In this document: piece by piece, positions 1 through 64,000 of the stretch
How the letters are laid out: each line of letters starts with the position of its first letter
How positions within the stretch are numbered: position 1 is the first letter of the stretch
DNA from: Patescibacteria group bacterium
GTDB lineage: Bacteria; Patescibacteriota; Minisyncoccia; Phycocordibacterales; Phycocordibacteraceae
Reading direction: 5' to 3'
DNA: 64,000 bases
Assembly: GCA_018971265.1 (NCBI GenBank)
Contig: JAGXBE010000001.1
Location: 1,051 to 65,050, forward strand
Made by a program: the position numbers and the translations under genes
The notes under the pieces: generated by a model
What the model was told of the DNA's origin: nothing
Seen by the model: the letters and a program-made list of their open reading frames with translations, nothing else
Databases searched by the model: none

Positions 1-427
1 GAAATCCACCAAGAGCATTGTAGGAGAAGAAATGGGCGTAGCGCATGGAGCCGACGCCGGCGAGAATGGGCGCGACAGTGCGCACGATAGGCACAAAGCG
101 CGCGAGAATGACCGCGCGGCCACCGTAGGTTTTGAAGAAATCCTGCGTGCGCGCGACGTATGCCTGTTTAAAAAACCGCGAGTCTTTGCGATGAAAAAGA
201 CTCTCGCCGATATTCGCGCCAAACCAGTACCCTACCGAGTCACCGAGTATTGCCATGGCGACGACGACGAAGACTAGGGGTCCGAACGCGAGAAAGCCGC
301 CGGCGGAAAGAAGCCCCGCGACAAAAAGAAGCGAATCGCCCGGAAAAAAGACGCCGAAAAGGAGTCCGCTTTCGGCAAAGATGAGTATTGCTATTCCCAG
401 GTAACCGCCCGTCTTTACGATGGCCAT
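1..427 (-). CDS. DedA/TVP38 family membrane protein (C-terminus lies beyond the window start)
   Basis: Reverse-strand frame with ATG at 427-425 translates to MAIVKTGGYLGIAILIFAESGLLFGVFFPGDSLLFVAGLLSAGG... This matches the DedA signature region and reads open to the window edge. It is absent from the ORF track because it has no in-window stop. Confidence 0.6.
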   Translation of the reverse strand, partial: MAIVKTGGYLGIAILIFAESGLLFGVFFPGDSLLFVAGLLSAGGFLAFGPLVFVVVAMAILGDSVGYWFGANIGESLFHRKDSRFFKQAYVARTQDFFKTYGGRAVILARFVPIVRTVAPILAGVGSMRYAHFFSYNALGGF

Positions 428-489
428 CGGGTCGAGATGTATACACGCGGTCAAAAAATCAAGCATTCTCGTACAGTATACTAGAAAAT

Positions 490-3261
490 ATGGAATCCGC
501 GCCAAAGCTGTCAACGCCCGAGGAAGAACTTGCCTATTTGCGCGAGCAGGTCGCGCGCAAGGAACAAGAACTTCGGAAACGCGGAACATCGGACATTCAT
601 GCGGAACGTCCGCGCATTATTTCCGAGGAAGTTCGCGCGTATCACGCCGCCGCCCCGGAAATGCTCGCGAACGAATATCGTCTCAGTGATACGGCGGCGC
701 ATGATGCCGCCTCGAAGATATTCGCCGAGCTCAACTTTGGCGGCGATGAGGCCGCAATCGCTTCTCTGCAAGCCACGATGGAAGAAAGGGGAATTAAAAA
801 CGCGCTCATGGTGCTTGAGAAACTCCATAATCCGCATATCACGGACGACTTTCACCGGTATCTCGTGCGCTACGTTGCGGCCGGGCTGCCGCTTACCGGC
901 GCTAATGAGAACGGTCCGCGTTTTCAAGCTCTCCATATGACGCTCTATGAAATCGCACTTCCGGGACCAAAGAACGAAGAATCGAACGCACGCACGAAGA
1001 CGCTTAAAGAGCTCGTCTCCGCCATGGAGCAATTTTACGCGGGACTCCTTTCGGTCGAGGATGCTGCGCCCGGTGAGCCGCACTATTATGCGCTCGAGCT
1101 TGCGGTACCCGCGGACAGTCCCGAACTCCAGTTTTATGCAGCAGTGCCGAGCGGTAAGCGTTCACTTTTTGAAAAACAGCTCCTTGCGATTTTTCCGGAT
1201 GCGCACATCGTGCCGCAGCCGAACGACTACAACATATTCGTGCCGGGCGGCGTCGCGCTCGTTTCGACCGCGCGGCTTGCAGAGAATCCCGCGCTGCCCT
1301 TGAAGGACTATACCGATTTCGACTACGACCCCTTGAACGCCATCACGAACGCCTTTGCCAAAATAGAACACGTCGGCGAGGGCGCTGCGCTCCAGATAGT
1401 CATCGAGCCGCGTGCCGAGCGGCACGTGAAGCATTATCAGAAGATTCTCCGCGCCCTCCGGAAGGGCGAGAAACATACCGCGGCGTTTTCCATCCCGGAA
1501 ACGGCTCTGGGCGAATTCGCACGCGATATCGGCAAAGCGCTGTTTTCGAGCAAACCCAAAGATGAGGAAAGGGCAAAGGAAGTCGAGATTCGCCAGATAG
1601 AGACGAACAAGGCGCACGTCGAGCAGGTGGAAAAAAAGATCGCCACGCCCATCGTCGGCGCAACGATACGCCTCTCCGCTTCTTCAAAGGACGAAAGCAA
1701 GGCGCAGCAGGTGCTCGGCGAACTTGAGGCGGCGTTCAATCAGTTCGCGAATACGCAGGGAAACAGGTTGGAATTCACGCGCGCCGCGAAGCGGCGCGCG
1801 CAAAGCATTTTCGATGATTTTTCTTTCCGTCTGCCAGACTCATCGGCGCTTCCGCTCTCGCTCCGCGAGCTTACGACCATCTATCACTTCCCGCCGTCGG
1901 GCATCGAGAGTTCGCCGCACCTGAAGCAGGCGCGCTTCACGCACGCACCAGCGCCGCTTACACTTACGCAAACGGGCGCGCTCCTCGGCGCGAACAGTTA
2001 TCGGGGACAGGAGACGCGCATCTACCTCGACCCCGAAGATCGCCTGCGCCACCTCTATATCATCGGCCAGACGGGCACCGGCAAGACCGGTCTCATGAAA
2101 AGCATGATCATCCAGGATATTAAAAATGGCGAAGGATGTTGCTTCATCGACCCGCACGGCTCCGACATTCTCGACATCCTCGCTGCCGTGCCGCCCGAGC
2201 GGTACAAAGATGTCATTTATTTCGACCCCGCCGACCTCTCGCGCCCGTTCGGGCTCAACTTCCTCGAGTACGACTTTTCGCGCCCCGAGCAGAAAACATT
2301 CATCGTGAACGAGCTTCTCATGATCTTCCGCCGGCTCTATGGCGACGTTCCCGAAAGTATGGGTCCCGCATTCGAACAATATTTCCGCAACGCAACTCAG
2401 CTCGTGATGGAGGACCCGGCGAGCGGTTCGACGATTCTCGACATTGCGCGCGTGCTCTCCAACAGCGACTTCCGGCGCGCAAAGCTCAATAAGAGCATGA
2501 ACCCCATCGTGAACCAATTCTGGAATGAAATCGCGAGCAAGGCCGGCGGGGACGCGGCGCTCGAGAACATCGTGCCGTACATCACCAACAAGTTCGACGA
2601 CTTCACCGCGAACGATTTCATCCGTCCCATCGTGGGGCAGCAGGAATCCTCGTTCAAATTCCGCGAGGTAATGGATAACAAGAAAATACTTCTCGTGAAC
2701 CTCTCGAAAGGACGTCTCGGCGAAAGAAATGCGAACCTACTCGGCCTCATCATCGTCGGCAAGCTCTTTATGGCGGCGCTCGCGCGCGCGGATAACCCGC
2801 GCGCGGCGTATCCGCCATTCTATCTCTACATCGACGAGTTCCAGAACGTGACTACCGATTCGATCCCCGGCATCCTCTCCGAAGCGCGCAAATATAAGCT
2901 TGCGCTCACGGTGGCGCACCAGTTTCTCAACCAAATTGAAGAGAAGACGCGCGACGCGGTTTTCGGCAACGTCGGTAACATGGCGGTTTTCCGAGTGGGC
3001 GAGGAAGACGCCGAGTTTTTCGCGAAACAATTCGCGCCGGTCTTCGCGACGCTCGACTTCGTGAACATAGAGAACCGCAATGCGTACATAAAGATTCTTG
3101 CGAACGGCATACCCCAGAAGCCGTTTGACATGAAGACGTCGGACTTGCCGGCCTTGAACCACGAACAGGTAGACGACCTTATTCAGCTTTCCTCGCTCAC
3201 CTACGGCCGCGACCGTGCTACAGTTGAGAGTGTGATTCGCGAGCGGTACCTCTCGCATTAA
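490..3261 (+). CDS. HerA/VirB4/type-IV-coupling-protein-like P-loop ATPase (FtsK-HerA superfamily) with an unassigned N-terminal domain of about 500 aa
   Basis: Start taken at MESAPKL (490), just after a TATACT box. Walker A is IIGQTGTGKTG, followed by CFIDPHGSDILDIL (HerA/DUF87-like DPHGE motif). Walker B is LYIDEFQNV and a Q-rich VAHQFLNQIEEKTRD motif follows. The TIYHFPPSG motif precedes the ATPase. Confidence 0.65.
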   Translation: MESAPKLSTPEEELAYLREQVARKEQELRKRGTSDIHAERPRIISEEVRAYHAAAPEMLANEYRLSDTAAHDAASKIFAELNFGGDEAAIASLQATMEERGIKNALMVLEKLHNPHITDDFHRYLVRYVAAGLPLTGANENGPRFQALHMTLYEIALPGPKNEESNARTKTLKELVSAMEQFYAGLLSVEDAAPGEPHYYALELAVPADSPELQFYAAVPSGKRSLFEKQLLAIFPDAHIVPQPNDYNIFVPGGVALVSTARLAENPALPLKDYTDFDYDPLNAITNAFAKIEHVGEGAALQIVIEPRAERHVKHYQKILRALRKGEKHTAAFSIPETALGEFARDIGKALFSSKPKDEERAKEVEIRQIETNKAHVEQVEKKIATPIVGATIRLSASSKDESKAQQVLGELEAAFNQFANTQGNRLEFTRAAKRRAQSIFDDFSFRLPDSSALPLSLRELTTIYHFPPSGIESSPHLKQARFTHAPAPLTLTQTGALLGANSYRGQETRIYLDPEDRLRHLYIIGQTGTGKTGLMKSMIIQDIKNGEGCCFIDPHGSDILDILAAVPPERYKDVIYFDPADLSRPFGLNFLEYDFSRPEQKTFIVNELLMIFRRLYGDVPESMGPAFEQYFRNATQLVMEDPASGSTILDIARVLSNSDFRRAKLNKSMNPIVNQFWNEIASKAGGDAALENIVPYITNKFDDFTANDFIRPIVGQQESSFKFREVMDNKKILLVNLSKGRLGERNANLLGLIIVGKLFMAALARADNPRAAYPPFYLYIDEFQNVTTDSIPGILSEARKYKLALTVAHQFLNQIEEKTRDAVFGNVGNMAVFRVGEEDAEFFAKQFAPVFATLDFVNIENRNAYIKILANGIPQKPFDMKTSDLPALNHEQVDDLIQLSSLTYGRDRATVESVIRERYLSH

Positions 3262-3267
3262 AGCCGT

Positions 3268-5286
3268 ATGCAAGAAGGAGAACAAGGATTCCCGCAACCC
3301 AAACAACCCGATGAAAATTCGGAAAAACCGGGCGTACCCGAGGATAAGGGCGAGGCGTGGCTTAGGGAAAACATGGCGTTCCAGAAGGGAGAGTGGACCG
3401 TCACGTCCTCCGAATCCGGGCTAACAGATGCGCGCGACATCGACGATGACTTGATCGATGGAGACGAAGAAGGAAGTCCGAACTCGGGATCATGGATTTT
3501 CGCGCACCCCCTTCGACCGGCCAATGACTCGGAAAACGCAGGGAGGGTTGACAATCAGTCGCCCGGGACCGAGGGCACGCCGAAAGAGTGGCGCGAGAAG
3601 TTGAGGGGGCTTATTAAGGGCGCGAACGAACGGTTTGGATTTAGCGAGCGCGCAGAATCTCTCCAGGGTTATCTCGCAGAGCGTTCGAAAGGTTTTGATA
3701 CGAAAGCGAAAGAGTACGGACCGAAAGCGGAGAAACTTATTCGCTCTCTCGGCGAGAAATATAACAAGCTCGGCTGGAAGTCCAAGCTTGCGGTCGGTGC
3801 AAGTCTCGGCATCGGCGCAGCAGCATTTTCCGGGGTATCAACGTCGCTCGCGCTTCTTTTTGGCGCGGGGCTCGCCGCGCAACGCGTCGCCGGCATGACA
3901 GGCATGTTCCTCAAGTTTGAAAAACATTTGCAAGATACGGGAGAAGGGAAGTCGCAGGGTTTTTTCGCGCAGCAGGAGTGGTACAAAAAAATAGCGGAAA
4001 GACCGGAACAGCAGCGGAAACTCGCCGCGGCAATCATGTCACTCACCTATACCGGAGCCATGAGCGTCTCGATAGGAGAAGCAGTTCATCTCGCAAGCGG
4101 AACCGCTTGGGGCGAGGCAACGCACGAGTGGTTGAAGCAACACTGGCCGTTCGGAACTGCGGAACCGGCGCCCGCGACCGCACATAACGGGCGTGAAGTA
4201 TCCGGAATCATCCGACATCCCGAAGCCGTGCCGGCGCCGAGCGCACCCCCAATGCCGGAAATTTCAGTGCCGGCATCAACCGGGCATGGTGCCGAATACA
4301 TGCTGAAACGAGTCTGGGAAGATCTTCAGGAGAAACATCTTGATCCGAGCAACTACGCGCAAAATAGCGATATTCACCGACTCCTCACGGCCGATGCGCA
4401 TTCAATCGACACGCTTGTACACCAAATCGCCGCCGATCCGCAGCACGGCTTTTTCCATGCGGATGGCACGAGCGTCCGCATCAGTCCGGACGCGCATATG
4501 ACCATCGACGAACACGGCGAGATCCTTCTCTCTGACCCCGGCCACAAACTGACCTGGGCGCCCTCGCATTTGCCGACCACGCCGGCACACTCTCCTGAGG
4601 CGCCCGCCGCGCATTCCGAGGCGGTTCTCAAAAATATCGACTCGCCGGCGGTACCCGAAGTACCTGTTTCAGCGGGCGCATCTCTCCCTGCCGAGACCGT
4701 CGTCGCGCCACACGCACCGGCGGCAGAGCACGCGCCCGCCCCTGAAAGCATTCCGGCAGGGCACCCTGGCACCGAATCGTCCGACGGCCCGGTCCTGCAC
4801 GACAATGAAGGGAGTATCGTGCAGGACAGGGAAGGCAGTCCTGTCCACACCGAAGCATACGGGTCGCTGCCCGAAAATGCGCCGTCTGCAACGGAACATG
4901 CAATTCCGAATCCGGAAGTCCCTCCTCCCCCCGCCGTCGCAATGGAGCACACGAGTCCTTTTATAAATCACAATGCGTTGTCGGTTGACCCGACCCACGA
5001 ACACATCTTCCAGGACACGAACGGTGCTTTGCTTGCCTACGGCAACGATCACGACGCGCAATTCAGGGCGGCGCAGGAGTACGTCAAAACGCACCACGAT
5101 GCGATTATCTGGGTACAAGCGGGGAAACCGGTTTTCTATAACGGCGAATGGAAACCTTGGGTATACTCGGTTCAATATGGCGGCTGGTGGCGAGGCGTAT
5201 ATGCGCTCATCCCTACCGAGGCGCCGGATCCGTCTCAGATAGGCGGTATCAATCCGGAAACGTTTATAAAACAACTCGACAAATAA
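3268..5286 (+). CDS. hypothetical membrane-anchored protein with a long Pro/Ala-rich low-complexity linker
   Basis: Sits 7 nt after the ATPase stop on the same strand. Acidic N-terminus, hydrophobic segment LAVGASLGIGAAAFSGVSTSLALLFGAGLAA, PA-rich region and a Trp/Tyr-rich C-terminal domain. The protein-like composition contrasts with the Arg/Cys-rich antisense ORFs. Confidence 0.55.
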   Translation: MQEGEQGFPQPKQPDENSEKPGVPEDKGEAWLRENMAFQKGEWTVTSSESGLTDARDIDDDLIDGDEEGSPNSGSWIFAHPLRPANDSENAGRVDNQSPGTEGTPKEWREKLRGLIKGANERFGFSERAESLQGYLAERSKGFDTKAKEYGPKAEKLIRSLGEKYNKLGWKSKLAVGASLGIGAAAFSGVSTSLALLFGAGLAAQRVAGMTGMFLKFEKHLQDTGEGKSQGFFAQQEWYKKIAERPEQQRKLAAAIMSLTYTGAMSVSIGEAVHLASGTAWGEATHEWLKQHWPFGTAEPAPATAHNGREVSGIIRHPEAVPAPSAPPMPEISVPASTGHGAEYMLKRVWEDLQEKHLDPSNYAQNSDIHRLLTADAHSIDTLVHQIAADPQHGFFHADGTSVRISPDAHMTIDEHGEILLSDPGHKLTWAPSHLPTTPAHSPEAPAAHSEAVLKNIDSPAVPEVPVSAGASLPAETVVAPHAPAAEHAPAPESIPAGHPGTESSDGPVLHDNEGSIVQDREGSPVHTEAYGSLPENAPSATEHAIPNPEVPPPPAVAMEHTSPFINHNALSVDPTHEHIFQDTNGALLAYGNDHDAQFRAAQEYVKTHHDAIIWVQAGKPVFYNGEWKPWVYSVQYGGWWRGVYALIPTEAPDPSQIGGINPETFIKQLDK

Positions 5287-5296
5287 ACACCGTGCT

Positions 5297-5605
5297 ATGA
5301 TGCCACCCATGCAAGACGAATTAACCTCCGCAATTGCGAACGACCTCGGCATCGCCGGCCTTCCGCCTGCGGAACAGCAGGCGCTCATCGGACAGTTTGG
5401 AGAGATCGCTCTTAAGGCCGCAACGCTCTCGGTCATGGAGAAACTTTCCGATGAGAAGCGCGCCGCGTTCGCAAAGCTTTCGGAGGAAGGGGATGCCCCC
5501 GCAATCAAGGCCTTCCTCGACCTTGAATTGCCCGGACACGAGGAGGTGGTGAAGCAGGCGGTTGCCGAGGAAGTGAAGCGATTTAAAAATTTTCAGACAG
5601 CATAA
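5297..5605 (+). CDS. hypothetical small helical protein (102 aa)
   Basis: Co-directional ORF 11 nt after the previous gene, with an alpha-helical, acidic composition. It resembles small conserved CPR proteins, but the family could not be verified. Confidence 0.45.
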   Translation: MMPPMQDELTSAIANDLGIAGLPPAEQQALIGQFGEIALKAATLSVMEKLSDEKRAAFAKLSEEGDAPAIKAFLDLELPGHEEVVKQAVAEEVKRFKNFQTA

Positions 5606-5621
5606 TATATACTTACGTTAT

Positions 5622-6158
5622 ATGAAACCAACCCAGACTGGAATCGCTGTTGCGCTTGCGCTCGTCGTGATCGCGGCGTTCTTTATTTTCCCGGGCCTTT
5701 TGCCCTTCACTTCGTCGGGCGCGGTCGGGACCGAGACGCCTGTTACTAACAATAATGACACGAACGTGCAAACAGCATCTGCCACAGCATCTACCGAATC
5801 TGCCGGTACACCTCCGGTTACGCAGCTTACGGTGACTGACGAAGTCGTCGGTACAGGCGCCACTGCGGTAGCGGGCGACAGTGTAACAGTTAACTATGTC
5901 GGCGCTCTGACTAACGGTACCGTTTTCGATGCCTCCGCCAATCACGGGACTTCCGGCTTTACCTTCACGCTCGGCGCGGGACAGGTCATTAAAGGATGGG
6001 ACGAGGGCATCGTCGGTATGAAAGTGGGCGGCAAGCGAAAGCTCATCATCCCCGCTTCGCTCGCGTACGGCAACCAAGCAATCGGGAACATAATCCCGGC
6101 AAACTCAACTCTTGTTTTCGAAGTTGAGCTTTTAAAGGTACAGACGCAGGGTAAGTAA
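5622..6158 (+). CDS. FKBP-type peptidyl-prolyl cis-trans isomerase, membrane-anchored or secreted
   Basis: N-terminal TM/signal (IAVALALVVIAAFFIF). FKBP core motifs are VTVNYVGALTNGTVFDAS, GAGQVIKGWDEGIVGMKVGGKRKLIIP and LVFEVELL. Confidence 0.8.
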   Translation: MKPTQTGIAVALALVVIAAFFIFPGLLPFTSSGAVGTETPVTNNNDTNVQTASATASTESAGTPPVTQLTVTDEVVGTGATAVAGDSVTVNYVGALTNGTVFDASANHGTSGFTFTLGAGQVIKGWDEGIVGMKVGGKRKLIIPASLAYGNQAIGNIIPANSTLVFEVELLKVQTQGK

Positions 6159-6267
6159 AAGCTTGCGTTTCTATCAGTAATGTGCTATAAGATTTACTGG
6201 TAAGTAACGGTCTTTTGTATGCCTTGCCCGAGGGTTTGTCGGGTGCACAAGAAAGGAAGGGGTCATT

Positions 6268-6861
6268 ATGATCTCCAGGTTGGTTGCGCGAATCACTCTT
6301 GCGAGTATGCCTCTCTTGCTCGGGGCGTGCGCCTCGATGTCATCTTTCAACGGGTATGTTTCGGCGTCATCCGAAGATGCGAAGAAAGTGGAGCATGGCG
6401 GGTACTCTGATGCGGCGACGGCGCAAATTGCCGTTGTACAGAACCCGGATTTCAACGGCGGCAGAATCTCCCCGCGGGCGCTGAAGAAAATACAGGAATA
6501 CTCGATCTCCTGTCAGCGGCAGATCGACGTACAGCTCGCGGGTGCCGGACAATCCGGGGTGAACGGTGCCGTGCCCTACGGCGTTGCGGGACTCGGTGTC
6601 GGCCCCGCCGCAAAAGCTGCGTTTGCGGGGGCAAGCATGCACGCATACGCGCTCTACGGCGGCATCGCGTATCTCTTGCCGGGTGCAGTGAACGGCCTCA
6701 TCACGGGTTCCTACGCCATGGCATCGGCGAAAGGGACGTGTACGCGCGATTTCTGGGAAGACGTGGTTCACACGGATCCGGATTTCCGCGGCACGCACGT
6801 CGTGGTGGTGTACGCCGGGAAGGCATTCGGTAATTCCATGCCTCCGGCGCTCAAGAAATAG
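6268..6861 (+). CDS. putative lipoprotein (hypothetical)
   Basis: Signal peptide ending in the lipobox LLGAC. Gly/Ala-rich mature region. One of the few genes with an AGGAAGGGG SD-like motif upstream. Confidence 0.55.
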   Translation: MISRLVARITLASMPLLLGACASMSSFNGYVSASSEDAKKVEHGGYSDAATAQIAVVQNPDFNGGRISPRALKKIQEYSISCQRQIDVQLAGAGQSGVNGAVPYGVAGLGVGPAAKAAFAGASMHAYALYGGIAYLLPGAVNGLITGSYAMASAKGTCTRDFWEDVVHTDPDFRGTHVVVVYAGKAFGNSMPPALKK

Positions 6862-6944
6862 CTTCATAACGAGGTACCACTCGGAACCGTGTATCTGTTT
6901 GTTTCCAAACAAACGCTGCACGGTTCTTTTATTTTTGCTACGGT

Positions 6945-8171
6945 GTGTACATGAGTTCGATTTCTTTCACCATAAAGAAGCGCGCGCTGGCGTGTGGCGC
7001 CCGTGCCGGTGTTCTCACAACGCCTCACGGAATCATCCATACGCCCGCTTTTGTGCCGGTCGGCACCAAGGCGGACGTAAAGGGCATCCTGCCGGATGCT
7101 CTGAGTCTGCTCGGTGCCGAGATGGTTCTTGCGAACACCTACCATCTCTATCTGCAGCCGGGTGAGGGAATAGTGCAGAAGGCGGGCGGACTTGCGAAAT
7201 TCATGAACTGGCAGGGTCCGACCATGACCGACTCGGGCGGCTTCCAGGTTTTCTCGCTTGGCGCCGCTTTTGGAAAGACCATCTCGAAATTCGTACAGGG
7301 CGATGCTCCGAGGGAAGAGGCGGTCGCCGTCTATGACGAGAACGTTGCAAGCCAGCACGGTCAGCTCGCGGTCATCGATGAAGAAGGCGTTTCATTCACT
7401 TCTCATCTCGACGGCTCGCTTCATCGCTTCACACCGGAGCGTTCCGTCGAGATACAACACGCGCTCGGCGCGGATATTTTCTTTGCTTTTGATGAATGCA
7501 CTTCGCCAAACGAGCCGCATGACTACCAGAGGGAGGCGATGGAGCGCACGCATCGCTGGGCCGAACGCTCGCTGAAGACGCATCGGCAGAATCTTGAGGC
7601 GAAAAAGCGACAGGCACTCTTCGGTATCGTGCAAGGAGGGCGACACGAAGATTTGCGCAAAGAGTCCGCGCGCGCCATCGCCGCGCTTGGTTTCGATGGC
7701 ATCGGCATCGGCGGTTCGTTCAGCAAAGAGGACATGCGGGGCGCGCTTGCGGCCGCGGTAGGGGAGCTACCGGAAGAGCTTCCTCGGCACTTCCTCGGCA
7801 TTGGCGAGCCGGGCGATATCCTCGAGGGCATTGCGCATGGCATGGATCTTTTTGATTGCGTCGCGGCGACGCGTATCGGGCGGCACGGTTCCATTTACAC
7901 GCGCCGCGGCATCATCCACCTCACGGGCGAGAAGTTTAAGGATGACTTCGACCCGCTTGATCCCGAAATCGGTATCGCCGGCACGGAGAATTTCACGCGT
8001 GCGTACGTGGCGCACCTCATCCGCGCCAAAGAGATGCTCGGCTCGGTGATCTGTTCAATGCATAACGTCGGCTTCATTCTCGACCTCGTCAAGGGTGCGC
8101 GCCAAGCAATCGTCGATGGACGATTCGACGAATATCGTGCAGACTTTGTGCGCACGTACTACCGCTCATGA
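6945..8171 (+). CDS. tgt: queuine tRNA-ribosyltransferase
   Basis: TPHGIIHTPAFVPVGT, ANTYHLYLQPG and WQGPTMTDSGGFQVFSLG all match Tgt. An alternative start lies two codons downstream. Confidence 0.85.
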   Translation: MYMSSISFTIKKRALACGARAGVLTTPHGIIHTPAFVPVGTKADVKGILPDALSLLGAEMVLANTYHLYLQPGEGIVQKAGGLAKFMNWQGPTMTDSGGFQVFSLGAAFGKTISKFVQGDAPREEAVAVYDENVASQHGQLAVIDEEGVSFTSHLDGSLHRFTPERSVEIQHALGADIFFAFDECTSPNEPHDYQREAMERTHRWAERSLKTHRQNLEAKKRQALFGIVQGGRHEDLRKESARAIAALGFDGIGIGGSFSKEDMRGALAAAVGELPEELPRHFLGIGEPGDILEGIAHGMDLFDCVAATRIGRHGSIYTRRGIIHLTGEKFKDDFDPLDPEIGIAGTENFTRAYVAHLIRAKEMLGSVICSMHNVGFILDLVKGARQAIVDGRFDEYRADFVRTYYRS

Positions 8172-10222
8172 ATAATTTCAAACTCCACACACCGTTCTTA
8201 CCGGCGGGCGATCAACCGGCGGCCATCGATGCACTTGAGCGGGGCCTCAAGGAAGGGTTGCGGCACCAGACCCTACTCGGTGTGACCGGGAGCGGAAAAA
8301 CCTTCACCATCGCAAACGTCATTGCAAGGTTTAACAAGCCGACCCTTGTCCTCGCGCACAACAAAACGCTTGCAGCGCAACTCGCGCAGGAATATCGGGA
8401 GTTCTTCCCGGAAAATGCGGTGCATTATTTCGTCTCCTATTACGACTACTACCAACCGGAGGCGTACATCGCGCACTCGGACACCTACATCGAGAAAGAA
8501 GCTATGATTAACGCCGAGATAGATCGATTGCGCCACGCGGCGACGCAGGCTTTGCTTACGCGCAAGGACGTCATCATCGTCGCATCCGTCTCGGCTATAT
8601 ACGGTCTCGGTTCTCCGGAAGAGTATCAGAAAGTGCACGTCAAGATAGAGAAAGGAACGGCGGAGAATCGTGCCGCGCTCATCCGCAAACTCGTCGGCAT
8701 TTATTTTGAACGGACGAACGCCGACCTCAATCCGGGGCAGATGCGCGCCATTGGCAACTCACTTGAGTTTATGCCCGTTAACGAGCGGGTGATGTACCGT
8801 ATCGCGTTTGGGGGCGATGTCATCACGGGGATCGATCAGCTTGACCCGGTCTCGCGCGCAAGGATGGCGGAACCGAAATCGGTTTTCGTCTTTCCGGCAA
8901 AACATTTCGTTACGAGCGAAGAGAAGCGCGATAGCGCCCTTAAGAACATAAAGCTCGAGCTCGATGAACAGCTTGCAAAATTCAAGCGTGAGGAAAAACC
9001 GCTCGAGCACGAGCGATTGAAGCGTCGCACGCTCCACGACATTGCGCTCATCCGCGAGCTCGGTTATACGAGTGGCATCGAAAACTATTCTCGCCATTTC
9101 GATGGACGTGCTGCCGGCGAACCTCCGCACACGCTCCTTTCTTATTTCCCGCACAAAAAAGACGGTGCACCGGACTTTCTTACCGTCATCGACGAGTCGC
9201 ACGTTACCGTTTCGCAAATAGGAGGCATGTATGCGGGCGATAAGTCGCGCAAAGACAATCTCGTCGAGTACGGTTTTCGTCTCCCCTCGGCGCGCGACAA
9301 CCGCCCGCTCATGTTCGAAGAGTTCGAAGAGCGCGTCGGACAGGTCGTGTACACGAGTGCGACACCGGGGGATTATGAACGCGCGCATTCCGGGCAGATT
9401 GTCGAACAGGTTATCCGTCCAACGGGGCTCATCGATCCCGAACTCGTCATACGCAATGTGACGGAAACCGGAAAGTACTCGGGACAGATCGCGGATTTCA
9501 TCGGTGAGGCGGAGATCGTTATCAAGCGCGGCGGCCGCGCGCTTGCGACGACGCTCACAAAGCAGATGGCGGAAGATCTCGCGGCATACCTGCGCGAACG
9601 CGGGATAAAAGCCGAGTATCTCCACTCGGACGTGAAGACGATAGATCGCATCGATATTCTCACCAACTTCCGCAAAGGGAGGTTTGACATTCTCGTCGGC
9701 GTGAATTTGCTTCGTGAGGGCCTCGACTTACCGGAGGTAGAGCTCGTCGGTATCCTCGATGCCGACAAAGAGGGCTTCCTGCGGAGCGAGACGTCGCTTA
9801 TTCAAACCATCGGCCGCGCCGCGAGGAATGTCCTCGGCCGCGTCATCCTCTATGCCGATGTCATGACCGGTTCCCTCGAGCGCGCAATTTCAGAAACAAA
9901 TCGCCGCCGCGCGCTCCAGATCGCGTATAACGGGAAGCACGGCATCACACCCGTTTCCATTAAAAAAGAAATTCATGATATCGCGGCGTCTATGCGCACG
10001 GAGCACCAGCGCACCATTGACGAGCTTTTGGTATTGGATACGCTCGCGTACAAAGATGATCCCGCGGCTTTCATCAAGCGCAAGAGGGAAGAGATGGCGG
10101 GGGCGGTGGAGCAACTGGACTTTGAAACCGCCGCGCTCATCAGGGACGAGATCTACAAGCTTGAAGGCATCGGCCCCAGGGCTCGCAAACCCCGCACTCG
10201 CAAGCCACTTTCAGGTTCTTAG
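8168..10222 (+). CDS. uvrB: excinuclease ABC subunit B
   Basis: [15 protein letters not shown], helicase motifs and a C-terminal UVR domain ([15 protein letters not shown]). ATGA overlap with the tgt stop. Confidence 0.95.
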
Positions 10223-10278
10223 GTGGAGTGATACACTCATGTCGTACCTGCCCCGCCACGGGCAGGAAATTTGCATAG

Positions 10279-12927
10279 ATGACTACTAAAAAACAAAGCG
10301 CCAAGGAAGAGCATAAGCACAAACACGGGAGCGACTGGCTCACTGTGAGGGGTGCGCGTACGCATAACTTGAAAAATATCTCGGTTGAAATGCCACGAGG
10401 CGCAATGACGGTCATCACCGGCCTTTCCGGGAGCGGAAAGTCCTCGCTCGCTTTTGACACCATTTTCGCTGAAGGGCAGCGGCGCTATGTCGAATCACTT
10501 TCCGCGTATGCCCGGCAATTTCTCAATCAGATGGCAAAGCCGGATGTCGACGAGATTGCCGGCCTCTCGCCCGCCATTTCTATAGATCAGAAGAGCCGTT
10601 CCAACAATCCGCGCTCGACGGTTGCCACGGTTACCGAAGTCTATGATTATCTGCGCGTTCTCTACGCGCGTGCAGGCCAGCCGTACTGCGTCCATCACGA
10701 CGTGCCCATCGTGAAGCTATCGAAAGAAGAGATGGTTAAAATGGTATTTGCGCGCGTGGAGGCGAAACGCGCAAGAACGAATACCGAGGTCATGGGCGTT
10801 GCCGTCGACAAGAGTGCCGTAACTATTTATGCACCGGTGGTCGTCGGCCGGAAAGGAGAATACTACCAACTGCTCTACGATCTTCTCGGCAAGGGATACG
10901 AGAAGGTGGTCATCGACGGGAAGCCGCAATTGTTGCGCGAGAAAATCGCCCTCGATAGGAACAAGCGTCACGATATCGACGCCGTAGTCGATAGCATCTT
11001 CGTTTCCGAATTCACGCGCGGGACAGCAAGCGCCCGGGAGCGGCTTTCCGAAGCGCTCGAACTCGCTCTCAAAGAGGCCGATGGCTTGGTGAAAATATCC
11101 CATGCCGACGGTACGCTTGAAACCCTTTCGTCGAAATTCATTTGCCCGGAAGACGGCGCTTCTTTCCCGGAAGTCGAGCCGCGGCTCTTTTCTTTCAACT
11201 CGCCTTACGGCGCGTGCCCCACATGCAACGGACTTGGCACCGAGACTCTTTTTTCCGAAAAATCCTGCCCAACCTGCCTCGGCAAACGTTTGCGGCCCGA
11301 GGCGCTGCGCGTGTACCTTAAAGGAAAGAAAGACAAAACGCTGGGGAAAAATATCGTGGATTTCACCGACATGTCCATCAAAGAAGCGAAAGAGTTCGTC
11401 GACTCTATCGAACTCTCGGAAATGAAATTCGACATCGCCATGCCTATTCTGAAGGAGATAGACAGCCGTCTTACCTTCATGTTGAACGTCGGTCTCGACT
11501 ACCTCACCCTCAATCGTTCGGCGGCGACGCTTTCCGGCGGAGAGGCGCAGCGCATCCGGCTCGCCTCGCAGCTGGGGAGCGGGCTCACCGGTGCGCTTTA
11601 TGTGCTTGACGAGCCGACCATCGGACTCCATCAGCGTGACAACGATCGCCTCATCAAGACGCTGCTCACGCTGAAAGAGCTCGGCAACACCATCCTCGTC
11701 GTCGAACATGACGAAGACACGATTTTTTCTTCCGACTATCTCGTGGACATCGGCCCAGGAGCCGGTACCCACGGCGGCACAGTCGTCGTTTCCGGCTGGC
11801 TCGATGATCTTTTGACCGCGAAGGAAAACGAGACCGGTTCCGCGACGCTCGCGTACCTGCGTCAAGAGAGAGAAATTTCCGTCCCGGAGACGCGCCGCAC
11901 GAGCGAAAAGGGTTCTCTAAAAGTGCGCGGTGCAACGCTCCATAATCTTGTGAACCAAAACATCGACATACCCCTAGGGAAGCTCGTGTGCATTACGGGA
12001 GTGTCCGGAAGCGGCAAATCGACCTTCCTCTACGACATTTTGCATCGCAATATCGCCGCCCGATTTGCGAAGCGGGAAGCAAAGCTCGAGCACATCGCCT
12101 CACTCACCGGCACCGAATACATCGGTCGCGCAGTGCTCATCGATCAGTCTCCCATCGGCCGGACACCGCGCAGCAACCCCGCGACCTATACCGGCGCCTT
12201 TACGCACATTCGCGACCTCTTTGCTGCGACTGCCGAAGCGCGCGCGCGCGGCTGGAAACCGGGACGCTTTTCTTTCAATGTTCCCGGCGGACGCTGCGAG
12301 GCCTGCCAGGGAAACGGTTCCATCGCGGTGGAGATGCATTTCCTCCCGACCGTCTACGTGACCTGCGACATCTGTCTCGGCAACCGCTTCATGAAGGAGA
12401 CGCTCGAGATAACCTATCGAGGGAAAAATATCCATGAAGTGCTTCAAATGACCGTTGAGGATGCGGAGAAGTTTTTCGGCGACATCCCCGCCATCAATGA
12501 CCGGCTCTCGAGTCTGAATGCGACCGGGCTCGAATATCTCACGCTCGGACAGAGCGCGACGACGCTTTCGGGCGGGGAGGCGCAGCGTGTGAAAATCGCA
12601 AGCGAGCTGTACCGCAAAGTAACGATGAAAACCATTTACCTGCTCGACGAGCCGACCGTCGGCCTCCACTATGAGGATGTGAAGAAGCTTATCGAGATTC
12701 TGCAGGAACTCGTGCGGCGCGGGAGCACCGTCGTTGTCATCGAGCACAATCTTGATGTCATCAAAAGTGCGGACCATCTCATCGACTTCGGTCCCGAGGG
12801 CGGTGTGGGCGGCGGCAAAGTGGTCGCAAAAGGTACACCCGAAGAAGTCGCCGATACGGAGGGTTCCCACACGGGCGAATATCTTTCGAAGATTCTGAAA
12901 CGCCATGCAACGAAGCGAGCTCGTTAA
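10279..12927 (+). CDS. uvrA: excinuclease ABC subunit A
   Basis: Two ABC modules ([15 protein letters not shown] and [13 protein letters not shown]), LSGGEAQR signatures and zinc-finger CxxC pairs. Confidence 0.95.
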
Positions 12928-14143
12928 ATTCGACCTGCCGGACGTACCCGGTGTGTACCTGTTCAAGCAGGGGAGAAAGATTCTGTATGTCGGGAAAGCG
13001 ACAAATTTGCGGGACCGTGTGAAGTCGTATTTCGACGATGATCTGATAGCGACGCGCGGCCCGCGCGTTGTGGACATGGTGACGAAAGCCGATCGCATCG
13101 CCTTTGAAACGACACCAACGGTGCTTGAGGCGCTTGTGCGCGAAGCCGCACTCATTAAGAAACACCGTCCGTCTGCAAATACCGAAGGGAAAGACGATAA
13201 GACTTTTCTTTACGCGGCGATAACAAACGAGATGATTCCGCGCGTGCTCATGATACGCGGGAAGGATATTGATTTTAAGAATAAAAAATCGCAAGACATC
13301 GCCTTGCGTGCCCTCTATGGCCCGTTCCCGTCGGGCGCACAGTTGAAAGAGGGCCTGCGCCTCATACGCCGCATTTTCCCATTTTTTGATACAGCGAAAC
13401 CAGTGACGGTGCAGAGTAAACACCAAGCGGCGAAGATTGAATTCAACGCGCAGATTAAGCAATACCCCCGTACGTTCGAGGCCGGTGAGTATCGTCGTAC
13501 GATACGGCGGGTGATGCTTTTTTTGAGTGGTCGCGGCAAAGAGCTGCGCGCTCTGCTCGAACACGAGATGCGTGCGGCGGCGAAGAACGAGCGATTTGAA
13601 GACGCAGCCGAAGCGCGCCGCGAGCTTTTTGCGCTCGACCATATTCAAGACGTTTCGCTCATCAAGGATGGAAACCTTACAGGGCTCCGAGCGAATACCG
13701 CAAGCGCCCGCATCGAGGCCTATGACACTGCGCACCTTTCAGGCACGAACGCAATCGGTGTCATGACGGTGATTGAGGACGGCGTGCCGGCCAGACGCGA
13801 GTACCGGACGTTTCGCATACGCAGCGTTCAGAAGAACGATGACATTGCGTCCCTGAAGGAGATACTCATGCGGCGCATCAAGCATCCGGAGTGGTCATTT
13901 CCGAAAGCGATTATTGTGGATGGTGGGAAAGCGCATAAAAAAGCCGCGGAAAATGTGCTGAGTGCGGCTGGCCTCAATATTCCGGTCATAGCCGTGGTAA
14001 AGGATGAACGGCACCGGCCGCGCGAAGTTATCGGCGCACACCGGGTGTTCGTAAGCGATGCCGATGCCGTACTTGCCAATAGCGAGGCGCACCGCTTTTC
14101 GCTTGCGCGGCATCGACGCGCCCGGAGTAAAAGCATTCGTTAA
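12905..14143 (+). CDS. uvrC: excinuclease ABC subunit C, short form lacking the C-terminal (HhH)2 domain
   Basis: GIY-YIG N-terminus (VPGVYLFKQGRKILYVGKATNLRDRVKSYF), a UVR motif, and an RNase-H-like endonuclease domain (IEAYDTAHLSGTNAIGVMTV). Ends at 412 aa. Overlaps the uvrA end by 23 nt. Confidence 0.85.
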   Translation: MQRSELVKFDLPDVPGVYLFKQGRKILYVGKATNLRDRVKSYFDDDLIATRGPRVVDMVTKADRIAFETTPTVLEALVREAALIKKHRPSANTEGKDDKTFLYAAITNEMIPRVLMIRGKDIDFKNKKSQDIALRALYGPFPSGAQLKEGLRLIRRIFPFFDTAKPVTVQSKHQAAKIEFNAQIKQYPRTFEAGEYRRTIRRVMLFLSGRGKELRALLEHEMRAAAKNERFEDAAEARRELFALDHIQDVSLIKDGNLTGLRANTASARIEAYDTAHLSGTNAIGVMTVIEDGVPARREYRTFRIRSVQKNDDIASLKEILMRRIKHPEWSFPKAIIVDGGKAHKKAAENVLSAAGLNIPVIAVVKDERHRPREVIGAHRVFVSDADAVLANSEAHRFSLARHRRARSKSIR

Positions 14144-14219
14144 GTACCAAGTTTGACACCGGTGTCTGCGCCTGTAGTATTCATGATGGAATCTTCCATA
14201 AACCGCCGAGGAGTGTGCT

Positions 14220-14633
14220 ATGTTCGAGTCGACTGTCGTCCTCATCAAGCCGGATGGGGTTCTGATGGGGGTCGGCGAAAGAATCATTGAGCGTTATCTG
14301 ATGTCGAAGTTGGGCCTGCACAAACGCAGAGACATTTACTTTTCGCTCCGCCAGGCAGAAACTTTTTATGGCGAGCACGCCGGACGATTTTATTTCCCGG
14401 GACTCGTGTTGGCGATGACCAGCGGGCCATCAATCGCAATGGTGCTGCAGGGGGAGAATGCAGTGGCTCGAGTCCGCGAACTGAACGGAGCGACAAACCC
14501 GAGTAAAGCCGTCCCAGGCACAATCCGGCACGATTTTCGAAGTGCGGGCGGACCGTTTAACACGGTCCACGGTTCGGATAGTGTCGAGGCCGCTCGTAGG
14601 GAAATGGACGTGGTGTTCTGGAACTTAATCTAG
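14220..14633 (+). CDS. ndk: nucleoside diphosphate kinase
   Basis: TVVLIKPDGV ... NTVHGSDSVEAARREM, typical Ndk length (137 aa). Confidence 0.9.
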   Translation: MFESTVVLIKPDGVLMGVGERIIERYLMSKLGLHKRRDIYFSLRQAETFYGEHAGRFYFPGLVLAMTSGPSIAMVLQGENAVARVRELNGATNPSKAVPGTIRHDFRSAGGPFNTVHGSDSVEAARREMDVVFWNLI

Positions 14634-14677
14634 TCTTGTTCGCCGTTTTGCGCCGCTTCTTTGAGCGGCGTTTCTTT

Positions 14678-14686
14678 TGGTATACT
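14678..14686 (+). promoter_or_regulatory. extended -10 box TGGTATACT 7 nt upstream of the ddl ATG (leaderless-type promoter)
   Basis: TGnTATAnT motif seen in the sequence. The same arrangement recurs at many genes in the window. Confidence 0.4.
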
Positions 14687-14692
14687 TTCCTC

Positions 14693-15655
14693 ATGCAAAC
14701 TATCGTCGGCGTGCTGCGTGGCGGGCCGTCGCGCGAACATGAAGTCTCGCTCAAGACGGGTGCGGCCATTCTCGCAAATCTGCCTGAAGACCAATTTCTC
14801 GCGCGTGACATTTATATCGATAAAAATGGCGGGTGGCATGATCGCGGGCGCCCAACCGCGCCCGATCGCGTGTTGCGCCAGCTCGATGTTATTCTCATCG
14901 GTCTTCATGGTGAATACGGCGAGGACGGGGGCGTCCAGAAACTGCTCGACCGGTTCGGGGTCCCCTATGCCGGCGCGGATTCCTTCGGTTCGTATCTCGC
15001 GATGCACAAGCTCATGGCAAAAGTGCGCGCGCAAGAGACAGGGCTCTTCACACCGAAGTTCCGGCACATCGAGCGTGTCGCGGATGCCGAGGCGGCAGTA
15101 CGCGAGATCATCCGTGCCTTCCCGCAGCCGGTTGTCGTGAAGCCGGTCGGTTGGGGTTCATCGATCGGTGTTTCCATCGTGGGCGGGTATGCGCCGGTAC
15201 TCGCCGCAATCGAAGGACTTTTTACCGAAGGCGCGCCGAGTGTCCTCGTTGAGGAATATATCCGAGGTCGAGAAGCGACGGTGGGAGTCGTTGAAAAGCT
15301 CAGGAACAAACCGCTTTACGTACTTCCAACAATCGAAATAATACCGCGGAAGGGAAATTTCTTTTCGTATGCCGCCAAATATTCCGGCGAAACACGCGAG
15401 ATTTGTCCGGGCAATTTCTCTCGCGTCGTGACGGAAGAGCTTCAAAAAGCAGCGGAAATAATGCACCGCGCCCTTGGCCTAAGGCATTACTCGCGCACGG
15501 ATTTTCTTATCGCACCGAAAGGCGTGTATTACCTGGAGACCAACACATTGCCAGGCCTTACCGAGGAATCTCTCCTACCGAAATCACTCGCTGCAGTCGG
15601 CGTTTCGTTTCCAGACTTCCTCTCACATCTGGTCAATCTTGCGCTCACGCGGTAG
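14693..15655 (+). CDS. ddl: D-alanine--D-alanine ligase
   Basis: MQTIVGVLRGGPSREHEVSLKTG and ATP-grasp motifs. Start chosen at 14693 rather than the upstream in-frame ATG at 14636. Confidence 0.85.
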   Translation: MQTIVGVLRGGPSREHEVSLKTGAAILANLPEDQFLARDIYIDKNGGWHDRGRPTAPDRVLRQLDVILIGLHGEYGEDGGVQKLLDRFGVPYAGADSFGSYLAMHKLMAKVRAQETGLFTPKFRHIERVADAEAAVREIIRAFPQPVVVKPVGWGSSIGVSIVGGYAPVLAAIEGLFTEGAPSVLVEEYIRGREATVGVVEKLRNKPLYVLPTIEIIPRKGNFFSYAAKYSGETREICPGNFSRVVTEELQKAAEIMHRALGLRHYSRTDFLIAPKGVYYLETNTLPGLTEESLLPKSLAAVGVSFPDFLSHLVNLALTR

Positions 15656-15666
15656 AGTTTCTGCAG

Positions 15667-15739
15667 GGGCCGTTAGCTCAGTTGGTAGAGCACCTCGTTT
15701 GCAACGAGGGGGTCGCAGGTTCGAATCCTGTACGGTCCA
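15667..15739 (+). tRNA. tRNA-Ala (anticodon TGC)
   Basis: Cloverleaf folded by hand. Acceptor GGGCCGT with a G3:U70 pair (Ala identity element), anticodon loop TTTGCAA, T-loop TTCGAAT. Confidence 0.8.
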
Positions 15740-15789
15740 CAGAGCGAGAAAAAGTCGGATTATAGCACCGGCTTTTTCTTGCTTTGTGG

Positions 15790-15824
15790 CGGCGGATGTA
15801 CAGGATTCGAACCGATACGGTCCA
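15790..15824 (+). other. degenerate duplicate of the tRNA-Ala(TGC) 3' end (tRNA fragment)
   Basis: ggatgtacaggattcgaaccgatacggtcca shares TACGGTCCA and TTCGAA with the Ala 3' end located 50 nt upstream. It cannot fold as a T-arm. Confidence 0.4.
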
Positions 15825-15855
15825 TCTATCTTTTTATGTTATCCTGCTACAGTTC

Positions 15856-16042
15856 GCGCTCTTAGCTCAGTTGGTTAGAGCAGTTCGTTCACCCCGTTAG
15901 ATAATTGGGCGGTTAGCTCAGTTGGTTAGAGCGTACGCTTCACACGCGTAAGGTCACAGGTCCGATTCCTGTACCGCCCACCGGGTGTTATCTAACGGGG
16001 CAAGCACGCGAAAGGTCAGGGGTTCGAATCCCTTAGAGCGCA
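15856..16042 (+). ncRNA. Val-like tRNA gene split into 5' and 3' halves by a 135-nt insert that itself contains tRNA-Val(CAC); the halves are bridged by a 13-bp inverted repeat
   Basis: The 5' half gcgctct/ta/gctc-agttggttag-agc...gttcgttcac is complementary at the acceptor to the 3' end agagcgc, with T-arm aggggttcgaatccctt. Between them, ccccgttagataa (15892-15904) and ttatctaacgggg (15988-16000) are perfect reverse complements bracketing the inner tRNA. The outer anticodon stem pairs poorly as written. Confidence 0.35.
15907..15980 (+). tRNA. tRNA-Val (anticodon CAC), nested inside the split Val-like gene
   Basis: Acceptor GGGCGGT/ACCGCCC, D-arm tagctcagttggttagagc, anticodon stem tacgc/gcgta with loop TTCACAC, T-arm acagg-tccgatt-cctgt. 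Confidence 0.8.
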
Positions 16043-16061
16043 CACGGGAGGTGTTCTGTGT

Positions 16062-16133
16062 CGGGCCGGAGTATGCCGGTAGTACGCACGCTTCGGGTGC
16101 GTGTAGACCGGGTTCAATTCCCGGCGGCCCGAC
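16062..16133 (+). tRNA. tRNA-Pro (anticodon CGG)
   Basis: Acceptor CGGGCCG/CGGCCCG with C1:G72, anticodon stem cacgc/gcgtg with loop TTCGGGT, T-arm ccggg-ttcaatt-cccgg. Flanked by 11-bp direct repeats gaggtgttctg at 16048-16058 and 16153-16163. Confidence 0.8.
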
Positions 16134-16305
16134 AAAGAACATCTCTCGAAGAGAGGTGTTCTGGACCGCCAGGAATTGAGGGCCGGAGCGCGACGGCGTG
16201 AGGCGGGGTCGCGCAACACTCACAACGGGCTATAAGCAAAGCTTTCGTCTCCGTTGTTCCGGAGAGAATAATCATAGGAAGACTTGTGTTACTCTTCCTC
16301 CACAA

Positions 16306-16376
16306 CGGGCTATAGTATACCGGTAGTACGCATGCATGGGGTGCATGTAGACCGGGTTCGATTCCCGGTAGCCCGA
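16306..16376 (+). tRNA. tRNA-Pro (anticodon GGG)
   Basis: Acceptor CGGGCTA/TAGCCCG, anticodon stem catgc/gcatg with loop ATGGGGT, T-arm ccggg-ttcgatt-cccgg. Its first 14 nt (cacaacgggctata) are repeated at 16221-16234. Confidence 0.7.
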
Positions 16377-16461
16377 AAGTAGCGAAGCGAGGTAAGGAAT
16401 GGGAACGCGGAACGTTCGCCCGGGAATCGAAGGTCGGAAGGGTGAATTTTATTTTTCCGCG

Positions 16462-16470
16462 TGATAAAAT
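16462..16470 (+). promoter_or_regulatory. extended -10 box TGATAAAAT 9 nt upstream of tRNA-Ala(CGC)
   Basis: TGnTAnnAT motif seen in the sequence. Confidence 0.35.
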
Positions 16471-16479
16471 CGTCCCTAT

Positions 16480-16552
16480 GGGCCATTAGCTCAGTTGGTA
16501 GAGCGCGTCATTCGCATTGACGAGGTCAGGAGTTCGACTCTCCTATGGTCCA
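16480..16552 (+). tRNA. tRNA-Ala (anticodon CGC)
   Basis: Acceptor GGGCCAT/ATGGTCC with G3:U70, anticodon stem cgtca/tgacg with loop TTCGCAT, T-loop TTCGACT. Confidence 0.8.
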
Positions 16553-16561
16553 CCGTGCTTC

Positions 16562-16632
16562 GGGCCTATAGTTCAGCGGTAGAACGCGTCCATGGCATGG
16601 ACGAGGTCGGGGTCCGACTCCCCGTAGGTCCA
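16562..16632 (+). tRNA. tRNA-Ala (anticodon GGC)
   Basis: Acceptor GGGCCTA/TAGGTCC with G3:U70, anticodon stem cgtcc/ggacg with loop ATGGCAT. Confidence 0.75.
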
Positions 16633-16723
16633 CAAAATTAACGAGCCGTAATCGGCGATTATAATTTTGTAGGATATCGAGGTATTCCGAGGCGCCACAA
16701 ACAAAAAGTGTTACTATAATTTC

Positions 16724-17125
16724 ATGCTAAAAGAATTTAGACAATTTTTACTTCGCGGAAATGTCGTCGATCTGGCGGTTGGCGTCGTAGTCGGCGCAGC
16801 ATTCGGCACAGTTGTATCAGCTCTCGTCTCTGATCTCTTAACCCCGCTTATCGGCGCGGTCGCTAAAGTCCCTGACTTTAGCAAACTCTCGTTCACCCTC
16901 AACGGAAGCACATTCATGTATGGCCACCTCTTTAACGCGCTCATTTCTTTCGTTCTTGTCGCCGGCGCCGTTTTCTTTTTTGTGGTGAAGCCGATGAATT
17001 TGCTCGTTGCGCATTCGCGCACGGAAGCGCCGGCCGATCCGACAACCAGGAAATGTCCGGAATGCATGAGCGAGATTCCAATCAATGCGAAGCGCTGCAT
17101 GTACTGCACGCAAACCGTTGCTTGA
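16724..17125 (+). CDS. mscL: large-conductance mechanosensitive channel with a C-terminal zinc-ribbon-like tail
   Basis: MLKEFRQFLLRGNVVDLAVGVVVGAAFG is the MscL signature. The C-terminus ends KCPECMSEIPINAKRCMYC (CxxC...CxxC) instead of the usual helical bundle. TATAAT box at 16715-16720. Confidence 0.85.
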   Translation: MLKEFRQFLLRGNVVDLAVGVVVGAAFGTVVSALVSDLLTPLIGAVAKVPDFSKLSFTLNGSTFMYGHLFNALISFVLVAGAVFFFVVKPMNLLVAHSRTEAPADPTTRKCPECMSEIPINAKRCMYCTQTVA

Positions 17126-17148
17126 GGCAAATGAAGTTTCCGTAAGCT

Positions 17149-17190
17149 AAAAGCAAAACCCGCCCTGGGCGGGTTTTGCTTTTATAGTTT
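17149..17190. terminator. bidirectional Rho-independent terminator between mscL (+) and the SWIB gene (-)
   Basis: Hairpin gcaaaacccgccc-tgg-gcgggttttgc followed by a T-run (ttttatagttttt). An A-run precedes it, so it can terminate the other strand too. Confidence 0.7.
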
Positions 17191-17201
17191 TTGGACTCGC
17201 G

Positions 17202-17453
17202 TTAGCTTAAATGCGCCGAGACGAGCTTCGTCATCTCGAACATCGTGACCTCGCTTTTGCCGCCGAAAATCGCCTTCAATTTTTCATCGGCGAGAATATT
17301 TCTCTTGTTCTGGGGATTCTGAAGATTGTTCTTCTTGATATATTCCCAAAGCTTCTTAACCACTTCGGTTCGCGGAAGCGGGCCCGCGCCGATGACCGCC
17401 TCCAATTCCGGAGAAAGGTTGAGCGGCTTCGACAAAGCTGAATTCATAGCCAT
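17202..17453 (-). CDS. SWIB/MDM2-domain protein (84 aa)
   Basis: LSPELEAVIGAGPLPRTEVVKKLWEYIKKNNLQNPQNKRNILADEKLKAIFGG matches the SWIB domain consensus. Start chosen at MAMNS. Confidence 0.7.
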   Translation of the reverse strand: MAMNSALSKPLNLSPELEAVIGAGPLPRTEVVKKLWEYIKKNNLQNPQNKRNILADEKLKAIFGGKSEVTMFEMTKLVSAHLS

Positions 17454-17517
17454 AGAGTGTGAATTTTGTATTATTGCTAACTGACTGAGTATTATATAGC
17501 ACACTTTAGGCCCCATC

Positions 17518-17526
17518 TGCTAGAAT
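17518..17526 (+). promoter_or_regulatory. extended -10 box TGCTAGAAT 9 nt upstream of the atpB ATG
   Basis: Motif seen in the sequence. First gene of the atp operon. Confidence 0.4.
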
Positions 17527-17535
17527 ACAATTACC

Positions 17536-18282
17536 ATGCAAGGGGGAATCTCGGTCGTCCTTAAGGCGGAGCAACTTGGCTCCGTTTTCGGTTTTCCTAT
17601 CACCAACGCGCTCGTTATGACCTGGGCGGTTATGCTGCTCCTTATCGGCTTTGCATTTTTCTTCGGCCGCTCACTTTCACTCGTGCCAACCAAGCTTCAA
17701 AGCGCTGTAGAGTGGGCTTTTGAGGGCGCACTCGCCTATATGACCGAGGTTCTTGAAAGCAAAAAGCTTGCGCGGCGGTTTTTCCCGCTCGTCGCATCAA
17801 TTTTCCTTTTCATTGCGATTGCCAACGAGCTTGAATTCTTTCCGGGCGTCGGCTCATTCGGACTCGTGCACGCCACGAATTTCTTGCCTCTACTGCGTAC
17901 GCCGACAACGGACCTCAATTTTACCCTGGCACTCGCAATGATCTCCTTTTTTACCATCGAGATAACGGGTATCGCGACGCTCGGTTTTTTCAAATATGTC
18001 GGAAAATATGTTAACCTTAAATCACCCATCGGATTTGTCGTTGGGCTTATCGAGTTCATCAGCAACCTTGGTCGGCTTATCTCGTTCTCGTTCCGTCTTT
18101 TCGGGAATATCTTTGCCGGCGAGGTAATGGTGTTGGTCGCCGATTATTTCCTACCGTATTTCCTTCCGGCGCCCTTGATGGGGTTTGAGATGTTCATCGG
18201 GTTTGTGCAAGCCCTGGTTTTTGCGATGCTCACCCTTTTCTTCATAAAGCTCGCGATTACGGAGCCGCACGGAGCGCACTAG
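17536..18282 (+). CDS. atpB: F0F1 ATP synthase subunit a
   Basis: Polytopic membrane protein with a conserved Arg in FSFRLFGNIFAGE. Confidence 0.9.
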   Translation: MQGGISVVLKAEQLGSVFGFPITNALVMTWAVMLLLIGFAFFFGRSLSLVPTKLQSAVEWAFEGALAYMTEVLESKKLARRFFPLVASIFLFIAIANELEFFPGVGSFGLVHATNFLPLLRTPTTDLNFTLALAMISFFTIEITGIATLGFFKYVGKYVNLKSPIGFVVGLIEFISNLGRLISFSFRLFGNIFAGEVMVLVADYFLPYFLPAPLMGFEMFIGFVQALVFAMLTLFFIKLAITEPHGAH

Positions 18283-18343
18283 TCTTGCCGTCTGCAAGGA
18301 AGCGCACTTTGTACGGCTCTAGACTATGCGGGCTCTTTACTAA

Positions 18344-18592
<249 letters not shown>

Positions 18593-18689
18593 TTTAAGGA
18601 GTCGGTAAATTTCATGATCGCGCCATATGCAGCCCAATATGGGTATCAAAGACTCTGAACCCGCCTCATTCATTAAAAGTTTTTAACGC

Positions 18690-19139
18690 ATGCAGCAGCT
18701 TCTTTCAGCATTCGGTATTGACTGGCGTCTGCTCATCGCGCAGGCGGTGAATTTCGGCGTCGTCATCGGAGCGCTTTGGTACTTTCTCTACAAACCGGTG
18801 CTCGCCATGCTCGCAAAGCGACAGGAGGTCATTGCGAAGGGGGTGGAGGACGCCGCGCACGCGCAGGCCGCGCTTGCGGGTGCGGACACAGAGGCGTCGG
18901 CGCGCGTTGCGGCAGCGGACACGGAGGCTGAGCGCATCGTTTCAGCGGCCCGCGAAGCGGGGGACGCGGAGAAGACGCGACTCCTGAAGGAAGCCGAGGC
19001 GCGCGCAGTCGCCGTCGCCAAAGACGCGGAGGACCGCGCAAAAGAGGTTGCGGCGCGCGCGAAGCGGGAGAGCGAAAAGGAGATCACGCGGCTTGCTATC
19101 CTTGCCGCGGAGAAACTTCTGAAGAAACACTATGATTGA
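18690..19139 (+). CDS. atpF: F0F1 ATP synthase subunit b
   Basis: N-terminal TM helix then a long charged coiled coil. Position in the operon. Confidence 0.85.
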   Translation: MQQLLSAFGIDWRLLIAQAVNFGVVIGALWYFLYKPVLAMLAKRQEVIAKGVEDAAHAQAALAGADTEASARVAAADTEAERIVSAAREAGDAEKTRLLKEAEARAVAVAKDAEDRAKEVAARAKRESEKEITRLAILAAEKLLKKHYD

Positions 19140-19503
19140 CGACTACACGCGCCTCTTGGAGGCCACGGCTGAGCTTGAGGACAAGGCGGCAGCAGATGCA
19201 GCCGTGACGAAGCTCATCTTGCACCTGAAAAGCGCGGGACGTATGAAGATGCTCCCCGAGATCGCGCGCGAACTAAAGAAGGTGGCGGCGCGCCGCCACG
19301 CGCTCCGGCCGTTCGTAGAAGTCGCACATCGGAAAGAAGAGGCAGCTGCGCTCCGTGCCGCCTCTGAGGCGGGCATTATCGCGCGGCACGCGGTTGTGAA
19401 TTACTCCCTCATCCACGGCTGGCGTGCGCGAAGCGCAGGTAAGCTCGTTGATCATTCGGCGAAACGAGCACTTCTACAAATTTACCAAAAGGTCACCCTA
19501 TAA
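19132..19503 (+). CDS. atpH: F0F1 ATP synthase subunit delta (short)
   Basis: Position between atpF and atpA. The C-terminal OSCP-like motif ([25 protein letters not shown]) is present. Only 123 aa. Confidence 0.65.
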
Positions 19504-19510
19504 CGAATGT

Positions 19511-21067
19511 ATGCAGAGCATTATTGAGAGGATCGAGAAGGAAATCGCCGCTTGGGCTCCGGAGGTCGGTGCGGAAGAGACAGGCATCGTTCGCGCTACC
19601 AGCGACGGCATCGCGGAAATCGACGGCCTTTCGGCGGCTGCGATGTCCGAGATGGTATTCTTCGATCCGACCTTTGATCGCACGCTTGTCGAAGCACTCA
19701 AGGACCCGAATCCCATTTACGGTCTCGTGCTGAATCTCGAGGAAGACGGCGTGCGCGCAGTCATTCTCGGCGATTCCACAAAAATCCACGAAGGGATGCT
19801 TGTGCGCCGTTTGGGACGTCCGCTTTCTATACCGGTCGGCGAGTCGCTTGTCGGACGAGTAGTGAACGCTCTTGGCGAACCGGTCGACGGCAAGGGTCCC
19901 ACCGGCGCAAAAGAGGTACGCCCCATCGAGCGCGAAGCGTACGGCGTCATTGACCGCGCGTCGGTAAACGTACCGCTCCATACGGGTGTGAAGGCGGTTG
20001 ACGCCATGATTCCCATCGGGCGCGGTCAGCGCGAACTTATCATTGGCGATCGCGGCACCGGCAAGACCAGTATTGCCATCGATACCATTATCAATCAGAA
20101 GAGCGAGCCAGCGGCCACACGCCCCGTCTGCATCTACGTCGCCATCGGCCAGAAGGAATCAAAGACGGCCAAACTTGCCGCGGAGCTCGACGCACGCGGT
20201 GCGATGGAGTACACCATCATCGTGTCCGCGCCGGCTTCGGCGCCTGCGGCACTTCAGTTTCTCGCACCGTTTGCCGGGGCGACCATTGGCGAATATTTTA
20301 TGGAGCAGGGCAAAGATGCGCTGGTTGTTTATGACGACCTCTCCAAGCAGGCGGTCGCGTATCGCCAGATGTCGCTTCTGCTGCGCCGTCCGCCGGGCCG
20401 CGAGGCGTACCCAGGCGACATTTTTTACCTGCACTCGCGCTTGCTTGAACGTGCAGCAAAGCTCTCCGAAGAGAGAGGCGGCGGTTCCTTGACCGCACTT
20501 CCCATTATTGAGACGCAGGAGGGCGACGTCTCCGCGTACATTCCGACCAATGTCATCTCCATTACGGACGGCCAAATTTATCTGGAAGCGAACCTTTTCA
20601 ACAAGGGCCAGCGTCCGGCCATTAACGTCGGCATATCTGTTTCGCGCGTGGGCTCTGCAGCTCAGACGAAAGCGATGAAGAAGGTTGCGGGGAAGATCAA
20701 GCTTGAGCTCGCACAATTCCGCGAATTGGAGGCCTTTATGCAATTCTCTTCGGATCTCGACGTCGAGACGAAAAAACGCATTGATGCCGGACGTCGTATG
20801 ACCGAGATACTGAACCAGGGTCGCGGCGCGCCGCTTCCTTTTGAAATGGAGGCATCCGTCATATTTGCTGCGACGAATGGTTACCTGGACAGCGTCGCTC
20901 CCGAAGAGGTGAGCGCAGTCGAGATAAAACTGCGAGAATATCTTGCCCGCGAGGCGGGCGGCGTGCTTACCGCTATCCGCGAGTCTAAAGAGATACGCGA
21001 GGAGTCGGAAAAGGCGCTTCGCGAGAAACTGGACGCATTCATCGCGCGCACCGCATCCGTCGCATAA
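19511..21067 (+). CDS. atpA: F0F1 ATP synthase subunit alpha
   Basis: [16 protein letters not shown]-loop. Start at MQSIIER (19511), not the upstream in-frame ATG at 19424 that overlaps atpH. Confidence 0.95.
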
Positions 21068-21073
21068 GTACCC

Positions 21074-23393
<2,320 letters not shown>

Positions 23394-23394
23394 C

Positions 23395-23640
23395 ATGAAA
23401 ACATTTCATCTCACTGTTGCGCGCATCGGCGAAAACTTATTTGACGAAGAGGTAGTTTCCGTTTCTCTTCCCGGTATCGAAGGGACGTTCCAAATCCTTG
23501 CCGGACACGAGCCGTTCGTCTCCCTGCTTACGGCCGGTACCGTGCATATCAAAAACGCGAACGGGCAAGGGCATTCTTTCGAGACTCCGAAAGAGGGTGT
23601 CGCAGAAATATCGTATTCTCAGGCGACTGTCCTTCTCTAG
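23395..23640 (+). CDS. atpC: F0F1 ATP synthase subunit epsilon (short, beta-sandwich only)
   Basis: 81 aa following atpD, with an epsilon N-domain pattern. Confidence 0.8.
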   Translation: MKTFHLTVARIGENLFDEEVVSVSLPGIEGTFQILAGHEPFVSLLTAGTVHIKNANGQGHSFETPKEGVAEISYSQATVLL

Positions 23641-23679
23641 TACTTGCATTCAGCCCGTGGGGCGCCATACTAGTGGCAT

Positions 23680-24097
23680 GACTTTTGAAGGAAATGGCGG
23701 TGAGAACGTCTCTCCGCGCCGTAAGATACCTCACTACCACGGGGATGCCGTGCGCGTCCTGCTCGTCGCAAGTGCGCTCGTGCTTATCATTGCCCAGTCT
23801 ACCGGAGCCCAGCTCCCGCTTTCGACGACCGAGGCGGTCATCTCGGCAATGGTACTGGTTGTTTCCGCCGGCATAACGAATCCGACGCAGTCACCGATTC
23901 ATTGGGTAAATGCAATACTCGCGATTACAGGAACGCTCCTTTTCGGCACGACTGCGGTTGAACACTATCGCGCAGGAATGAGTCTTCTCGACCCCTCTTT
24001 CATCTACGTAGAAGCGCTTGCGCTCCTGTCGCTTTTTGCGCTCTATCTTACGACAAGAACCATCCGCGGTTTTCATTTGCACAGGAACCTGTCTTAA
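23680..24097 (+). CDS. hypothetical membrane protein
   Basis: Start taken at MTFEG (23680) rather than the upstream ATG at 23498, which overlaps atpC. Four predicted TM helices. Confidence 0.5.
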
Positions 24098-24130
24098 TAC
24101 TCGCGCCCCTCTCTTTTCCTGTGGTACACT

Positions 24131-24367
24131 TTGCGCATGTCCGTCAAGGATTTTCTTCTCAAGAAGTACACTGACTGGAAGTTGAAGGACGTACCGGAAG
24201 CTCAGCGCGATCAGATGCTGGCTCTCGTTTCAAAAGACCCGGACCTTTTTAAAGTCATCGGCGAAGAGATTGAGCGGCGTAAAAAAGGCGGCGAAAGCGA
24301 AATGAAGGCGGCAATGGAAGTGATGAAGAAGCACCGCGACAAACTCTCAGCGCTCATGCAAAAGTAA
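24131..24367 (+). CDS. hypothetical small charged helical protein
   Basis: ORF with Lys/Glu-rich helical composition. No recognisable motif. Confidence 0.4.
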   Translation: MRMSVKDFLLKKYTDWKLKDVPEAQRDQMLALVSKDPDLFKVIGEEIERRKKGGESEMKAAMEVMKKHRDKLSALMQK

Positions 24368-24372
24368 TTTTC

Positions 24373-24876
24373 ATGTCCACTCTGCTTTTTCTTCTCGTTT
24401 TCTTTCAGGCGCTCGGAGCGCTCGTCGGCGCCATCACGGCGGTGTGGAGCGAGCTTGCTTACGTTCGCGCGATGCGAGATGGAAGACTCGATGCAGCCGA
24501 ACGGGCGTATCTCGACGGCATCGCGAAGGGATTGCGTTTTGGCATGCCATTCCTCTTACTCGCTTCTCTGGCGCTCGTCATCGTCGCCTACGTGCTCCAC
24601 GCAGCGCCTCAACCGGCGCTCACCGCAAGCTACTGGGCTTTCATGACGCTCGCACTTCTCATCATCGGCACTTCTTTCGCCCTTTCGCGACGGCGAGTTT
24701 CATTTGCGCTCGGTTCCGCTGGGGTTTTTGCCGCGTGGTGGTTTCTCGTTTTCCTCACGCTTGGACGACTTCCCGCGCTCTCCTTCGGGGCAGCGGCTGC
24801 TCTTTATGTCGTTGCGGCTGCTCTTCTGTACGGAGCACTTCGTTATGCCCGGCTGCTTGCTTCACTTAAACTTTGA
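24373..24876 (+). CDS. hypothetical membrane protein (4-5 TM helices)
   Basis: Hydrophobic helices throughout. Compact spacing with its neighbours. Confidence 0.5.
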   Translation: MSTLLFLLVFFQALGALVGAITAVWSELAYVRAMRDGRLDAAERAYLDGIAKGLRFGMPFLLLASLALVIVAYVLHAAPQPALTASYWAFMTLALLIIGTSFALSRRRVSFALGSAGVFAAWWFLVFLTLGRLPALSFGAAAALYVVAAALLYGALRYARLLASLKL

Positions 24877-24879
24877 ATA

Positions 24880-25449
24880 ATGAAAATCTACATTCTCCTC
24901 GGGCACACCGATGCGGCGACGCTTTCCGGGGCGTTTGCCGACACGTATGAGACGCACGCACGCGCGGCCGGACACGAGGTGCGGCGCCAAAATATCGGCG
25001 AGATGCGTTTCGACCCCATCCTCCACGAGGGTTATAAAAGTATCCAGCAACTCGAGCCGGATCTTGAGACCTTTCGTGAGAACGTTCGATGGGCGGAGCA
25101 CATCGTTATCGTTTACCCCGTCTGGTGGAGTTCAATGCCGGCGATGCTTAAAGGTTTGTTCGATCGTGCGTGGTTGCCGCATTTCGCTTTCAATTTTGCC
25201 GATCACGGCCTCACGTGGACGAAACTGCTCGGGGGACGGACGGCGCGCATCATCACCAGCGCGAACACGGTGCCGTGGCTCCTGCGCTTCATGTATGGGC
25301 CGCCGACCGTCGCTCTTGAGCTTTGTCTTCTTCGTTTTGCCGGCATCAGCGCTCGTTCGACCGTATTCGGTCCCTCCGAGCGCGCCTCGGAAAGGACGAG
25401 AGCCCGATGGTTTTGCAAAGTCGAGCGTCTTGCACGGAAAGGGAAGTAG
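24880..25449 (+). CDS. NAD(P)H-dependent oxidoreductase, flavodoxin-like fold (KefF/MdaB family)
   Basis: MKIYILLGHTD ... HIVIVYPVWWSSMPAMLKGLFDR matches the Flavodoxin_2 motifs. Confidence 0.75.
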   Translation: MKIYILLGHTDAATLSGAFADTYETHARAAGHEVRRQNIGEMRFDPILHEGYKSIQQLEPDLETFRENVRWAEHIVIVYPVWWSSMPAMLKGLFDRAWLPHFAFNFADHGLTWTKLLGGRTARIITSANTVPWLLRFMYGPPTVALELCLLRFAGISARSTVFGPSERASERTRARWFCKVERLARKGK

Positions 25450-25629
25450 CGTCTAGGGTGAATCAGTTTGGGTGTCTACCCGATACTGCGTCTTACTTCA
25501 AGACCGCGCGCTCCGACTTGAATTTTGTCGAAAAACGCGAGATAGTGTTTAGAACCGTAGAGTCGATTACCGGCCCCCAACAGCAACTGGAGATGCGCGG
25601 ATTTATTCCGGCCACTAATTTTTTATTAA

Positions 25630-26727
25630 ATGTTGAAGATAGGAATTGTCGGTTTACCGAACGTGGGGAAATCCACGCTTTTTAATGCACTCACGAAAGC
25701 GTCGGTGCCGGCGGAAAACTACCCTTTCTGCACCATCGATCCGTCGGTCGGAGTTGTCGGCGTCCCCGATCCGCGGCTCGACGCCCTTACAAAACTTTCC
25801 CGAAGCGAGAAGAAAGTTCCGGCAGCGATAGAGTTCGTCGATATCGCCGGTCTTGTGAAAGGCGCGGCAGAAGGCGAGGGGCTCGGGAATCAGTTCCTCG
25901 CGCATATCCGCGAGACTGATGCCATTCTGCACGTGGTACGTTTCTTTGATGACGCAGCGGTGCTCCATGTGAACGGGGACGTCGAACCATACAAAGACAT
26001 AGAAATAATCAACGTCGAACTCATGCTCGCGGATGCGGAACAGGTTCGCGGGCGGCGCGATAAACTCGAGCGCGATATAGCGATGAATCTGCAAGGGGCA
26101 TCCGTCCTTGACCGTGCGCTCGCCAAACTCGAACAGGGTTTTGCGGCGGGGAAACTCGCGCTCCACGCCGGACTCGATAGCGAAGAGCAAAAACTCGTGG
26201 TACCCATGAATTTGCTCACGATGAAACCGATGCTCTATGCGCTCAACCGAAAGAGTGCCGGACACAACCTCGACGAGCTTGATGACGGGCGCGCGACGCG
26301 GGCGTATGAGATCATCAAAGTGCTCGGTTCTCGTTTCGTGAAAGTCGATGCCGCAACCGAACAGGACTTGAATGAGGTTGCCGATGCCGATCGCGACGGC
26401 TTTCGGGAAGAGTTTGGCGTGCTTGAGGACGGTCTTCGCGACCTTATCCGCGGCGCATACGACACGCTTGGTCTCATCTCATTCTTTACGACCGGCGAAA
26501 AAGAGACACGCGCGTGGACGATACCTCGAGGCAGTACCGCGCCGCTTGCCGGCGCCGCAATTCACAGTGATTTTGCGGAAAAGTTTATTCGTGCGGAGGT
26601 CGTTTCCACCCCCGACCTTCTTTCGAGCGGTAGCTGGGCCGCTGCTCGTGAAGCCGCGAAAATCCGTACGGAAGGGAAAGAATATATCGTCGCCGACGGC
26701 GACGTGATGGTATTTCTTCATGGCTAA
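25630..26727 (+). CDS. ychF: ribosome-binding ATPase YchF
   Basis: GIVGLPNVGKSTLFNALT, a TGS-like C-terminus, 365 aa. Confidence 0.9.
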   Translation: MLKIGIVGLPNVGKSTLFNALTKASVPAENYPFCTIDPSVGVVGVPDPRLDALTKLSRSEKKVPAAIEFVDIAGLVKGAAEGEGLGNQFLAHIRETDAILHVVRFFDDAAVLHVNGDVEPYKDIEIINVELMLADAEQVRGRRDKLERDIAMNLQGASVLDRALAKLEQGFAAGKLALHAGLDSEEQKLVVPMNLLTMKPMLYALNRKSAGHNLDELDDGRATRAYEIIKVLGSRFVKVDAATEQDLNEVADADRDGFREEFGVLEDGLRDLIRGAYDTLGLISFFTTGEKETRAWTIPRGSTAPLAGAAIHSDFAEKFIRAEVVSTPDLLSSGSWAAAREAAKIRTEGKEYIVADGDVMVFLHG

Positions 26728-26745
26728 TCGTAAACCTTGGATGCG

Positions 26746-26754
26746 TGGTATAAT
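26746..26754 (+). promoter_or_regulatory. extended -10 box TGGTATAAT 8 nt upstream of the ATG at 26763
   Basis: Motif seen in the sequence. Confidence 0.4.
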
Positions 26755-26762
26755 GCGCTTCT

Positions 26763-27719
26763 ATGGATAAACCGAAAATAACGGCGAAAGATTTCTTTTT
26801 GTGGGCGGGGGCGATGGTAGCGTTTTATTGGAGCATTATCGCTTTCACTTTCCTCATTTTCGATTACATAAATTACAGCTTCCCGAATCCACTCGCCTAC
26901 TATCCGAGCGATCCGTACCAGAGCGGTATTAGCTACGAAATGGCGTCCCTCATAGTACTCTTCCCGCTCTACCTGCTCTTGGTGCGGTTCATACGCAGAA
27001 GTATAGCTTTGGATTCTTCCCGCAAAGATATTTGGGTGCGCCGCTGGGCGCTCATATTGACGCTCTTCATTGCGGGCATAACGATAGCGGTAGACCTCAT
27101 CACCCTCCTCACCACCTTTCTTAATGGAGAAACGCTTACGACGGCGTTCCTGCTGAAAGTACTTATCATACTCCTTGTCGCGTCCGGAGTATTCATGCAT
27201 TTTATTGCCGATTTACGGGGCTACTGGGATACGTTTCCGCTTCGTCGACGTTCCGTCGGTATTGGTGCTGCCATCCTTGCCGTTGTTACCGTAGTCTCCG
27301 GATTTTTTATCGTCGGCACGCCCGCGCAAGCCCGCCTTGCGCGGTTTGACGCGCAAAAAGTGAGCGATCTCCAGAACATACAGTCGCACGTGGTGAATTA
27401 TTGGCAGGCAAAACATACGTTGCCTACAACGATTACCGATCTCAACAACTCTCTCTCGTACGGTCCTCTGCCGATGGACGCCCAAACGGGGGAGCCGTAC
27501 GGGTATCAGGCAACGGGAACACTTTCGTTCAAATTATGCGCAGTCTTTAATGTGCCGAGTCGTGGCAATCAAAATAGCTACCCTGAATCTTTTTCCGGAC
27601 CTACGATGCCCGTACCGGCGGGTGGCAGAGGAATGGTGCAAGACAATTGGCAACATGGCAGCGGGCAAGTATGTTTCGATCGAACTATCGACCCCAGTTT
27701 CTATCCGCCGGTGAAATAA
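26763..27719 (+). CDS. hypothetical polytopic membrane protein (DUF5671-like)
   Basis: Several TM helices then a soluble C-terminal domain. The family label is from memory only. Confidence 0.5.
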   Translation: MDKPKITAKDFFLWAGAMVAFYWSIIAFTFLIFDYINYSFPNPLAYYPSDPYQSGISYEMASLIVLFPLYLLLVRFIRRSIALDSSRKDIWVRRWALILTLFIAGITIAVDLITLLTTFLNGETLTTAFLLKVLIILLVASGVFMHFIADLRGYWDTFPLRRRSVGIGAAILAVVTVVSGFFIVGTPAQARLARFDAQKVSDLQNIQSHVVNYWQAKHTLPTTITDLNNSLSYGPLPMDAQTGEPYGYQATGTLSFKLCAVFNVPSRGNQNSYPESFSGPTMPVPAGGRGMVQDNWQHGSGQVCFDRTIDPSFYPPVK

Positions 27720-27760
27720 AGCAGGTCTTGAGATTTTGAATCGAGATTGCGACACTGCAC

Positions 27761-30598
27761 ATGGCGTATGATCACAAAAAAATCGAGAAAGCAGCCCAAG
27801 AGAAGTGGGCGAACCTCGATCTCTACCGAACCGACCTCTCGGACGGTGCGAAGGACCCATATTACCTCCTTGCCGAGTTCCCGTATCCGTCGGGTGATCT
27901 CCACATCGGACACTGGTATGCATTCGCCGTAACCGACATATACGCGCGTCTTTTGCGACTGCGCGGCAAGAATGTCTTTTTCCCGATAGGATTCGACGCC
28001 TTCGGCTTGCCTGCCGAGAATGCAGCGATAAAGCACGGACTCGATCCTGCCGAGTGGACCTACAAGAATATTGCTCGTATGCGTGCACAACTCGCCTCAA
28101 TGGGAGCGTCTTTTGATTGGTCAAGAGAGGTGCTTACCTGTGACCCGAATTACTACCAATGGACACAGTGGCTTTTCGTGAAGCTCTTCGAGCACAAGCT
28201 CGCCGAACATCGCGAGGCATCGGTAAAGTGGTGCCCAAAGGATCAGACCGTGCTTGCGAATGAACAGGTAGTTGACGGTCACTGTGAGCGCTGCGGGACC
28301 GAAGTGGAAGAAAAGACCCTTACCCAATGGTTTCTCAAGATAACCGACTACGCAGAGCGTTTGCTTGCCGGACTTGACGCGCTTCCGTGGCGCGAGGAAA
28401 TAAAGGAAGCCCAGCGCGCATGGATCGGCAAGAGCGAAGGCGCGTACTTGGAGTTTCTTGTTTCCGGGCGCGATGAAAAGATAAAGGTCTTTACGACACG
28501 GCCGGACACGGTGTTCGGCGCAACCTACGTCGTGCTTGCGCCGGAGCATCCTATTGTTTCATCGTTGCTGCCGTCCGTTTCGAATGTGGAAGAAGTCGAA
28601 AAGTACGTCCGTGCGACCGCGAAGAAGACCGAACGCGAGCGCAGTGAGAATAAAGAAAAGACCGGCGTGAAATTGGAGGACGTTTCCGCGATCAATCCGG
28701 CAACGAAGGAGGAGATACCGGTGTACGTCGCCGACTACGTTCTCGCCTCCTATGGCACTGGCGCGGTGATGGCCGTCCCCGCCCACGACGAGCGCGACTT
28801 CGAATTTGCAAAAAAGATGAAGCTTCCAATCAGGGAAGTAGTAATACCCGAACGCATTGATAAGCGGAATCCGCCGGTGTTTGGCAAAAAAAGTGTGGAA
28901 CGTCGGAATGTGCATGCGTTTGTCAAAAACAAAGATGGAAAAATCCTCTGCCTGAAATGGAAAAAATATCCGTGGACTACGTTCCCGATGGGGGGAATTG
29001 AAGAGGGGGAAGACGCTGTCGCTGCAGGGCGACGCGAAGTCGCGGAGGAGACAGGGTATATTCATCTTACGAATCCAAGAATGCTCGGCGGCGAGGTGCG
29101 AGCTGAATATTTTGCCGCACACAAAGATCAGAATAGAATTTCATACACGACTCTCATCGCTTTCGATTTGGAAGACGAAGCGCGTGAGCCGGTTGCCAAG
29201 GAGGAGGGTGAAGCGCATGACATATTTTGGGCGGACCCGAGCGATGTCACTTCCACGAGCATGACGCATGCTGAAATAGACGTATGGCTCGCTCGACTTT
29301 CGAACGAAAAAGGTTTTGCATACGTCGAGTCTGGCATGTTGATCAATTCCGGTGAATTTACCGGCAAGAACAGCGAAGAAGCGAAGTGGGACATCGTTGC
29401 GTATGTGGGCGGCGAGCGTGCGACGCAGTATCGGCTCCGTGACTGGCTGGTCTCCCGCCAGCGTTACTGGGGCTGTCCGATACCGATTGTCTATGATCCC
29501 TCCGGGAAGCCGCACGCGATTCCGGCCGAACACTTGCCGTGGCTTTTGCCGACCGATGTCGACTTCACGCCGACGGGCAAAGCACCGCTCGCGTCGTCAG
29601 CAGAACTTAAAGAGCGCGTGACGCGCATCTTCGGCGAGGGCTGGACGCCCGAACACGATACGCTCGACACGTTTGTCGACTCTTCGTGGTACTTCCTCCG
29701 CTATCTCGACCCGAAGGATGCGCATGATTTTTCCGATGCCGCGCTTATGAGAAAGTGGCTGCCGGTCAATCGCTATTCGGGCGGAGGCGAACACACGACG
29801 ATGCATCTCTTCTACGCGCGCTTTTTCACCAAAGCGCTCTACGACCTCGCGCTCGTACCGGTCGAGGAGCCTTTTACCGAGCGTTTCAATCGCGGTCTTG
29901 TCATGGGTCCCGACGGGCAGAAGATGAGCAAGTCAAAAGGAAACGTGCTGAATCCCGATGAATTCGTAGAGCGCTATGGCGCCGATGCCGTGCGCATCTA
30001 CCTCGCCTTCATCGGCCCTTACAACGAGCCGGGGAACTATCCGTGGAATCTCGATGGCGTCGTTTCCATGCGCAGGTTTCTTGAACGCGCCGCACGCGTC
30101 CTCGATCGTGCAGAGGAAAGGCCTGAAGAACCCGAGATTCAACAAGCAGTTCGGCGCACGAGCGTGAAAATCGCTGCCGACGGCGACCGGTTTAAATTTA
30201 ATACTTGCATTGCCGCGCTCATGACGTTGCTGAACGAGTTCGAAAAGTCGCCGACGGTCTCGAGGATGGCTGCAAGATCTTTTGTTATCATGCTCGCTCC
30301 TTTCGCGCCGCATGCAGCCGAGTTTTTTTGGGAGCAGCTTGACGAAAAAGAGAGCGTCCACCAGACATCCTGGCCGGCAATCGCCCCCTCCGCCGTAGAG
30401 GAAGTCACGGTCGTGCTACAAGTAAATGGCAAGCGCCGCGGATCCGTACGCTTGTCCCCGACCGCTTCGCAAGAGGATGCGATGAATGCCGCCCTCGCGA
30501 TTCCTGGCATCACCAAAATAGTTTCAGGAGAAAGGCCCGAACGCCTCGTGTACGTGCCGGGGAAGGTCGTTAACCTCGTAATGCGCTCGAAATCTTGA
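27761..30598 (+). CDS. leuS: leucine--tRNA ligase with an inserted NUDIX hydrolase domain
   Basis: HIGH motif (PYPSGDLHIGH), CP1 editing motifs (TRPDT, GTGAVMAVPAHDERDFEFA) and KMSKS. Between the editing domain and the GMLINSGEF segment there is an insertion of about 155 aa carrying a canonical Nudix box, GGIEEGEDAVAAGRREVAEETG. Confidence 0.9.
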   Translation: MAYDHKKIEKAAQEKWANLDLYRTDLSDGAKDPYYLLAEFPYPSGDLHIGHWYAFAVTDIYARLLRLRGKNVFFPIGFDAFGLPAENAAIKHGLDPAEWTYKNIARMRAQLASMGASFDWSREVLTCDPNYYQWTQWLFVKLFEHKLAEHREASVKWCPKDQTVLANEQVVDGHCERCGTEVEEKTLTQWFLKITDYAERLLAGLDALPWREEIKEAQRAWIGKSEGAYLEFLVSGRDEKIKVFTTRPDTVFGATYVVLAPEHPIVSSLLPSVSNVEEVEKYVRATAKKTERERSENKEKTGVKLEDVSAINPATKEEIPVYVADYVLASYGTGAVMAVPAHDERDFEFAKKMKLPIREVVIPERIDKRNPPVFGKKSVERRNVHAFVKNKDGKILCLKWKKYPWTTFPMGGIEEGEDAVAAGRREVAEETGYIHLTNPRMLGGEVRAEYFAAHKDQNRISYTTLIAFDLEDEAREPVAKEEGEAHDIFWADPSDVTSTSMTHAEIDVWLARLSNEKGFAYVESGMLINSGEFTGKNSEEAKWDIVAYVGGERATQYRLRDWLVSRQRYWGCPIPIVYDPSGKPHAIPAEHLPWLLPTDVDFTPTGKAPLASSAELKERVTRIFGEGWTPEHDTLDTFVDSSWYFLRYLDPKDAHDFSDAALMRKWLPVNRYSGGGEHTTMHLFYARFFTKALYDLALVPVEEPFTERFNRGLVMGPDGQKMSKSKGNVLNPDEFVERYGADAVRIYLAFIGPYNEPGNYPWNLDGVVSMRRFLERAARVLDRAEERPEEPEIQQAVRRTSVKIAADGDRFKFNTCIAALMTLLNEFEKSPTVSRMAARSFVIMLAPFAPHAAEFFWEQLDEKESVHQTSWPAIAPSAVEEVTVVLQVNGKRRGSVRLSPTASQEDAMNAALAIPGITKIVSGERPERLVYVPGKVVNLVMRSKS

Positions 30599-30632
30599 CT
30601 CTTCGTAATGCATTTGCTATAAATTATACCAC

Positions 30633-31715
30633 ATGACTAAGGTTCTCAAGGTCAAAAAGAGCGGAAAAAAAACATCCCAAAGGCGATCCGCTTCCTTTTC
30701 TTTTGATAGCGCCCTGCTCGTAAAGCGCCTCCTTGCTGCGGCTCCAGAACGCGCTCGCGAGGTGCTCGCGCGCCGTTTCGGCCTCGGCACAAACCAAAAG
30801 CGCGAGACTCTTGAGGCCATAGGCGCCCGTTCCGGCATTACGCGCGAACGCGTCCGCCAAATAGAGGCGGTTGGCCTCGAGGCGATTCGTCACAGCAAGC
30901 CCTTCAAGGACGCAAATGCCTCGTTTGAGGAGCTTGCACGGTATATAAAAACTCTTGGCGCTATCGTACCCGAAGATGAACTCATGCAGATGCTCGGTGG
31001 CGATGAAAAGGGCCGCAATCGGTTCCGCTTCTTACTTGTGCTCGACTCCGCTTTTTTTCGCGAACGCGAAACGGACGAGTTCCTTGCGCGCTGGCACGTA
31101 GACAGCGCTACAGCCAAGAGCATTCACAGCGCGCTCTCGAAACTTTACAGCTCTCTCAAGGATAATGACGTGGTCTCAGAGGGCGAGCTTCTCAGCCGTT
31201 TTCTCGATGAACTCAAGGACGTCAACGAGGCATATAAAAATGAAGAAGTTTTGAAGCGATGGCTTTCGCTCTCAAAGCACATCGGAAGTAATCCGCTCTC
31301 CGAGTGGGGTCGAGTGAGCGCACCCGCCATACGCGTCAAGGGCGTCAGAGACTATGCCTATTTGGCTATCAAGCGTCATGGCTCTCCGATGCATTTTTCC
31401 GCGGTTGCCAAAGCAATCGGGACGCTTTTTTCAAAGAAGGCGCACATCGCAACTACGCATAACGAGCTCATTAAAGATCCCCGGTTCGTACTGGTCGGCC
31501 GCGGACTCTATGCTCTTACCGAGTGGGGCTACACGCCGGGCGTGGTACGCGACGTGATTCGCGAAACGCTTCTCGAAAAGGGTCCGATGAAAAAGGAAGA
31601 AATCATCCAGCACGTAAAACGAGCGCGCTTCGTCAAAGACAACACCATTCTCGTCAATCTCAACGACTCGCGATACTTTAAGCGGATGAAAGACGGCCGT
31701 TATACTGCCGTCTAA
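30633..31715 (+). CDS. DNA-binding protein with a sigma-70 region-4-like HTH and a C-terminal HARE-HTH domain
   Basis: ETLEAIGARSGITRERVRQIEAVGLEAI is a region-4 HTH. The C-terminus (MHFSAVAKAIG ... KDPRFVLVGRGLYALTEWGY) matches the HARE-HTH pattern. Confidence 0.55.
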   Translation: MTKVLKVKKSGKKTSQRRSASFSFDSALLVKRLLAAAPERAREVLARRFGLGTNQKRETLEAIGARSGITRERVRQIEAVGLEAIRHSKPFKDANASFEELARYIKTLGAIVPEDELMQMLGGDEKGRNRFRFLLVLDSAFFRERETDEFLARWHVDSATAKSIHSALSKLYSSLKDNDVVSEGELLSRFLDELKDVNEAYKNEEVLKRWLSLSKHIGSNPLSEWGRVSAPAIRVKGVRDYAYLAIKRHGSPMHFSAVAKAIGTLFSKKAHIATTHNELIKDPRFVLVGRGLYALTEWGYTPGVVRDVIRETLLEKGPMKKEEIIQHVKRARFVKDNTILVNLNDSRYFKRMKDGRYTAV

Positions 31716-31831
31716 TCGCCGTGCCCGTAGCGCTTCTCCATCTCTAGAATTAAGCGGACTGTGAGCAAGCGGTCTGTGTCTCCACACTCCTCCGAGGGCG
31801 GTTTGTTGCTATACTTTAGTTACCATAGAGT

Positions 31832-33166
31832 ATGGCGATGAAAAAACTCAAGGAGAAGTTCGGTATCCGTATTATGCCCTGGCCAGTTTTCATGCTCGGC
31901 CTCATGATTCTGTTAACTTCGTTCGTGTTCATGCCCGGCGTCGTCTCGCTCGCTCTCTCATTGGCTCTCTTTCTCGCCCCCGTGTGGCTGCCGTTTCTCC
32001 TTGTCAGTGGTGCGTGGACGCTCTGGATCATTTTCCGGCGTTCGGAATTCATCGCGGAGCAAAATTACATGCTTCTTGAAATTAAACCGCCGCGCGGTCT
32101 TGAAAAGACCCCGCTCGCAATGGAGGCATTTTTCTCCGGCATACACCTCTCCCCGGGTGAAGCCACGTGGTATAAAAAATATATTAAAGGGGCGGTACGT
32201 CCGTGGTGGTCGCTTGAAATAGCTTCTCTGGAAGGAGAGGTGCATTTCTTCATATGGACGCGCGCAGCTTTTCGCAGAATTGTCGAGGCACAGATGTATG
32301 CGCAGTACCCGGGCGTGCAGATAGTCGAGGCCCTCGACTATACGCGTCTCATCACCGCGACATCAAAAGATTGGAGTATTTGGGGTTGCGATTTCGCGCA
32401 TACGGCCGAGGATCCCATTCCCATCAAAACATACATCGAATACGGTCTTGATAAAGTGCAGAAGGAACCGGAACAAGTCGATCCGCTTGCGAACCTTGTT
32501 GAATTTATGGGCTCGATAGGGAAGGGCGAATATCTCTGGCTCCAGCTCATCATCCGCGTCCACAAGGGTGAGAAATACAATAAGTTGAATGCGAGTGGCA
32601 AGGTATATACCTGGAAGGACGAGGCGAGAGATTTGGTACAAAGGCTTCGCGCGGAGACGGTCGGGAAAGTAAAATATAAAGATATATTTACCGGCGAGAC
32701 GCGCGAAACCGACGGATTTCCGAACCCGACAAAAGGTCAGTCGGAGAAAATGGCCGCCATTGAACGCAACGTTTCGAAGCTTGGTTTTGACGTGGGCGCG
32801 CGGGGCGTGTACCTGGCGCGACCGGAAAAGTTCGATCCGATAATGATTTCCGGTTTGACGGGCATCTTCAAGCAGTTTTCTTCGGAAGGATGGAATGGAT
32901 TCAGACCGAGCGGGTGGATGACCGAGTTCGACGACTATCCTTGGGAGTTCGGCGTGAGCAAGCTGAAAGATAAATATAGGACTTGGCTTATCGACGCATA
33001 TCGCCGCCGCCAATTTTTTCACGACCCCTTCAAAAAGGATGCCATGGTGATGAGTACCGAGGAGCTCGCGACCATTTTTCATATTCCTTCACGCGCAATC
33101 GGTACACCGTCTCTCGCGCGCATTCAGTCAGCTACGAGCGAGGCGCCCGCGAATCTTCCGGTCTGA
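31832..33166 (+). CDS. membrane-anchored protein (2 N-terminal TM helices) homologous to the N-terminal domain of the 490-3261 ATPase
   Basis: Two TM helices, then a soluble region that aligns with the pre-ATPase domain of the 957-aa protein. WSLEIASLEGEVHFFIW ... YAQYPGVQI pairs with YALELAVPADSPELQFYAAV ... IFPDAHI. MSTEELATIFHIPS pairs with SLRELTTIYHFPPS. Confidence 0.55.
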   Translation: MAMKKLKEKFGIRIMPWPVFMLGLMILLTSFVFMPGVVSLALSLALFLAPVWLPFLLVSGAWTLWIIFRRSEFIAEQNYMLLEIKPPRGLEKTPLAMEAFFSGIHLSPGEATWYKKYIKGAVRPWWSLEIASLEGEVHFFIWTRAAFRRIVEAQMYAQYPGVQIVEALDYTRLITATSKDWSIWGCDFAHTAEDPIPIKTYIEYGLDKVQKEPEQVDPLANLVEFMGSIGKGEYLWLQLIIRVHKGEKYNKLNASGKVYTWKDEARDLVQRLRAETVGKVKYKDIFTGETRETDGFPNPTKGQSEKMAAIERNVSKLGFDVGARGVYLARPEKFDPIMISGLTGIFKQFSSEGWNGFRPSGWMTEFDDYPWEFGVSKLKDKYRTWLIDAYRRRQFFHDPFKKDAMVMSTEELATIFHIPSRAIGTPSLARIQSATSEAPANLPV

Positions 33167-33167
33167 T

Positions 33168-34175
33168 ATGGGTTTCCTCGAACGCCTTTCCTTGGCGACT
33201 TTCTCCGCGCTCCAGTTCCACTTCTTGCGCTTTTTCCGACAGTGGGTGGCAGTGCTCGCGTCCATTATTCTCTTTTTCGGAGCAGGGTATTTCCTCCTTG
33301 CGCCCCCGCAATTTACCGGGATAAAGACAATCGTCATTGCGCAAGGTGCATCACTCCGCACCGTTGCCGGAGAACTTGCGGATGCGCACGTCATTTCGTA
33401 CCCGCTGGTCTTACGACTCTTGCTGCAAGGAAGCGGCGAAGACAGTCACATACAAGCCGGAGCGTATCGCTTTGACGCACCTGAGAATCTCCTCCTCGTC
33501 ATGCACACAATCATTACTGCGGGGTACAGCATCCCCCCGGTTCGCATTACGTTTCCTGAGGGAGCTACCGTGCGGGATATGGCAGCACGAATTGCCGAAG
33601 CACTACCGAGTATATCCGCAACGGACTTTCTTGCGTCGGGGCAGCCATACGAGGGCTACCTTTTCCCCGACACCTATCACTTCTCCTCCTCTGCAGATGT
33701 TTCGTCGATACTAAGGGCGATGCGCGCGAATTTTACCGCGAAGACGACACCGCTCACGGGTGAGATAACCGCCTCCGGCCACTCGCTTTCCGACGCCGTC
33801 ATCATGGCGTCCTTGCTCGAGAAAGAGGCGCGCACGAGTGTGGTCAGACGCATGATCTCGGGCATTCTCTGGAATCGCCTGCAGCGCGGCATGCCGCTCC
33901 AGGTGGACGCGGTTTTCGGCTATATTTATGGCCGCGACACCTACGCGCCTTCTCTTACGGACCTGCGTGTTAACTCGCCCTACAATACCTATACCCACAA
34001 GGGCCTTCCGCCCGGCCCCATCGATAATCCCGGTCTCGACTCGCTTGAAGCAGCGATACATCCGACCCCGACGAAATATCTTTATTATCTCACTGACAAG
34101 GAGGGCGTCATGCACTATGCGACGACCTACGCCGCTCACGAAGCCAACCGTAGAAAATATTTGCAGCCATATTAG
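33168..34175 (+). CDS. mltG: endolytic murein transglycosylase (YceG family)
   Basis: N-terminal TM, then a YceG-like domain (IIGGASLRTV ... GAYRF ... YYLTDKEGVMHYATTYAAH). Confidence 0.75.
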   Translation: MGFLERLSLATFSALQFHFLRFFRQWVAVLASIILFFGAGYFLLAPPQFTGIKTIVIAQGASLRTVAGELADAHVISYPLVLRLLLQGSGEDSHIQAGAYRFDAPENLLLVMHTIITAGYSIPPVRITFPEGATVRDMAARIAEALPSISATDFLASGQPYEGYLFPDTYHFSSSADVSSILRAMRANFTAKTTPLTGEITASGHSLSDAVIMASLLEKEARTSVVRRMISGILWNRLQRGMPLQVDAVFGYIYGRDTYAPSLTDLRVNSPYNTYTHKGLPPGPIDNPGLDSLEAAIHPTPTKYLYYLTDKEGVMHYATTYAAHEANRRKYLQPY

Positions 34176-34178
34176 AAT

Positions 34179-35306
34179 GTGCCGATGAATGTACGCGGAA
34201 AGAAAATATATGTAGGGCTCTCGGGCGGTGTCGATTCCGCAGTATCGGCCGCGCTTTTGAAGCGGGCAGGCGCTCTCGTCACCGGAGTGTTCATTAAGGG
34301 ATGGTATCCGCCCGGAATGCCGTGCACATGGGCAGCCGACCGGCGAGATGCGATGCGCGTGGCGGCGCGGCTCCATATACCGTTCCACACGCTCGACGCA
34401 AGCGCCGAGTACAAAAAAAGCGTCATCGACTATTTGCTTGCAGAGTACCGGGCGGGACGAACACCGAACCCCGACGTCATGTGCAATAAAGAAATAAAGT
34501 TCGGGGTTTTTTATCGGTACGCGCTCCGCGCCGGCGCCGAGTATATCGCGACGGGGCATTACGCACAGACGGCGAATTCAGAGTTGGCTGCGAAAAAGTC
34601 CTCGGATCTCTTCGCCCCCGGCTCGGCCAGACTTCTTTCTCTTCCTCGCCAACATCTGAATTCACCGCTCATGCGGGGAATCGATACAGAAAAAGATCAA
34701 AGTTATTTTCTTTGGGCAGTCCCTCGGGTTGTTCTTGCACGGACGCTCTTTCCCGTAGGGAATATGGAAAAGAGCAGGGTTCGCTCGCTCGCCAGGAAGT
34801 TTGGCATCCCGGTCGCCCAAAAAAAGGATAGTCAAGGAGTCTGCTTTATAGGCGACGTCTCGGTTGACGAATTCTTGCGAAGCGAGTTCGGCGAAGCACC
34901 CGGGCGGGCATATGACGAAAAAGGACGGCTTGTAGGCCAGCATGACAGCGCGCTTCTCTACACTATAGGCGAACGCGTTGCCTTACGAGGGGCGAGTGGA
35001 GGAGGTGGTCCTTGGTTCGTTTACAAAAAAGACATCGCGAAAAATGAGCTTTCAGTGCGGAAAACGCGCCTCCTGAATCCCGCCGGTGCTTTTCTAGAGA
35101 TTTCGTTTACCGACAGCAACTGGCTTCACGAACCCGTTGGAGTTTTAAAAGCCCAGTGCCGCTATCGAGGGGAGCGCATCTCTGGACGTGTCGAAAAAGG
35201 ACGTTTTATTAGCGCCGCGCCGTTTCTCGAGCAACCCGTTCCCGGCCAGTCAATCGTTTTTTACCGAAATGACGAACTCATTGGCGGTGGTATTATCTCT
35301 GCATGA
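34179..35306 (+). CDS. mnmA: tRNA-specific 2-thiouridylase
   Basis: PP-loop (YVGLSGGVDSAV) and the rest of the MnmA architecture. Confidence 0.9.
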   Translation: MPMNVRGKKIYVGLSGGVDSAVSAALLKRAGALVTGVFIKGWYPPGMPCTWAADRRDAMRVAARLHIPFHTLDASAEYKKSVIDYLLAEYRAGRTPNPDVMCNKEIKFGVFYRYALRAGAEYIATGHYAQTANSELAAKKSSDLFAPGSARLLSLPRQHLNSPLMRGIDTEKDQSYFLWAVPRVVLARTLFPVGNMEKSRVRSLARKFGIPVAQKKDSQGVCFIGDVSVDEFLRSEFGEAPGRAYDEKGRLVGQHDSALLYTIGERVALRGASGGGGPWFVYKKDIAKNELSVRKTRLLNPAGAFLEISFTDSNWLHEPVGVLKAQCRYRGERISGRVEKGRFISAAPFLEQPVPGQSIVFYRNDELIGGGIISA

Positions 35307-35716
35307 AGCACGTACCCCTGCGCTTTGCCGCAACAATAATCGCACTTATAATTGTTGCCGCCTTTGTTCTTTCAGTCCCGCATACTCAAGATGAGACAAA
35401 AACCCCAAAAAGGAACGACACGCCCCAAAGCATCCCGAAAGTCACGCTGCGAGACGCCTTTAAAAAGAATTTGCACACGATCACCGGCTCGATCGAAGCT
35501 CCTAATGCGTGCGCCGTGGTGAACGCGAGCGCTACGGTTGCCGGCACGGCATCAAGCACGGGAAGCATACTCATAGCGGTTTCCTTGTCGACCGACACGG
35601 GCGTATGCCTCCAATTACCAACGAACATTAGCTTCGAAGCGGCCGTTACCGCACCTGCCAATTTCCCACTTGAAGCGACGGTGAATGGCGTTGCCGCTTC
35701 CACGACCGTTTTATGA
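35303..35716 (+). CDS. hypothetical membrane-anchored or secreted protein
   Basis: N-terminal TM/signal then a Thr/Ser/Ala-rich region. Confidence 0.4.
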   Translation: MKHVPLRFAATIIALIIVAAFVLSVPHTQDETKTPKRNDTPQSIPKVTLRDAFKKNLHTITGSIEAPNACAVVNASATVAGTASSTGSILIAVSLSTDTGVCLQLPTNISFEAAVTAPANFPLEATVNGVAASTTVL

Positions 35717-36582
35717 CATCATTGCCCACGATTACCAAGGCCGACGGATCGAGCGAAACCTTCGACCCATCACGCCTACGCGCGTCACTCGAGCGTTCCG
35801 GCGCGGGCGCATATACGGCGGAGCGCATTGCTGAAGCAGTCACAAGCACCGTTACCCCGGGTGCCGCGTCAAGAGAAATTTATTCTCGCGCTTTTGCACT
35901 CTTGCGTAAAGAGGGGCGTCCGATTGCCGCCCGTTACGCACTGCGACGCGCGCTCCTCGAACTCGGCCCCTCTGGGCACCCTTTCGAGGATCTTATATCT
36001 CATTTGTTTCGCGCGGAAGGATGGCAGGTCGAAACACGCAAAATAATCCAAGGGAAGTGCGTGCAGCACGAAACCGATTTTTACGCTTCGCACCCCGAAC
36101 GCGGAGAGTATCTCGCCGCCGAGCTCAAGTACCACAACGATCCCGGCTATAAGACAGATTTAAAGATCGCGCTATACGTGAAAAGCCGTTTTGACGATAT
36201 TTTTGCTTGCGATCCTGCAGTCCGCGCATGTCCAATCGATCGCGGTCTCCTGGTTACGAATACCAAATTCACCTCCGAGGCGATCTCGTATGCTCAGTGC
36301 TCAGGCGTTGAACTTTTGGGTTGGGGTTATCCGGCAAATGACAATCTCTTTATGCGGATGAGCCGCGCAAAAGTGTATCCGATTACGACGCTTACCGGCA
36401 TTACGCGTTCTGAAAAACGGCTCCTTATCGAACACGGTGTCATCGCTGTCGACGAAATAATGAAAAATCGCCGTATACTGGATATACTTCATCTTCCAAG
36501 CGAAAGAATCGGCCGGCTTCTCGCCGAGGCGGATGGACTTCTCGCGTTTTCCCACTCGTCTCATGCTACTGTTTTCTCATGA
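35713..36582 (+). CDS. ATP-cone domain fused to an Mrr-like (PD-(D/E)XK) restriction endonuclease domain
   Basis: The N-terminus (ITKADGSSETFDPSRLRASLERSG) resembles the ATP-cone of NrdR/RNR. The core shows ETD ... AELK ... LLVTNTKFTSEAISYAQ, as in the Mrr catalytic domain. Confidence 0.6.
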   Translation: MTSLPTITKADGSSETFDPSRLRASLERSGAGAYTAERIAEAVTSTVTPGAASREIYSRAFALLRKEGRPIAARYALRRALLELGPSGHPFEDLISHLFRAEGWQVETRKIIQGKCVQHETDFYASHPERGEYLAAELKYHNDPGYKTDLKIALYVKSRFDDIFACDPAVRACPIDRGLLVTNTKFTSEAISYAQCSGVELLGWGYPANDNLFMRMSRAKVYPITTLTGITRSEKRLLIEHGVIAVDEIMKNRRILDILHLPSERIGRLLAEADGLLAFSHSSHATVFS

Positions 36583-37055
36583 CCCATCGCTTCTCAACGG
36601 TATCTTTTGCTGGCGGAATTGCTTTCGGCATCATGCTCGCGAGCGCGTGGTTTCTGACCGGCGGACTCGTACCTTTGCAGGTATCCTACTTCCCGTCTCT
36701 TGCAACAAGCACTCCACCCGCGTCCGCCCAAAGTGGAGCTATTTCCGTTATTGACCAACATTCGGGCAACACGGTAATCGTCGAGTCGGTCACCGTACCG
36801 CCGCCGGGTGTCTGGGTTGCCGTCCGCGAAATGAGCGGGAACAATCTTGGAAATGTTCTCGGGGCAGTTCGAGCAGGCGGTCCGCGCACCAACATCTCCG
36901 TACCTCTCTTGCGTGCGACGGAGCCGAATCGTACCTATGCGGTTGAGCTCTATAGGGACGACAGCAACGGCCCCTTCGACCTTGCCGCTGACAGTGTGTA
37001 TGTTGACTTTGATACTGGGAGACGGGTAGTCGCGTATTTTACGACAACCGAATAA
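36579..37055 (+). CDS. hypothetical exported protein
   Basis: N-terminal TM/signal and a beta-rich composition. Confidence 0.4.
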   Translation: MTHRFSTVSFAGGIAFGIMLASAWFLTGGLVPLQVSYFPSLATSTPPASAQSGAISVIDQHSGNTVIVESVTVPPPGVWVAVREMSGNNLGNVLGAVRAGGPRTNISVPLLRATEPNRTYAVELYRDDSNGPFDLAADSVYVDFDTGRRVVAYFTTTE

Positions 37056-37056
37056 C

Positions 37057-37854
37057 ATGGCCCCGAAAGAATACAAACCGAAAGCAGGCTACGGACCATT
37101 TGATCCAGCGGGGACCGAACCGTTCAGGGTGAGTCGTTCGAAAATCGACCTTTTTACCGAATGTCCGCGTTGCGCCTACCTGGACCTGCGGCTCGGCGTT
37201 AAACGACCCTCGGGCCCCTCCTTCACGCTCAATAATGCCGTTGATGAGCTCCTGAAACGCGAGTTCGATATCCATCGCGCGAAAGGCACTCAACATCCTT
37301 TGTTGAAACTCTACGGTGTCGATGCGATTCCGCTTGCAGACGAACGTCTCGAGGAGTGGCGCGACGCGCTGCGCCGAGGCATCAGCTATTTACACGTGTC
37401 GACAAACCTTTTCATACGAGGCGGTATTGATGATGTGTGGATCAATCCCGCAGGAGAGCTCATCATCGTTGACTACAAAGCCACCAGCAAAAAAGAAGGG
37501 CCGAGCAAAGAGGAGGACTTGTACGCTTCGTACAAGCGGCAGATGGAAATCTATCAGTGGCTCTTTCGCAAGAACGGGTTTTCGGTATCGCCAGCCGGTT
37601 ATTTTGTCTATGTCAACGGGCGTGCCGACGCCAAAGCGTTCGACGGTAAGCTTGAGTTTGATATAGTGCTCATCCCATATGCGGGCGACGACGCCTGGAT
37701 CGAACCGGCTCTTGTAAAAATGAAAGAAATGCTCGTGAGCGAGGAAATTCCTGGAATCGGCACTTCGTTTAGCGGCGGGCCCTGCGAGTACTGTACCTAC
37801 CGCGAAGCCGCCGGCAAGAAACTGCTCGCGCTCCATCAGAAGGGGAAGAAATAA
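37057..37854 (+). CDS. PD-(D/E)XK nuclease, RecB/Cas4-like, with four Cys (CPRC ... CEYC) for a possible Fe-S cluster
   Basis: Motif II is GGIDDVW, motif III is IVDYK, and a QhxxY motif (RQMEIYQW) follows. Cys pairs at both termini resemble Cas4/AddB nuclease domains. No CRISPR array or cas genes are nearby. Confidence 0.6.
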   Translation: MAPKEYKPKAGYGPFDPAGTEPFRVSRSKIDLFTECPRCAYLDLRLGVKRPSGPSFTLNNAVDELLKREFDIHRAKGTQHPLLKLYGVDAIPLADERLEEWRDALRRGISYLHVSTNLFIRGGIDDVWINPAGELIIVDYKATSKKEGPSKEEDLYASYKRQMEIYQWLFRKNGFSVSPAGYFVYVNGRADAKAFDGKLEFDIVLIPYAGDDAWIEPALVKMKEMLVSEEIPGIGTSFSGGPCEYCTYREAAGKKLLALHQKGKK

Positions 37855-38522
37855 TGGAAGTGAAAATTGATTCGTCGTGGAAGAAACATCTTGCGAACGA
37901 ATTCGCGCAGCCGTACTTTGCGGAACTGGCCGCGTTTGTGAAGAAGGAATATGAAGACGAGGCCGTCTATCCGCAGCCGAAAAATATCTTCCGCGCATTC
38001 GACCTTTGTCCGTTTGGAAAAGTGAAGGTGGTTATCTTGGGACAGGATCCGTATCACGGAAAAGGGCAGGCAAACGGACTCGCTTTCGCCGTTGATGAGG
38101 TACAGACGATACCGCCTTCGCTCCAGAACATCTTTAAAGAAATAGAGAGCGATTTCGGAAAGCCGCTCATGCACCGCGACGGCGATCTCACCCGATGGGC
38201 CGTCCAGGGAGTTCTCTTGCTGAACGCGACCCTCACCGTGCGCGCGCATCAGGCCGGCTCGCACCAAGGACGGGGCTGGGAAGAGTTGACCGACGCCGCC
38301 GTGCGCGCGCTCTCGGAGGAGCGTGAGCATTTGATCTTCATGCTCTGGGGCAACTACGCCAGAGCGAAAGGAGCGCATATCGATAGAAATAGGCACCTCG
38401 TCCTTGAGGCACCGCACCCGTCGCCCTTCTCCGCCGCGAGCGGCTTTTTCGGCTCTCGGCATTTCAGTCGCGCGAATGAATACCTCATCGCTCACGGGGA
38501 AACCCCGATCGACTGGCTCTAG
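37854..38522 (+). CDS. ung: uracil-DNA glycosylase (family 1)
   Basis: GQDPYHGKGQANGLAFAV, the water-activating motif, and the HPSPFSA leucine-loop region. Confidence 0.9.
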   Translation: MEVKIDSSWKKHLANEFAQPYFAELAAFVKKEYEDEAVYPQPKNIFRAFDLCPFGKVKVVILGQDPYHGKGQANGLAFAVDEVQTIPPSLQNIFKEIESDFGKPLMHRDGDLTRWAVQGVLLLNATLTVRAHQAGSHQGRGWEELTDAAVRALSEEREHLIFMLWGNYARAKGAHIDRNRHLVLEAPHPSPFSAASGFFGSRHFSRANEYLIAHGETPIDWL

Positions 38523-38525
38523 ATC

Positions 38526-39122
38526 TTGCGTATACTCAACCTCATGAACCACACGCCACAAATAAAAAAAGCGATCCAGTTCGCCGCACGGAAGCACCAT
38601 GGCCAGATGCGTCTTGAGACGGAACCGTTGCCGTATGTGACGCATCTTTTTTCGACGGCGCTTCTCGTTGCCGAAGACGGCGCAGGGGACGACGTTATCA
38701 CGGCGGCGCTTTTGCACGATACGCTCGAAGATACCGGCACCACGCGCGAGGAACTCATGGACGCGTTCAGCGAACGCGTCGCGGAACTTGTCGAATCGGT
38801 GAGTGAGGTCAAAGAGAAAGACGGAAAAAAACTCAATTGGAAAGAACGCAAGGTAGACTATCTCATGCGCCTTGAGGATGCGGACAGCGATGCAGTACTC
38901 ATCGCCATTGCCGACAAAATAGACAATATCGAGAGCAAGCTCGAGGCGCTTGAAAAAGAGGGTGCAGCGCTTCTTGCGCGCTGGAAGCAGCCGGTAGAAG
39001 AGTACTTGTGGTACCACGGCGAGGCGCTCCGCATCGCACAGAAACGACTGCCGGAACATCGGCTCACGAAACGTCTCGCTGAAATACACGCAAAAGAAAA
39101 GAAGATGCTCTCGGGGAGATAA
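38526..39122 (+). CDS. HD-domain hydrolase related to the RelA/SpoT hydrolase domain (small alarmone (p)ppGpp hydrolase-like)
   Basis: HHGQMR ... YVTHLFSTA ... DDVITAALLHDTLEDTGTT matches the RelA/SpoT HD motifs. No synthetase domain is present. Confidence 0.65.
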   Translation: MRILNLMNHTPQIKKAIQFAARKHHGQMRLETEPLPYVTHLFSTALLVAEDGAGDDVITAALLHDTLEDTGTTREELMDAFSERVAELVESVSEVKEKDGKKLNWKERKVDYLMRLEDADSDAVLIAIADKIDNIESKLEALEKEGAALLARWKQPVEEYLWYHGEALRIAQKRLPEHRLTKRLAEIHAKEKKMLSGR

Positions 39123-39127
39123 CCCTA

Positions 39128-41095
39128 TCACCAAATTTTCGCTCGGTCTTTCGGTTTTCTATACAACAAATCCCCCTTTTGCACGCCAAACGCTTTGTAA
39201 AACTCCGGCAAATTTGAAGCAGGACCGTTGACGCGGAAAATACCGGGCGAATGAGGGTCGGTGAGCACCTGCGTTTTTTCCGTCTCGGGCCGCCGGTTCT
39301 CGCGCTCGAAGAGCGCGAGACCGAGGAAGAAACGCTGTTCGGGGGTAAAACCACTGCGGTTCTTACGTCCCGTTTTTGAAAGGCGGAATTGATATGCATC
39401 GTAGGCGATTGAAGCTCCGCCGAGGTCGGCGATATTTTCACCCAACGTCAACTGTCCGTTCACCTTGAGTCCGTCCGCAACGGTATATTCGTTGAATTGC
39501 CTCACGAGTACCCAGGCTTTTTTATCGAAACGGGCACGGTCTATCTTCGTCCACCACGTCTTCCTGTTTCCCTTGCCGTCAAATTTGGCACCCTGATCGT
39601 CAAAACCGTGCGTTATCTCGTGGCCAATGACCGAACCCATGGCACCATAATTGAGAGCATCATCAGCGTTTGTCGAAAAGAACGGCGGCTGTAGTATCGC
39701 TGCGGGGAAGACAACATCGTTTAACCCGAAACTGCAATACGCGTTTACCGTCTGCGGGCTCATGAACCACTCGCCCCGATCGACCGGTTTTGTAAGGCGT
39801 CGCATCACGCGTGCATGTTCAAACAATGCCGCACGAACGGAGTTTCCGAAATAATCGTCGGGCGAAATGGAAAGGCCGCGATAGTTTTTCCATTTATCGG
39901 GATAACCGAGTTTCCGGTTCATTTGGCGAAGCTTCTGAACCGCCTTTCGTTTTGTCGAAGAACTCATCCAGTCGAGACTCTTGATGCGCGCTTCATATGC
40001 CCTGAAGAGATCCTCAACTACCTCTACGATCTTCTTTTTTGCGTCCGGGCCGAAATACGCTTGTACATATAGCTTGCCGAGGAGCTCGCCAAGGTTGCCG
40101 TTGACGGCGTTCAGGGCGCGGCGCCACAAGGGCTTCATTTTTCTGGTGCCTGAAAGCACGGTGCCGTAAAAAGCAAAGTTTTGCTTCTCGAATGGCGCGG
40201 AAAGGAGGCCTGCCGCACCGCCCACCAAATGCCAGGTAAGGTAGGTTTTCCAATCCTGAAGCGATTCCCTTACGAGCATTCCGTTCACGGCCTTAAAGAA
40301 CCCCGGCTGCATAACAACGACTTCGCGGACATTGCGCGCGCCGATGATTTTGAAAAAAGAGTCCCATTCTACGGCGCGCGCAAGGCGAGCAAGCGCAGGA
40401 CGGCGCATCTTGTGATATGTCTTGTCGACATCGCGCAAATCCTCCTTCGACATGGATATTTCCGCAAGGGAAGTCTCCATGCGCAAAACGGTCTCGGCGT
40501 TGCGTCGCGCCTGCGCTCTTGTTTTTCCCAAAAGCACGAATATGGCTCTAAGATGCTTCTTATACGCCGTACGTACACGCACCGACTCTGCATCATGCTC
40601 CAGATAATAATCGCGATCGGGCATCCCGAGACCGCTCTGGTGGAGGTAAAGAATGTATCGCTCGCTATTTTTCATGTCTTGGTCAACCATCACGCCCCAC
40701 GGGCCTCCTCCGCCGATTTTCTCAAGATGCGCGAATGTATCGACGAGTGAGCGCACATCTTTGATTCCTGCGATGCGGAGAAGCCACGGAGCAAGCGGTT
40801 TCGCGCCAAGTGAATTGCGCTTCTTCATGTCCAAACCGGAACGATAATAATCGCGAACCATTTTTTCTGGACTGCCCGCTTTTAAATTTCTCTTATTTTG
40901 GAGTTCCAAGACAATGGCACGAAGTTTTTTTTCGGTGTCATAGCGAAGCATGTGAAAAGACCCCCAACGGGACTCGTGCGGGGGTATATGATTTTTCTTG
41001 AGCCAGCGGCCGTTTGCATAGTGGTAAAAGTCATCTTGCGGCCGAATGTCTCTATCCATGCCCCGCACGTCAAACCCCTCTCCATTCTTTTTCAT
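39128..41095 (-). CDS. M13 family zinc metallopeptidase (neprilysin/PepO-like)
   Basis: HEITHGFD zinc motif, 655 aa. No obvious signal peptide. Confidence 0.85.
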   Translation of the reverse strand: MKKNGEGFDVRGMDRDIRPQDDFYHYANGRWLKKNHIPPHESRWGSFHMLRYDTEKKLRAIVLELQNKRNLKAGSPEKMVRDYYRSGLDMKKRNSLGAKPLAPWLLRIAGIKDVRSLVDTFAHLEKIGGGGPWGVMVDQDMKNSERYILYLHQSGLGMPDRDYYLEHDAESVRVRTAYKKHLRAIFVLLGKTRAQARRNAETVLRMETSLAEISMSKEDLRDVDKTYHKMRRPALARLARAVEWDSFFKIIGARNVREVVVMQPGFFKAVNGMLVRESLQDWKTYLTWHLVGGAAGLLSAPFEKQNFAFYGTVLSGTRKMKPLWRRALNAVNGNLGELLGKLYVQAYFGPDAKKKIVEVVEDLFRAYEARIKSLDWMSSSTKRKAVQKLRQMNRKLGYPDKWKNYRGLSISPDDYFGNSVRAALFEHARVMRRLTKPVDRGEWFMSPQTVNAYCSFGLNDVVFPAAILQPPFFSTNADDALNYGAMGSVIGHEITHGFDDQGAKFDGKGNRKTWWTKIDRARFDKKAWVLVRQFNEYTVADGLKVNGQLTLGENIADLGGASIAYDAYQFRLSKTGRKNRSGFTPEQRFFLGLALFERENRRPETEKTQVLTDPHSPGIFRVNGPASNLPEFYKAFGVQKGDLLYRKPKDRAKIW

Positions 41096-41125
41096 ATATG
41101 CAATAGTATATGAATTGCTGGCAGC

Positions 41126-42952
41126 ATGCTATCTTTTCTCGGTATGAACGTACGGGACGTCCGCAAACGATATCTTGATTTCTTCGAAAAAAGGGGGCAT
41201 GCGACCATACCCTCGGCGCCTATCGTACCGGAGAACGATCCGACGACGCTTTTTACTTCTAGCGGCATGCAGCCGCTGGTGCCGTACTTGCTCGGACAGC
41301 CGCACCCGGAAGGCGAACGTCTCGTTAATTCGCAAATGTCATTTCGCGCCGAAGATATCGAGGAAGTGGGAGACAACCGCCACACGACCTTCTTCGAGAT
41401 GCTCGGAAACTGGTCCTTGGGCGACTACTTCAAGAAAGAACAGCTGCCGTGGTTTTTCGAATTCCTCACGAGCAAGGAAGAAGGACTCGGCCTTTCGCCG
41501 GAGAAGCTTTCTGTGACGACGTTTTCCGGTGACGAGGAGAGCGGCATGGCGGCGGACTGTGAATCCGTCACCATCTGGAAGGAGATAGGCATCCCCGACG
41601 AGCGCATCTTCTCGTACGGCACGAAAAAAAACTGGTGGAGCCGCGCCGGGGTACCGAGCAAAATGCCTGCGGGTGAGATTGGCGGGCCTGACTCCGAGGT
41701 CTTTTATGATTTCGGACTCCCTCATGATGCGCGGTTTGGGAAAGAGTGCCATCCCAACTGCGACTGCGGCCGTTTCGTAGAGATAGGGAACTCGGTCTTC
41801 ATGCAGTACGTGAAGCAGGCCGACGGCACGTTCAAGGAATTGCCGAAGAAGAACGTGGACTTTGGCGGCGGCCTCGAACGCCTCACTGCGGCAACCCGCG
41901 GCAACCCGGATATATTTCTCATCGACGTATTCGATGCGGCACGAAAAGTGCTTGATGAACGCTCTGGCAGAGCTTATGGCACGGACGAGGCCACAACGCG
42001 TTCATATCGCATCATCCTCGACCACATGCGCGCAGCGTCGTTCATGCTCGCGTCCGGCATACGCTCATCGAACACCGAACAGGGCTATGTGCTCCGCCGG
42101 CTCATCCGCCGTTCCATCCGCGAAGCGGACAAGCTCGGCATAAAGGATGCGGTGTTGGCGGATGTCGCCGAAGGATTTGGCGCCTCTTACGCGAGCGCGT
42201 ATCCGTTCGTGCAATCGGCGGCGCAGACCATCTGCGAAGAACTGGAGAAAGAAGAAGGGCAATTCAGGAAGACGCTTACGAACGGCATGCGCGAACTAGA
42301 GAAGATGAAGGAAGACATCGACGCGTTCCTCCTCTTCACTACTTACGGATTTCCGATAGAGCTCACTGAGGAGATGGCGAAAGAGCGCGGCGTTGCGCTC
42401 GATATGCAGGCGGTGAAATCAAAAATGGTTGAGCATCAAGCCCTTTCCCGCGCGGGTGCGGCGCAGAAGTTCGCGGGCGGGCTCGCCGACCACGCGGAAC
42501 AAACCGTTCGCTATCATACGGCGCACCACTTGCTCCTCAAGGCGCTCCAGAGAGTACTTGGACCGGAAGTGCATCAGCGGGGGAGCAACATCACGAGCGA
42601 GCGCCTGCGCATAGACTTTTCCTACGGGCAGAAGATGACGGCGGAGCAGAAAGCGGAAGTGGAGAAAATCGTGAATGAGAAAATCGCGGAAGCCATGCCT
42701 GTCATCCGCACCGATATGAAGAAAGAAGAGGCGGAGAAGCTCGGCGCGGAGCGCGAGTTCGGCGCCACCTATCCGGACACCGTTTCGGTGTATTCGGTCG
42801 GCCCCTTGGACAACGCGTTTTCCATAGAGTTCTGTGGCGGCCCGCATGTATCCAACACGAACGAACTCGGCATTGGCGGGAAGAAATTTAAGATACAGAA
42901 AGAAGAAGCGTCTTCCGCCGGCGTTCGCCGCATCAAAGCAGTGTTAGAATAG
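41126..42952 (+). CDS. alaS: alanine--tRNA ligase, short form lacking the C-terminal C-Ala domain
   Basis: Class II catalytic core, then an editing domain with HxxxH/CxxxH (HTAHHLL and CGGPHV). 608 aa. Confidence 0.85.
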   Translation: MLSFLGMNVRDVRKRYLDFFEKRGHATIPSAPIVPENDPTTLFTSSGMQPLVPYLLGQPHPEGERLVNSQMSFRAEDIEEVGDNRHTTFFEMLGNWSLGDYFKKEQLPWFFEFLTSKEEGLGLSPEKLSVTTFSGDEESGMAADCESVTIWKEIGIPDERIFSYGTKKNWWSRAGVPSKMPAGEIGGPDSEVFYDFGLPHDARFGKECHPNCDCGRFVEIGNSVFMQYVKQADGTFKELPKKNVDFGGGLERLTAATRGNPDIFLIDVFDAARKVLDERSGRAYGTDEATTRSYRIILDHMRAASFMLASGIRSSNTEQGYVLRRLIRRSIREADKLGIKDAVLADVAEGFGASYASAYPFVQSAAQTICEELEKEEGQFRKTLTNGMRELEKMKEDIDAFLLFTTYGFPIELTEEMAKERGVALDMQAVKSKMVEHQALSRAGAAQKFAGGLADHAEQTVRYHTAHHLLLKALQRVLGPEVHQRGSNITSERLRIDFSYGQKMTAEQKAEVEKIVNEKIAEAMPVIRTDMKKEEAEKLGAEREFGATYPDTVSVYSVGPLDNAFSIEFCGGPHVSNTNELGIGGKKFKIQKEEASSAGVRRIKAVLE

Positions 42953-42956
42953 ACCC

Positions 42957-44003
42957 ATGAAAGTTTTTCGCTCTCTTTTCCGCGGCAAGCGAGGAGAATC
43001 GGTGGTACTGATAGATGTCGGGGCGAGCTCAATCGCCGGTGCCTATGTTCACTACGGTGAAAACGAATCGCCGGCGCTGATTTATATGCGGCGCGTTCCT
43101 ATCGAAATACGGGAGGGCGAGCCGCACGGGCGAGCTATGTTGCGAGCACTCCGGATACTCGGAGACGTTCTTGTGCAGGAAGGTGCGCCGATGCTTGCGC
43201 GCTCTACCGGCAGCGGCAGCGCCGATATCATCCTCGTCTCCGTTGACGCGCCATGGCAAGAAACCTCAGTACGTACCGAACATTTCGAACGGACGACGCC
43301 GTTCACTTTCACCAAGGCTCTCGTTAGCAAGGAGCTCGAGAAAAGCCGCGCTAACGTGCCGGAAAAAGTGCTCGCCGATGAAAGCGTCATCGGCACGATT
43401 CTCAACGGCTACGAGACAACCCGTCCCTATGGAAAAAAAGTACATCGTGCGTCCGTCGTGGTCCTTACTTCGCTTATCGACAAAAAAATAGCGGACGGCA
43501 TCATCTCAATCCTCCAAGGCATCTATCATACGAAACGCATTCTGCCCATTTCAGGCAGCTCGCTCCGCTATCAGGCGATGCGTACAGTGTTTCCGCATGA
43601 ACGGGACGCTCTCATCCTCGATGCCATGGGTTCCTTGACTTCGGTCGTGCTCGTGCGCAAAGGGCTTCTAATGTCCGTCTCAGAAATAGGGGATACCACC
43701 GAGAATGACCCCGCATGGGTGCGCAAAGTCGCGGACGGGTTTGCGGAAATCGCAAAACGCTACCCATTGCCTCGGACTATATTCTTGCTGGCTCATGAAC
43801 CAGAAATTTCTTCTCTTCGCGCAAAACTCGATGAGGCGCGCCTCGGGTCACTCTGGCTCTCAGACAACCCCCCCAAAATAGTCTCTATTTTGGCGAGCCA
43901 TGTCGCAGGATCGATCCAACACGCCAATACGACATCTCCCGACCTTCTTATTCTTCTCATGGCACGCTACTATCAAGCAAAAGGAAAGGAAGAGAAGTTC
44001 TGA
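42957..44003 (+). CDS. actin-like ATPase fold protein (FtsA/PilM-like)
   Basis: Phosphate-1-like VVLIDVGASSIAGAY and phosphate-2-like ALILDAMGSLTSVVLV. The domain order parallels FtsA. Confidence 0.4.
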   Translation: MKVFRSLFRGKRGESVVLIDVGASSIAGAYVHYGENESPALIYMRRVPIEIREGEPHGRAMLRALRILGDVLVQEGAPMLARSTGSGSADIILVSVDAPWQETSVRTEHFERTTPFTFTKALVSKELEKSRANVPEKVLADESVIGTILNGYETTRPYGKKVHRASVVVLTSLIDKKIADGIISILQGIYHTKRILPISGSSLRYQAMRTVFPHERDALILDAMGSLTSVVLVRKGLLMSVSEIGDTTENDPAWVRKVADGFAEIAKRYPLPRTIFLLAHEPEISSLRAKLDEARLGSLWLSDNPPKIVSILASHVAGSIQHANTTSPDLLILLMARYYQAKGKEEKF

Positions 44004-44113
44004 CTCCCTTTTCTTCTCTCGACCATCACGCGTAAAAAAATTGAGACGCCTGACAAAACAGCTAATGCACATCCCCTTACGAAACTTGTCCTCCGGGCTG
44101 GTATACTCTCTTT

Positions 44114-45340
44114 ATGCGCAAACTTGATGACATCGTTATACCGTCCTCGCGCCGCAGAGAGGTGGCTGCCACAGACCAGCCGCCCGTTCCCAGTCGAGAG
44201 CCGCTTCGTCTTTCAGAGAAACCGCCAAGACTTCCTTATACGACGCTTGTCGTTGTTTTGCTCATCATAGCTATTTCCGCCGGCGCATTATTCTACTTCT
44301 CCGGCGCCAAGGTTGAGATAACGCCAAATTCTGTTTCTGCGGCGGTCCAAAATTCATTTACCGCAAGTCAGAACGCCGGAAACTTACCTTTCGAGATCGT
44401 TACGGCACAAAAAATAGCGACTCAGAGTGTCGAGGGAAGCGGCACCAAAGAAATGCATTCTTTCGCCTCAGGAACCGTGACCATCTACAATACGCAAAAG
44501 AAGGCACAGCGTCTCATTACGAATACCCGTTTCGCCACCACCGCCGGGCTCATTTTCCGCATCCACTCATCGGTGGTGGTTCCAGCAGCGACAGACCCAA
44601 CAAAACCAGGGAACATAACAGTTTCCGTATACGCCGATCAAGCTGGCAGTTCCTACAATATTGGCCCTTCTTCTTTCACGATTCCAGGACTTGCTGGAAC
44701 GCCGCAAGCAACCATGGTATACGCGCGTTCATCAGGATCGATGACAGGAGGTGCGTCAGGAAATGTTCCGATTATAAACACCGCGACTGAGACGCAGACG
44801 CGCGCGGCGCTCATCACTGCTCTCACTCCGGACTTGGCTGCCAGCATAGAAGCGCAAATACCCGCCGGTTATCTGCTTCTGCCCGGGGCCGCAACTACAA
44901 CGTATCAAGAACTCACGCCGACTCCGTCAAAGACAACAGGGATGGTCGACGTAAGAGAACAGGGAACCATTACGGCCGTCGTCTTCCCGAATGCCGCCCT
45001 CGCAAAAACAATCGCTTCTTCAATTGCAGGGCTTGGGTATCAGGGCGAACCGCTTATTCTTGCCTCCACAAGCGATCTTAGAATGGTGCCGGGTTCCGGA
45101 CAAATGCCCGATTCGCGCACCACTTCATTCTCTTTCACCCTCGCGGGAACCGCTTCTCTTGTATACGATGTCGATACGGCCCGCATCGCCGCAGCGGTGA
45201 GCGGGAAAACCCGTCCAGCCGCCGAGGTAGCGCTTACGAATCTTCCGGAAGTCAAGCGCGCCGTTATCACCCTCCGGCCGTTCTGGAGACAGACGTTCCC
45301 TCAGGACCCCTCCAGCATTTCGGTCGTGGTTACGCATTGA
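44114..45340 (+). CDS. hypothetical membrane-anchored extracytoplasmic protein
   Basis: Single N-terminal TM (LVVVLLIIAISAGALFYF) then a Thr/Ser/Ala/Gly-rich beta-type domain. Confidence 0.45.
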   Translation: MRKLDDIVIPSSRRREVAATDQPPVPSREPLRLSEKPPRLPYTTLVVVLLIIAISAGALFYFSGAKVEITPNSVSAAVQNSFTASQNAGNLPFEIVTAQKIATQSVEGSGTKEMHSFASGTVTIYNTQKKAQRLITNTRFATTAGLIFRIHSSVVVPAATDPTKPGNITVSVYADQAGSSYNIGPSSFTIPGLAGTPQATMVYARSSGSMTGGASGNVPIINTATETQTRAALITALTPDLAASIEAQIPAGYLLLPGAATTTYQELTPTPSKTTGMVDVREQGTITAVVFPNAALAKTIASSIAGLGYQGEPLILASTSDLRMVPGSGQMPDSRTTSFSFTLAGTASLVYDVDTARIAAAVSGKTRPAAEVALTNLPEVKRAVITLRPFWRQTFPQDPSSISVVVTH

Positions 45341-45397
45341 CGACTTTCCCGGCACCTGCTAGATTAAAGGGGTACCTGTATGGATGGCGATCGTTAA

Positions 45398-45679
45398 ATG
45401 AGCGACGGCGAAGAGACAAAAACGACGGCGACTGGCACCGTTGAAGAGGTGTTGCCTAATTCGCTTTTTCGCGTTCGCGTATCCGGATCGGCGAACGCAT
45501 CCCCCGAGGATTTGGCGGAGGGGAGCGCGATTGATAAGGAGGGGGGGAAAGATCTCGTGCTCGCCTATTTGGCAGGTAAAATGCGTCTTCATCGTATCCG
45601 CGTTCTGGTCGGCGACCAGGTGGACATGGTGCTTGATCCCTACGGGGGCCGTGCGCGCATAGTGCGCCGATTAACGTAA
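45398..45679 (+). CDS. infA: translation initiation factor IF-1 carrying an insertion of about 20 aa
   Basis: [16 protein letters not shown] ... [24 protein letters not shown] matches the IF-1 S1-like fold. [24 protein letters not shown] is inserted in the beta2-beta3 loop. Confidence 0.8.
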
Positions 45680-45697
45680 TGTATCTAATACTTCACA

Positions 45698-45814
45698 ATG
45701 AAAGTTCGTGCGTCAATAAAAAAACAGCAGCCAGGGGATCAGCTAGTCCGTCGCGGCGGGCGGCTGTATCGTATCAATAAGAAAAAACCGCGTCGCAAGG
45801 CCCGACAAGGGTAG
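45698..45814 (+). CDS. rpmJ: 50S ribosomal protein L36, cysteine-less variant
   Basis: Encodes [38 protein letters not shown] (38 aa). Not in the ORF track. It sits between infA and rpsM, the conserved position. The zinc-binding Cys are replaced. Confidence 0.75.
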
Positions 45815-45860
45815 CCGCTCGCGTTTATTTATCCAGAATTTCACAACTTTTCTTTTCTCT

Positions 45861-46241
45861 ATGCGCATCGCTGGTGTCACCGTTCCCGATACAAAGCAGC
45901 TTGGCTATGCCTTGCCGCTTATTTACGGTATCGGAGCAACCCGTGCGCGAGAAATTTTGGAAAAGGCAAACATTGCGAAGAACAGAAAGGCGAGCGAGCT
46001 TACAAACGATGAGGAGCAGCGCATACGTTCGCTCGTGGAGTCTTTCGTTATCGAAGGCGAGCTGCGACGCGAAATAGGACAAAATATCAAACGGCTCAAG
46101 GATATCCGGTCGGCGCGCGGCGCGCGCCATGAACGCGGACTGCCAGTACGCGGTCAGCGTACCAAGACCAATTCACGCACGCGGCGGGGCAACGTCCGTA
46201 AAACAATGACTTCGGGGCGTCGTACGCTTGAAAAAACTTAA
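45861..46241 (+). CDS. rpsM: 30S ribosomal protein S13
   Basis: MRIAGVTVPDTKQLGYALPLIYGIG. Confidence 0.9.
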   Translation: MRIAGVTVPDTKQLGYALPLIYGIGATRAREILEKANIAKNRKASELTNDEEQRIRSLVESFVIEGELRREIGQNIKRLKDIRSARGARHERGLPVRGQRTKTNSRTRRGNVRKTMTSGRRTLEKT

Positions 46242-46247
46242 TCACCT

Positions 46248-46682
46248 ATGGGAAAAAAACGCATTATCAAGAAAAGCGGCAAAGGCCTCGATCAAGGACG
46301 CAAGGAACGTGCGCTTTCGAAAGCAACTAAACGCCACCTCGAAAAGGGTATTCTCCATATCGAGGCGACGTTCAACAATACAAAAGCAATCCTTACTGAC
46401 GAGAAGGGTAATGCGGTCGTCAGTTCTTCTGCCGGCGCTCTCGGTTTTTCTGGTGCGAGAAAATCGACACCCTATGCGGCGGCTAAGGTCGGCGAGTTTC
46501 TTGGCGAGAAGGGTATGATGATCGGCCTCAAAGAAGCATCGGTTGTCATCCGCGGCGTGGGTGCGGGCCGCGAGTCGGTGCTGCGCGCGTTCTCGGGCAA
46601 GGGTGTCCAGATACGTTCCATAAAGGACGTAACGCCGGTGCCACACAACGGTCCGCGCCCACCCAAGCCTCGCCGCGTATAA
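46248..46682 (+). CDS. rpsK: 30S ribosomal protein S11
   Basis: GILHIEATFNNTKAILTDEKGNAV ... S11 signature. Confidence 0.9.
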   Translation: MGKKRIIKKSGKGLDQGRKERALSKATKRHLEKGILHIEATFNNTKAILTDEKGNAVVSSSAGALGFSGARKSTPYAAAKVGEFLGEKGMMIGLKEASVVIRGVGAGRESVLRAFSGKGVQIRSIKDVTPVPHNGPRPPKPRRV

Positions 46683-46703
46683 TTTCCTATCCTTTAACTT
46701 CGT

Positions 46704-47315
46704 ATGATTACTGGTCCACGATATAAAATAGCGAAACGTCTTGGCGCTTCTGTTTTTGAAAAAGCACAGACGCAAAAATTCGCTCTTTCCGCTGACCGCA
46801 GCGCAAAAAATAAACGACGCGGACGCGGACGCGCAAGCGAGTACAGCAAGCAGATGCTCGAGAAACAGAAAGTGCGTGTTACCTACGGTTTGCCGGAACG
46901 GCAATTCCGCAATTATGTCCGGAAGGCACTCGCTGCACACGGGGCAAAGCCGGTCGAACGCCTCCACGAACTTCTCGAACTTCGACTTGATAACGTCATT
47001 TGGCGACTCGGCCTTGCGCCCACGCGCCGTGCCGCGCGTCAGATGGTTGCGCACGGCCACGTGCTTGTTGGCGGGAAAAAGACCCGTATCCCTTCGCGTA
47101 CCCTCTCGGTCGGTGATCAGATTGCGGTACGCGAGGGCTCGAAAGAGCACGGAACCCTGATCGGATTCAATGAACGTTTTCTTGAACGGCCGATTGCGAG
47201 ATGGCTCTCGTGGAACCCAAAGACGATGGAGGGCAGCGTTCTTGAGCGCCCGACCGTGGCATCGGCGGATCCCGCCGGCGACCTCGGTACGGTGCTCTCG
47301 TTCTACACGAGATAA
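46704..47315 (+). CDS. rpsD: 30S ribosomal protein S4
   Basis: MITGPRYKIAKRLG ... S4 domain with the ERRLDNVIWRLG-like motif. Confidence 0.9.
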   Translation: MITGPRYKIAKRLGASVFEKAQTQKFALSADRSAKNKRRGRGRASEYSKQMLEKQKVRVTYGLPERQFRNYVRKALAAHGAKPVERLHELLELRLDNVIWRLGLAPTRRAARQMVAHGHVLVGGKKTRIPSRTLSVGDQIAVREGSKEHGTLIGFNERFLERPIARWLSWNPKTMEGSVLERPTVASADPAGDLGTVLSFYTR

Positions 47316-47369
47316 TTTTATTCGCGTTTATCCACTGTTAATAATTTAATTGGTAATTACGATTGCGTT

Positions 47370-48308
47370 ATGGAATACCACATCACCCTTCCCAGTAAGC
47401 CCCGTATCGTTTCTGAAGAGAACATGCAGGGAATATATGAAATCGACTCGCTGTACCCGGGCTACGGGCACACTCTTGGCAACTCGCTGCGCCGTATAAT
47501 CCTTTCTTCGCTTCCCGGCGCGACCGTCACGAGAGTGAAGATTGAAGGCGTGCCGCATGAGTTCGCCACCATCGAAGGAATGCGCGAGACTGTCATGGAA
47601 ATGCTTCTGAACCTGAAGCGTATCCATTTCATCCTGCATGGCGATGAGCCGCAGACCATATCGCTCAAGGCGAAAGGCACGATCGAGATCACGGCAAAGG
47701 ATTTCAATCTCCCAAGCCAGGTCGAGATAAAGAATCCGGATCAGCATATCGCTGACCTTTCGGGGAAGGCCTCGCTCGAACTCGAGGCGACCATCGAGCG
47801 CGGTCTCGGCTATGTCGCGCGCGAGATGCTCACCAAGGAGAAAGTCGATATCGGTACCATTGCGCTTGACGCCACTTTCACGCCTATCCGCCGCGTGAAC
47901 TACGAAGTAGAGAACATGCGCGTCGGCGATCGCACCGATTTCAACCGTTTGCGTATCCTTATCGAGACGAACGGAACCATTGCACCGCGCGAAGCGCTGG
48001 AGCAGTCGATAGAAATCATGATCCATCAGCTCAAGTCCGTGATTGGTTTTCAAGAAACCGCGCCTCAAGAAGCGGGAGACGGCGGAGTTTCTGAAGAAAC
48101 AATCGATCTTACGAAGGTCAAAATCGCCGAACTCGGTCTTCCGGCGCGCGTCGCTTCTTCGCTCGAGGACGCAGGCATTAAGAGTGCCGCCGGTCTTGCG
48201 CGGAAGTCCGCAAGTGCACTGAAGGAAATAGATGGTATTGGGGAGAAGGCAGTCGAGGAGATTTCAAGTGCGCTTGCTGGCTACGGCCTAACGCTCAAAA
48301 GCGAATAA
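47370..48308 (+). CDS. rpoA: DNA-directed RNA polymerase subunit alpha
   Basis: GYGHTLGNSLRRIILSSLPGA in the N-terminal domain, and a C-terminal HhH domain. Confidence 0.9.
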   Translation: MEYHITLPSKPRIVSEENMQGIYEIDSLYPGYGHTLGNSLRRIILSSLPGATVTRVKIEGVPHEFATIEGMRETVMEMLLNLKRIHFILHGDEPQTISLKAKGTIEITAKDFNLPSQVEIKNPDQHIADLSGKASLELEATIERGLGYVAREMLTKEKVDIGTIALDATFTPIRRVNYEVENMRVGDRTDFNRLRILIETNGTIAPREALEQSIEIMIHQLKSVIGFQETAPQEAGDGGVSEETIDLTKVKIAELGLPARVASSLEDAGIKSAAGLARKSASALKEIDGIGEKAVEEISSALAGYGLTLKSE

Positions 48309-48317
48309 TATCTATCT

Positions 48318-48671
48318 ATGAGCCAAAGAAGCAAGCCCCGTGCGTTCAATAGGTCAAGCAATCAGCGCCGCGCGCTCTTGCGCTCGCTCGCACGTTCCCT
48401 GGTCATGCAGGAGCGCATTTCGACTACCGAAGCGAAAGCGAAAGAGCTTCGCCCGCTCATTGAACGTCTCGTGACTTACGCAAAGAAAAACACTCTTGCG
48501 AGTCGCCGTCTTGTCAAATCCCGTCTTGACGATGATGCGGCGGTGAAAAAGCTTTTCGACTCGATTGCGCCACGTTACGGCGACCGAGCGGGCGGCTATA
48601 CCCGTGTGGTGAAGCGTACCCGTCGTGGCACCAGCGACGCGCGGAAGCTTGCGTATATCGCCTTTGTTTAG
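48318..48671 (+). CDS. rplQ: 50S ribosomal protein L17
   Basis: RALLRSLARSLVMQERISTTEAKAKELRPLIERL. Confidence 0.9.
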   Translation: MSQRSKPRAFNRSSNQRRALLRSLARSLVMQERISTTEAKAKELRPLIERLVTYAKKNTLASRRLVKSRLDDDAAVKKLFDSIAPRYGDRAGGYTRVVKRTRRGTSDARKLAYIAFV

Positions 48672-48681
48672 TATTCATGAT

Positions 48682-49056
48682 ATGTCTATGACGCCTACAA
48701 AGCCCGACTTTATAACCTATACCATCGATGCGACCGACCGTACGCTCGGGCGGGTGGCGAGCGAGGCCGCGCACGCGCTCCTCGGCAAGCGCTCAGTACG
48801 CTTCGCCAAGAACCAGACGCTTCCCATGCAGGTCATCATCGAGAATGTGAGCAAGCTCCATCTCACCGAACGCCGTATGAAGGGCAAGGTCTACACGCGC
48901 TACACCGGCTACCCAGGAGGGCTCCGTGAAGTGCGCATGGACGAGATGATAGCGAAGAAGGGCATTGAGGAAGTGGTCAAAAAGACGGTTGACGGCATGA
49001 TTCCGCGAAACAAGCTCCGCGCCCCGCGCATGAGGAACTTGGTCGTCACCGCATAA
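48682..49056 (+). CDS. rplM: 50S ribosomal protein L13
   Basis: Start at MSMTP or MTPTK. The upstream in-frame ATG at 48625 would overlap rplQ. RTLGRVASEAAHALLGK. Confidence 0.85.
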   Translation: MSMTPTKPDFITYTIDATDRTLGRVASEAAHALLGKRSVRFAKNQTLPMQVIIENVSKLHLTERRMKGKVYTRYTGYPGGLREVRMDEMIAKKGIEEVVKKTVDGMIPRNKLRAPRMRNLVVTA

Positions 49057-49059
49057 CCT

Positions 49060-49455
49060 ATGGCAACTGCTTTCATCACCGCAGTCGGACGCCGCAAGAC
49101 CGCCATCGCAAGCGTACGCATCACCCCTGCGCCCAAAGCGAGTGTGACGGTCAATGGCAAGTCGCCAAAAGAATATTTCAAGACGAATGAGCGCGCGAAA
49201 GTAGCCGAAGAGGCGCTCGAAGTCGCCGGGAGCGCGGAGTCGTACGCGGTCACCGCGCACATCGAGGGTGGCGGCATCGCGGCCCAAGCCGATGCGCTCC
49301 GCCATGCCATCAGTCGCGCCCTCATCAAGGCAGAGCCGAACACGCGCGCAGTACTCAAGAGCGCGAAGTTTCTCACCCGCGACCCTCGTGCCAAAGAACG
49401 CAAGAAACCGGGTCTCGTAAAGGCTCGCAAAGCCAAGCAGTGGAGCAAGCGCTAG
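49060..49455 (+). CDS. rpsI: 30S ribosomal protein S9
   Basis: GRRKTAIASVRI ... GGGIAAQADALRHAISRAL. Confidence 0.9.
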   Translation: MATAFITAVGRRKTAIASVRITPAPKASVTVNGKSPKEYFKTNERAKVAEEALEVAGSAESYAVTAHIEGGGIAAQADALRHAISRALIKAEPNTRAVLKSAKFLTRDPRAKERKKPGLVKARKAKQWSKR

Positions 49456-49472
49456 TTTAATTTAAGGATAAA

Positions 49473-49498
49473 ATCGGTCTATACAGACCGATTTTTTT
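49473..49498 (+). terminator. Rho-independent terminator after rpsI
   Basis: Hairpin atcggtct-atac-agaccgat followed by TTTTTTT. Confidence 0.8.
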
Positions 49499-49531
49499 GA
49501 CTATGCTTTCCGTTTCAGGCATAGTGGCGGG

Positions 49532-50086
49532 ATGGATGAACACGAAGATGATGTTGTAATGGAACCGGAGCATATGTCTGCCAAAGAAGCAGACGGCGAG
49601 GAAGAGGGGGGGGAGCGACCTGAGAAAAGAATCGCAAAGATGCGCGAGGAGCTTGCCGCGTGCCGAAAAGAAAAACAGGAAAACCTGGATGGCTGGCAAC
49701 GGGCAAAGGCCGACTACGTGAATCTGCTCAAGCGATTTGAAATAGAGACAAAGACCGCGAAACTTTCGGGAGTGGTCAAGGCCGTCGAAACGCTCTTACC
49801 GGCCTTTGACGCGCTCGAGCGCTCCAAGGAGCATGGCGAGATACCGGAGGGATTCCTCGCTATCGCGCGCCAGCTCGAGGGCGCGTTCGCTTCGCTCGGG
49901 CTTATCCCCCTTGGGGAGGTCGGCGAGCGTTTTGACCCGACGTTCCACGAGGCGCTCGGACAAGACGCGGCCGAGAACGCCGAAGTAGACGACACCGTCA
50001 CCGTAGTACTGGAAAAAGGGTGGAAGATCGGTGGGGATGTGGTGCGCCCGGCGAAAGTCCGTGTCGCGCACTTTGCACGCAAATAA
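49532..50086 (+). CDS. grpE: nucleotide exchange factor GrpE
   Basis: Acidic N-terminus, coiled coil and a GrpE beta-domain. Position ahead of dnaK. Confidence 0.85.
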   Translation: MDEHEDDVVMEPEHMSAKEADGEEEGGERPEKRIAKMREELAACRKEKQENLDGWQRAKADYVNLLKRFEIETKTAKLSGVVKAVETLLPAFDALERSKEHGEIPEGFLAIARQLEGAFASLGLIPLGEVGERFDPTFHEALGQDAAENAEVDDTVTVVLEKGWKIGGDVVRPAKVRVAHFARK

Positions 50087-50124
50087 TAAGGAGTATAAAA
50101 TAGACTCTCTAACTTTAAAAATAT

Positions 50125-52029
50125 ATGGCAAAAATTCTTGGAATCGATTTGGGGACGACGAACTCCGCGATGGCAATCGTAGAAGGCGGCGAGCCACGCG
50201 TTCTCGAAAACGCCGAGGGCGCCCGCACGACCCCCTCTATCGTCGCGGTGGGGAAGAACGGCGAGCGCATCGTCGGCACGCTTGCGAAACGTCAGTCGGT
50301 CACGAACCCGCTCAACACCATATTCCAGATTAAACGCTTCATCGGCCACTCCTTTGATGAGCCGGAGGTGCAAAAGGACAAGGCCGTCGTCCCATTTGAA
50401 ATGCGTAAAGCCGACAATGGCGGTATCGAGGTCAAAATGAACGATAAGTGGTATCGCTCGGAAGAGGTTTCGGCGATGATCCTTGGGAAACTAAAAACAG
50501 ACGCGGAGGCCAAACTTGGCGAGAAAATAACCGAGGCGGTCATTACCGTTCCCGCCTACTTCAACGACGATCAGCGGAGCGCGACGAAAGCCGCCGGACA
50601 AATCGCCGGTCTCGACGTAAAGCGCATCATCAACGAACCGACTGCGGCCGCGCTTGCGTACGGATTCAATAAAAAGAAAGATGAAAAAATAGCGGTCTTC
50701 GACTTCGGCGGCGGTACGTTCGATATTTCGGTGCTTGAAGTGGGCGATGACGTCATCGAAGTAAAGAGCACCGACGGCGACGCGCACCTCGGCGGCAAGG
50801 ATATCGACCAGAAGATAATCAACTGGCTCGCGGACGAATTCAAAAAAGAAAGCGGCATCGACGTGCGAGGCGACGCCCTTGCCCGCCAGCGACTCGACGA
50901 GGCCGCGGAAAAGGCGAAAATTGAGCTCTCGAGCGCGATGGAGACGGAAATAAATATCCCGTTTCTTACCTCCGACGCCTCCGGCCCGCGCCACCTGCTC
51001 ATCAAGATGACCCGCGCAAAGCTCGAAGAGCTTTCGGGCGAATTCATCGAGCGCGCGATGGCCATCACCAAGCGCGCGATGGAGGCCTCGCCATTCAAAA
51101 TTGGCGATATCCAGGAGGTCATCCTCGTGGGCGGCCAGACGCGTATGCCGGCTATCCAAACGGCCGTTGAGAAATTCTTCGGCAAAAAGCCGAATATGAG
51201 CGTGAACCCCGACGAAGTCGTCGCGGTTGGCGCCGCTATTCAGGCGGGCATCCTCCAGGGCGATGTGAAAGACATTCTGCTGGTCGACGTCATCCCGCTC
51301 TCGCTTGCCATTGAAACGATGGGCGGCGTCGCAACCAAGATCGTCGAGCGCAATACTGCCATACCAACCTCTCGCTCGCAAACCTTTTCAACCGCGGCCG
51401 ACAATCAGCCCTCGGTTGAGATTCATATCACGCAAGGCGAACGCGCGATGAGCGCTGACAACAAATCGCTCGGAAAATTTATGCTCGACGGCATCCCGCC
51501 GGCTCCCCGTGGCATGCCGCAAGTGGAAGTGACCTTCGACGTGGACGCATCCGGAATCCTCACCGTGAAAGCCAAGGAGAAGACTACCGGGAAGGAGCAG
51601 AGCATCCGTATCGAAGGATCGACCGGTCTCTCCAAAGAAGATATTGAAAAAATGACGGCGGACGCCGAAGCGCACGCCGCGGACGACGCAAAGCGCAAAG
51701 AGCTCATCGATGCGCGCAACATCGCCGACCAGACAGTCTATGCCGCGGAGAAAGCGATAAAGGACAACGGCGAGAAAGCGGGTGCGGAAGTGGTGAAAGA
51801 GGTGCAGGACAAGATCGACGCCTTGAAAGTCGCCCGCGAAAGCGAGGACGCAGGCACCATCAAGGGCGCAACCGAAGCACTTTCTTCGACGCTCTCAAAA
51901 ATTGGGGAAGCCATGATGAAGAGTCAAACACCGCCTACGGGCGAGACCCCGCCGGCCTCTGACGACGGCGGGCAGACGCCCCCACCTGAGCCCTCCGGCC
52001 CCACCGACGCCGAATTTAAAGAGCAGTAA
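50125..52029 (+). CDS. dnaK: molecular chaperone DnaK (Hsp70)
   Basis: [18 protein letters not shown] and the other Hsp70 signatures. Confidence 0.97.
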
Positions 52030-52035
52030 AAGAAA

Positions 52036-53124
52036 ATGACGAAAGATTATTACAACGTGCTCGGCGTCGATCGGAAGGCGTCACAGGACGATATCAAGAA
52101 GGCATTCCGCAAGCTCGCGCACAAGTATCACCCCGACAAAGGTGGTACCGATGAAGCGAGGTTCAAGGAAATCACCGAGGCATACGCCGTTTTAAGCGAC
52201 GACAAAAAGCGACGCGAGTACGATACCTATGGACAGGCGTTTCCCGGCGGCGCCTCCGGCGCACCACAGGGCGGACAGGGCTTCGGCGGGTTCGACTTCA
52301 GCCAGTTCCAGCAAGGATTCGGTCATGGCGGCGTCGAGTTCGATTTCGGCGATCTCTTTGGTGATGTGTTTGGAGGGGCGCGCGGCGGCCAAACCCGGGC
52401 TCCTCGCGGCCGCGATATTTCAATTGATCTCGAGATTCCTTTCAAGGATGCCGTCTTCGGCACCACCCGCACCGTCCTTATCGCAAAAGTCTCTACCTGC
52501 GACATCTGCCACGGCAGCGGGGCCAAGCCCGGCACCGAACTCGAAACGTGCAAAACCTGCAACGGCAGCGGCCGCGTCCATGAGACGCGCAACTCCATCC
52601 TCGGGCAATTCACCAGCGTGCGTACCTGCACCGCCTGTGACGGCAGCGGAAAGATACCAAAAGAAAAATGCACCGAGTGCAAGGGGCATGGCGTGAAGCG
52701 GAAAGAAGAAGAAGTAAAAATCAGCATTCCCGCCGGCATCGATAATGGGGAGATGATACGCCTCCCGCAACAGGGCGAGGCGATAAAGACGGGCATCGCG
52801 GGCGACCTGTATGTAAAAGTGCATGTAAAGCCACACGCAATTTTTCGCCGCGACGGCTCGAACCTTGTCATGGATCTGCCGGTGAAGTTCACCGATGCGC
52901 TTCTCGGCACAACCGTCTCAATCGAATCTCTGGAAGGAAAGACGCTTGAAGTAAAGATCCCGCCAATGAAGCGTGCAGAAGAGCTTTTGCGCGTGCGCGG
53001 CAAGGGTATTCCGGAGGGCAATAGCCGCGGCGATCTTATCATTCGCCTCGAAGTCGCCCTCCCGCATAAACTTTCTGGAAAAGCGAAAAAAGCGGTTGAA
53101 GACCTGCGAAGCGAAGGACTTTGA
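52036..53124 (+). CDS. dnaJ: molecular chaperone DnaJ
   Basis: J-domain with HPD, a G/F region and four CxxCxGxG zinc repeats. Confidence 0.95.
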
Positions 53125-53145
53125 GTTCACCCCTCGGTTTTTCTT

Positions 53146-53712
53146 TTGCCTCCCGCATTATTGCAGGGTGTATACTATTGTCTATTGTCTATGACCGCAA
53201 CCGGCAGCATCGCACAGGTGAACGCACTCGCGACGCACACTGCGCTCTCGGTGTGGGGCGGCGCAAGCGATTTCCTCATTATCCTCATCCTGCTCTCGGT
53301 ATTCTTTCTCTTCGCATGGTACGTCGGACGGGGGCCCTTCGTCGCCGTACTGCTCGCGTTTTACACCGCTTATGCGCTCTATGTGGCATTTCCGTATATG
53401 GCGTATCTACCGACCGCCCCCGCGGTGACAGCGCTCCTTGCACACATCGGTCTCTATATGGCTCTGACTCTTGGTTTCTATATCATCCTGCGGCGCGTCG
53501 TCGTCTCCGACTTCCTCTACATCGGCATATTCGGGCTCATCGCGCTCTCCTTCCTTGGCGCGGCATTCCTGCTCGCACTCGCGTACCACGTCTTTCCGGT
53601 TGCCTCGGTCTATCACTTCACCCCCGCCGTTGAAATCCTTTTCGCGCCAAAACAATACTTCTTCTGGTGGTTCATCGCCCCCGCCGTCGGCCTCTTCTTC
53701 CTCGCGCGATAA
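53146..53712 (+). CDS. hypothetical polytopic membrane protein
   Basis: Five to six hydrophobic helices. An alternative start lies at MTATGS. Confidence 0.45.
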   Translation: MPPALLQGVYYCLLSMTATGSIAQVNALATHTALSVWGGASDFLIILILLSVFFLFAWYVGRGPFVAVLLAFYTAYALYVAFPYMAYLPTAPAVTALLAHIGLYMALTLGFYIILRRVVVSDFLYIGIFGLIALSFLGAAFLLALAYHVFPVASVYHFTPAVEILFAPKQYFFWWFIAPAVGLFFLAR

Positions 53713-53772
53713 GCTTTCAGAATCTCATTCCTCGCTCGCTCGGTAGTAGCATCGCCGTGATATAATTCGCGC

Positions 53773-55026
53773 ATGACGTTTGCTGAAGAGCTGCGGGCGC
53801 GCGGATTGGTAGAACACACCTCAGCGCCGCTCGAGCAAATCCTGGCCGGTGCACGCACGGCGTATTTCGGCATCGACCCGACCGCTGACTCGATGCAGAT
53901 CGGGAATCTCGCCGTCGTGCTCCTCATGAGGCGTCTCGGAGAGGCGGGCAATAAGCTCATGTTTCTCGTCGGGGGCGCCACGGGAACTATTGGCGACCCG
54001 AAAGAAAGAGGGGAACGCCCGATGCTTGACGAAAAGACCGTCGCGGCGAATACCCGCGCGCTCAAGAGCCAGCTGACAAAAATCCTCGGACGAACCTCTT
54101 TCAAGATGGTCGATAATGCGGATTGGCTTTCAAAGGTTAAGCTCCTCCCATTCTTGCGGGATGTCGGCAAGAACTTTACCGTCAACGATTTGATAAAACG
54201 AGATATCATAAAAACGCGCCTTGAAACACCGGATGAGAGTATTTCCTATACCGAGTTCACCTATGCGCTCCTCCAAGGTTTGGATTATCTGACTCTCCAT
54301 GAGAAATATGGTGTCGACCTCCAAGTCGGCGGCTCCGACCAATGGACGAACATGCTCTCCGGTGTCGACCTCATCCGGAAGCGACTAGGGAAGCAAGTCT
54401 ACGCGCTCGGCATGCCGCTTATCACGGACGCTGCGGGCAAGAAATTTGGCAAATCGGAAGGAAACGCGCTTTGGCTCGATCCAAAGAAGACCTCGCCGTT
54501 TCGTTTTTATCAGTTTTGGATGAATCTTCCGGATGAAGGCATCGAGAACTACTTGAAAGTGTACACCTTCCTGCCGCTCTCTGAAATTAATGTGCTTATG
54601 GAGCTGCATCATCGCAACCCTGCCGAACGACAGGCTCAAGAAACGCTTGCGCGTCTCGTAACCGAAATCGTGCATGGACCTGCGGCGACTGCACAAGCGG
54701 CGGCGGCAACCGATGCGCTTTTCGGGGACACGCCTTTCAGCGAGCTCTCGCGCGAAGCGCTTGCCGTTGCGCTTGCCGAAGCTCCGTCAATAACGCTCTC
54801 GGGAAAAGAACTCAGGGACGGTTTTTCACTCGCCGAAGCGCTTGCCGCAGGCGGTCTCGCCTCCTCAAAAAACGAAGCCCGCCGTCTCATTGAAGGGAAG
54901 GGGATTGTGCTCTCCGGAATGACTGTTGAAAATCTCGATCAGAAACTTTATCCGGGCGACCTCGCAAACGGCCATGCCCTCGTACGCCGCGGCAAACAGG
55001 GTGTCTTGATTCTCGTTTTGAAATAA
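53773..55026 (+). CDS. tyrS: tyrosine--tRNA ligase
   Basis: Class I core (YFGIDPTADSMQIGN, KFGKSEGN) and a C-terminal S4-like domain. Confidence 0.9.
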   Translation: MTFAEELRARGLVEHTSAPLEQILAGARTAYFGIDPTADSMQIGNLAVVLLMRRLGEAGNKLMFLVGGATGTIGDPKERGERPMLDEKTVAANTRALKSQLTKILGRTSFKMVDNADWLSKVKLLPFLRDVGKNFTVNDLIKRDIIKTRLETPDESISYTEFTYALLQGLDYLTLHEKYGVDLQVGGSDQWTNMLSGVDLIRKRLGKQVYALGMPLITDAAGKKFGKSEGNALWLDPKKTSPFRFYQFWMNLPDEGIENYLKVYTFLPLSEINVLMELHHRNPAERQAQETLARLVTEIVHGPAATAQAAAATDALFGDTPFSELSREALAVALAEAPSITLSGKELRDGFSLAEALAAGGLASSKNEARRLIEGKGIVLSGMTVENLDQKLYPGDLANGHALVRRGKQGVLILVLK

Positions 55027-55054
55027 AACAAAAATCCGCTATAGTGGCACTATC

Positions 55055-55141
55055 GCGTCGGTGGCGGAGCGGTCAATCGCAACAGGCTGTAAACCTGTCG
55101 GGCATAGCCCTACGAAGGTTCGAATCCTTCCCGGCGCACCA
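55055..55141 (+). tRNA. tRNA-Tyr (anticodon GTA), class II with a long variable arm, CCA encoded
   Basis: Acceptor gcgtcgg/ccggcgc, anticodon stem acagg/cctgt with loop CTGTAAA, variable arm cgggcatagccctac, T-arm gaagg-ttcgaat-ccttc, then CCA. TATAGT box 7 nt upstream. Confidence 0.8.
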
Positions 55142-55260
55142 TGGTTTGGACGAAACCCAGTTTGGGCAAGTCCCGTGTAGCATCAGCGCTGCACCGTGCC
55201 AAACGGCCTTGGGAAAAATATCCCGGGGCCGTTTTTTATTCGATATGGTATCGTAGTCGC

Positions 55261-56223
55261 ATGAACGATACAAAGCCCGTCCTTGTTTCCGGTATCAAAC
55301 CGACCGGCGACTTGCATATCGGCAATTACTTCGGCGCGATGCGCCAGTTCGTCGAACTTTCAAGGGCGGGGAAGTATCGTCCTTTTGTTTTTGTCGCTGA
55401 TTATCACGCTCTAAATTCAATGCAAGAGCATGAAGAGATGCGCCGGCGCACTCGAGAACTTGTGGTGGCCTACCTCGCCGTCGGACTCGACCCAAAAGAA
55501 GTCGTACTTTTCAAGCAATCCGATGTGCCGGCGCATACCGAACTCTGTTGGATTTTCGACACCATCACCACCATGCCATATCTCATGCGCGCCCATGCGT
55601 ATAAGGATGCGGAGGCGAGGAATAAAGAAATAAACGTCGGTACTTTCAACTATCCGATGCTCATGGCGGCCGACATTCTCCTCTACGACGCGGCGGTCGT
55701 GCCGGTGGGGGCTGATCAGAAACAGCATATCGAGTATGCGCGTGATACCGCGGAAAAGTTCAATCGCGTCTACAGAACCGATCTTTTCAAACTTCCCGAG
55801 CCGTACATCATGGCGGACGTCGCGGTCGTTCCCGGTACCGACGGACAAAAGATGAGCAAGAGTTACGGCAACGTCATACCGCTTTTTGCATCGCGCGAGG
55901 AGCTTGCGAGGCGCGTGATGAGCATCGTTACCGATTCTTCAGGCGAGCGCCCTGAAAACGTGTACGCTATTCACAAGCTCGTGCGAAGCGAGGGCGAGCT
56001 TGAAAAGATGTATGACGAATATCAGGGCGATTACAAGATGCTCAAAGAATTGCTTGTCGAAGATCTCGATCGCTATCTAGCCCCCATTCGCGCAAAGTAT
56101 GAAGAACTCCAAAGCGACCCTGGCATCATTGAGGAAATTCTCGGGGAAGGAAAGCGAGAGGCGCGCGCGATAAGCGAAGCGAAGATGGAAGAGGTGCGCC
56201 GGACCATCGGTGTGGCATACTAG
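55261..56223 (+). CDS. trpS: tryptophan--tRNA ligase
   Basis: Start at MNDTKPV (the upstream in-frame extension from 55141 would overlap tRNA-Tyr). TGDLHIGNY and KMSKS motifs. Confidence 0.9.
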   Translation: MNDTKPVLVSGIKPTGDLHIGNYFGAMRQFVELSRAGKYRPFVFVADYHALNSMQEHEEMRRRTRELVVAYLAVGLDPKEVVLFKQSDVPAHTELCWIFDTITTMPYLMRAHAYKDAEARNKEINVGTFNYPMLMAADILLYDAAVVPVGADQKQHIEYARDTAEKFNRVYRTDLFKLPEPYIMADVAVVPGTDGQKMSKSYGNVIPLFASREELARRVMSIVTDSSGERPENVYAIHKLVRSEGELEKMYDEYQGDYKMLKELLVEDLDRYLAPIRAKYEELQSDPGIIEEILGEGKREARAISEAKMEEVRRTIGVAY

Positions 56224-56227
56224 TGAC

Positions 56228-57568
56228 ATGGAACGGACGCTCATAGGGGATTTGGGGGGTCATATCGGCGAAACGATATTGATTTCGGGATGGGTAGATG
56301 TCCGGCGCGACCAGGGGAAAATGGTCTTTTTTGATTTCCGCGACCGAAGTGGTCTCGTGCAGGGCGTGGTTCTCCCGGCAAGCGCCGCGATGGAGATGGC
56401 AAAAGACGTCCGGAACGAATATGTTGTTCGTGTCGAAGGGGTCGTGAACAAACGTCCAGAAAAAAATGTTCAGGCCGGAAAGCAAAACGGCGGCCTTGAG
56501 CTTGAAATCAAGGGTATCGAGGTATTGAGCGTCGCGGAGCCGCTTCCATTCGACACCGATGCGGATATCAATCTTGACACAATGCTCGATTACCGACCGC
56601 TCACCATTCGTCGTGAGCGCGAAAAAGCCATTTTCAAGGTCCAGCACGAAATCATCTCCGGTTTTCGTGAGTATCTCGACAAGAACGGCTTCACCGAATT
56701 CCAGGCTCCGAAACTCGTCGGCGACGATGCTGAGGGCGGCGCCGGCGTTTTCAAGGTTGAATATTTTAAAGATCGCAGTGCATATCTCGCAACCTCGCCT
56801 CAACTCTACAAGCAGATGATGGTCGGCGCGTTCGAGCGCGTTTATGCGACCGGTCCCCAATTTCGCGCCGAAAAGCATGCGACGACGCGTCACCTGAACG
56901 AAATCTCCATGCTCGACTTCGAGATGGGTTTTATCGAGGACCATACCGAGGTTATGCGCATGATCGAGGGAGCGCTCAGACACATTACCGACCGACTTGC
57001 AAGGCGCGCCGGTGATGCGTTCGCCGCCACCGGCGCCTCGCTTCCGCTTCTGCCAGAATCGTTTCCGGTTCTGAAGCTCCGTGAAGCGCAGAAAATTCTC
57101 GGCATTTCTCCCGAACCGGATCTTGAGCCAGAACATGAGCGCAGAATATGTGAATGGGCACAAAAAGAGAGAGGGAGCGACTTCATCTTCATCACCCATT
57201 ATCCCGTCTCGAAACGTCCCTTCTATACGATGGAAGATCCCGAAGACCCGGGGTTCACGAAAAGCTTCGATCTTCTTTTCCGCGGCGTTGAAATTCTTTC
57301 CGGTAGCCAGCGCGTCCATGAGTACGGTGTTCTTACCGAGAAAATTCGCGCCAAGGGCCTTAATCCTGAGAAATTTTCGTTCTATCTCATGGCATTCAAA
57401 TACGGGATGCCGCCTCACGGCGGCATCGGCATGGGACTTGAGCGTCTCACACAGAAATATCTGGGGCTCGACAATGTGAAAGAAGCGACGCTCTTCCCTC
57501 GCGACATGAATCGTATTGACGTGCTTCTTTCAAGCTCCATACCCGATGAATCCGACAGCGACATCTAA
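56228..57568 (+). CDS. aspS: class IIb aspartate--tRNA ligase (archaeal-type AspRS/AsnRS family, possibly non-discriminating)
   Basis: N-terminal OB anticodon-binding domain, class II motifs and GMPPHGGIGMGLERL. Asp versus Asn specificity is unresolved. Confidence 0.7.
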   Translation: MERTLIGDLGGHIGETILISGWVDVRRDQGKMVFFDFRDRSGLVQGVVLPASAAMEMAKDVRNEYVVRVEGVVNKRPEKNVQAGKQNGGLELEIKGIEVLSVAEPLPFDTDADINLDTMLDYRPLTIRREREKAIFKVQHEIISGFREYLDKNGFTEFQAPKLVGDDAEGGAGVFKVEYFKDRSAYLATSPQLYKQMMVGAFERVYATGPQFRAEKHATTRHLNEISMLDFEMGFIEDHTEVMRMIEGALRHITDRLARRAGDAFAATGASLPLLPESFPVLKLREAQKILGISPEPDLEPEHERRICEWAQKERGSDFIFITHYPVSKRPFYTMEDPEDPGFTKSFDLLFRGVEILSGSQRVHEYGVLTEKIRAKGLNPEKFSFYLMAFKYGMPPHGGIGMGLERLTQKYLGLDNVKEATLFPRDMNRIDVLLSSSIPDESDSDI

Positions 57569-58295
57569 AACCGGTTTTTCCATCGAAACGGAAGCTTACC
57601 AGGGTCCGTTTGAGCTCGTGCTCGAACTTATCGCTGCAAGGAAACTTTTGGTCAACGATCTCGCACTCGCAAATATCACGGAGGATTTCATTCAGCACGT
57701 ACGCGCGCAAGCCGCCTTCCCGGTCGAAGAGACCGCAAATTTCATCCAGATTGCCGCGATGTTGCTTCTCATTAAGTCGAAATCTCTCATCCCCGATCTC
57801 GCCTTGACCCAAGAAGAGAGTGCCGATGTCGAAGACCTCAAGCGACGACTCGAGGCGTACGAGAAAGTCCGCGAGGCCGCGCATGAACTCTCGCGCATTT
57901 TCGGAAAGACCGTGCTGCTGCCGGCAGGGGAGCGAGCCCCCGAAGTTTCTTTCGCGCCGACCCGCGACCTTTCGCAAGATGCGCTCGGGGACGCACTTGC
58001 GCGAGTTCTTGCCGCACGCGAAACAGTCGAGAGGCTTCCTGTCGCAAAGGTAACGCCGCTCGTAACTATCGAAGAGATGATGGATCGATTATCAAAGCGT
58101 GTGGAAAAAGCGTTGACAATCTCTTTTAAAGAATTTGCCGAAAACGCGAAGGAAAAAGTCGAGGTTATTGTCTCCTTTCTCGCGCTCCTTGAGCTTGTAA
58201 AACAGGGCGCTGTCGCCGCAGAACAGTATGGCTCCCATGGGGATATTCGCATACATCACGCCGCCGCAAACGCGGTTCCGCACTACGGGAGTTGA
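57516..58295 (+). CDS. scpA: segregation and condensation protein A
   Basis: ScpA-like helical protein ahead of scpB. An alternative start lies at MNPTATS. Confidence 0.75.
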   Translation: MTCFFQAPYPMNPTATSKTGFSIETEAYQGPFELVLELIAARKLLVNDLALANITEDFIQHVRAQAAFPVEETANFIQIAAMLLLIKSKSLIPDLALTQEESADVEDLKRRLEAYEKVREAAHELSRIFGKTVLLPAGERAPEVSFAPTRDLSQDALGDALARVLAARETVERLPVAKVTPLVTIEEMMDRLSKRVEKALTISFKEFAENAKEKVEVIVSFLALLELVKQGAVAAEQYGSHGDIRIHHAAANAVPHYGS

Positions 58296-58942
58296 AAAGG
58301 GGATTACAGGCCCCTCTTTTCCTTGGGAAATCTTGTTTTTGTGGTGGTGCATACGCTATGATACAAGGCATGCTTACTCCTCCAGCTGCCGTCCTTGCTC
58401 TTCTCTTCGCCTCCGGCGCTCCTCTTGAAAAGACTCGACTCGCGGAGCTCCTAGAACTTAAAGAAGCGGAGCTTAAGATAGCTCTCGCGGCGCTTTCCGA
58501 CTCTCTTGCAGGGAGCGGCATGACGCTCGTTGAGACTGAGACTGAAGCGGAACTGCGCACTGCGGCTGAAGCGTCCACTATCGTAAAGAAATTTCGCGAA
58601 GGCGAACTCACACGCGATCTCGGGAAAGCGAGCATCGAGACACTCGCGGTAATCGCCTATCAAGAGGGTGCGACGCGCGGTGAAATAGATTGGGTGCGGG
58701 GCGTTAACTCTTCCACTTCGCTCCGGACCCTTCTTATCCGCGGCCTCATTGAAGGGAAGGAAGATGCACGAGACAAGCGCCGCATACGATATGCACTTAC
58801 TACCGAGGCGTTCGCATACCTCGGTCTTTCGCGCGGTTCGGAACTCCCGCGCCATGAGGAACTTGCCTCGCAAACTGCGGTGATTATAGAAACGGAAAAA
58901 AATGCTGCTGAAGATGCTCTTGAAGCGAGTTCTCTCGTGTAG
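58292..58942 (+). CDS. scpB: segregation and condensation protein B
   Basis: Tandem winged-helix motifs (LAVIAYQEGATRGEIDWVRGVNSSTSLRTLLIRGLI). Confidence 0.8.
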   Translation: MKRGLQAPLFLGKSCFCGGAYAMIQGMLTPPAAVLALLFASGAPLEKTRLAELLELKEAELKIALAALSDSLAGSGMTLVETETEAELRTAAEASTIVKKFREGELTRDLGKASIETLAVIAYQEGATRGEIDWVRGVNSSTSLRTLLIRGLIEGKEDARDKRRIRYALTTEAFAYLGLSRGSELPRHEELASQTAVIIETEKNAAEDALEASSLV

Positions 58943-58955
58943 ATTTTACTTTTTT

Positions 58956-59900
58956 ATGGAGACCCACGATCTTGATGTGCTCGCAAAACACAATCGCTTG
59001 ATGCGCGAGAGCGGTATCGCTCTCTTTTTCGCCTCCGGGTTTCTCGCGATCTTCCTTTTTCTTCCCTCCACGCCAAAGAGCACAGCATCAACTCCGATCG
59101 TCGTTGCGCCATCCGCGCCGGACTCTTTCGCGAACGTTCCCATCGAAGCAAAGGCTGCGATAGTATACGATCTTGTTCTTGGAAAGCCGTTGTACGAGAA
59201 AAATGCTGAAGCCCAACTCCCGCTCGCTTCGCTCACGAAACTTCTCACGATATATGCCGCCCTCTCCATACTCTCGCCGAATACGCCCGTTACCATCCCT
59301 GCCGATGTCGTTCATCTCGATGCGCCGCACGCTTTTCGTGCGGGACAAATATTCTCTCTCTCTGATCTCGCACGACTCACGCTCACCGGTTCTCTTAATG
59401 ACGGCGCCGCTGCGCTCGCCGAAGCGACTGCGGCGCGCGAAAATCGTTCCGAGAGTGCCATGCTTGCCAGCGCCGCGGCGGCGCTCGGACTCTCGCAAAC
59501 CTATGCGGTCAATGGCAACGGGCTTGATGTGAATACGGCGATCTCGGGGGGGTACGGTTCGGCGCACGACCTCGCGCGTCTCGCGGGCGCTTTAGTCGAA
59601 AAAGCACCTTTGATTGCGGAGGCGACGACGAGAAGTTCCGCACAGGCTGTTTCTGAGGGAGGCACGTTTTTCTCGATAAAAAACACCGATCCTATCGTGG
59701 CCACTATCCCGCAGCTTTTGCTTTCGAAAACCGGCTATACCGATCTTGCAGGCGGCAATCTTGCGCTTGTCTTTGATGTCGGCATTGCTCATCCCGTAGC
59801 CATAGTCATTCTCGGCTCATCTGCAAAAGCTCGTTTTACCGACGGCGCTGCGCTCGTCGCCGCTACGTTTGCGCACTTCGCGGGCGTCGCTTCGCTATGA
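58956..59900 (+). CDS. D-alanyl-D-alanine carboxypeptidase (S11, PBP5-like)
   Basis: N-terminal TM, SLTKLLT (SxxK) and the SxN/KTG architecture. Confidence 0.8.
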   Translation: METHDLDVLAKHNRLMRESGIALFFASGFLAIFLFLPSTPKSTASTPIVVAPSAPDSFANVPIEAKAAIVYDLVLGKPLYEKNAEAQLPLASLTKLLTIYAALSILSPNTPVTIPADVVHLDAPHAFRAGQIFSLSDLARLTLTGSLNDGAAALAEATAARENRSESAMLASAAAALGLSQTYAVNGNGLDVNTAISGGYGSAHDLARLAGALVEKAPLIAEATTRSSAQAVSEGGTFFSIKNTDPIVATIPQLLLSKTGYTDLAGGNLALVFDVGIAHPVAIVILGSSAKARFTDGAALVAATFAHFAGVASL

Positions 59901-60964
59901 TAAGTACCGCTGCGCGCGTGCTCATTCCTTCAGCAACCTCTTTTGCGCTCGGCATAGCATTCGCGCCTTTTCTGGCCAGCATTTTATATCGCGCGAAAGC
60001 ATGGAAGAAAAAAGCGGGGAAGGGTAGTGGTATCGGCGGTGGCGGTACGCCCATCTTCGACGAACTCCACAGAGAGCGGGAGGTTTCGACGCCGCGCATG
60101 GGCGGCATTCTTATCTGGGCTTCCGTACTCGTAACCGCGCTGCTTTTCCTTATCTTTGCGCAAACGCTCGATACCTTCTGGCCAGCACTTAATTTCGTAA
60201 ACCGCCGCGAAACATGGCTTCCTATTTTCGCACTTGCGGCAGGTGCTATCGCGGGACTTATCGATGACTTCCTTGAAGTAACCCGAGGGAAGGGCGGACT
60301 CTCTCTTGCTCGCCGACTTTCTATCGTCGGTGGCATAGGGCTTGTCGGTGGCTGGTGGTTTTACAGCAAGCTTGGCGTAAGCGCGGTCGGTGTTCCTTTT
60401 GCCGCTCCGCTCGTGATCGGGTGGCTGCTGATTCCATTTTTCGCACTCGTTACGCTTGCAATCTACGCAGGCGGTACCATCGACGGGCTTGATGGGCTTG
60501 CCGGCGGTGTTTTCGCCATCATCTTTCTGGTTTATGCGGGTATTGCGTTTGGTGAAGGACAGGCATCGCTTGCGGCATTTGCCGCTTCGGTAGCCGGCGC
60601 GACTCTGGCATTTCTTTGGTTCAATATCCCGCCGGCACGTTTCTACATGTCGGAAACCGGCAGTATGGCTCTCACGCTCGCACTTGCAATGACCGCCTTT
60701 GCTTCCGATGCGCTTGCCGGCGGTGTCGGCGTGTTTGTGCTGCCACTGGTCGCGCTTCCGCTCACCGCAACCGTTCTTACAACGTTCTTGCAAGTCTTTT
60801 GGAAAAAAGTTTTCCATAAAAAGCTGTTCCGCGTGGCTCCGATTCACCACCATTTCGAAGCGCTCGGCTGGCCGGCTGCAAAGGTCACCATGCGCTACTG
60901 GGTTATCACCATCATCGCGGGCGTACTCGGCCTCTCCATCGCCCTCCTTTCGCGTCCATTATGA
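59897..60964 (+). CDS. mraY: phospho-N-acetylmuramoyl-pentapeptide transferase
   Basis: MraY polytopic topology and conserved Asp-containing motifs. Confidence 0.85.
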   Translation: MISTAARVLIPSATSFALGIAFAPFLASILYRAKAWKKKAGKGSGIGGGGTPIFDELHREREVSTPRMGGILIWASVLVTALLFLIFAQTLDTFWPALNFVNRRETWLPIFALAAGAIAGLIDDFLEVTRGKGGLSLARRLSIVGGIGLVGGWWFYSKLGVSAVGVPFAAPLVIGWLLIPFFALVTLAIYAGGTIDGLDGLAGGVFAIIFLVYAGIAFGEGQASLAAFAASVAGATLAFLWFNIPPARFYMSETGSMALTLALAMTAFASDALAGGVGVFVLPLVALPLTATVLTTFLQVFWKKVFHKKLFRVAPIHHHFEALGWPAAKVTMRYWVITIIAGVLGLSIALLSRPL

Positions 60965-62061
60965 GGTTTGTTCACTCTGGCGATCGTATTTTCTTCATAT
61001 TGATGCTTGCGCTTGCGCTTGCGGGCCTCGCAATCTTCTCCTCAGCGTCCCTGGGCCTTCTCGCTCGCGAGGGCGGGTCGATCTCGCGCGACATTTTGCT
61101 CCAGGCAGGTCTCGGCCTTGGTTTCGGGTTTGCGGCATTTTTCCTTACGCGTACCGCTTCGCTTGATCGGATAAAACGTCTTGCGCCTTATATTTACGGT
61201 GCCACGGTCCTTTTTACCGCGCTCGTTTTCGTTCCTGGAATAGGATTCCATGCGGGCGGGGCAACACGCTGGATCAACCTCCGCTTCACCACCGTACAGC
61301 CCGCTGAATTTTTGAAGATAGGATTCGTGCTTATGCTCGCGTGGTGGCTTGCGCCTCGGGCACGCCAATTCACCGACCCCAAAAAAGGGCTGATCCCTTT
61401 TGCGGCCATACTCGCATTGCCAACCATCCTGTTGCTTATCCAGCCAAATACTTCGACGACACTCCTCATTATCGCTACCGGTTCCGTGATGTATTTCGTC
61501 GCCGGAGCCCCTTGGCGTGATTTCGGTATCCTTACGCTCGGTGTCGTTCTCGGTCTCGGTATCCTCATTTTCATGCGGCCCTACGTATTCGAGCGCATAA
61601 AAACATTCGTCGATCCTTCAGCTCATTCGCTCAGCAGCGGATATCAAATCCAGCAATCTTTGATCGCCGTCGGTTCTGGCGGTCTCCTCGGCCGAGGGTT
61701 CGGTCAGAGTGTGGAAAAGTTCAATTATCTGCCCGAACCCGATGGCGATTCGGTTTTTGCGGTCTTTGCAGAAGAGACCGGTTTTTTCGGCGCAACGGTC
61801 CTTCTCGCGCTCTTCATCGGATTTGCGGCACGCGGGATTGTGATAGCGGGAAACTCGCGGGACTTTTTCGGCGGACTTGTCGCATTCGGGTTTTCTTTCA
61901 TCATAATCCTGCAGGCCTTTATCAATGTCGGCGCGATGCTCGGTATCATCCCGCTCACCGGTCTGCCCCTGCCGTTCATTTCCCATGGCGGAACTGCGCT
62001 TGTGGCGATCTTCCTCATGTGCGGCTTTATCCTCAATGTTGCGGCACGGCATAAAACCTGA
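60961..62061 (+). CDS. ftsW: SEDS-family peptidoglycan glycosyltransferase FtsW/RodA
   Basis: SEDS motifs (GGATRWINL ... QPAEF ... SGYQIQQSLIAVGSGG). Confidence 0.85.
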   Translation: MRFVHSGDRIFFILMLALALAGLAIFSSASLGLLAREGGSISRDILLQAGLGLGFGFAAFFLTRTASLDRIKRLAPYIYGATVLFTALVFVPGIGFHAGGATRWINLRFTTVQPAEFLKIGFVLMLAWWLAPRARQFTDPKKGLIPFAAILALPTILLLIQPNTSTTLLIIATGSVMYFVAGAPWRDFGILTLGVVLGLGILIFMRPYVFERIKTFVDPSAHSLSSGYQIQQSLIAVGSGGLLGRGFGQSVEKFNYLPEPDGDSVFAVFAEETGFFGATVLLALFIGFAARGIVIAGNSRDFFGGLVAFGFSFIIILQAFINVGAMLGIIPLTGLPLPFISHGGTALVAIFLMCGFILNVAARHKT

Positions 62062-62065
62062 AAGC

Positions 62066-62074
62066 TGCTATAGT
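62066..62074 (+). promoter_or_regulatory. extended -10 box TGCTATAGT 6 nt upstream of the murG ATG
   Basis: Motif seen in the sequence. Confidence 0.35.
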
Positions 62075-62080
62075 TTACTC

Positions 62081-63220
62081 ATGAAAATAGTGTTTACTGG
62101 CGGGGGGACAGGCGGGCATTTTTATCCGGTCATCGCAATCGCGGAAGCAATACACGATATCGTACGCGAACGGCGGCTTGTCATGCCGCAGCTTTACTTT
62201 CTCGCCCCGGAGCCGCTCGATCAAAAAGCACTTTTTGAGAATAGTATTGTCTATGTGAAGGTTCCCGCGGGTAAGATCCGTCGCTATATCTCACTTCAAA
62301 ATCTTATGAGCGGGTTCACGACTCTTGTTGGATTTTTCTCTGCTCTTTCGATTCTCTTCCGTCTATATCCGGATGTCATCGTGAGTAAGGGAGGATATGG
62401 CAGCATACCGAACGTGCTCGCTGCATGGATTCTTCGTATCCCCATAGTCATCCATGAGTCGGATGCGAAACCCGGTCGGGCAAATCTCCTCGCGGCTCGA
62501 TTCGCCACGAAAATCGCCATCTCTTTCGAGAGCGCCGCAGCATATTTCCCGGAAAATACCCGGGGCAAAATAGCTCGTACCGGTATCCCGGTTAGAAAGG
62601 CCCTCACGCGAGTGGAAAGCGAGGGTGCACGACAGTACCTCGGACTCGAGACGGGGATACCGACCATTCTCATACTTGGCGGGTCGCAGGGTTCGATAAA
62701 AATAAACGAATCAATCCTGTTTTCCTTGCCGGATATCGTTTCCTTCGCTAACGTTATTCACCAGACGGGACTCGCTCATTTTAAGAGTGTCGGGTCAATA
62801 GCGAAGGTCGTGCTCGCGGGAAGCTCGCACGCCGACCGTTATCATCCCTTCAACTACTTCTCCGAAATTTCGCTCCAAAGGGCAGCGGGCATTGCGGATG
62901 TGGTCGTTTCGCGCGCCGGCTCGGGTGCCATAGCTGAAATCGCCCTTTGGAAAAAGCCGGCGATCCTTATCCCGATTCCCGAATCCGTAAGCCATGATCA
63001 GCGTACGAACGCGTATGCATACGCCCGAACGGGAGCAGCGATCGTGCTCGAAGAGGGCAACCTTACGCCGCATATTCTCGGCTCCGAAATACGCCGTATC
63101 GCAAGCGATCCGGAGCTCGGGAAACGCATGGTTGCAGGAGCCGCCGGTTTTACCGACCCTGACGCCGCGCGCATCCTCGCAGAAGCTGTGCTTGCTATCG
63201 CGCTCGCTCACGATTCATGA
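62081..63220 (+). CDS. murG: UDP-N-acetylglucosamine--N-acetylmuramyl-(pentapeptide) pyrophosphoryl-undecaprenol GlcNAc transferase
   Basis: Start at MKIVFTGGGTGGHFYP (62081), not the upstream ATG at 61925. Confidence 0.9.
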   Translation: MKIVFTGGGTGGHFYPVIAIAEAIHDIVRERRLVMPQLYFLAPEPLDQKALFENSIVYVKVPAGKIRRYISLQNLMSGFTTLVGFFSALSILFRLYPDVIVSKGGYGSIPNVLAAWILRIPIVIHESDAKPGRANLLAARFATKIAISFESAAAYFPENTRGKIARTGIPVRKALTRVESEGARQYLGLETGIPTILILGGSQGSIKINESILFSLPDIVSFANVIHQTGLAHFKSVGSIAKVVLAGSSHADRYHPFNYFSEISLQRAAGIADVVVSRAGSGAIAEIALWKKPAILIPIPESVSHDQRTNAYAYARTGAAIVLEEGNLTPHILGSEIRRIASDPELGKRMVAGAAGFTDPDAARILAEAVLAIALAHDS

Positions 63221-64000
63221 ATAAAGTTGTCACCCGCTTCGCGCCCTCGCCGACCGGGCTTCTGCATGCCGGTAACTATCGCACGGCAGTTTTTGCGTAT
63301 CTTTTCGCGAAACATGCGCACGGTTCGTTTATCTTGCGCATAGAAGACACCGACAAGGAACGTTCGAGGCCCGAGTATGAAACGAACATCCTTGAGGCGC
63401 TCGCTTGGCTTCAGCTTGATGCGGATCAACGGTATCGCCAAAGCGCCAACGCCATCCGACACCGCGAACTTCTCGAAAAGTTAGTCTCTGAGAACACAGC
63501 ATATGTTTCAAAAGAGACGCCGAGAAATCCGGGCGACAGGGAAGAGGTCATTCGTTTTAGAAACCCGGGCGGGAAAATTTCCTTCATCGACATCGTCCGC
63601 GGCGAAATAGCGATGGATGTCAGCGATTTAGGCGACTTCATCATCGCGCGCTCCTTTGACGAGCCGGTCTTCCACTTTGCGGTTGTCGTCGATGACGCTG
63701 ACGAGGGGGTCACGCACGTGATCCGCGGCGAAGATCATATAGCGAACACGCCACGCCAGATGCTCATCCAACGTGCACTCGGTCTCGCCATCCCCGCATA
63801 CGTACATCTGCCGCTCATTCTTGGTAGCGATCGTTCGAAACTTTCTAAACGTAAGGGGGCAAAGGCGCTTACCGAGTATCGCGATCTGGGTATACTGCCA
63901 GAAGCGATGCTCAATTATCTCGCTCTGCTCGGCTGGAACCCTGGCAACGAGCGTGAATACCTCTCGCGCAAAGATCTTGTCGAAATTTTTGATCTTTCGC
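63217..64000 (+). CDS. gltX: glutamate--tRNA ligase (N-terminal part; runs off the window end)
   Basis: VVTRFAPSPTGLLHAGNYRTAVFAYLFAK (HIGH region). ATGA overlap with the murG stop. Open to the end of the window. Confidence 0.85.
   Translation, partial: MNKVVTRFAPSPTGLLHAGNYRTAVFAYLFAKHAHGSFILRIEDTDKERSRPEYETNILEALAWLQLDADQRYRQSANAIRHRELLEKLVSENTAYVSKETPRNPGDREEVIRFRNPGGKISFIDIVRGEIAMDVSDLGDFIIARSFDEPVFHFAVVVDDADEGVTHVIRGEDHIANTPRQMLIQRALGLAIPAYVHLPLILGSDRSKLSKRKGAKALTEYRDLGILPEAMLNYLALLGWNPGNEREYLSRKDLVEIFDLS

Follow-up and report, generated by a model that had tools for sequence, protein, structure and literature searches.

Homologues of type IV coupling proteins are already known from the Patescibacteria as orphan genes and are near-universal there, with 5,713 VirD4-type homologues reported in 2,918 of 3,035 genomes; only 148 of these homologues lie near virB4 (Quinonero-Coronel et al. 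2025; PMC12102498). There are about two homologues per genome, and the authors of that survey consider exaptation possible (PMC12102498). Related proteins also come from mobile elements of Bacillus. The gp32 protein of Bacillus phage SPP1, which has been likened to TrwB, VirB4 and FtsK, is non-essential for the phage and has been suggested to build a translocon together with small membrane proteins encoded next to it (PMC6316719). On the Bacillus methanolicus plasmid pBM69, the gene for an 833-aa ‘DUF87’ ATPase is found directly upstream of a Replic_Relax relaxase, TcpC, TcpE and an AAA_10 (VirB4-like) ATPase, which is the context of a coupling protein, and around 17 related Bacillaceae plasmids carry relatives.

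Here, we analyzed a locus in a 64,000-nt stretch of DNA, referred to below as the window, from a Patescibacteria group bacterium (GenBank assembly GCA_018971265.1, contig JAGXBE010000001.1, positions 1,051 to 65,050). A preliminary description had read five of its genes as a possibly novel envelope-spanning machine built around an ATPase. We find that the ATPase gene stands alone on the chromosome and is conserved in the Paceibacteria (CPR), that none of the genes downstream is an obligate component, and that the claim of a five-gene machine should be dropped.

Gene structure and domain organization

All five open reading frames (ORFs) are present and co-directional, as originally listed (Table 1). 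The 957 aa first given for the ATPase correspond to the maximal ORF, which starts at a TTG at position 388. Its homologues, however, are 916–925 aa long with the N-terminus MES.PKLSTPEEE, and a divergent DedA gene on the minus strand upstream starts at ~466 or ~427; because of the length and start of the homologues and the start of the DedA gene, we assign a protein of 923 aa that begins at the ATG at position 490. The quoted motifs were all located, namely Walker A (IIGQTGTGKTG, aa 524–534), DPHG (FIDPHGSDIL, aa 552–561), Walker B (YIDEF, aa 780–784) and the Q-rich motif (AHQFLNQIEE, aa 809–818). No transmembrane (TM) segment was detected by hydrophobicity, the sole peak (aa 747–765) being inside the ATPase core. 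We retrieved 3126 homologues, the best 120 of which are 79–86% identical, and these place the host in the Kaiserbacteria/Paceibacteria, in agreement with the CPR-like genome that had been suspected.

Table 1 Positions of the ATPase, its domains and motifs, the downstream genes and the paralogue in the window
Feature	Position (nt)	Strand	Basis or context
DUF8128 + T4CP-like ATPase, 923 aa, soluble	490..3261	+	ORF, homologues, Pfam/NCBIfam T4CP matches
N-terminal helical extension, aa 1–137	490..900	+	Alignment, representative search, secondary structure of model
DUF8128 domain, aa 138–445, predicted VirB4 N-terminal-domain fold	901..1824	+	
Linker motif LSLRELTTIYHFP, N-domain to ATPase	1855..1893	+	Near-invariant in two alignments
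T4CP-type P-loop ATPase domain	1990..3258	+	Motifs, profile search, plasmid homologues
Walker A	2059..2091	+	Within ATPase domain
DPHG	2143..2172	+	Within ATPase domain
Walker B	2827..2841	+	Within ATPase domain
SEARKY	2878..2895	+	Within ATPase domain
AHQ motif	2914..2943	+	Within ATPase domain
g2, fast-evolving membrane protein, 672 aa	3268..5286	+	6-nt gap after ATPase
g3, small acidic helical DUF5663-like protein, 102 aa	5297..5605	+	10-nt gap; sub-cut-off Pfam match
FKBP prolyl isomerase, membrane-anchored, 178 aa	5622..6158	+	16-nt gap after g3; Pfam FKBP_C 6e-33
Lipoprotein, LLGAC, 197 aa	6268..6861	+	109-nt gap, own Shine-Dalgarno
Stand-alone DUF8128 paralogue, 444 aa	31832..33166	+	Profile E 1.3e-48; BLASTP to ATPase aa 178–492

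The helical extension at the N-terminus is the least conserved part of the protein, and a subgroup of relatives in the representative search begins only at query residue ~146. It does contain a conserved peptide, TPEEELAYLREQV (nt 514–552), in the alignment. Shorter relatives of ~800 aa (P0220 and P0239) carry an N-terminal hydrophobic helix in place of the extension, a membrane helix that the lineage of the ATPase lacks.

The region ahead of the ATPase, which was thought to match nothing recognizable, is Pfam DUF8128 (PF26449); the assignment to this family is precomputed for the identical protein P0001 as well as for all of its relatives, the homologues carrying PF26449 together with PF01935 and PF12696. 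The domain has, in an AF2 model (pLDDT 89.4), the fold of the VirB4 N-terminal domain, the top 14 Foldseek matches all being TrwK chains. A profile comparison of DUF8128 with the N-terminus of one TcpF-type VirB4 gave no significant score, so the homology with the VirB4 N-domain rests on fold and domain order and not on sequence.

Judged by sequence, the ATPase half is type-IV-coupling-protein-like and neither FtsK-like nor VirB4-like. The FtsK-HerA superfamily named in the preliminary description was thus borne out, on the VirD4/coupling-protein side, by Pfam, NCBIfam, the PDB profile and plasmid homologues. In Pfam, TraG-D_C reached 25.1 bits (cut-off 22) and DUF87 also exceeded its cut-off, while TrwB_AAD_bind scored slightly under its own and the T4SS-DNA_transf family was matched too. 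NCBIfam TraD (5.5e-15) and CD1115 VirD4-like (9e-9) matched over aa 516–841, with full-length cut-offs not reached. A family profile searched against the PDB recovered TrwB (1e-4) and DotL (8e-4), with both the Walker A and the Walker B/Q regions aligned, and gave no significant match to VirB4, FtsK or HerA. Plasmids contribute 227 homologues (26–35% identity), which bear annotations as T4SS DNA-binding or TraM-recognition proteins, and the catalytic residues are invariant in an alignment of 22 diverse relatives. Between Walker A and B lie ~250 aa of predicted helices in a low-confidence model. Because the full-length AF2 model is poor (pLDDT 51.6), we infer hexamer formation and an all-alpha insertion from family membership only.

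Related families were considered and rejected. FtsK/SpoIIIE has no match to the protein in Pfam or NCBIfam (FtsK_SpoIIIE) and contributed no chain to the PDB searches, and the ATPase has no TM segments, in contrast to the N-terminal polytopic membrane domain of FtsK. For HerA, the DUF87 match is confined to the Walker-A region (aa 505–557), the fold predicted for the N-domain is VirB4-like and not a barrel, and no nuclease is adjacent. For VirB4 proper, NCBIfam TIGR00929 reached E 0.017 over 28 residues, neither AAA_10 nor CagE was matched in Pfam or NCBIfam, and Pfam and NCBIfam searches of the neighbours found no VirB3, VirB6 or VirB8 nearby.

Comparison with conjugation, plasmid and phage proteins

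Like TrwB, TraD, VirD4 and DotL, the protein has a Walker A, DPxG, Walker B DEF and Q-containing motif that align to TrwB. The low-confidence model also predicts a long helical stretch between Walker A and B. Unlike coupling proteins, it lacks an N-terminal TM domain and has an additional VirB4-like N-domain of ~360 aa and the 137-aa helical extension, and its gene, which has no relaxase or T4SS neighbour, is located on the chromosome in what appears to be a single copy and shows housekeeping-like conservation. It shares with VirB4/TrwK the N-terminal-domain fold ahead of the ATPase, whereas its C-terminal domain is nearer to coupling proteins in sequence, and the gene is located outside the dnaA-proximal cluster that holds the Patescibacteria VirB4 (PMC12102498). 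It fits the description of the orphan VirD4-type homologues of Quinonero-Coronel et al. 2025 (PMC12102498); the available part of that text describes neither the N-domain and its VirB4-like fold, nor a DUF8128-only paralogue, nor the relatives on phages and plasmids.

The same two-domain architecture without a TM segment is found in the pBM69 protein, which is 26% identical over 499 aa (2e-36), aligns colinearly over the N-domain (E 1.4e-10) and shares the linker motif in the form E(E/L)..I..(L/F)P, but is plasmid-borne and lacks the 137-aa extension. It also occurs in SPP1 gp32 and phage G gp156 (825–836 aa, no TM segment), which differ in being phage early genes with an identity of only ~21–25%. 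An HMM of the N-domain matches both phage proteins and the pBM69 protein, and phrog_5156 (PHROG) matches aa 206–918 of the ATPase at 1.3e-66.

A second copy of the N-domain is encoded 28 kb from the ATPase gene. This paralogue has an N-terminal hydrophobic region of about two helices, followed by the N-domain with the linker motif LSLRELTTIYHFP at its C-terminus, and no ATPase. Its context beside MltG/YceG is conserved, and 2769 homologues carry PF26449. We infer that it is a candidate membrane partner and the most obvious docking candidate for the ATPase.

Conservation and genomic context

The rate of evolution of the ATPase gene is about as low as that of Tgt and UvrB; identities in the same comparison are 77% for the ATPase (88% for its C-terminal domain), 78% for Tgt and 84% for UvrB. 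Synteny of the five genes is limited to relatives with an ATPase identity of at least ~57–58%, so that the downstream partners hold as neighbours only within one Kaiserbacteria-level lineage, in which synteny reaches equally to Tgt, UvrB and UvrA. At 45–53% identity the neighbours are entirely different housekeeping genes, and in other lineages they include Ndk and Adk. The FKBP, the lipoprotein, Tgt and UvrBAC are inherited synteny. None of the neighbours searched with Pfam and NCBIfam belongs to a VirB6, VirB8 or pilin family, as the preliminary description had stated, and neither the window ORFs scanned nor related loci contain a relaxase or mating-pair-formation/T4SS gene.

A probable explanation is that 490–3261 encodes a vertically inherited, stand-alone two-domain ATPase, with a DUF8128/VirB4-N fold and a coupling-type P-loop domain, that serves as a motor at the membrane. 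As judged from its relatives, the protein would form a ring on the cytoplasmic side of the membrane and act there as an ATP-driven translocation motor. Docking could involve the DUF8128 domain, in the way that VirB4 uses its N-domain, the conserved N-terminal helix, or both, and the DUF8128-only paralogue may offer the docking site for the soluble motor. The motor would then feed a macromolecule, either DNA or protein, into a membrane channel encoded elsewhere.

Alternative explanations

A less likely alternative, which overlaps with the stand-alone motor and differs from it by naming the channel, is that a Patescibacterial VirB4-type T4SS encoded elsewhere in the genome has the ATPase as its dedicated coupling protein and would receive substrates from it. 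The coupling-protein type of the ATPase domain and the coupling position of the plasmid homologue in a monoderm conjugation module are consistent with this, as are the presence of a VirB4 of monoderm (MPF-FATA) ancestry in ~80% of Patescibacteria and the frequently large distance of t4cp genes from virB4 (PMC12102498). However, coupling homologues, at about two per genome, occur in 2,918 genomes against 2,417 with VirB4, and the Southlakia homologue is non-essential whereas the secretion system is essential (PMC12102498). The lack of relaxase and T4SS genes in the window ORFs scanned also argues against it, and phage relatives such as SPP1 gp32 function without a T4SS (PMC6316719).

It is doubtful that the ATPase forms a unit with g2 and g3, in which g2 would act as a membrane partner or be secreted as a substrate, with g3 as its adaptor or chaperone for the ATPase. 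The TM hairpin and Pro/Ala-rich linker noted earlier for g2 were recognized as two hydrophobic stretches (~aa 174–212 and 252–270) in a protein composed for about 50% of Pro, Ala, Ser, Thr, Gly and Glu, which has no match in Pfam, NCBIfam or the PDB. Relatives vary between 385 and 1260 aa and are ~35% identical where the ATPase is 77% identical. The g3 protein matches DUF5663 under the cut-off (E 4.6e-4), with one relative above it (26.8 bits); the match of one g3 relative to IcmW is sub-threshold (E 0.0078). Of the 44 loci in which ATPase identity is 57% or higher and the flank suffices, 31 have g2 directly after the ATPase and 34 contain g3, which travels with g2. In a more distant locus (L080), whose ATPase is 49% identical, the order differs, with genes for a DUF5663-like protein and a membrane protein of 803 aa immediately upstream of the ATPase gene, and SPP1 gp32 was likewise proposed to act with neighbouring small membrane proteins (PMC6316719). 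The tight 6-nt spacing (10 nt between g2 and g3), the frequent retention and the independent case of L080 suggest some functional tie to the ATPase. Against such a unit, the pair is missing from loci that keep both ATPase and FKBP (L017, L035, L038, L059, L061 and others), and a pair of this type is absent from 15 of the 16 loci at 45–53% identity. L080 has a second DUF5663-like and large-protein pair away from its ATPase, so such cassettes occur independently. We regard g2 and g3 as a lineage-specific, dispensable, fast-evolving cassette that is possibly linked to the ATPase.

Improbable, in our view, is a cytoplasmic HerA-like or FtsK-like enzyme that handles DNA in repair or chromosome segregation away from any membrane channel. 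Housekeeping-like conservation, the adjoining UvrB, UvrA and UvrC, the lack of a TM segment, the DUF87/HerA Walker-A match, weak HerA, DndH and mad8 matches (PADLOC) and the Ndk and Adk neighbours in other lineages would all suit such an enzyme. Yet the profile search recovers TrwB and DotL and not HerA, FtsK or SpoIIIE, other lineages no longer have the Uvr genes next to the ATPase, and no NurA-like nuclease is adjacent. The N-terminal membrane helix of the shorter relatives and the correspondence of the N-domain to the membrane-docking domain of VirB4 point to the membrane instead.

The originally proposed machine, in which all five genes would form one novel envelope-spanning apparatus for uptake, secretion or a pilus-like function with its own foldase, appears very improbable. 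The genes are co-directional and tightly spaced, their order is kept in close relatives, and the products of four of them are exported or bound to the membrane, but the conserved block runs on into Tgt, UvrB and UvrA and is thus ordinary lineage synteny, and at less than 57% identity the four downstream genes are not beside the ATPase. The FKBP does have the N-terminal anchor ascribed to it; its dedicated role did not hold, as it stays when g2 and g3 are lost (44 of 44 lineage loci) and is absent below 57% ATPase identity, and it looks like a general exported-protein foldase that is a syntenic neighbour rather than a dedicated component. The lipoprotein, whose lipobox and clear Shine-Dalgarno sequence (AAAGGAAGGGG) had been correctly recognized, has no family match, lies after a 109-nt gap, has a promoter-like site at 6244–6272 and is on the minus strand in 19 of the 22 relatives’ loci that have it; it is outside the unit, as a lineage-specific neighbour.

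The plasmid and phage relatives might suggest an integrated conjugative element in decay or the remnant of a prophage. This reading is effectively refuted by the vertical, syntenic and slow-evolving pattern, since the gene keeps its syntenic place on the chromosome in dozens of species-level genomes and evolves as slowly as Tgt. GC content and skew do not depart from those of the remaining window, neither an integrase nor a relaxase nor repeats were observed, and the nearest tRNA gene is at least 15.6 kb away.

Implications for Patescibacteria

With a VirB4-type N-domain on a coupling-type ATPase, the subfamily is architecturally intermediate between VirB4 and VirD4. New for this one large subfamily of the Patescibacteria coupling homologues are the identity of the N-domain, the architecture shared with a Bacillus plasmid coupling-position ATPase and with phage proteins such as SPP1 gp32, the slow evolution and a membrane-anchored N-domain-only paralogue in the same genome. 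No new kind of system is revealed, and the subfamily gains concrete, testable partners and comparators. It is speculative and rather unlikely that the DUF8128 ATPase and its membrane-anchored paralogue beside MltG/YceG constitute an undescribed core translocon of the Paceibacteria, derived from conjugation or phage. Such a translocon could take up DNA or nucleotides from the host, or it could export fast-evolving surface proteins like g2 with the DUF5663 protein as adaptor, and it would explain the housekeeping-level constraint on this gene in an epibiont with a reduced genome.

Gene layout and translation start

All five co-directional ORFs claimed in the preliminary description were found on the + strand between 490 and 6861, encoding the ATPase, the proteins g2 (672 aa) and g3 (102 aa), an FKBP, and the lipoprotein g5, with intergenic gaps of 6, 10, 16, and 109 nt. 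Every motif quoted there was located in the ATPase (Walker A IIGQTGTGKTG, aa 524-534; FIDPHGSDIL, aa 552-561; Walker B YIDEF, aa 780-784; AHQFLNQIEE, aa 809-818), and the reading of the FKBP as a membrane-anchored isomerase (Pfam FKBP_C, 6e-33) and of g5 as having a lipobox and a Shine-Dalgarno sequence also held. The length of 957 aa given for the ATPase is that of the maximal ORF from TTG 388. Because homologues are 916-925 aa long and begin MES.PKLSTPEEE, and because a divergent DedA-family gene has its start codon only ~23-62 nt away, the protein is 923 aa from ATG 490 and its gene is the first of its own transcription unit. A homologue of the DedA gene occurs in L009, one of the fetched loci with homologues. 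In the Kaiserbacteria-level lineage of the window, a 110-aa protein with four transmembrane (TM) segments is usually encoded upstream of the ATPase, and in the closest relatives the opposite-strand DedA gene lies between the two. An 81-aa + strand ORF (32-277) was discarded as an upstream gene, being an antisense frame of the DedA gene. Promoter and terminator scans were near shuffled expectation and uninformative; the one exception was a promoter-like site ahead of the gene for the lipoprotein.

Features of the window, with positions in the window
Feature	Positions	Strand	Remarks
DedA-family membrane protein gene	1-466	-	extends past left end; start ~466 or 427
ATPase ORF	490-3261	+	
g2 ORF	3268-5286	+	central hydrophobic segments, Pro/Ala-rich stretches
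g3 ORF	5297-5605	+	
FKBP ORF	5622-6158	+	N-terminal anchor, FKBP_C match
g5 lipoprotein ORF	6268-6861	+	LLGAC lipobox, good Shine-Dalgarno sequence
Six-tRNA cluster	15667-16633	+	Ala-TGC, Val-CAC, Pro-CGG, Pro-GGG, Ala-CGC, Ala-GGC
LeuRS gene	27761-30598	+	945 aa; editing domain followed by a NUDIX hydrolase domain (aa 381-499; PF00293, 2.4e-14)
DUF8128-only gene	31832-33166	+	444 aa; profile search of window ORFs, 1.3e-48
289-aa protein gene	35713-36582	+	ATP-cone and Mrr-type restriction-endonuclease fold; both matches weak

The remaining window is housekeeping (UvrB, UvrA, UvrC, the tRNA cluster, ATP synthase, LeuRS, AlaRS, DnaK, and MurG). The NUDIX domain of LeuRS is also present in the enzyme of locus L086 (944 aa) and absent from that of L087 (769 aa).

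A coupling-protein-type ATPase domain

The HMM searches matched coupling-protein families: in Pfam, DUF87 (Walker A region) and TraG-D_C exceeded their cut-offs and TrwB_AAD_bind fell slightly under, and in NCBIfam the TraD (5.5e-15), TOL TraD, and CD1115 VirD4-like (9e-9, aa 516-841) families far outscored VirB4 (0.017). With a profile built from 22 diverse family members, the sole significant solved relatives in the PDB were TrwB (1e-4), whose alignment takes in the Walker A as well as the Walker B/Q block, and DotL/IcmO (8e-4); none of the VirB4, FtsK, or HerA chains was significant in that search. Using tblastn, aa 495-923 matched 227 plasmids of Bacillus, Clostridium, Streptomyces, haloarchaea, Sulfolobus (pTC), and alphaproteobacteria at 26-35% identity across most of the domain, the homologues being annotated as “type IV secretion system DNA-binding” or “TraM recognition” proteins. 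The profile matches, these annotations, and the invariance of the family's catalytic residues together place the domain in the FtsK-HerA superfamily, as an active-looking member of the coupling-protein type. Two other leads were dropped. A defence-system reading met with only Walker-A-level HerA and DndH matches and one mad8 match in PADLOC, with no partner genes, and the pLS20 coupling protein proved unsuitable as a comparator since it differs from the ATPase in being of the canonical two-TM type, outside the DUF8128-ATPase family (PMC8557374).

The N-terminal domain

The N-domain, which the preliminary description had regarded as matching nothing recognised, is tagged PF26449 (DUF8128) in the public protein collection. 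Queried with aa 1-487, a set of 1.8 billion cluster representatives yielded 886 relatives; in full-length ones (800-1120 aa) DUF8128 is always N-terminal to the ATPase. For a subgroup of ~800 aa the match begins at query residue ~146, and two such members have an N-terminal hydrophobic helix instead of the 137-aa helical extension.

A full-length AlphaFold model based on 31 homologues ~80% identical reached a pLDDT of only 51.6 and was dropped for the fold search; more distant relatives were therefore gathered by profile search, and aa 138-500 were modelled from a 118-sequence alignment (pLDDT 89.4, pTM 0.87). Against a viral structure library, the best matches of this model were gp156 of Bacillus phage G (7e-17), proteins of phages JL and Slash, and gp155 of phage G, annotated as VirB-like. 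In the PDB, neither single-sequence nor profile searches with the N-domain gave a match, and hhalign comparison of the family alignment with one TcpF-type VirB4 N-terminus (pBM69) was not significant (probability 0.3%). The proposed homology of DUF8128 to the VirB4 N-domain is thus inferred from the predicted fold and the conserved domain order.

The same architecture in plasmids and phages

An 833-aa “DUF87” protein encoded by plasmid pBM69 of Bacillus methanolicus can be aligned with the ATPase of the window over 499 aa, between the linker motif and the C-terminus (26% identity, 2e-36), and gives a colinear N-domain HMM match (1.4e-10). Its gene is followed by those for a Replic_Relax relaxase-family protein, TcpC (VirB8-like), TcpE (VirB3-like), and an 860-aa AAA_10 ATPase (VirB4/TcpF-like), which places it where the coupling protein stands in a monoderm conjugation module. 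The N-part of the pBM69 protein is common to 17 other Bacillaceae plasmids.

Among phages, PHROG phrog_5156, of undefined function there, matched ATPase aa 206-918 (1.3e-66), and tblastn found homologues in 48 phages, nearly all of them Bacillus phages. Phage G gp156 (825 aa) and SPP1 gp32 (836 aa) match the N-domain directly (7e-18 and 7.5e-8) and at ~1e-35 to 1e-42 after iteration. In a re-annotation of the SPP1 genome, gp32 was described as non-essential and without TM segments, its C-terminus was likened to TrwB, VirB4, and FtsK, and a translocon with the adjacent small membrane proteins was suggested (PMC6316719). Directly upstream of gp156, gp155 (L093 691-2340, 549 aa) is a second VirB-like ATPase; it too was hit by the model of the DUF8128 domain (Foldseek 3e-8), so that this jumbo phage has a VirB4-like and coupling-like pair.

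Genomic neighbourhood and rates of change

With one genome taken per species, a scan found at least 569 encoding stretches, from which 80 loci with 49-84% identity were fetched; neighbours in these loci were called with tblastn and with iterated profile searches.

Neighbours of the ATPase by identity of its homologue, among loci with at least 5.5 kb downstream
ATPase identity	n	g2 adjacent	g3	FKBP	Lipoprotein on +/- strand
>=70%	21	19	20	21	2/10
57-70%	23	12	14	23	1/9
<57%	6	0	1	0	0/0

In four loci of the 57-70% group the FKBP gene lies directly 3' of the ATPase without g2 or g3, and in the two upper identity groups Tgt, UvrB, and UvrA come next in the same order. The five genes are therefore conserved as part of a lineage synteny into which unrelated housekeeping genes also fall. 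The preliminary description had read them as one envelope-spanning machine; the flips of the lipoprotein strand, the dispensability of g2 and g3, and the continuation of synteny into Tgt and UvrBAC contradict this, and in the six loci below 57% identity no adjacent g2, no FKBP, and no lipoprotein gene was seen. Uniform composition and vertical synteny likewise led us to reject a mobile-element remnant.

Of further relatives (45-52% identity), one set stands between SecY-Adk-Map and Ndk (in Wolfebacteria and one other lineage), and another, in Taylorbacteria, precedes a MacAB-like efflux operon. Ndk is encoded directly or closely 3' of the ATPase homologue in three lineages of ~45-53% identity (L070 10807-11412, L081 9838-10506, L085 9818-10294), two of them with Adk and Map upstream; this may be a nucleotide-metabolism link or mere ribosomal-operon synteny. 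The 53%-identical relative in L070 lies near what reads as a full type IV pilus set (11413-17125, from 700 bp downstream; a PilB-like ATPase, a PilC-like protein, and four prepilin-like genes). A Wolfebacteria relative (L081 8316-9696, L082 8272-9652) carries an RVT_1 reverse transcriptase and a bAvd accessory gene ~1.4 kb downstream of the ATPase homologue, an arrangement suggestive of a diversity-generating retroelement.

The genes change at markedly different rates: identities within the nearer group are 77% for the ATPase (88% for its C-terminal domain), 78% for Tgt, 84% for UvrB, 64% for FKBP, 63% for g3, and 35% for g2. The g2 proteins range from 385 to 1260 aa with ~50% Pro/Ala/Ser/Thr/Gly/Glu; neither g2 nor g5 gave family or PDB matches. 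The g3 protein is DUF5663-like, one relative exceeding the Pfam cut-off, and the g3 alignment is too poorly conserved for back-translation. One g3 relative (L053 14508-14807) has a sub-threshold match, probably by chance, to IcmW (E 0.0078, 16.8 bits vs a cut-off of 27), which serves the DotL coupling complex of Legionella as an adaptor.

A DUF8128-only paralogue

The DUF8128-only protein of the window can be aligned to aa 178-492 of the ATPase, and its C-terminal end is the S.EELATIFH.P motif also present in the ATPase linker. A hydrophobic stretch of about two helices stands at its N-terminus, and the ATPase domain is missing. Its family is conserved (2769 matches, all tagged PF26449) in a fixed context of LeuRS, a sigma70_r4/HARE-HTH protein, DUF8128, YceG(MltG), and MnmA. 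Its layout resembles that of the VirB4-N-terminal-like TrsD proteins, which are reported to be abundant in Patescibacteria (PMC12102498).

Interpretation

The ATPase belongs to a two-domain family, with a VirB4-type N-domain and a coupling-type ATPase, whose members are encoded on Paceibacteria chromosomes as well as by phages and conjugative plasmids. The gene of Paceibacteria is inherited vertically, evolves slowly, and lacks conserved partner genes. By analogy with the family, it would be a ring motor at the membrane that moves DNA or protein toward a channel at the expense of ATP; docking would be through the N-domain, the conserved N-terminal helix, or both, possibly onto the DUF8128-only paralogue. 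This interpretation fits the report that VirD4-type homologues occur in 2,918 of 3,035 Patescibacteria genomes (5,713 in total, 148 of them near virB4) and that the Southlakia homologue is dispensable while the secretion system is essential, for which exaptation was raised (PMC12102498).

One alternative is a dedicated coupling protein for a distant VirB4 system. Another makes the ATPase, g2, and g3 a three-gene unit; the sole distant hint of such linkage is L080, with a DUF5663-like gene and one for an 803-aa membrane protein directly upstream of the ATPase and a second such pair 4 kb downstream, unlinked to it. The protein might also be a cytoplasmic repair or segregation ATPase; no membrane segment was found in it. 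That the ATPase and its membrane-anchored paralogue form a core translocon of Paceibacteria we consider improbable.

Already on record were the family with its Pfam domain and the fact that the Patescibacterial coupling homologues are orphans. Added here are the VirB4-N-domain fold assignment, the links to the pBM69-type plasmid ATPase and to phage proteins of the SPP1 gp32 kind, the constraint on the ATPase at the level of a housekeeping gene, and the DUF8128-only paralogue.

Follow-up and report, generated by a model that had tools for sequence, protein, structure and literature searches.

Apparent tRNA fragments in a Patescibacteria tRNA array appear to be flanks of decayed copies of a small structured RNA module

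The window analysed here, a 64-kb stretch of a Patescibacteria genome, carries an array of six tRNA genes whose spacers form a mosaic of four kinds of RNA-structure-bearing sequence, mostly decayed (Table 1). Duplicated tRNA ends are usually read as integrase scars. In this array they appear rather to mark a family of small structured RNAs with a strict address behind tRNA genes. Judging from sequence comparisons, the apparent tRNA fragments are the surviving flanks, called anti-X and X, of three dead copies (the third of them weakly assigned) of module A, which appears to be a previously uncatalogued small structured RNA module of Paceibacteria-type Patescibacteria. We lean slightly towards the view that the spacer pieces are mostly decayed module A copies and helper helices, together with a second module (module B) and a palindrome that splits a tRNA-Val gene, and that module A is a tRNA-targeting insertion element.

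Results

Repeats and fixation of the array

The five repeat and hairpin motifs singled out in a first-pass annotation were all found where it had placed them when we checked the sequence of the window. That annotation had mostly overlooked the strongest signal, namely that three of the tRNAs have their own T-arm and 3′ end repeated behind them in reverse complement. Chance was assessed by shuffling the spacers 500 times with dinucleotide composition preserved. When all of them were shuffled, the 24 direct 11-mer pairs (shuffle mean 0.13) and the eight inverted 12-mer pairs (shuffle mean 0.12) were not reached in any shuffle. When the two halves of the split ('outer') tRNA-Val were also masked, there were two families of direct repeats of at least 11 nt (0.11 expected; 2/500 shuffles as high), five families of inverted repeats of at least 11 nt (0.25 expected; 0/500) and four families of direct 9-mers (1.6 expected; 51/500). 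Because of this last count, GGGCCGGAG and TACGGTCCA are not individually beyond chance. The proviso that the repeats might occur at chance frequency thus holds for the 9-mers but not for the 11-mers and the 14-mer, which are above chance.

The comparison set comprised 80 related Patescibacteria loci and 120 metagenome loci (L numbers below), and homologues from other genomes were found for each spacer segment. The independent conspecific MAG L201 differs by 26 SNPs over 8277 nt, with zero differences across 15600-16800. The array is thus no assembly artefact; one conspecific assembly breaks exactly at 16480, within the array. An identical array in relatives, which had also been considered, is found in the conspecific MAG, whereas the arrays of some other relatives are rearranged. 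Since the array is fixed in the conspecific MAG and its module copies are truncated, it reflects old decay and not recent rearrangement. A consensus scan of the array for sigma-70 sites and terminators gave no useful information and called nothing behind the window tRNAs. Some relatives (e.g. L015, L041, L059 and L033) show hairpins that have both an A-tract and a T-tract.

Table 1. Features of the tRNA array, in window coordinates
Feature	Position	Strand	Remarks
tRNA-Ala(TGC)	15667-15740	+	ARAGORN and Rfam
Terminator-like extended hairpin	15737-15789	+	starts within tRNA 3′ end (CCACAGAGCGAGAAAAAGTCGG / CCGGCTTTTTCTTGCTTTGTGG)
Ala-like fragment	15794-15824		
Core-less module A remnant	15798-15824	+	anti-X GTACAGGATTCGAA, short linker, X TACGGTCCA
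Ancestral ('outer') tRNA-Val(CAC), 5′ half	15856-15892	+	pseudogene; two indels in anticodon stem
Palindromic element	15892-16000	+	arms 15892-15904 / 15988-16000, inverted repeat I6, 13/13
Ancestral tRNA-Val(CAC), 3′ half	16005-16044	+	40/40 identical to Val 3′ end in L002 and L038; 39/39 in L045
Conserved tRNA-Pro(CGG) leader	16045-16061	+	contains upstream 11-mer; pairs with trailer 16134-16148 (I1)
11-mer direct repeat GAGGTGTTCTG	16048-16058 and 16153-16163		
tRNA-Pro(CGG)	16062-16133	+	ARAGORN and Rfam
Trailer 16134-16148, GAA loop, anti-X 16151-16179	16134-16179	+	I4 (17 nt, 88%), D9
Hairpin	16137-16161		10 Watson-Crick pairs and one G.T
Module A core, 5′ part	16177-16216	+	TGAGGGCCGGAG-CGC GACG GCG-TGAGGCGGGG-TCGCGCAA; truncated before second hairpin
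9-mer GGGCCGGAG	16180-16188		
Module B, conserved tRNA-Pro(GGG) leader	16221-16305	+	small hairpin and long bulged hairpin 16261-16298
14-mer direct repeat CACAACGGGCTATA	16221-16234 and 16301-16314		
tRNA-Pro(GGG)	16306-16376	+	ARAGORN and Rfam
Module A stump candidate	16420-16445	+	anti-X CCGGGAATCGAA, 12/12 complementary to 16357-16368 (I7)
tRNA-Ala(CGC) and tRNA-Ala(GGC)	16480-16633	+	ARAGORN/Rfam; without module

Module A, a two-hairpin module tied to tRNA genes

Module A is a structured module of ~75-125 nt with two hairpins. With a covariance model built from seven copies, 58 copies were found, 21 of them in the 817 kb of related loci and the other 37 in metagenome loci. Across them, 94.7% of cells are paired, versus 72.7% in shuffles and 34-47% in slid controls, a fraction that is inflated because alignment A3 was fitted to the model; a hand-checked MAFFT alignment of seven sequences gives the same picture. 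Fourteen of the 19 pairs show compensatory changes, and one G.U in hairpin 2 is kept in 57 of the 58 copies. The tRNA-sense strand is fixed by 87 G.U against six A.C pairs. This covariation suggests that module A has a function at the RNA level.

No Rfam 15 family matched module A, even at E ≤ 10 on a 401-nt stretch, and in the window and the intact copies only tRNA passed its gathering score, the other best matches lying far below the cut-offs. Consensus features of K-turns, box C/D, H/ACA, T-box, SRP domain IV, hammerhead, HDV-like and twister RNAs did not fit by eye, in agreement with Rfam. We found no description of such a module in the literature.

Intact copies share one order, in which the tRNA is followed by a terminator-like hairpin that begins in the tRNA 3′ end, then by anti-X, the conserved core and X. 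Anti-X is the reverse complement of the T-loop, the T-stem 3′ strand and often the acceptor 3′ strand of the host tRNA. The core reads ..GAA(A/U)G NNC-GGAG-hairpin 1-CGAG-N'N'-GG-hairpin 2, with the invariant G.U in hairpin 2. X repeats the host tRNA exactly and in direct orientation, usually starting at C56 and running past the 3′ end into the trailer. A same-strand tRNA lies at most 200 nt upstream of 47 of the 58 copies, and several others stand behind tRNA 3′ ends that ARAGORN missed. The hosts belong to at least 20 anticodon species, including those of Ala, Val, Pro, Arg, Leu, Asn, Ser, Gly, Lys and Glu. A direct copy of at least 12 nt of the cognate tail accompanies 19 of these 47 modules, versus 0.7% for non-cognate tRNAs, and an inverted copy of at least 8 nt accompanies 34 of 47, versus 8%. 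The direct copy begins at C56 in 14 of 24 cases, and direct tail repeats of 28-41 nt occur in relatives (L002, L037, L217, L212 and L260).

In L215, the module sits in the T-loop of an interrupted, otherwise complete tRNA copy. The orthologous site behind tRNA-Ala(TGC) is empty in L001, full in L006, L011 and L046, and reduced to a remnant in the window; module A also stands behind Pro-CGG in L002 and, in full, behind Pro-GGG in L022 (7201-7270). In the T-loop class (L011, L046, L006, L302, L298, L218 and L224), anti-X reads as an acceptor 5′ strand plus a T-stem 5′ strand. G3.U70 is kept in Ala-derived module copies. In the commonest Ala/Val-associated form, anti-X is just about 7-10 nt long (TTTGTGGA) and can be taken simply for the 3′ strand of an elongated terminator stem; mimicry of a tRNA 'top half' is therefore clear only in the T-loop class.

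Copies within a genome are no more alike than copies from different genomes, with the exception of one tandem pair. Copy similarity thus gives no support to transposition in recent bursts, and it fits vertically inherited small RNA genes equally well.

Module A remnants and module B in the window

The 3′ part of tRNA-Ala(TGC), 15718-15740, is the 5′ arm of a long foldback. In the minimum-energy fold of 15667-15815 (-82.2 kcal/mol, z = -9.0), the T-arm and the acceptor 3′ strand are predicted to pair with downstream sequence. The terminator-like hairpin contains the inverted repeat I2 (arms of 22 nt, 86% complementary). It was not called as a terminator by the consensus scan; relatives have the same hairpin architecture after Ala-TGC. 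What had been described as a degenerate copy of the tRNA-Ala(TGC) 3′ end is mainly an inverted copy, with 16/16 complementary positions between 15798-15813 and 15718-15733; the direct part is limited to the 9 nt of TACGGTCCA at 15816-15824. The latter segment is X, a direct copy of the tRNA-Ala 3′ end that bounds a lost insert. The flanks of this remnant, CCGTACAGGATTCGAA ... CTGTACGGTCC, enclose full modules in L006 (5855-5959), L011 (7970-8062) and L046 (7378-7470), and X is contiguous with the ancestral Ala-Val spacer, which is the spacer present at the empty site of L001. The window copy behind Ala-TGC has lost the entire core.

The leader of tRNA-Pro(CGG) is 27/27 identical in L002, L009, L018 and L022. 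Its pairs with the trailer are kept at 12-14 of 14 in about 25 loci, and six loci (L046, L047, L057, L066, L003 and L005) have wholly different leader and trailer sequences with complementarity maintained. By this comparison, leader and trailer appear to form a covarying helix of about 14-16 bp that extends the acceptor stem of the pre-tRNA and might be a conserved processing or stability stem. Behind the gene, the trailer, acceptor 3′ strand, T-stem and T-loop recur as their reverse complement in anti-X, which holds the downstream 11-mer. The segment 16134-16179 is homologous to L002 7141-7180, and 16136-16216 is 85% identical to L002 7141-7220. The gene is therefore not bracketed by a flanking duplication, as had been proposed, given that the upstream 11-mer lies in the conserved trailer-pairing leader and the downstream one is the arm of an anti-trailer foldback. 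The two resemble each other because both are complementary to the same trailer, and hence they are not a target-site duplication. The trailer segment 16137-16147 can pair with either the leader or anti-X.

The core sequence that follows scores 21.5 bits with the covariance model (E = 0.15), versus 50-102 bits for the highest-scoring intact copies. It contains GGGCCGGAG, previously taken for the 5′ end motif of tRNA-Pro(CGG). This 9-mer corresponds to the conserved 5′ core motif of module A, GCCGGAG, and is no tRNA-Pro fragment, since tRNAs for Ala, Arg and Leu, among others, are also followed by this motif. The segment 16150-16216 thus appears to be a truncated module A that ends after about 40 nt of core.

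The 14-mer had been taken for the first 14 nt of tRNA-Pro(GGG), but the gene starts at 16306 and the repeat consists of five leader nucleotides and tRNA nucleotides 1-9. Its upstream copy opens module B. Homologues of module B precede Pro-GGG in L009, Pro-CGG in L027 and Ala-TGC in L018, each opening with a copy of the first 7-9 nt of its own tRNA, and the stems show compensatory changes (CACGAG/CTCGTG, CATACG/CGTATG and GTCACAAG/CTTGTGAC). Behind tRNA-Pro(GGG), an anti-X is followed by GGTCGGAAGGGTGA, which is similar to the core start AGCCGGAGG. This segment is probably a third module A stump, a weak assignment as its fold has a z of only -1.5 and it is too short for the covariance model.

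A tRNA-Val gene split by a palindromic element

A palindromic element with a foreign replacement tRNA-Val appears, from the comparison with relatives, to have split the ancestral tRNA-Val. Nucleotides 1-26 of the outer gene, which was also compared with L002, are 100% identical to the uninterrupted Val gene of >25 relatives. Within the element lies a complete foreign-type tRNA-Val(CAC) (15907-15982), closest to the Val genes of the distant Paceibacteria L047 and L051 (~90%), and its cloverleaf is intact in the predicted fold of the element (z = -4.6). The 64-kb window contains no second copy. Cargo-less copies of the 13-bp hairpin are present near uvrB/uvrA in L036 (1244-1272) and L028 (2071-2114), and in one relative the hairpin takes the form of 33 inserted nucleotides at the uvrB 3′ end. 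We rejected the outer Val as an archaeal-type or group I intron-containing gene. It has no bulge-helix-bulge geometry and no Rfam intron match, two indels break its anticodon stem, and the 110-nt insert holds a complete replacement Val.

Plasticity of the locus

The suggestion that the locus is a recombination hotspot or a site of tRNA gene mobility agrees with its plasticity in the clade. The genes that follow Ala-TGC in relatives are varied and occupy 0-4.5 kb, and seven relatives have the Val/Pro block inverted and in a different order. Orthologous sites may carry a module or lack it, and an insertion splits one tRNA-Val. The first-pass annotation had also seen no integrase in the window, and Pfam searches bear this out. 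In the conspecific locus, the 4 kb on either side of the array encode only UvrA, UvrC, NDK, Ddl, MscL, SWIB and ATP synthase, with no integrase, recombinase or transposase domain. None of these domains was found at E ≤ 1e-5 in 30 mid-sized window ORFs, nine of which have no Pfam match. The ORFs between Ala-TGC and Val of relatives were rejected as integrase islands, as they are housekeeping genes (S1C protease, SHMT, PhoH and others). The inserts are non-coding sequences of 75-250 nt with RNA-like covariation, and no kb-sized insert with cargo genes lies between the repeats. Thus, the proposal that the duplicated tRNA ends are scars of integration and excision holds insofar as they trace back to DNA that inserted at or into tRNA genes; an integrase origin is not supported. 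A scan of viral contigs with GCCGGAGN{10,40}GAGGCGGGGYYG was too unspecific (120 loci returned), and its two covariance-model matches were false positives in GC-rich coding sequence with no nearby tRNA.

Discussion

We slightly favour a reading of module A as an insertion element, non-coding and structure-dependent, with the T-loop or 3′ end of tRNA gene copies as its landing site. Anti-X would pair with X, so that the closing helix would resemble the 'top half' (acceptor and T-arm) of the adjacent tRNA, in which the core takes the place of the T-loop. The module may be transcribed with or beside the tRNA, and owing to this mimicry its RNA could be excised by tRNA-processing enzymes such as RNase P and RNase Z. 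The element would be long-lived and would often decay. A more specific version, in which module A is a protein-less, structure-dependent selfish RNA gene that homes to the tRNA T-loop or 3′ end, rebuilds the 'top half' from host sequence, is matured by the tRNA-processing machinery and possibly has a catalytic or guide-like three-way-junction core, is conceivable but rather doubtful. We know of no mechanism that makes inverted and direct copies of a target together. A Campbell-type crossover of a tiny circle made of anti-X, core, X and terminator reproduces the order, but it is unlikely, as it needs a DNA circle of 150-250 bp.

Module A, module B and the foldbacks might instead be vertically inherited host cis elements, i.e. 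small RNA genes or processing and termination signals, and not mobile DNA. The modules would then be tailored to their tRNAs by gene conversion of the neighbour's 3′ end together with selection on the complementary strand, and alternative pairings between anti-X, X and the tRNA tail would adjust how the pre-tRNA folds, how its 3′ end is processed or how termination occurs. In keeping with this, the structure is deeply conserved and has an invariant G.U, the most similar copies can be those at orthologous sites (e.g. 0.87 between those behind Val in L033 and L006), copies show no special similarity within genomes, the Pro-CGG trailer has two possible partners, and the foldback predicted for the Ala-TGC tail is very stable. 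Conversion with compensatory selection would also yield direct copies that are long and exact and inverted ones that are imperfect, with G3.U70 kept in those derived from Ala. However, all three copies in the window are truncated while their tRNAs are intact and the array is fixed in the conspecific genome, and there are empty orthologous sites (L001, and a 17-nt Pro-Pro spacer in L022). Repeated new associations would moreover be required, because the module occurs behind at least 20 tRNA species and once within an interrupted tRNA copy. We consider host elements an unlikely explanation, and integrase-driven islands or phages, having entered a tRNA T-loop or 3′ end and later been deleted to stubs with attL/attR-type remnants, a very unlikely one. 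Site-specific integration is expected to leave direct tRNA-tail copies that run from the T-loop or 3′ end into the trailer; such copies reach 29 nt in L002, 39 nt in L217 and 41 nt in L212, and gene content between Ala-TGC and Val differs among relatives. Those genes are housekeeping ones, however, and integrase and recombinase domains are absent both near the array and from the 30 window ORFs. In >50 cases only the 75-250-nt module lies between the repeats, and decay cannot yield its RNA-type covariation. Nor would an inverted copy be expected at an att site, ~100 nt from the direct one, and helix geometry accounts for the 11-mer pair. It is extremely improbable that we are dealing with chance matches in GC-rich tRNA-like sequence or with a mis-assembled repetitive tRNA region of a metagenome bin. 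The 9-mers at chance frequency and the assembly break would fit such an origin, but the shuffle tests, the identical independent MAG and the homologues of each spacer segment reject it.

The flank rule, by which the host tRNA is copied from C56 onward in both inverted and direct orientation, is not accounted for by any curated family or known element. If module A is mobile, the strongly reduced Patescibacteria genomes would hold a new route by which non-coding DNA targets tRNA genes; should it be a host RNA instead, module A would found a new tRNA-linked RNA class with dozens of examples. Modules and stems hamper the assembly and annotation of tRNA arrays and generate tRNA pseudo-fragments. 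The Val case indicates that a cassette bringing its own replacement can rescue a tRNA gene that has been split.

Comparison with known systems

In islands and prophages with tRNA-targeting tyrosine integrases, as here, the intact tRNA is retained, a direct tRNA copy (T-loop or 3′ end through the trailer) lies beyond the insert, and the older tRNA copy is still joined to ancestral downstream DNA. In contrast to such integrative elements, the module A insert has neither integrase nor cargo, is a non-coding unit of 75-250 nt with RNA-type covariation, bears an extra inverted tail copy on the near side of the core, and has repeats that vary in length from 5 to 41 nt. REP/MITE-like elements resemble the palindromic element, which has terminal inverted repeats and copies of its 13-bp-armed hairpin (CCCCGTTAGA..TCTAACGGGG) at unrelated sites in relatives; in the window, however, the 'loop' is a whole tRNA gene, seated in an anticodon loop. 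In RNase III-type leader-trailer stems of rRNA operons, the 5′ and 3′ flanks of a stable RNA also form a long covarying helix. Their window counterparts, of 14-16 bp around tRNA-Pro(CGG) and 13 bp around the inner tRNA-Val, differ in enclosing a single tRNA, and RNase III cleavage is here only putative.

The nearest published topic is that of group I introns in Patescibacteria tRNAs. The phylum is the same and, as in the T-loop of L215, a structured RNA interrupts tRNA-type genes. However, module A (about 100 nt) is far below the size of a group I core, has no Intron_gpI match and normally stands behind an intact tRNA, and its flanks are an inverted and a direct copy instead of two exons. In tmRNA, YrlA-type Y RNAs, mascRNA and viral tRNA-like structures, an acceptor and a T-stem-type helix close a larger RNA, as is predicted for the T-loop class of module A. 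By analogy, module A may be recognized by RNase P, RNase Z and the CCA-adding enzyme, and Ala-derived copies keep G3.U70. The Rfam tmRNA and YrlA models match weakly, in the tRNA-like parts only. In module A, the putative mimic differs in being remade from the adjoining tRNA, with the core replacing the T-loop and many copies per genome. Finally, small RNAs from tRNA spacers such as E. coli 3′ETS-leuZ are similarly encoded directly behind a tRNA, and like them module A could be released by tRNA processing; it differs in being conserved and multi-copy, in having a fold defined by covariation and in being tied to the sequence of its host tRNA.

Setting and fixation of the tRNA array

The window belongs to a Paceibacteria/Kaiserbacteria-type Patescibacterium, with the gene order uvrB-uvrA-uvrC-ndk-ddl, tRNA array, mscL, SWIB gene and atp operon. 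ARAGORN and Rfam concordantly place six tRNAs in 15667-16633: Ala-TGC, Val-CAC, Pro-CGG, Pro-GGG, Ala-CGC and Ala-GGC. The conspecific but independent MAG L201, which differs by 26 SNPs in 8.3 kb, has the identical array. This shows that the array structure is real and that it is fixed in that population. In a third assembly of the species (L202; JAGWNJ010000002.1), base 1 of the contig is exactly that of tRNA-Ala(CGC), corresponding to window 16480. Thus, the array is an assembly breakpoint.

In several relatives (L013, L015, L016, L029, L031, L036 and L073), the Val/Pro block shows an inversion and a changed order compared with the window (Pro-GGG, then Val, then Pro-CGG, on the opposite strand), and the gene content inserted after Ala-TGC differs widely among relatives. 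In the related locus L022, a partial second tRNA-Ala copy behind Ala-TGC (5815-5871) is read into the start of an S1C-type protease ORF of annotated length. Directly upstream of tRNA-Ala(CGC), an AT-rich stretch, TTTT(A/G)TTTTTC..TNNTAAAATCG, is conserved (window 16446-16479; 7400-7440 in the relative L002). The stretch is probably the promoter of tRNA-Ala(CGC) itself; a consensus scan made no call there. The window also contains a PD-(D/E)XK nuclease-family ORF (37057-37851), adjoining two large ORFs without Pfam match; as far as tested, it has no relation to the tRNA array.

Repeats and precursor helices

The motifs listed in the first-pass annotation all occur where it placed them. We compared their frequencies with those in 500 dinucleotide-preserving shuffles of the spacers. 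There are 24 direct 11-mer pairs (0.13 expected) and eight inverted 12-mer pairs (0.12 expected), numbers attained in 0/500 shuffles in both cases. With the split tRNA-Val halves masked, the 11-mer and the 14-mer make two families (0.11 expected; matched in 2/500 shuffles), and inverted repeats of at least 11 nt make five (0.25 expected; 0/500). The inverted repeats are the stronger signal. The 9-mer count was equalled in 51/500 shuffles. Thus, the claim that the repeats exceed chance holds for the 11-mer, the 14-mer and the inverted repeats and fails for the 9-mers.

Behind each of three tRNAs, Ala-TGC (inverted repeat I3), Pro-CGG (I4) and Pro-GGG (I7), lies a segment complementary to the T-arm and 3' end of that tRNA, a pattern mostly overlooked initially. 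The Ala-like fragment described as a degenerate direct 3' end does exist, as mainly an inverted copy (15798-15813, complementary 16/16 to 15718-15733) and then a 9-nt direct copy. Among 80 related loci retrieved via Ddl, there were 13 cases of a downstream spacer with a perfect complement, 10 nt or longer, to the 3' part of its tRNA, and none in three control comparisons. Direct copies of the 3' part, up to 35 nt long, are also common in these spacers.

The Pro-CGG leader pairs with its own trailer (I1), with 12-14 of 14 positions paired in ~25 loci. In L046, L047, L057, L066, L003 and L005, the two sequences are wholly different yet still complementary. The Val-to-Pro(CGG) spacer is identical at 27/27 positions in four relatives. 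Judged from these sequence comparisons, the pairing is a conserved predicted precursor stem around a single tRNA. The second 11-mer belongs to the segment behind Pro-CGG, which can pair with this trailer as well. The 11-mers resemble a direct repeat because both strands pair with one trailer; they are not a target-site duplication flanking Pro-CGG.

The 14-mer is indeed duplicated. Five of its bases come from the leader and nine from the start of tRNA-Pro(GGG), rather than all 14 from the tRNA; it is part of a leader of ~85 nt that contains a long bulged hairpin (module B). Homologues of module B precede Pro-GGG (L009), Pro-CGG (L027) and Ala-TGC (L018). Every copy opens with the first 7-9 nt of its own tRNA, and the hairpin shows compensatory changes between copies. 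Module B is a portable unit upstream of different tRNAs, and may serve as promoter or leader.

A structured RNA module embedded in tRNA tails

The stretch 16136-16216 is 85% identical to L002 7141-7220. Similar stretches share a motif, GAA(A/T)G-NNC-GGAG, hairpin 1, CGAG-N'N'-GG and long hairpin 2, that defines a two-hairpin module of ~75-125 nt (module A). In a seven-sequence MAFFT alignment, 94.6% of cells are paired (shuffles, 77.6%; slid controls, 34-47%); hairpin 2 has compensatory changes in 10/16 pairs and one invariant G.U. A covariance model matched 21 copies among related loci and, after a pattern scan of metagenomes, 37 further copies in metagenome loci. Over the 58 copies, 94.7% of cells are paired (72.7% in shuffles), 14/19 pairs covary and the conserved G.U is present in 57. 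G.U exceeds A.C by 87 to 6, indicating that the structured strand is the tRNA-sense strand. Similarity among copies gives no sign of recent bursts of spread, and the module may be either selfish or of service to its host.

A same-strand tRNA lies at most 200 nt upstream of 47 of the 58 copies, and several of the remaining 11 follow tRNA 3' ends not caught by ARAGORN. The host tRNAs represent at least 20 anticodon species. The 3' end of the module (..GTGACC) directly abuts X, an exact host-tRNA copy that begins at C56 of the T-loop in 14/24 clear cases and extends into the trailer, by up to 41 nt. Upstream of the 5' end lies the reverse complement of the host T-loop and T-stem 3' strand, often also of the acceptor strand (anti-X); in some copies, an AGC-hairpin-GCG insert separates the acceptor-derived from the T-arm-derived part. 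A direct match of 12 nt or more occurs with 40% of cognate vs 0.7% of non-cognate tRNAs, and an inverted match of 8 nt or more with 72% vs 8%. As the two flanks are mutually complementary, pairing between them would close the module RNA with a helical counterpart of the neighbouring tRNA's acceptor/T-arm half. G3.U70 is retained in Ala-derived copies (GGGCCGT).

Orthologous sites are empty in L001, full in L006, L011 and L046, and vestigial in the window; the module lies behind Pro-CGG in L002 and behind Pro-GGG in L022. The locus L215 harbours an interrupted tRNA-Arg(TCT) copy. Tandem pairs behind one tRNA were observed in L015 (8823-9055), L249 (97% identical), L290 and L297, each unit having behind it a separate terminator-like hairpin, which starts within the 3' end of the preceding unit.

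In the window, the X copy of the Ala-TGC remnant continues into the ancestral Ala-Val spacer, the one seen in L001. The core region 16177-16257 matches the covariance model with 21.5 bits, vs 50-102 bits for the highest-scoring intact copies, and GGGCCGGAG, previously taken for a tRNA-Pro fragment, is the GCCGGAG motif of the core. The residual anti-X segments form strong predicted foldbacks with tRNA tails (-82 kcal/mol, z = -9 for Ala-TGC).

Coordinates of features in the window and in other loci
Feature	Location	Remarks
Split ancestral tRNA-Val(CAC)	window 15856-16044	interrupted in anticodon loop
Ala-TGC module A remnant	window 15798-15824	anti-X and X; core and 6 nt of X deleted
Pro-CGG leader/trailer helix	window 16045-16061 with 16134-16148	14-16 bp; complete covariation between lineages
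Pro-CGG module A remnant	window 16151-16216	anti-X and first ~40 nt of core
Third module A stump	window 16420-16445	probable; weak assignment
Module B copies	window 16221-16305; L009 7334-7414; L027 6040-6118; L018 7101-7046 (-)	
Interrupted tRNA-Arg(TCT) copy	L215 13878-14131	upstream copy of tandem pair; identical to intact downstream copy through position 53, module in T-loop, decayed 3' end
Cargo-less palindromic hairpin CCCCGTTAGA..TCTAACGGGG	L036 1244-1272; L028 2071-2114	compare window 10190-10215
Large ORFs without Pfam match	window 37839-39134 and 39131-41095	minus strand; next to PD-(D/E)XK ORF

The nested tRNA-Val

Both halves of the outer tRNA-Val match the ordinary Val gene of relatives at 100% identity. 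The insert between them is a palindromic element with 13-bp arms. Its cargo is a complete Val(CAC) gene whose type occurs in distant Paceibacteria. Two indels that the outer 5' half has acquired since then indicate that the outer gene is a pseudogene, replaced by the cargo Val. Cargo-less versions of the hairpin are present at the uvrB end in L036, as a 33-nt insertion in place of the last codons, and near uvrA in L028, which suggests a family of small mobile palindromic elements.

Origin of the array spacers

The tRNA-end repeats had been read as scars of site-specific integration and excision, and the locus as a recombination hotspot or a site of tRNA gene mobility. That insertions have left footprints at these tRNA genes, and that the locus is plastic, is borne out. 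An integrase island as the agent is not: no integrase, recombinase or transposase domain was detected within 4 kb of the array or in 30 mid-sized window ORFs, and in relatives the interval from Ala-TGC to Val holds housekeeping genes. A viral scan for the module returned only false positives. The best-supported reading is that the array spacers consist of conserved pre-tRNA helices and decayed copies of a structured RNA module embedded in tRNA tails. An intact copy of module A matched none of the Rfam 15 families, even at permissive settings, and our literature searches returned nothing comparable; relative to these families and this literature, module A is an uncatalogued structured RNA.

What the first reader, a model, noticed from the sequence alone, without database searches (positions are those of the whole stretch)
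15856..16042. A complete tRNA-Val(CAC) nested inside a second, split Val-like tRNA gene, clamped by a perfect 13-bp inverted repeat
Positions 15856-15890 look like the 5' half of a tRNA: acceptor gcgctct, a D-arm identical to the inner tRNA, and anticodon region ...gttcgttcac. Positions 16006-16042 look like the matching 3' half: acgcgaa, variable aggtc, T-arm aggggttcgaatccctt, and acceptor agagcgc, which is complementary to the 5' end. Between them sits a full tRNA-Val(CAC) at 15907-15980. It is bracketed by ccccgttagataa (15892-15904) and ttatctaacgggg (15988-16000), which are exact reverse complements. In RNA they would form a helix that brings the two halves together. This could be (i) an intron-containing tRNA whose intron carries another tRNA, which is archaeal-like and unusual for bacteria, (ii) a split or processed tRNA precursor, or (iii) a tRNA-Val pseudogene created by an insertion or duplication. 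The outer anticodon stem (gttcg versus gcgaa) pairs poorly, which favours (iii) or requires non-canonical splice positions.
Basis: seen in the sequence. Interest (0 to 1): 0.7.

Follow-up and report, generated by a model that had tools for sequence, protein, structure and literature searches.

The report
tRNA gene split by tRNA-carrying element
A small hairpin-ended DNA element carrying its own valine tRNA gene has landed in the anticodon loop of the host's valine tRNA gene, killing it and replacing it; the same kind of element is widespread in metagenome contigs, sometimes nested like Russian dolls.

Summary
A complete tRNA-Val(CAC) (15907-15980) lies between the two parts of a second Val(CAC) gene (15856-15887/91 and 16005-16042) and is clamped by a perfect 13-bp inverted repeat.

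The window is from a Kaiserbacteria-like patescibacterium. About 40 relatives carry one uninterrupted Val(CAC) at this position. In three of them it is identical to the outer gene in every part the two halves retain. So the outer gene is the ancestral resident, split by a recent insertion of about 117 bp. A second MAG, 99.7% identical, has the same structure.

No clean excision restores a normal tRNA: ARAGORN finds an 8-nt loop. No group I or BHB intron features were found.

The insert ends in TTCA-CCCC...GGGG-CAAG. The same frame bounds about 20 distinct tRNA-carrying inserts in Val, Met and Ile genes in metagenome contigs. Cargo-less hairpin copies also occur in a T-stem and in a uvrC gene, and a short-cargo copy in a D-loop. 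In each case with an inferable target, a CA dinucleotide is replaced. Three-layer nestings occur.

Best reading: a non-autonomous palindromic mobile element with a tRNA passenger. The inner tRNA is functional and the outer gene is a pseudogene. The mobilising enzyme is unknown. Searches of the held literature found no description.

The parts
15837..15845 (+). TGTTATCCT, a -10-like motif 11-19 nt upstream of the outer tRNA. It is the presumed promoter that now drives the whole nested unit.
   Evidence: Similar motifs (TTGTTATCC, TGCTATCCT, TGGTATGGT) lie at the same distance upstream of the uninterrupted Val(CAC) in relatives. The sigma-70 consensus scan found nothing here, so promoter function is inferred.
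15856..15887 (+). 5' part of the resident (outer) tRNA-Val(CAC). It holds the acceptor 5' strand GCGCTCT, the D-arm, and a damaged anticodon-stem strand (A-GTTCG where relatives have G-TTCGC).
   Evidence: The first 26 nt are 100% identical to the uninterrupted Val(CAC) of L002, L038 and L045.
15888..15891 (+). TTCA, the conserved left terminus of the element family. It coincides with U32-A35 of a Val(CAC) anticodon loop, so its origin here is ambiguous.
   Evidence: TTCA is invariant in 22 of 22 distinct frames. It also precedes the helix in Met, Ile and Val(GAC/TAC) hosts, where it is not part of the loop.
15892..15904 (+). Left arm of the inverted repeat, CCCCGTTAGATAA.
   Evidence: pair I6. 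The same core CCCCGTTAGAT occurs in the element of L174.
15907..15980 (+). Inner (cargo) tRNA-Val(CAC), acceptor GGGCGGT/ACCGCCC, discriminator A. It is the only intact Val(CAC) gene at this locus. CCA is not fully encoded.
   Evidence: This acceptor stem is absent from all close relatives and found only in distant ones (L049, L051). Positions 7-67 are 98% identical to the resident Val(CAC) of L035.
15988..16000 (+). Right arm of the inverted repeat, TTATCTAACGGGG.
   Evidence: pair I6.
16001..16004 (+). CAAG, the conserved right terminus of the element family.
   Evidence: CA is invariant. The terminus reads CAAG in 14, CAGG in 5, CAGA in 1 and CATG in 1 of 21 frames.
16005..16042 (+). 3' part of the resident (outer) tRNA-Val(CAC): C36-A37-C38, stem strand GCGAA, variable loop, T-arm, acceptor AGAGCGC, and A73.
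   Evidence: 100% identical over 39 nt to L002, L038 and L045.
15888..16004 (+). The whole inserted element, 117 nt (113 nt if TTCA is counted as host loop).
   Evidence: It is absent from the orthologous site of about 40 relatives. It is 89% identical over 94 nt to the element in metagenome locus L116.

Best explanation
The outer 'split tRNA' is the lineage's original tRNA-Val(CAC) gene. A small (about 117 bp), ORF-less, hairpin-ended DNA element inserted into its anticodon loop and destroyed it. The element carries a complete, foreign-type tRNA-Val(CAC) in the loop of its hairpin.

Shown:
- The insertion is recent and is absent from relatives.
- The outer gene can no longer give a canonical tRNA.
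- The element's termini (TTCA-CCC...GGG-CAAG) and its architecture recur in many other tRNA genes.
- Wherever the target can be inferred, a CA dinucleotide has been replaced.
- Copies occur in both orientations, with and without cargo, and in successive nested layers.

Inferred:
- The nested unit is transcribed from the old promoter of the outer gene.
- In the RNA, the 13-bp repeat, extended by GUU/AGC across a CA/CA internal loop, closes off the inner tRNA from the near-identical outer halves. RNase P and 3'-end enzymes, perhaps after an RNase III cut in the helix, can then release it.
- The inner tRNA now does the decoding, and the outer halves are discarded.
- An insertion into an essential tRNA gene survives only because the element brings a replacement. 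That would explain why host and cargo are almost always the same amino-acid type.

The enzyme that moves the element is unknown. I favour a trans-acting recombinase or transposase that works on hairpin DNA.
For: 1. An ancestral empty site exists. Close relatives L002, L038 and L045 carry one continuous tRNA, GCGCTCT...GTTCGCTTCACACGCGAA...AGAGCGC, with the same downstream tRNA-Pro leader. It is identical to both outer halves. All 41 Val(CAC) genes in 80 related loci are uninterrupted.
2. The structure is identical in a second MAG.
3. The cargo is foreign. Acceptor GGGCGGT is absent from close relatives. The best match for the element as a whole is another such element, in L116.
4. The outer gene is dead. 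ARAGORN -i does not call it. Any clean splice gives an 8-nt loop, 'tRNA-??? (caca)'.
5. There is a family. A metagenome scan for two D-arms 18-46 nt apart hit its 120-locus limit. 112 of 130 pattern hits hold a complete inner tRNA. 53 also have an outer 3' acceptor strand and an exact flanking repeat of at least 7 nt.
6. 22 distinct frames share TTCA[CT]CC...GG[GA]CA[AGT][GA]. The helix covaries: 88.6% of cells paired against 65% in shuffles, 10 of 12 pairs change on both sides, and sliding the partner by one column drops pairing to about 51% or less.
7. The target rule 'CA replaced' holds in Met (positions 34-35), Val(GAC/TAC) (36-37), Val(CAC) (34-35), Ile (30-31), a T-stem and a D-loop.
8. 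Cargo-less copies exist (L110 T-stem, L061 uvrC) and reversed frames exist (L202).
9. Three-layer nesting is seen in L110, L200 and L162.
10. Other nested tRNAs occur in named Kaiserbacteria or Parcubacteria genomes (L036, L047, L045).
Against: - No transposase, integrase or other mobilising gene was found. There was no longer, ORF-bearing copy in 1.3 Mb of fetched loci and no recurrent enzyme among neighbouring ORFs.
- Only one copy exists in this 64-kb window.
- There is no target-site duplication, and a 2-nt target loss fits no standard transposition chemistry.
- Helix mismatches are 4 G-T against 4 A-C. Selection on an RNA helix therefore cannot be separated from selection on a DNA hairpin.
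- In the window, the 5' junction needs two extra small indels (+A26, -C31, or a 3-nt loss) that the insertion alone does not explain.
- Expression and processing are untested.
- Some other insert families sit cleanly at 35/36 or 37/38 with intact outer halves (L109, L180, L192, L165). Splicing is therefore not excluded for those families.
- The metagenome pattern required identical D-arms on one strand. This biases the sample towards same-type, same-orientation pairs.
Confidence: 0.72

Rival explanations
1. A true intron. The 113-117-nt insert is removed from the outer pre-tRNA by an unknown bacterial splicing activity or by self-splicing, so one transcript yields two working Val tRNAs.
For: - The insert sits at or next to position 35/36. 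Experimentally validated group I introns occupy that site in Patescibacteria tRNA genes (PMC13011429).
- The outer acceptor stem and T-arm are still perfect.
- The repeat would bring the two halves together.
- The insert ends in G, as group I introns do.
- Some other insert families are clean and leave intact outer halves.
Against: - No Rfam intron family matches at E <= 10.
- Roughly 40 nt of non-tRNA sequence cannot hold a group I core.
- The 5' exon ends in A or C, not U.
- There is no bulge-helix-bulge.
- Any clean splice gives an 8-nt loop on a 4-bp stem.
- In most family members the CA, which is anticodon bases in Met and Val(CAC) hosts, is missing, so excision cannot restore the loop.
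- Outer halves elsewhere carry further insertions and deletions.
Confidence: 0.06
2. A local accident without a mobile element: duplication, gene conversion or illegitimate recombination inside a rearrangement-prone tRNA cluster happened to place one Val gene inside another.
For: - The cluster is full of tRNA fragments, inverted T-arm pieces and short duplications.
- Relatives show inversions of the Val-Pro block.
- The body of the inner tRNA closely resembles Val(CAC) genes of the same family.
Against: - Inner and outer genes differ in three acceptor base pairs, the anticodon stem and the T-arm. The inner gene is therefore not a copy of the outer.
- The junction motifs TTCA-CCCC / GGGG-CAAG and the whole layout recur in unrelated contigs and in other tRNA types.
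- The nearest relative of the insert is another such insert.
Confidence: 0.1
3. A functional two-piece or scaffold RNA. After release of the inner tRNA, the outer halves stay paired and are kept for a purpose, such as processing, regulation, or a tRNA-like decoy.
For: - The outer acceptor stem, D-arm and T-arm are intact.
- The predicted structure is stable.
- Acceptor stems of outer and inner genes are almost always different (identical in 6 of 56 pairs). That would prevent mispairing in such a complex.
Against: - Outer halves in other loci are variably truncated, re-invaded or missing. That is what neutral decay predicts.
- Intactness here is expected simply because the insertion is recent.
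Confidence: 0.06
4. An assembly or binning chimera.
For: Repeated tRNA sequence breaks assemblies here. The contig behind L082 ends inside this cluster.
Against: - The interval is identical in two assemblies that differ elsewhere by SNPs.
- The same architecture appears in more than 50 independent contigs.
Confidence: 0.01

Closest known systems
Prokaryotic MITEs and palindromic elements, especially Rickettsia palindromic elements (RPEs) and REP-type hairpins
   Same: - Small, ORF-less, with ends that pair into a hairpin.
- Many diverged copies and presence/absence differences between relatives.
- Insertion inside genes, including in-frame copies in a protein gene (uvrC of L061), as described for RPEs (review PMC10969869).
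   Different: - Carries a complete tRNA gene in the hairpin loop.
- Lands in tRNA genes of the same amino-acid type.
- No target-site duplication; instead a CA is replaced by TTCA...CAAG.
- Arm sequences covary rather than being conserved.
- The 2024 MITE review does not contain the word tRNA.
Integrase-type elements (phages, ICEs, archaeal plasmids) that integrate into tRNA genes and restore them
   Same: The same logic: target a tRNA gene and compensate for the damage. tRNA fragments are left beside an intact gene, as in Caldiarchaeum tRNA-Thr (PMC3293823).
   Different: - Those elements are kilobases long and encode the recombinase.
- They duplicate only one part of the tRNA as a direct repeat.
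- They give 'intact gene - element - fragment', not 'half - whole gene - half' with an inverted repeat.
Group I introns at position 35/36 of Patescibacteria tRNA genes (Nakagawa et al. 2026, PMC13011429)
   Same: The same phylum and the same region of the anticodon loop. Standard tRNA finders miss the interrupted gene.
   Different: - No ribozyme core.
- The 5' exon does not end in U.
- Excision does not restore the loop.
- The cargo is a tRNA.
Archaeal BHB introns and split tRNAs (Nanoarchaeum; tri-split tRNA of Caldivirga) and mobile tRNA introns of Thermoproteales
   Same: Complementary sequences flank the break and would bring the two tRNA halves together. Introns in that system can move between tRNA genes (from established knowledge; PMC10714607).
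   Different: - The host here is bacterial.
- There is no bulge-helix-bulge.
- The halves cannot be joined into a canonical tRNA.
- The intervening sequence is itself a tRNA.
Intervening sequences of bacterial 23S rRNA, removed by RNase III without religation
   Same: A hairpin-forming insertion in a structural RNA gene, probably cut out at the helix. This is my inference from established knowledge.
   Different: Fragmented rRNA still works. A tRNA cut in its anticodon loop does not, so a replacement gene is needed.

Membership tests
Intron-containing tRNA of the archaeal/eukaryal type (BHB, protein-spliced) | Bulge-helix-bulge (3-nt bulge, 4-bp helix, 3-nt bulge) at the exon-intron junctions | tested here: not met
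   The minimum-free-energy and centroid folds give GUU/AGC, a symmetric 2x2 CA/CA internal loop, then a 13-bp helix. ARAGORN in intron mode makes no call.
Intron-containing tRNA of the archaeal/eukaryal type (BHB, protein-spliced) | Removal of the intervening sequence gives a canonical cloverleaf with a 7-nt anticodon loop | tested here: not met
   Splicing at 35/36 or 36/37 gives 'tRNA-??? (caca)' with an 8-nt loop. Removing TTCA...CAAG gives no tRNA at default settings.
Intron-containing tRNA of the archaeal/eukaryal type (BHB, protein-spliced) | The genome encodes a tRNA splicing endonuclease and ligase | not tested
   Only 64 kb of the genome is available. The neighbouring genes are uvrA, uvrC, ndk, ddl, mscL, a SWIB-domain gene and atp genes.
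Group I intron in a tRNA gene | Match to the group I catalytic core | tested here: not met
   No intron family was reported for 15400-16900 at E <= 10, apart from a chance-level group II fragment hit elsewhere at 16107-16205 (13.6 bits, E 5.7). The non-tRNA part of the insert is only about 40 nt.
Group I intron in a tRNA gene | The 5' exon ends in U and the intron ends in G | tested here: inconclusive
   The insert ends in G (16004), but the base before it is A35 or C36, not U. The criteria are as used in PMC13011429.
MITE / non-autonomous transposable element | Terminal inverted repeats and no coding capacity | tested here: met
   A 13-bp perfect repeat. The 117-nt insert is filled by a tRNA.
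MITE / non-autonomous transposable element | Multiple related copies at different sites, and an empty site in relatives | tested here: met
   26 frames in fetched loci, in Val, Met and Ile genes, a T-stem, a D-loop and uvrC. The site is empty in L002, L038 and L045. There is only one copy in this window.
MITE / non-autonomous transposable element | Target-site duplication | tested here: not met
   The flanks are not duplicated. A CA is lost or replaced.
MITE / non-autonomous transposable element | An autonomous partner with the same ends that encodes the transposase | tested here: not met
   No ORF-bearing copy within 4 kb spans in 1.3 Mb of loci. No recurrent enzyme among neighbours. This is a limited sample, not whole genomes.
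tRNA pseudogene created by insertion | An orthologous uninterrupted gene in relatives, and loss of canonical structure in the interrupted copy | tested here: met
Integrase-mediated island in a tRNA gene | A direct repeat of one tRNA portion (attL/attR) flanking an element that encodes a recombinase | tested here: not met
   The flanks are the two different halves of one gene, the repeat is inverted, and there is no ORF.

The most novel reading that the evidence does not exclude
These are a previously undescribed class of bacterial mobile element: a hairpin 'tRNA cassette' that invades the tRNA gene cognate to its own cargo and obligatorily replaces it. The host then depends on the element's tRNA. 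Successive invasions leave Russian-doll fossils.

Cargo and host usually share the anticodon arm but not the acceptor stem. This leaves open that the cargo sequence itself guides targeting by homology. It also leaves open that acceptor-stem difference is selected so that the precursor folds correctly.
Probability: 0.35. Interest if true: 0.9.

Novelty: new variant of a known kind. Interest (0 to 1): 0.8.

Why it matters
- It would show that essential single-copy tRNA genes in the reduced genomes of Patescibacteria are turned over by selfish DNA that brings its own replacement. That is a route for horizontal exchange of tRNA genes and a form of genetic addiction.
- It gives a bacterial, DNA-level model for how tRNA genes become split. 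That question has long been argued from archaeal split and intron-containing tRNAs.
- The nested layers record the order of invasions.
- For annotation, such loci yield one tRNA call and hide pseudogene halves. Cargo-less copies inside tRNA or protein genes could be mistaken for introns or for frameshifts.
- The CA-to-TTCA...CAAG junction points to a recombination chemistry that has not been characterised.

Tried and rejected
- ARAGORN with introns allowed and Rfam at E <= 10: no intron-type or second tRNA call.
- The exact 13-mer in the window with up to 2 mismatches, and in 80 related loci: no further copies.
- Viral contigs were scanned three times. The two-D-arm pattern and the exact repeat pair gave nothing. 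The generic frame TTCACCCCG-N85-115-CGGGGCARG gave 73 hits. All are chance: 0 contain a tRNA and only one extends the repeat beyond 7 bp. So there is no evidence for a phage vector. This also serves as a negative control for the metagenome catalogue.
- Search for longer, ORF-bearing copies with the same ends: only two unrelated ends 3.2 kb apart, in L101/L136.
- Clustering of ORFs around nested tRNAs: mostly housekeeping genes (RluD-like, L19, PNPase). LAGLIDADG ORFs are plausibly rRNA-operon intron genes, since tRNA-Ile(GAT) commonly lies in the rRNA spacer. HNH ORFs go with a different, probably phage-like, partial-tRNA arrangement. A reverse transcriptase appears in 3 loci. None is convincingly linked.
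- G-T versus A-C mismatch asymmetry, to separate RNA-level from DNA-level selection on the helix: 4 against 4, uninformative.
- Models considered and set aside because the junctions do not fit: integron attC-like core sites (GTTRRRY fits this copy but not the family), serine- or tyrosine-recombinase cores, IS200/IS605-type insertion 3' of a TTCA target (fits Val(CAC) hosts only), and DDE transposition with a 2-bp duplication.
- The taxonomy of the metagenome contigs could not be established with the tools left. Only the GTDB-derived loci are named Patescibacteria.
- Seven literature searches found no description of a tRNA nested in a bacterial tRNA gene.
Full report
**1. The observation**

- ARAGORN and Rfam call one complete tRNA-Val(CAC) at 15907-15980 (69.5 bits).
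- It is bracketed by CCCCGTTAGATAA (15892-15904) and its exact reverse complement (15988-16000).
- Outside these lie a 5' tRNA part (acceptor GCGCTCT, with a D-arm identical to the inner one) and a 3' part (stem strand GCGAA, variable loop, T-arm, acceptor AGAGCGC, A73).
- As RNA, 15850-16050 folds with the outer acceptor stem closed. A long helix (GUU/AGC, a CA/CA internal loop, then the 13-bp repeat) carries the inner cloverleaf (-76.3 kcal/mol, z = -3.96).
- A second MAG (GCA_028865195.1) differs from the window at 17 of 6402 positions. Its Ddl-MscL spacer is nevertheless identical, nested tRNA included, so this is not an assembly artefact.

**2. Organism and context**

The neighbouring genes are uvrA, uvrC, ndk and ddl upstream, and mscL, a SWIB-domain gene and the atp operon downstream. 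The Ddl protein has 65-80% identical relatives in MAGs named Kaiserbacteria, Paceibacterota, Parcubacteria or Patescibacteria.

In these relatives the cluster Ala(TGC)-Val(CAC)-Pro(CGG)-Pro(GGG)-Ala(CGC)-Ala(GGC) follows ddl. Spacing varies, and the Val-Pro block is sometimes inverted.

**3. What the outer halves are**

All 41 Val(CAC) genes found in the 80 related loci are single and uninterrupted. In L002, L038 and L045 the gene reads GCGCTCTTAGCTCAGTTGGTTAGAGC-G-TTCGC-TTCACAC-GCGAA-AGGTC-AGGGGTTCGAATCCCTT-AGAGCGC-A. In L002 and L038 it is followed by the same tRNA-Pro leader as in the window. It is 100% identical to the first 26 nt and the last 39 nt of the outer gene.

So the outer gene is the ancestral resident Val(CAC), and the 113-117 nt between its parts is a recent insertion in the anticodon loop.

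The 5' junction also reads A-GTTCG-TTCA where the ancestor has G-TTCGC-TTCA. This breaks the anticodon stem. Joining the halves at any clean boundary gives an 8-nt loop, which ARAGORN reports as 'tRNA-??? (caca)'. ARAGORN in intron mode does not call the outer gene. No Rfam intron family matches, even at E <= 10.

**4. What the inner tRNA is**

Its acceptor stem (GGGCGGT/ACCGCCC) occurs in no close relative, only in distant ones such as L049 and L051. Its body (positions 7-67) is 98% identical to the resident Val(CAC) of other Kaiserbacteria-like genomes (L035, L030, L029). It is therefore not a copy of the gene it interrupts.

**5. The insert belongs to a family**

The results were:

| Pattern hits | Count |
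|---|---|
| All hits | 130 |
| With a complete inner tRNA | 112 |
| With an exact inverted repeat of at least 7 nt flanking it | 70 |
| With a matching outer 3' acceptor strand | 67 |
| With all three | 53 |

One group, 'family A', has the window's termini: TTCA-[CT]CC...helix...cargo...helix...GG[GA]-CA[AG]G.
- There are 22 distinct frames. TTCA and CA are invariant.
- The helix sequences differ widely (CCCCGTTAGATAA, CCCCGTTAAAT, CCCTGTTAAAT, CCCCGCACCAA, CCCGCCAAAAATTTT, CCCCGTACCAAA and others).
- They stay complementary: 88.6% of cells pair against 65.4% in shuffles, 10 of 12 pairs change on both sides, and sliding the partner by one column drops pairing to about 51% or less.
- The closest relative of the window's element is the element in L116, with 89% identity over 94 nt spanning the left terminus, left arm and cargo.
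- L174 shares the arm core CCCCGTTAGAT.

**6. Junction rule**

Where outer and inner anticodon arms are alike, the missing host bases can be read off.

| Host tRNA | Junction | Host bases lost |
|---|---|---|
| Met(CAT) | ct/TTCA...CAAG/taa | C34 A35 |
| Val(GAC), Val(TAC) | ttga or ttta/TTCA...CAAG/t or c | C36 A37 |
| Val(CAC), L116 | tt/TTCA...CAGA/cat | C34 A35 |
| Ile(GAT) | 3' part begins at C32 | CA at 30-31, plus 3 more nt on the 5' side |

Further copies follow the same rule.
- A cargo-less 41-nt hairpin copy sits in reverse orientation in the T-stem of an outermost tRNA-Ile. There TG, which is CA on the other strand, is replaced (L110).
- A copy with a 65-nt cargo sits at the TG of a D-loop (L140).

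So a CA is replaced by TTCA[...]CAAG, with no duplication.

In the window the 3' junction (CAAG/CAC-GCGAA) fits this rule. The 5' side fits only with a 3-nt loss plus one added A. Alternatively it can be read as a clean 35/36 insertion plus two 1-nt indels, because TTCA is also the start of a Val(CAC) loop.

In family A generally, excision cannot restore the anticodon loop.

**7. Evidence for repeated movement**

- L110, L200 and L162 show three layers of tRNA-Ile(GAT). The outermost gene is split by one hairpin family carrying a second gene. That second gene is split by a family A element carrying the intact third.
- L135 and L101 show similar layering and later rearrangement.
- Frames occur in both orientations relative to cargo and host (L202).
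- Other repeat families give the same 'half - repeat - whole tRNA - repeat - half' layout. Some are clean insertions at 35/36 or 37/38 (L109, L180, L192, L165). Some replace the whole anticodon loop with a helix that continues the anticodon stem (L135, and L146 for Phe).
- In named Patescibacteria genomes I also found Pro(GGG) within Pro(GGG) (L036), Pro(CGG) within a Pro gene (L047) and Ala(TGC) within the D-loop of Ala(TGC) (L045).
- A cargo-less family A copy and two other palindromes lie in frame inside uvrC of L061, much like Rickettsia palindromic elements.

**8. How it most likely works**

Shown:
- A recent insertion disrupted the resident gene.
- The disrupted gene cannot give a canonical tRNA.
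- The insert is one of many related hairpin-ended units that have entered tRNA genes repeatedly.

Inferred:
- The unit is transcribed from the resident gene's promoter. A -10-like TGTTATCCT at 15837-15845 is conserved in position among relatives, although the sigma-70 scan is silent there.
- The only -10-like sequence next to the inner gene (GATAAT, 15899-15904) lies too close to position +1 to give a full-length tRNA.
- The repeat helix isolates the inner tRNA from outer halves that share its D-arm, so that RNase P and 3' processing, perhaps after RNase III, release it. CCA must be added.
- The inner tRNA then serves the GUG codons.
- Host and cargo are of the same amino-acid type in nearly all cases. 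The simplest explanation is survival: an insertion into an essential tRNA gene is tolerated only if the passenger replaces it.

The search pattern biases towards similar tRNAs. Homology-guided targeting therefore remains possible.

One pattern is unexplained. Outer and inner genes often share identical anticodon arms (22 of 56 5' strands) and sometimes identical T-arms (L129, L193). They almost never share the acceptor stem (6 of 56).

**9. What is not known**

- No mobilising enzyme was found.
- The junction fits no standard recombinase or transposase scheme that I tried.
- Helix mismatches do not favour G-U pairs (4 against 4), so RNA-level and DNA-hairpin-level selection cannot be told apart.
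- There is no sign of the elements in viral contigs. The 73 generic pattern hits there are chance: none holds a tRNA and the repeat is not extended.
- The taxonomy of the metagenome contigs was not determined.

**10. Comparison with known systems and novelty**

- The element works like a MITE or palindromic element with a passenger gene.
- It follows the 'target a tRNA gene and make good the damage' logic of integrase-type islands (PMC3293823).
- It fails the defining tests of BHB introns, group I introns and integrase islands.
- Among MITE criteria it meets the terminal repeats, the multiple copies and the empty site. It lacks a target-site duplication and a known autonomous partner.
- Group I introns at 35/36 in Patescibacteria tRNAs are the nearest published neighbour. 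That study searched only for ribozyme-containing introns (PMC13011429).
- Seven full-text searches found no report of a tRNA gene nested in a bacterial tRNA gene, nor of a tRNA-carrying MITE.

I rate it a new variant of a known kind, with high interest.

Noticed in passing
window 16045-16179: tRNA-Pro(CGG) (16062-16133) has a leader and a trailer that pair over 24 nt, acceptor stem included (16045-16068 with 16125-16148, 88%). The trailer can instead pair with a second copy of the leader motif GAGGTGTTCTG (16048 and 16153), forming a hairpin. An inverted T-arm fragment of tRNA-Pro follows at 16163-16179. The leader motif is conserved in relatives (L002, L008, L009, L012, L035).
   Followed up: partly
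window 16221-16431: A 14-nt direct repeat CACAACGGGCTATA (16221 and 16301) is the leader plus the first 9 nt of tRNA-Pro(GGG). It is duplicated around a 66-nt insert. An inverted T-arm fragment (16420-16431) lies downstream of the gene. This looks like a decayed earlier invasion or rearrangement.
   Followed up: no
window 15737-15830: A 22-bp hairpin (15737-15758 with 15768-15789) starts in the 3' end of tRNA-Ala(TGC). It is followed by a minus-strand tRNA 3' fragment, a T-arm 16 of 16 complementary to that of Ala(TGC) (15798-15813), which ends in CCA.
   Followed up: no
L110 (minus strand, about 7225-7640 of the reverse complement); also L200 and L162: A three-layer 'Russian doll' of tRNA-Ile(GAT) genes. 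The outermost 3' half additionally carries a cargo-less family A hairpin in its T-stem. L162 has a tandem duplication of the '5' half + left arm' unit.
   Followed up: yes
L061 1621-1661, 1672-1697, 1815-1851: Three palindromes, the first a cargo-less family A copy, lie inside the uvrC reading frame of a Paceibacteria-like MAG without breaking it. This resembles Rickettsia palindromic elements.
   Followed up: partly
L036 about 6090-6390 (-), L047 about 5650-5930, L045 about 1670-1930, L034 about 5620-5740: Nested Pro-in-Pro (L036, L047) and Ala-in-Ala interrupted in the D-loop (L045) occur in named Kaiserbacteria or Parcubacteria genomes, each with a different flanking repeat. L034 has a non-nested tRNA-Ala whose leader pairs with its ACCA end plus trailer over 15 nt.
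   Followed up: partly
L013, L015, L016, L029, L031, L036 (tRNA cluster downstream of ddl): The Val-Pro block is inverted relative to the flanking Ala genes in several relatives. The Ala(TGC)-Val spacing ranges from about 0.1 to 3 kb. The cluster is a rearrangement hot spot.
   Followed up: no
56 nested pairs in L083-L202 and the window: The outer and inner tRNAs of a pair often have identical anticodon arms, and sometimes identical T-arms, but different acceptor stems (identical in only 6 of 56).
   Followed up: partly
L182 and L194 (outer 3' halves): The same 20-nt perfect palindrome CCTGCCTGCCGGCAGGCAGG occurs in two unrelated contigs inside decaying tRNA halves. Related CCTGCCCG...CGGGCAGG frames bound clean insertions at 35/36 (L180, L192).
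   Followed up: no
L088, L097, L104, L112, L167, L184, L186 and others: A different arrangement was also caught by the scan. The 5' two-thirds of a tRNA-like sequence, with an odd anticodon loop, sits directly upstream of a complete tRNA, with no flanking inverted repeat. In other loci (L123, L154, L181, L191, L198) HNH endonuclease ORFs lie nearby, which suggests phage tRNA clusters.
   Followed up: no
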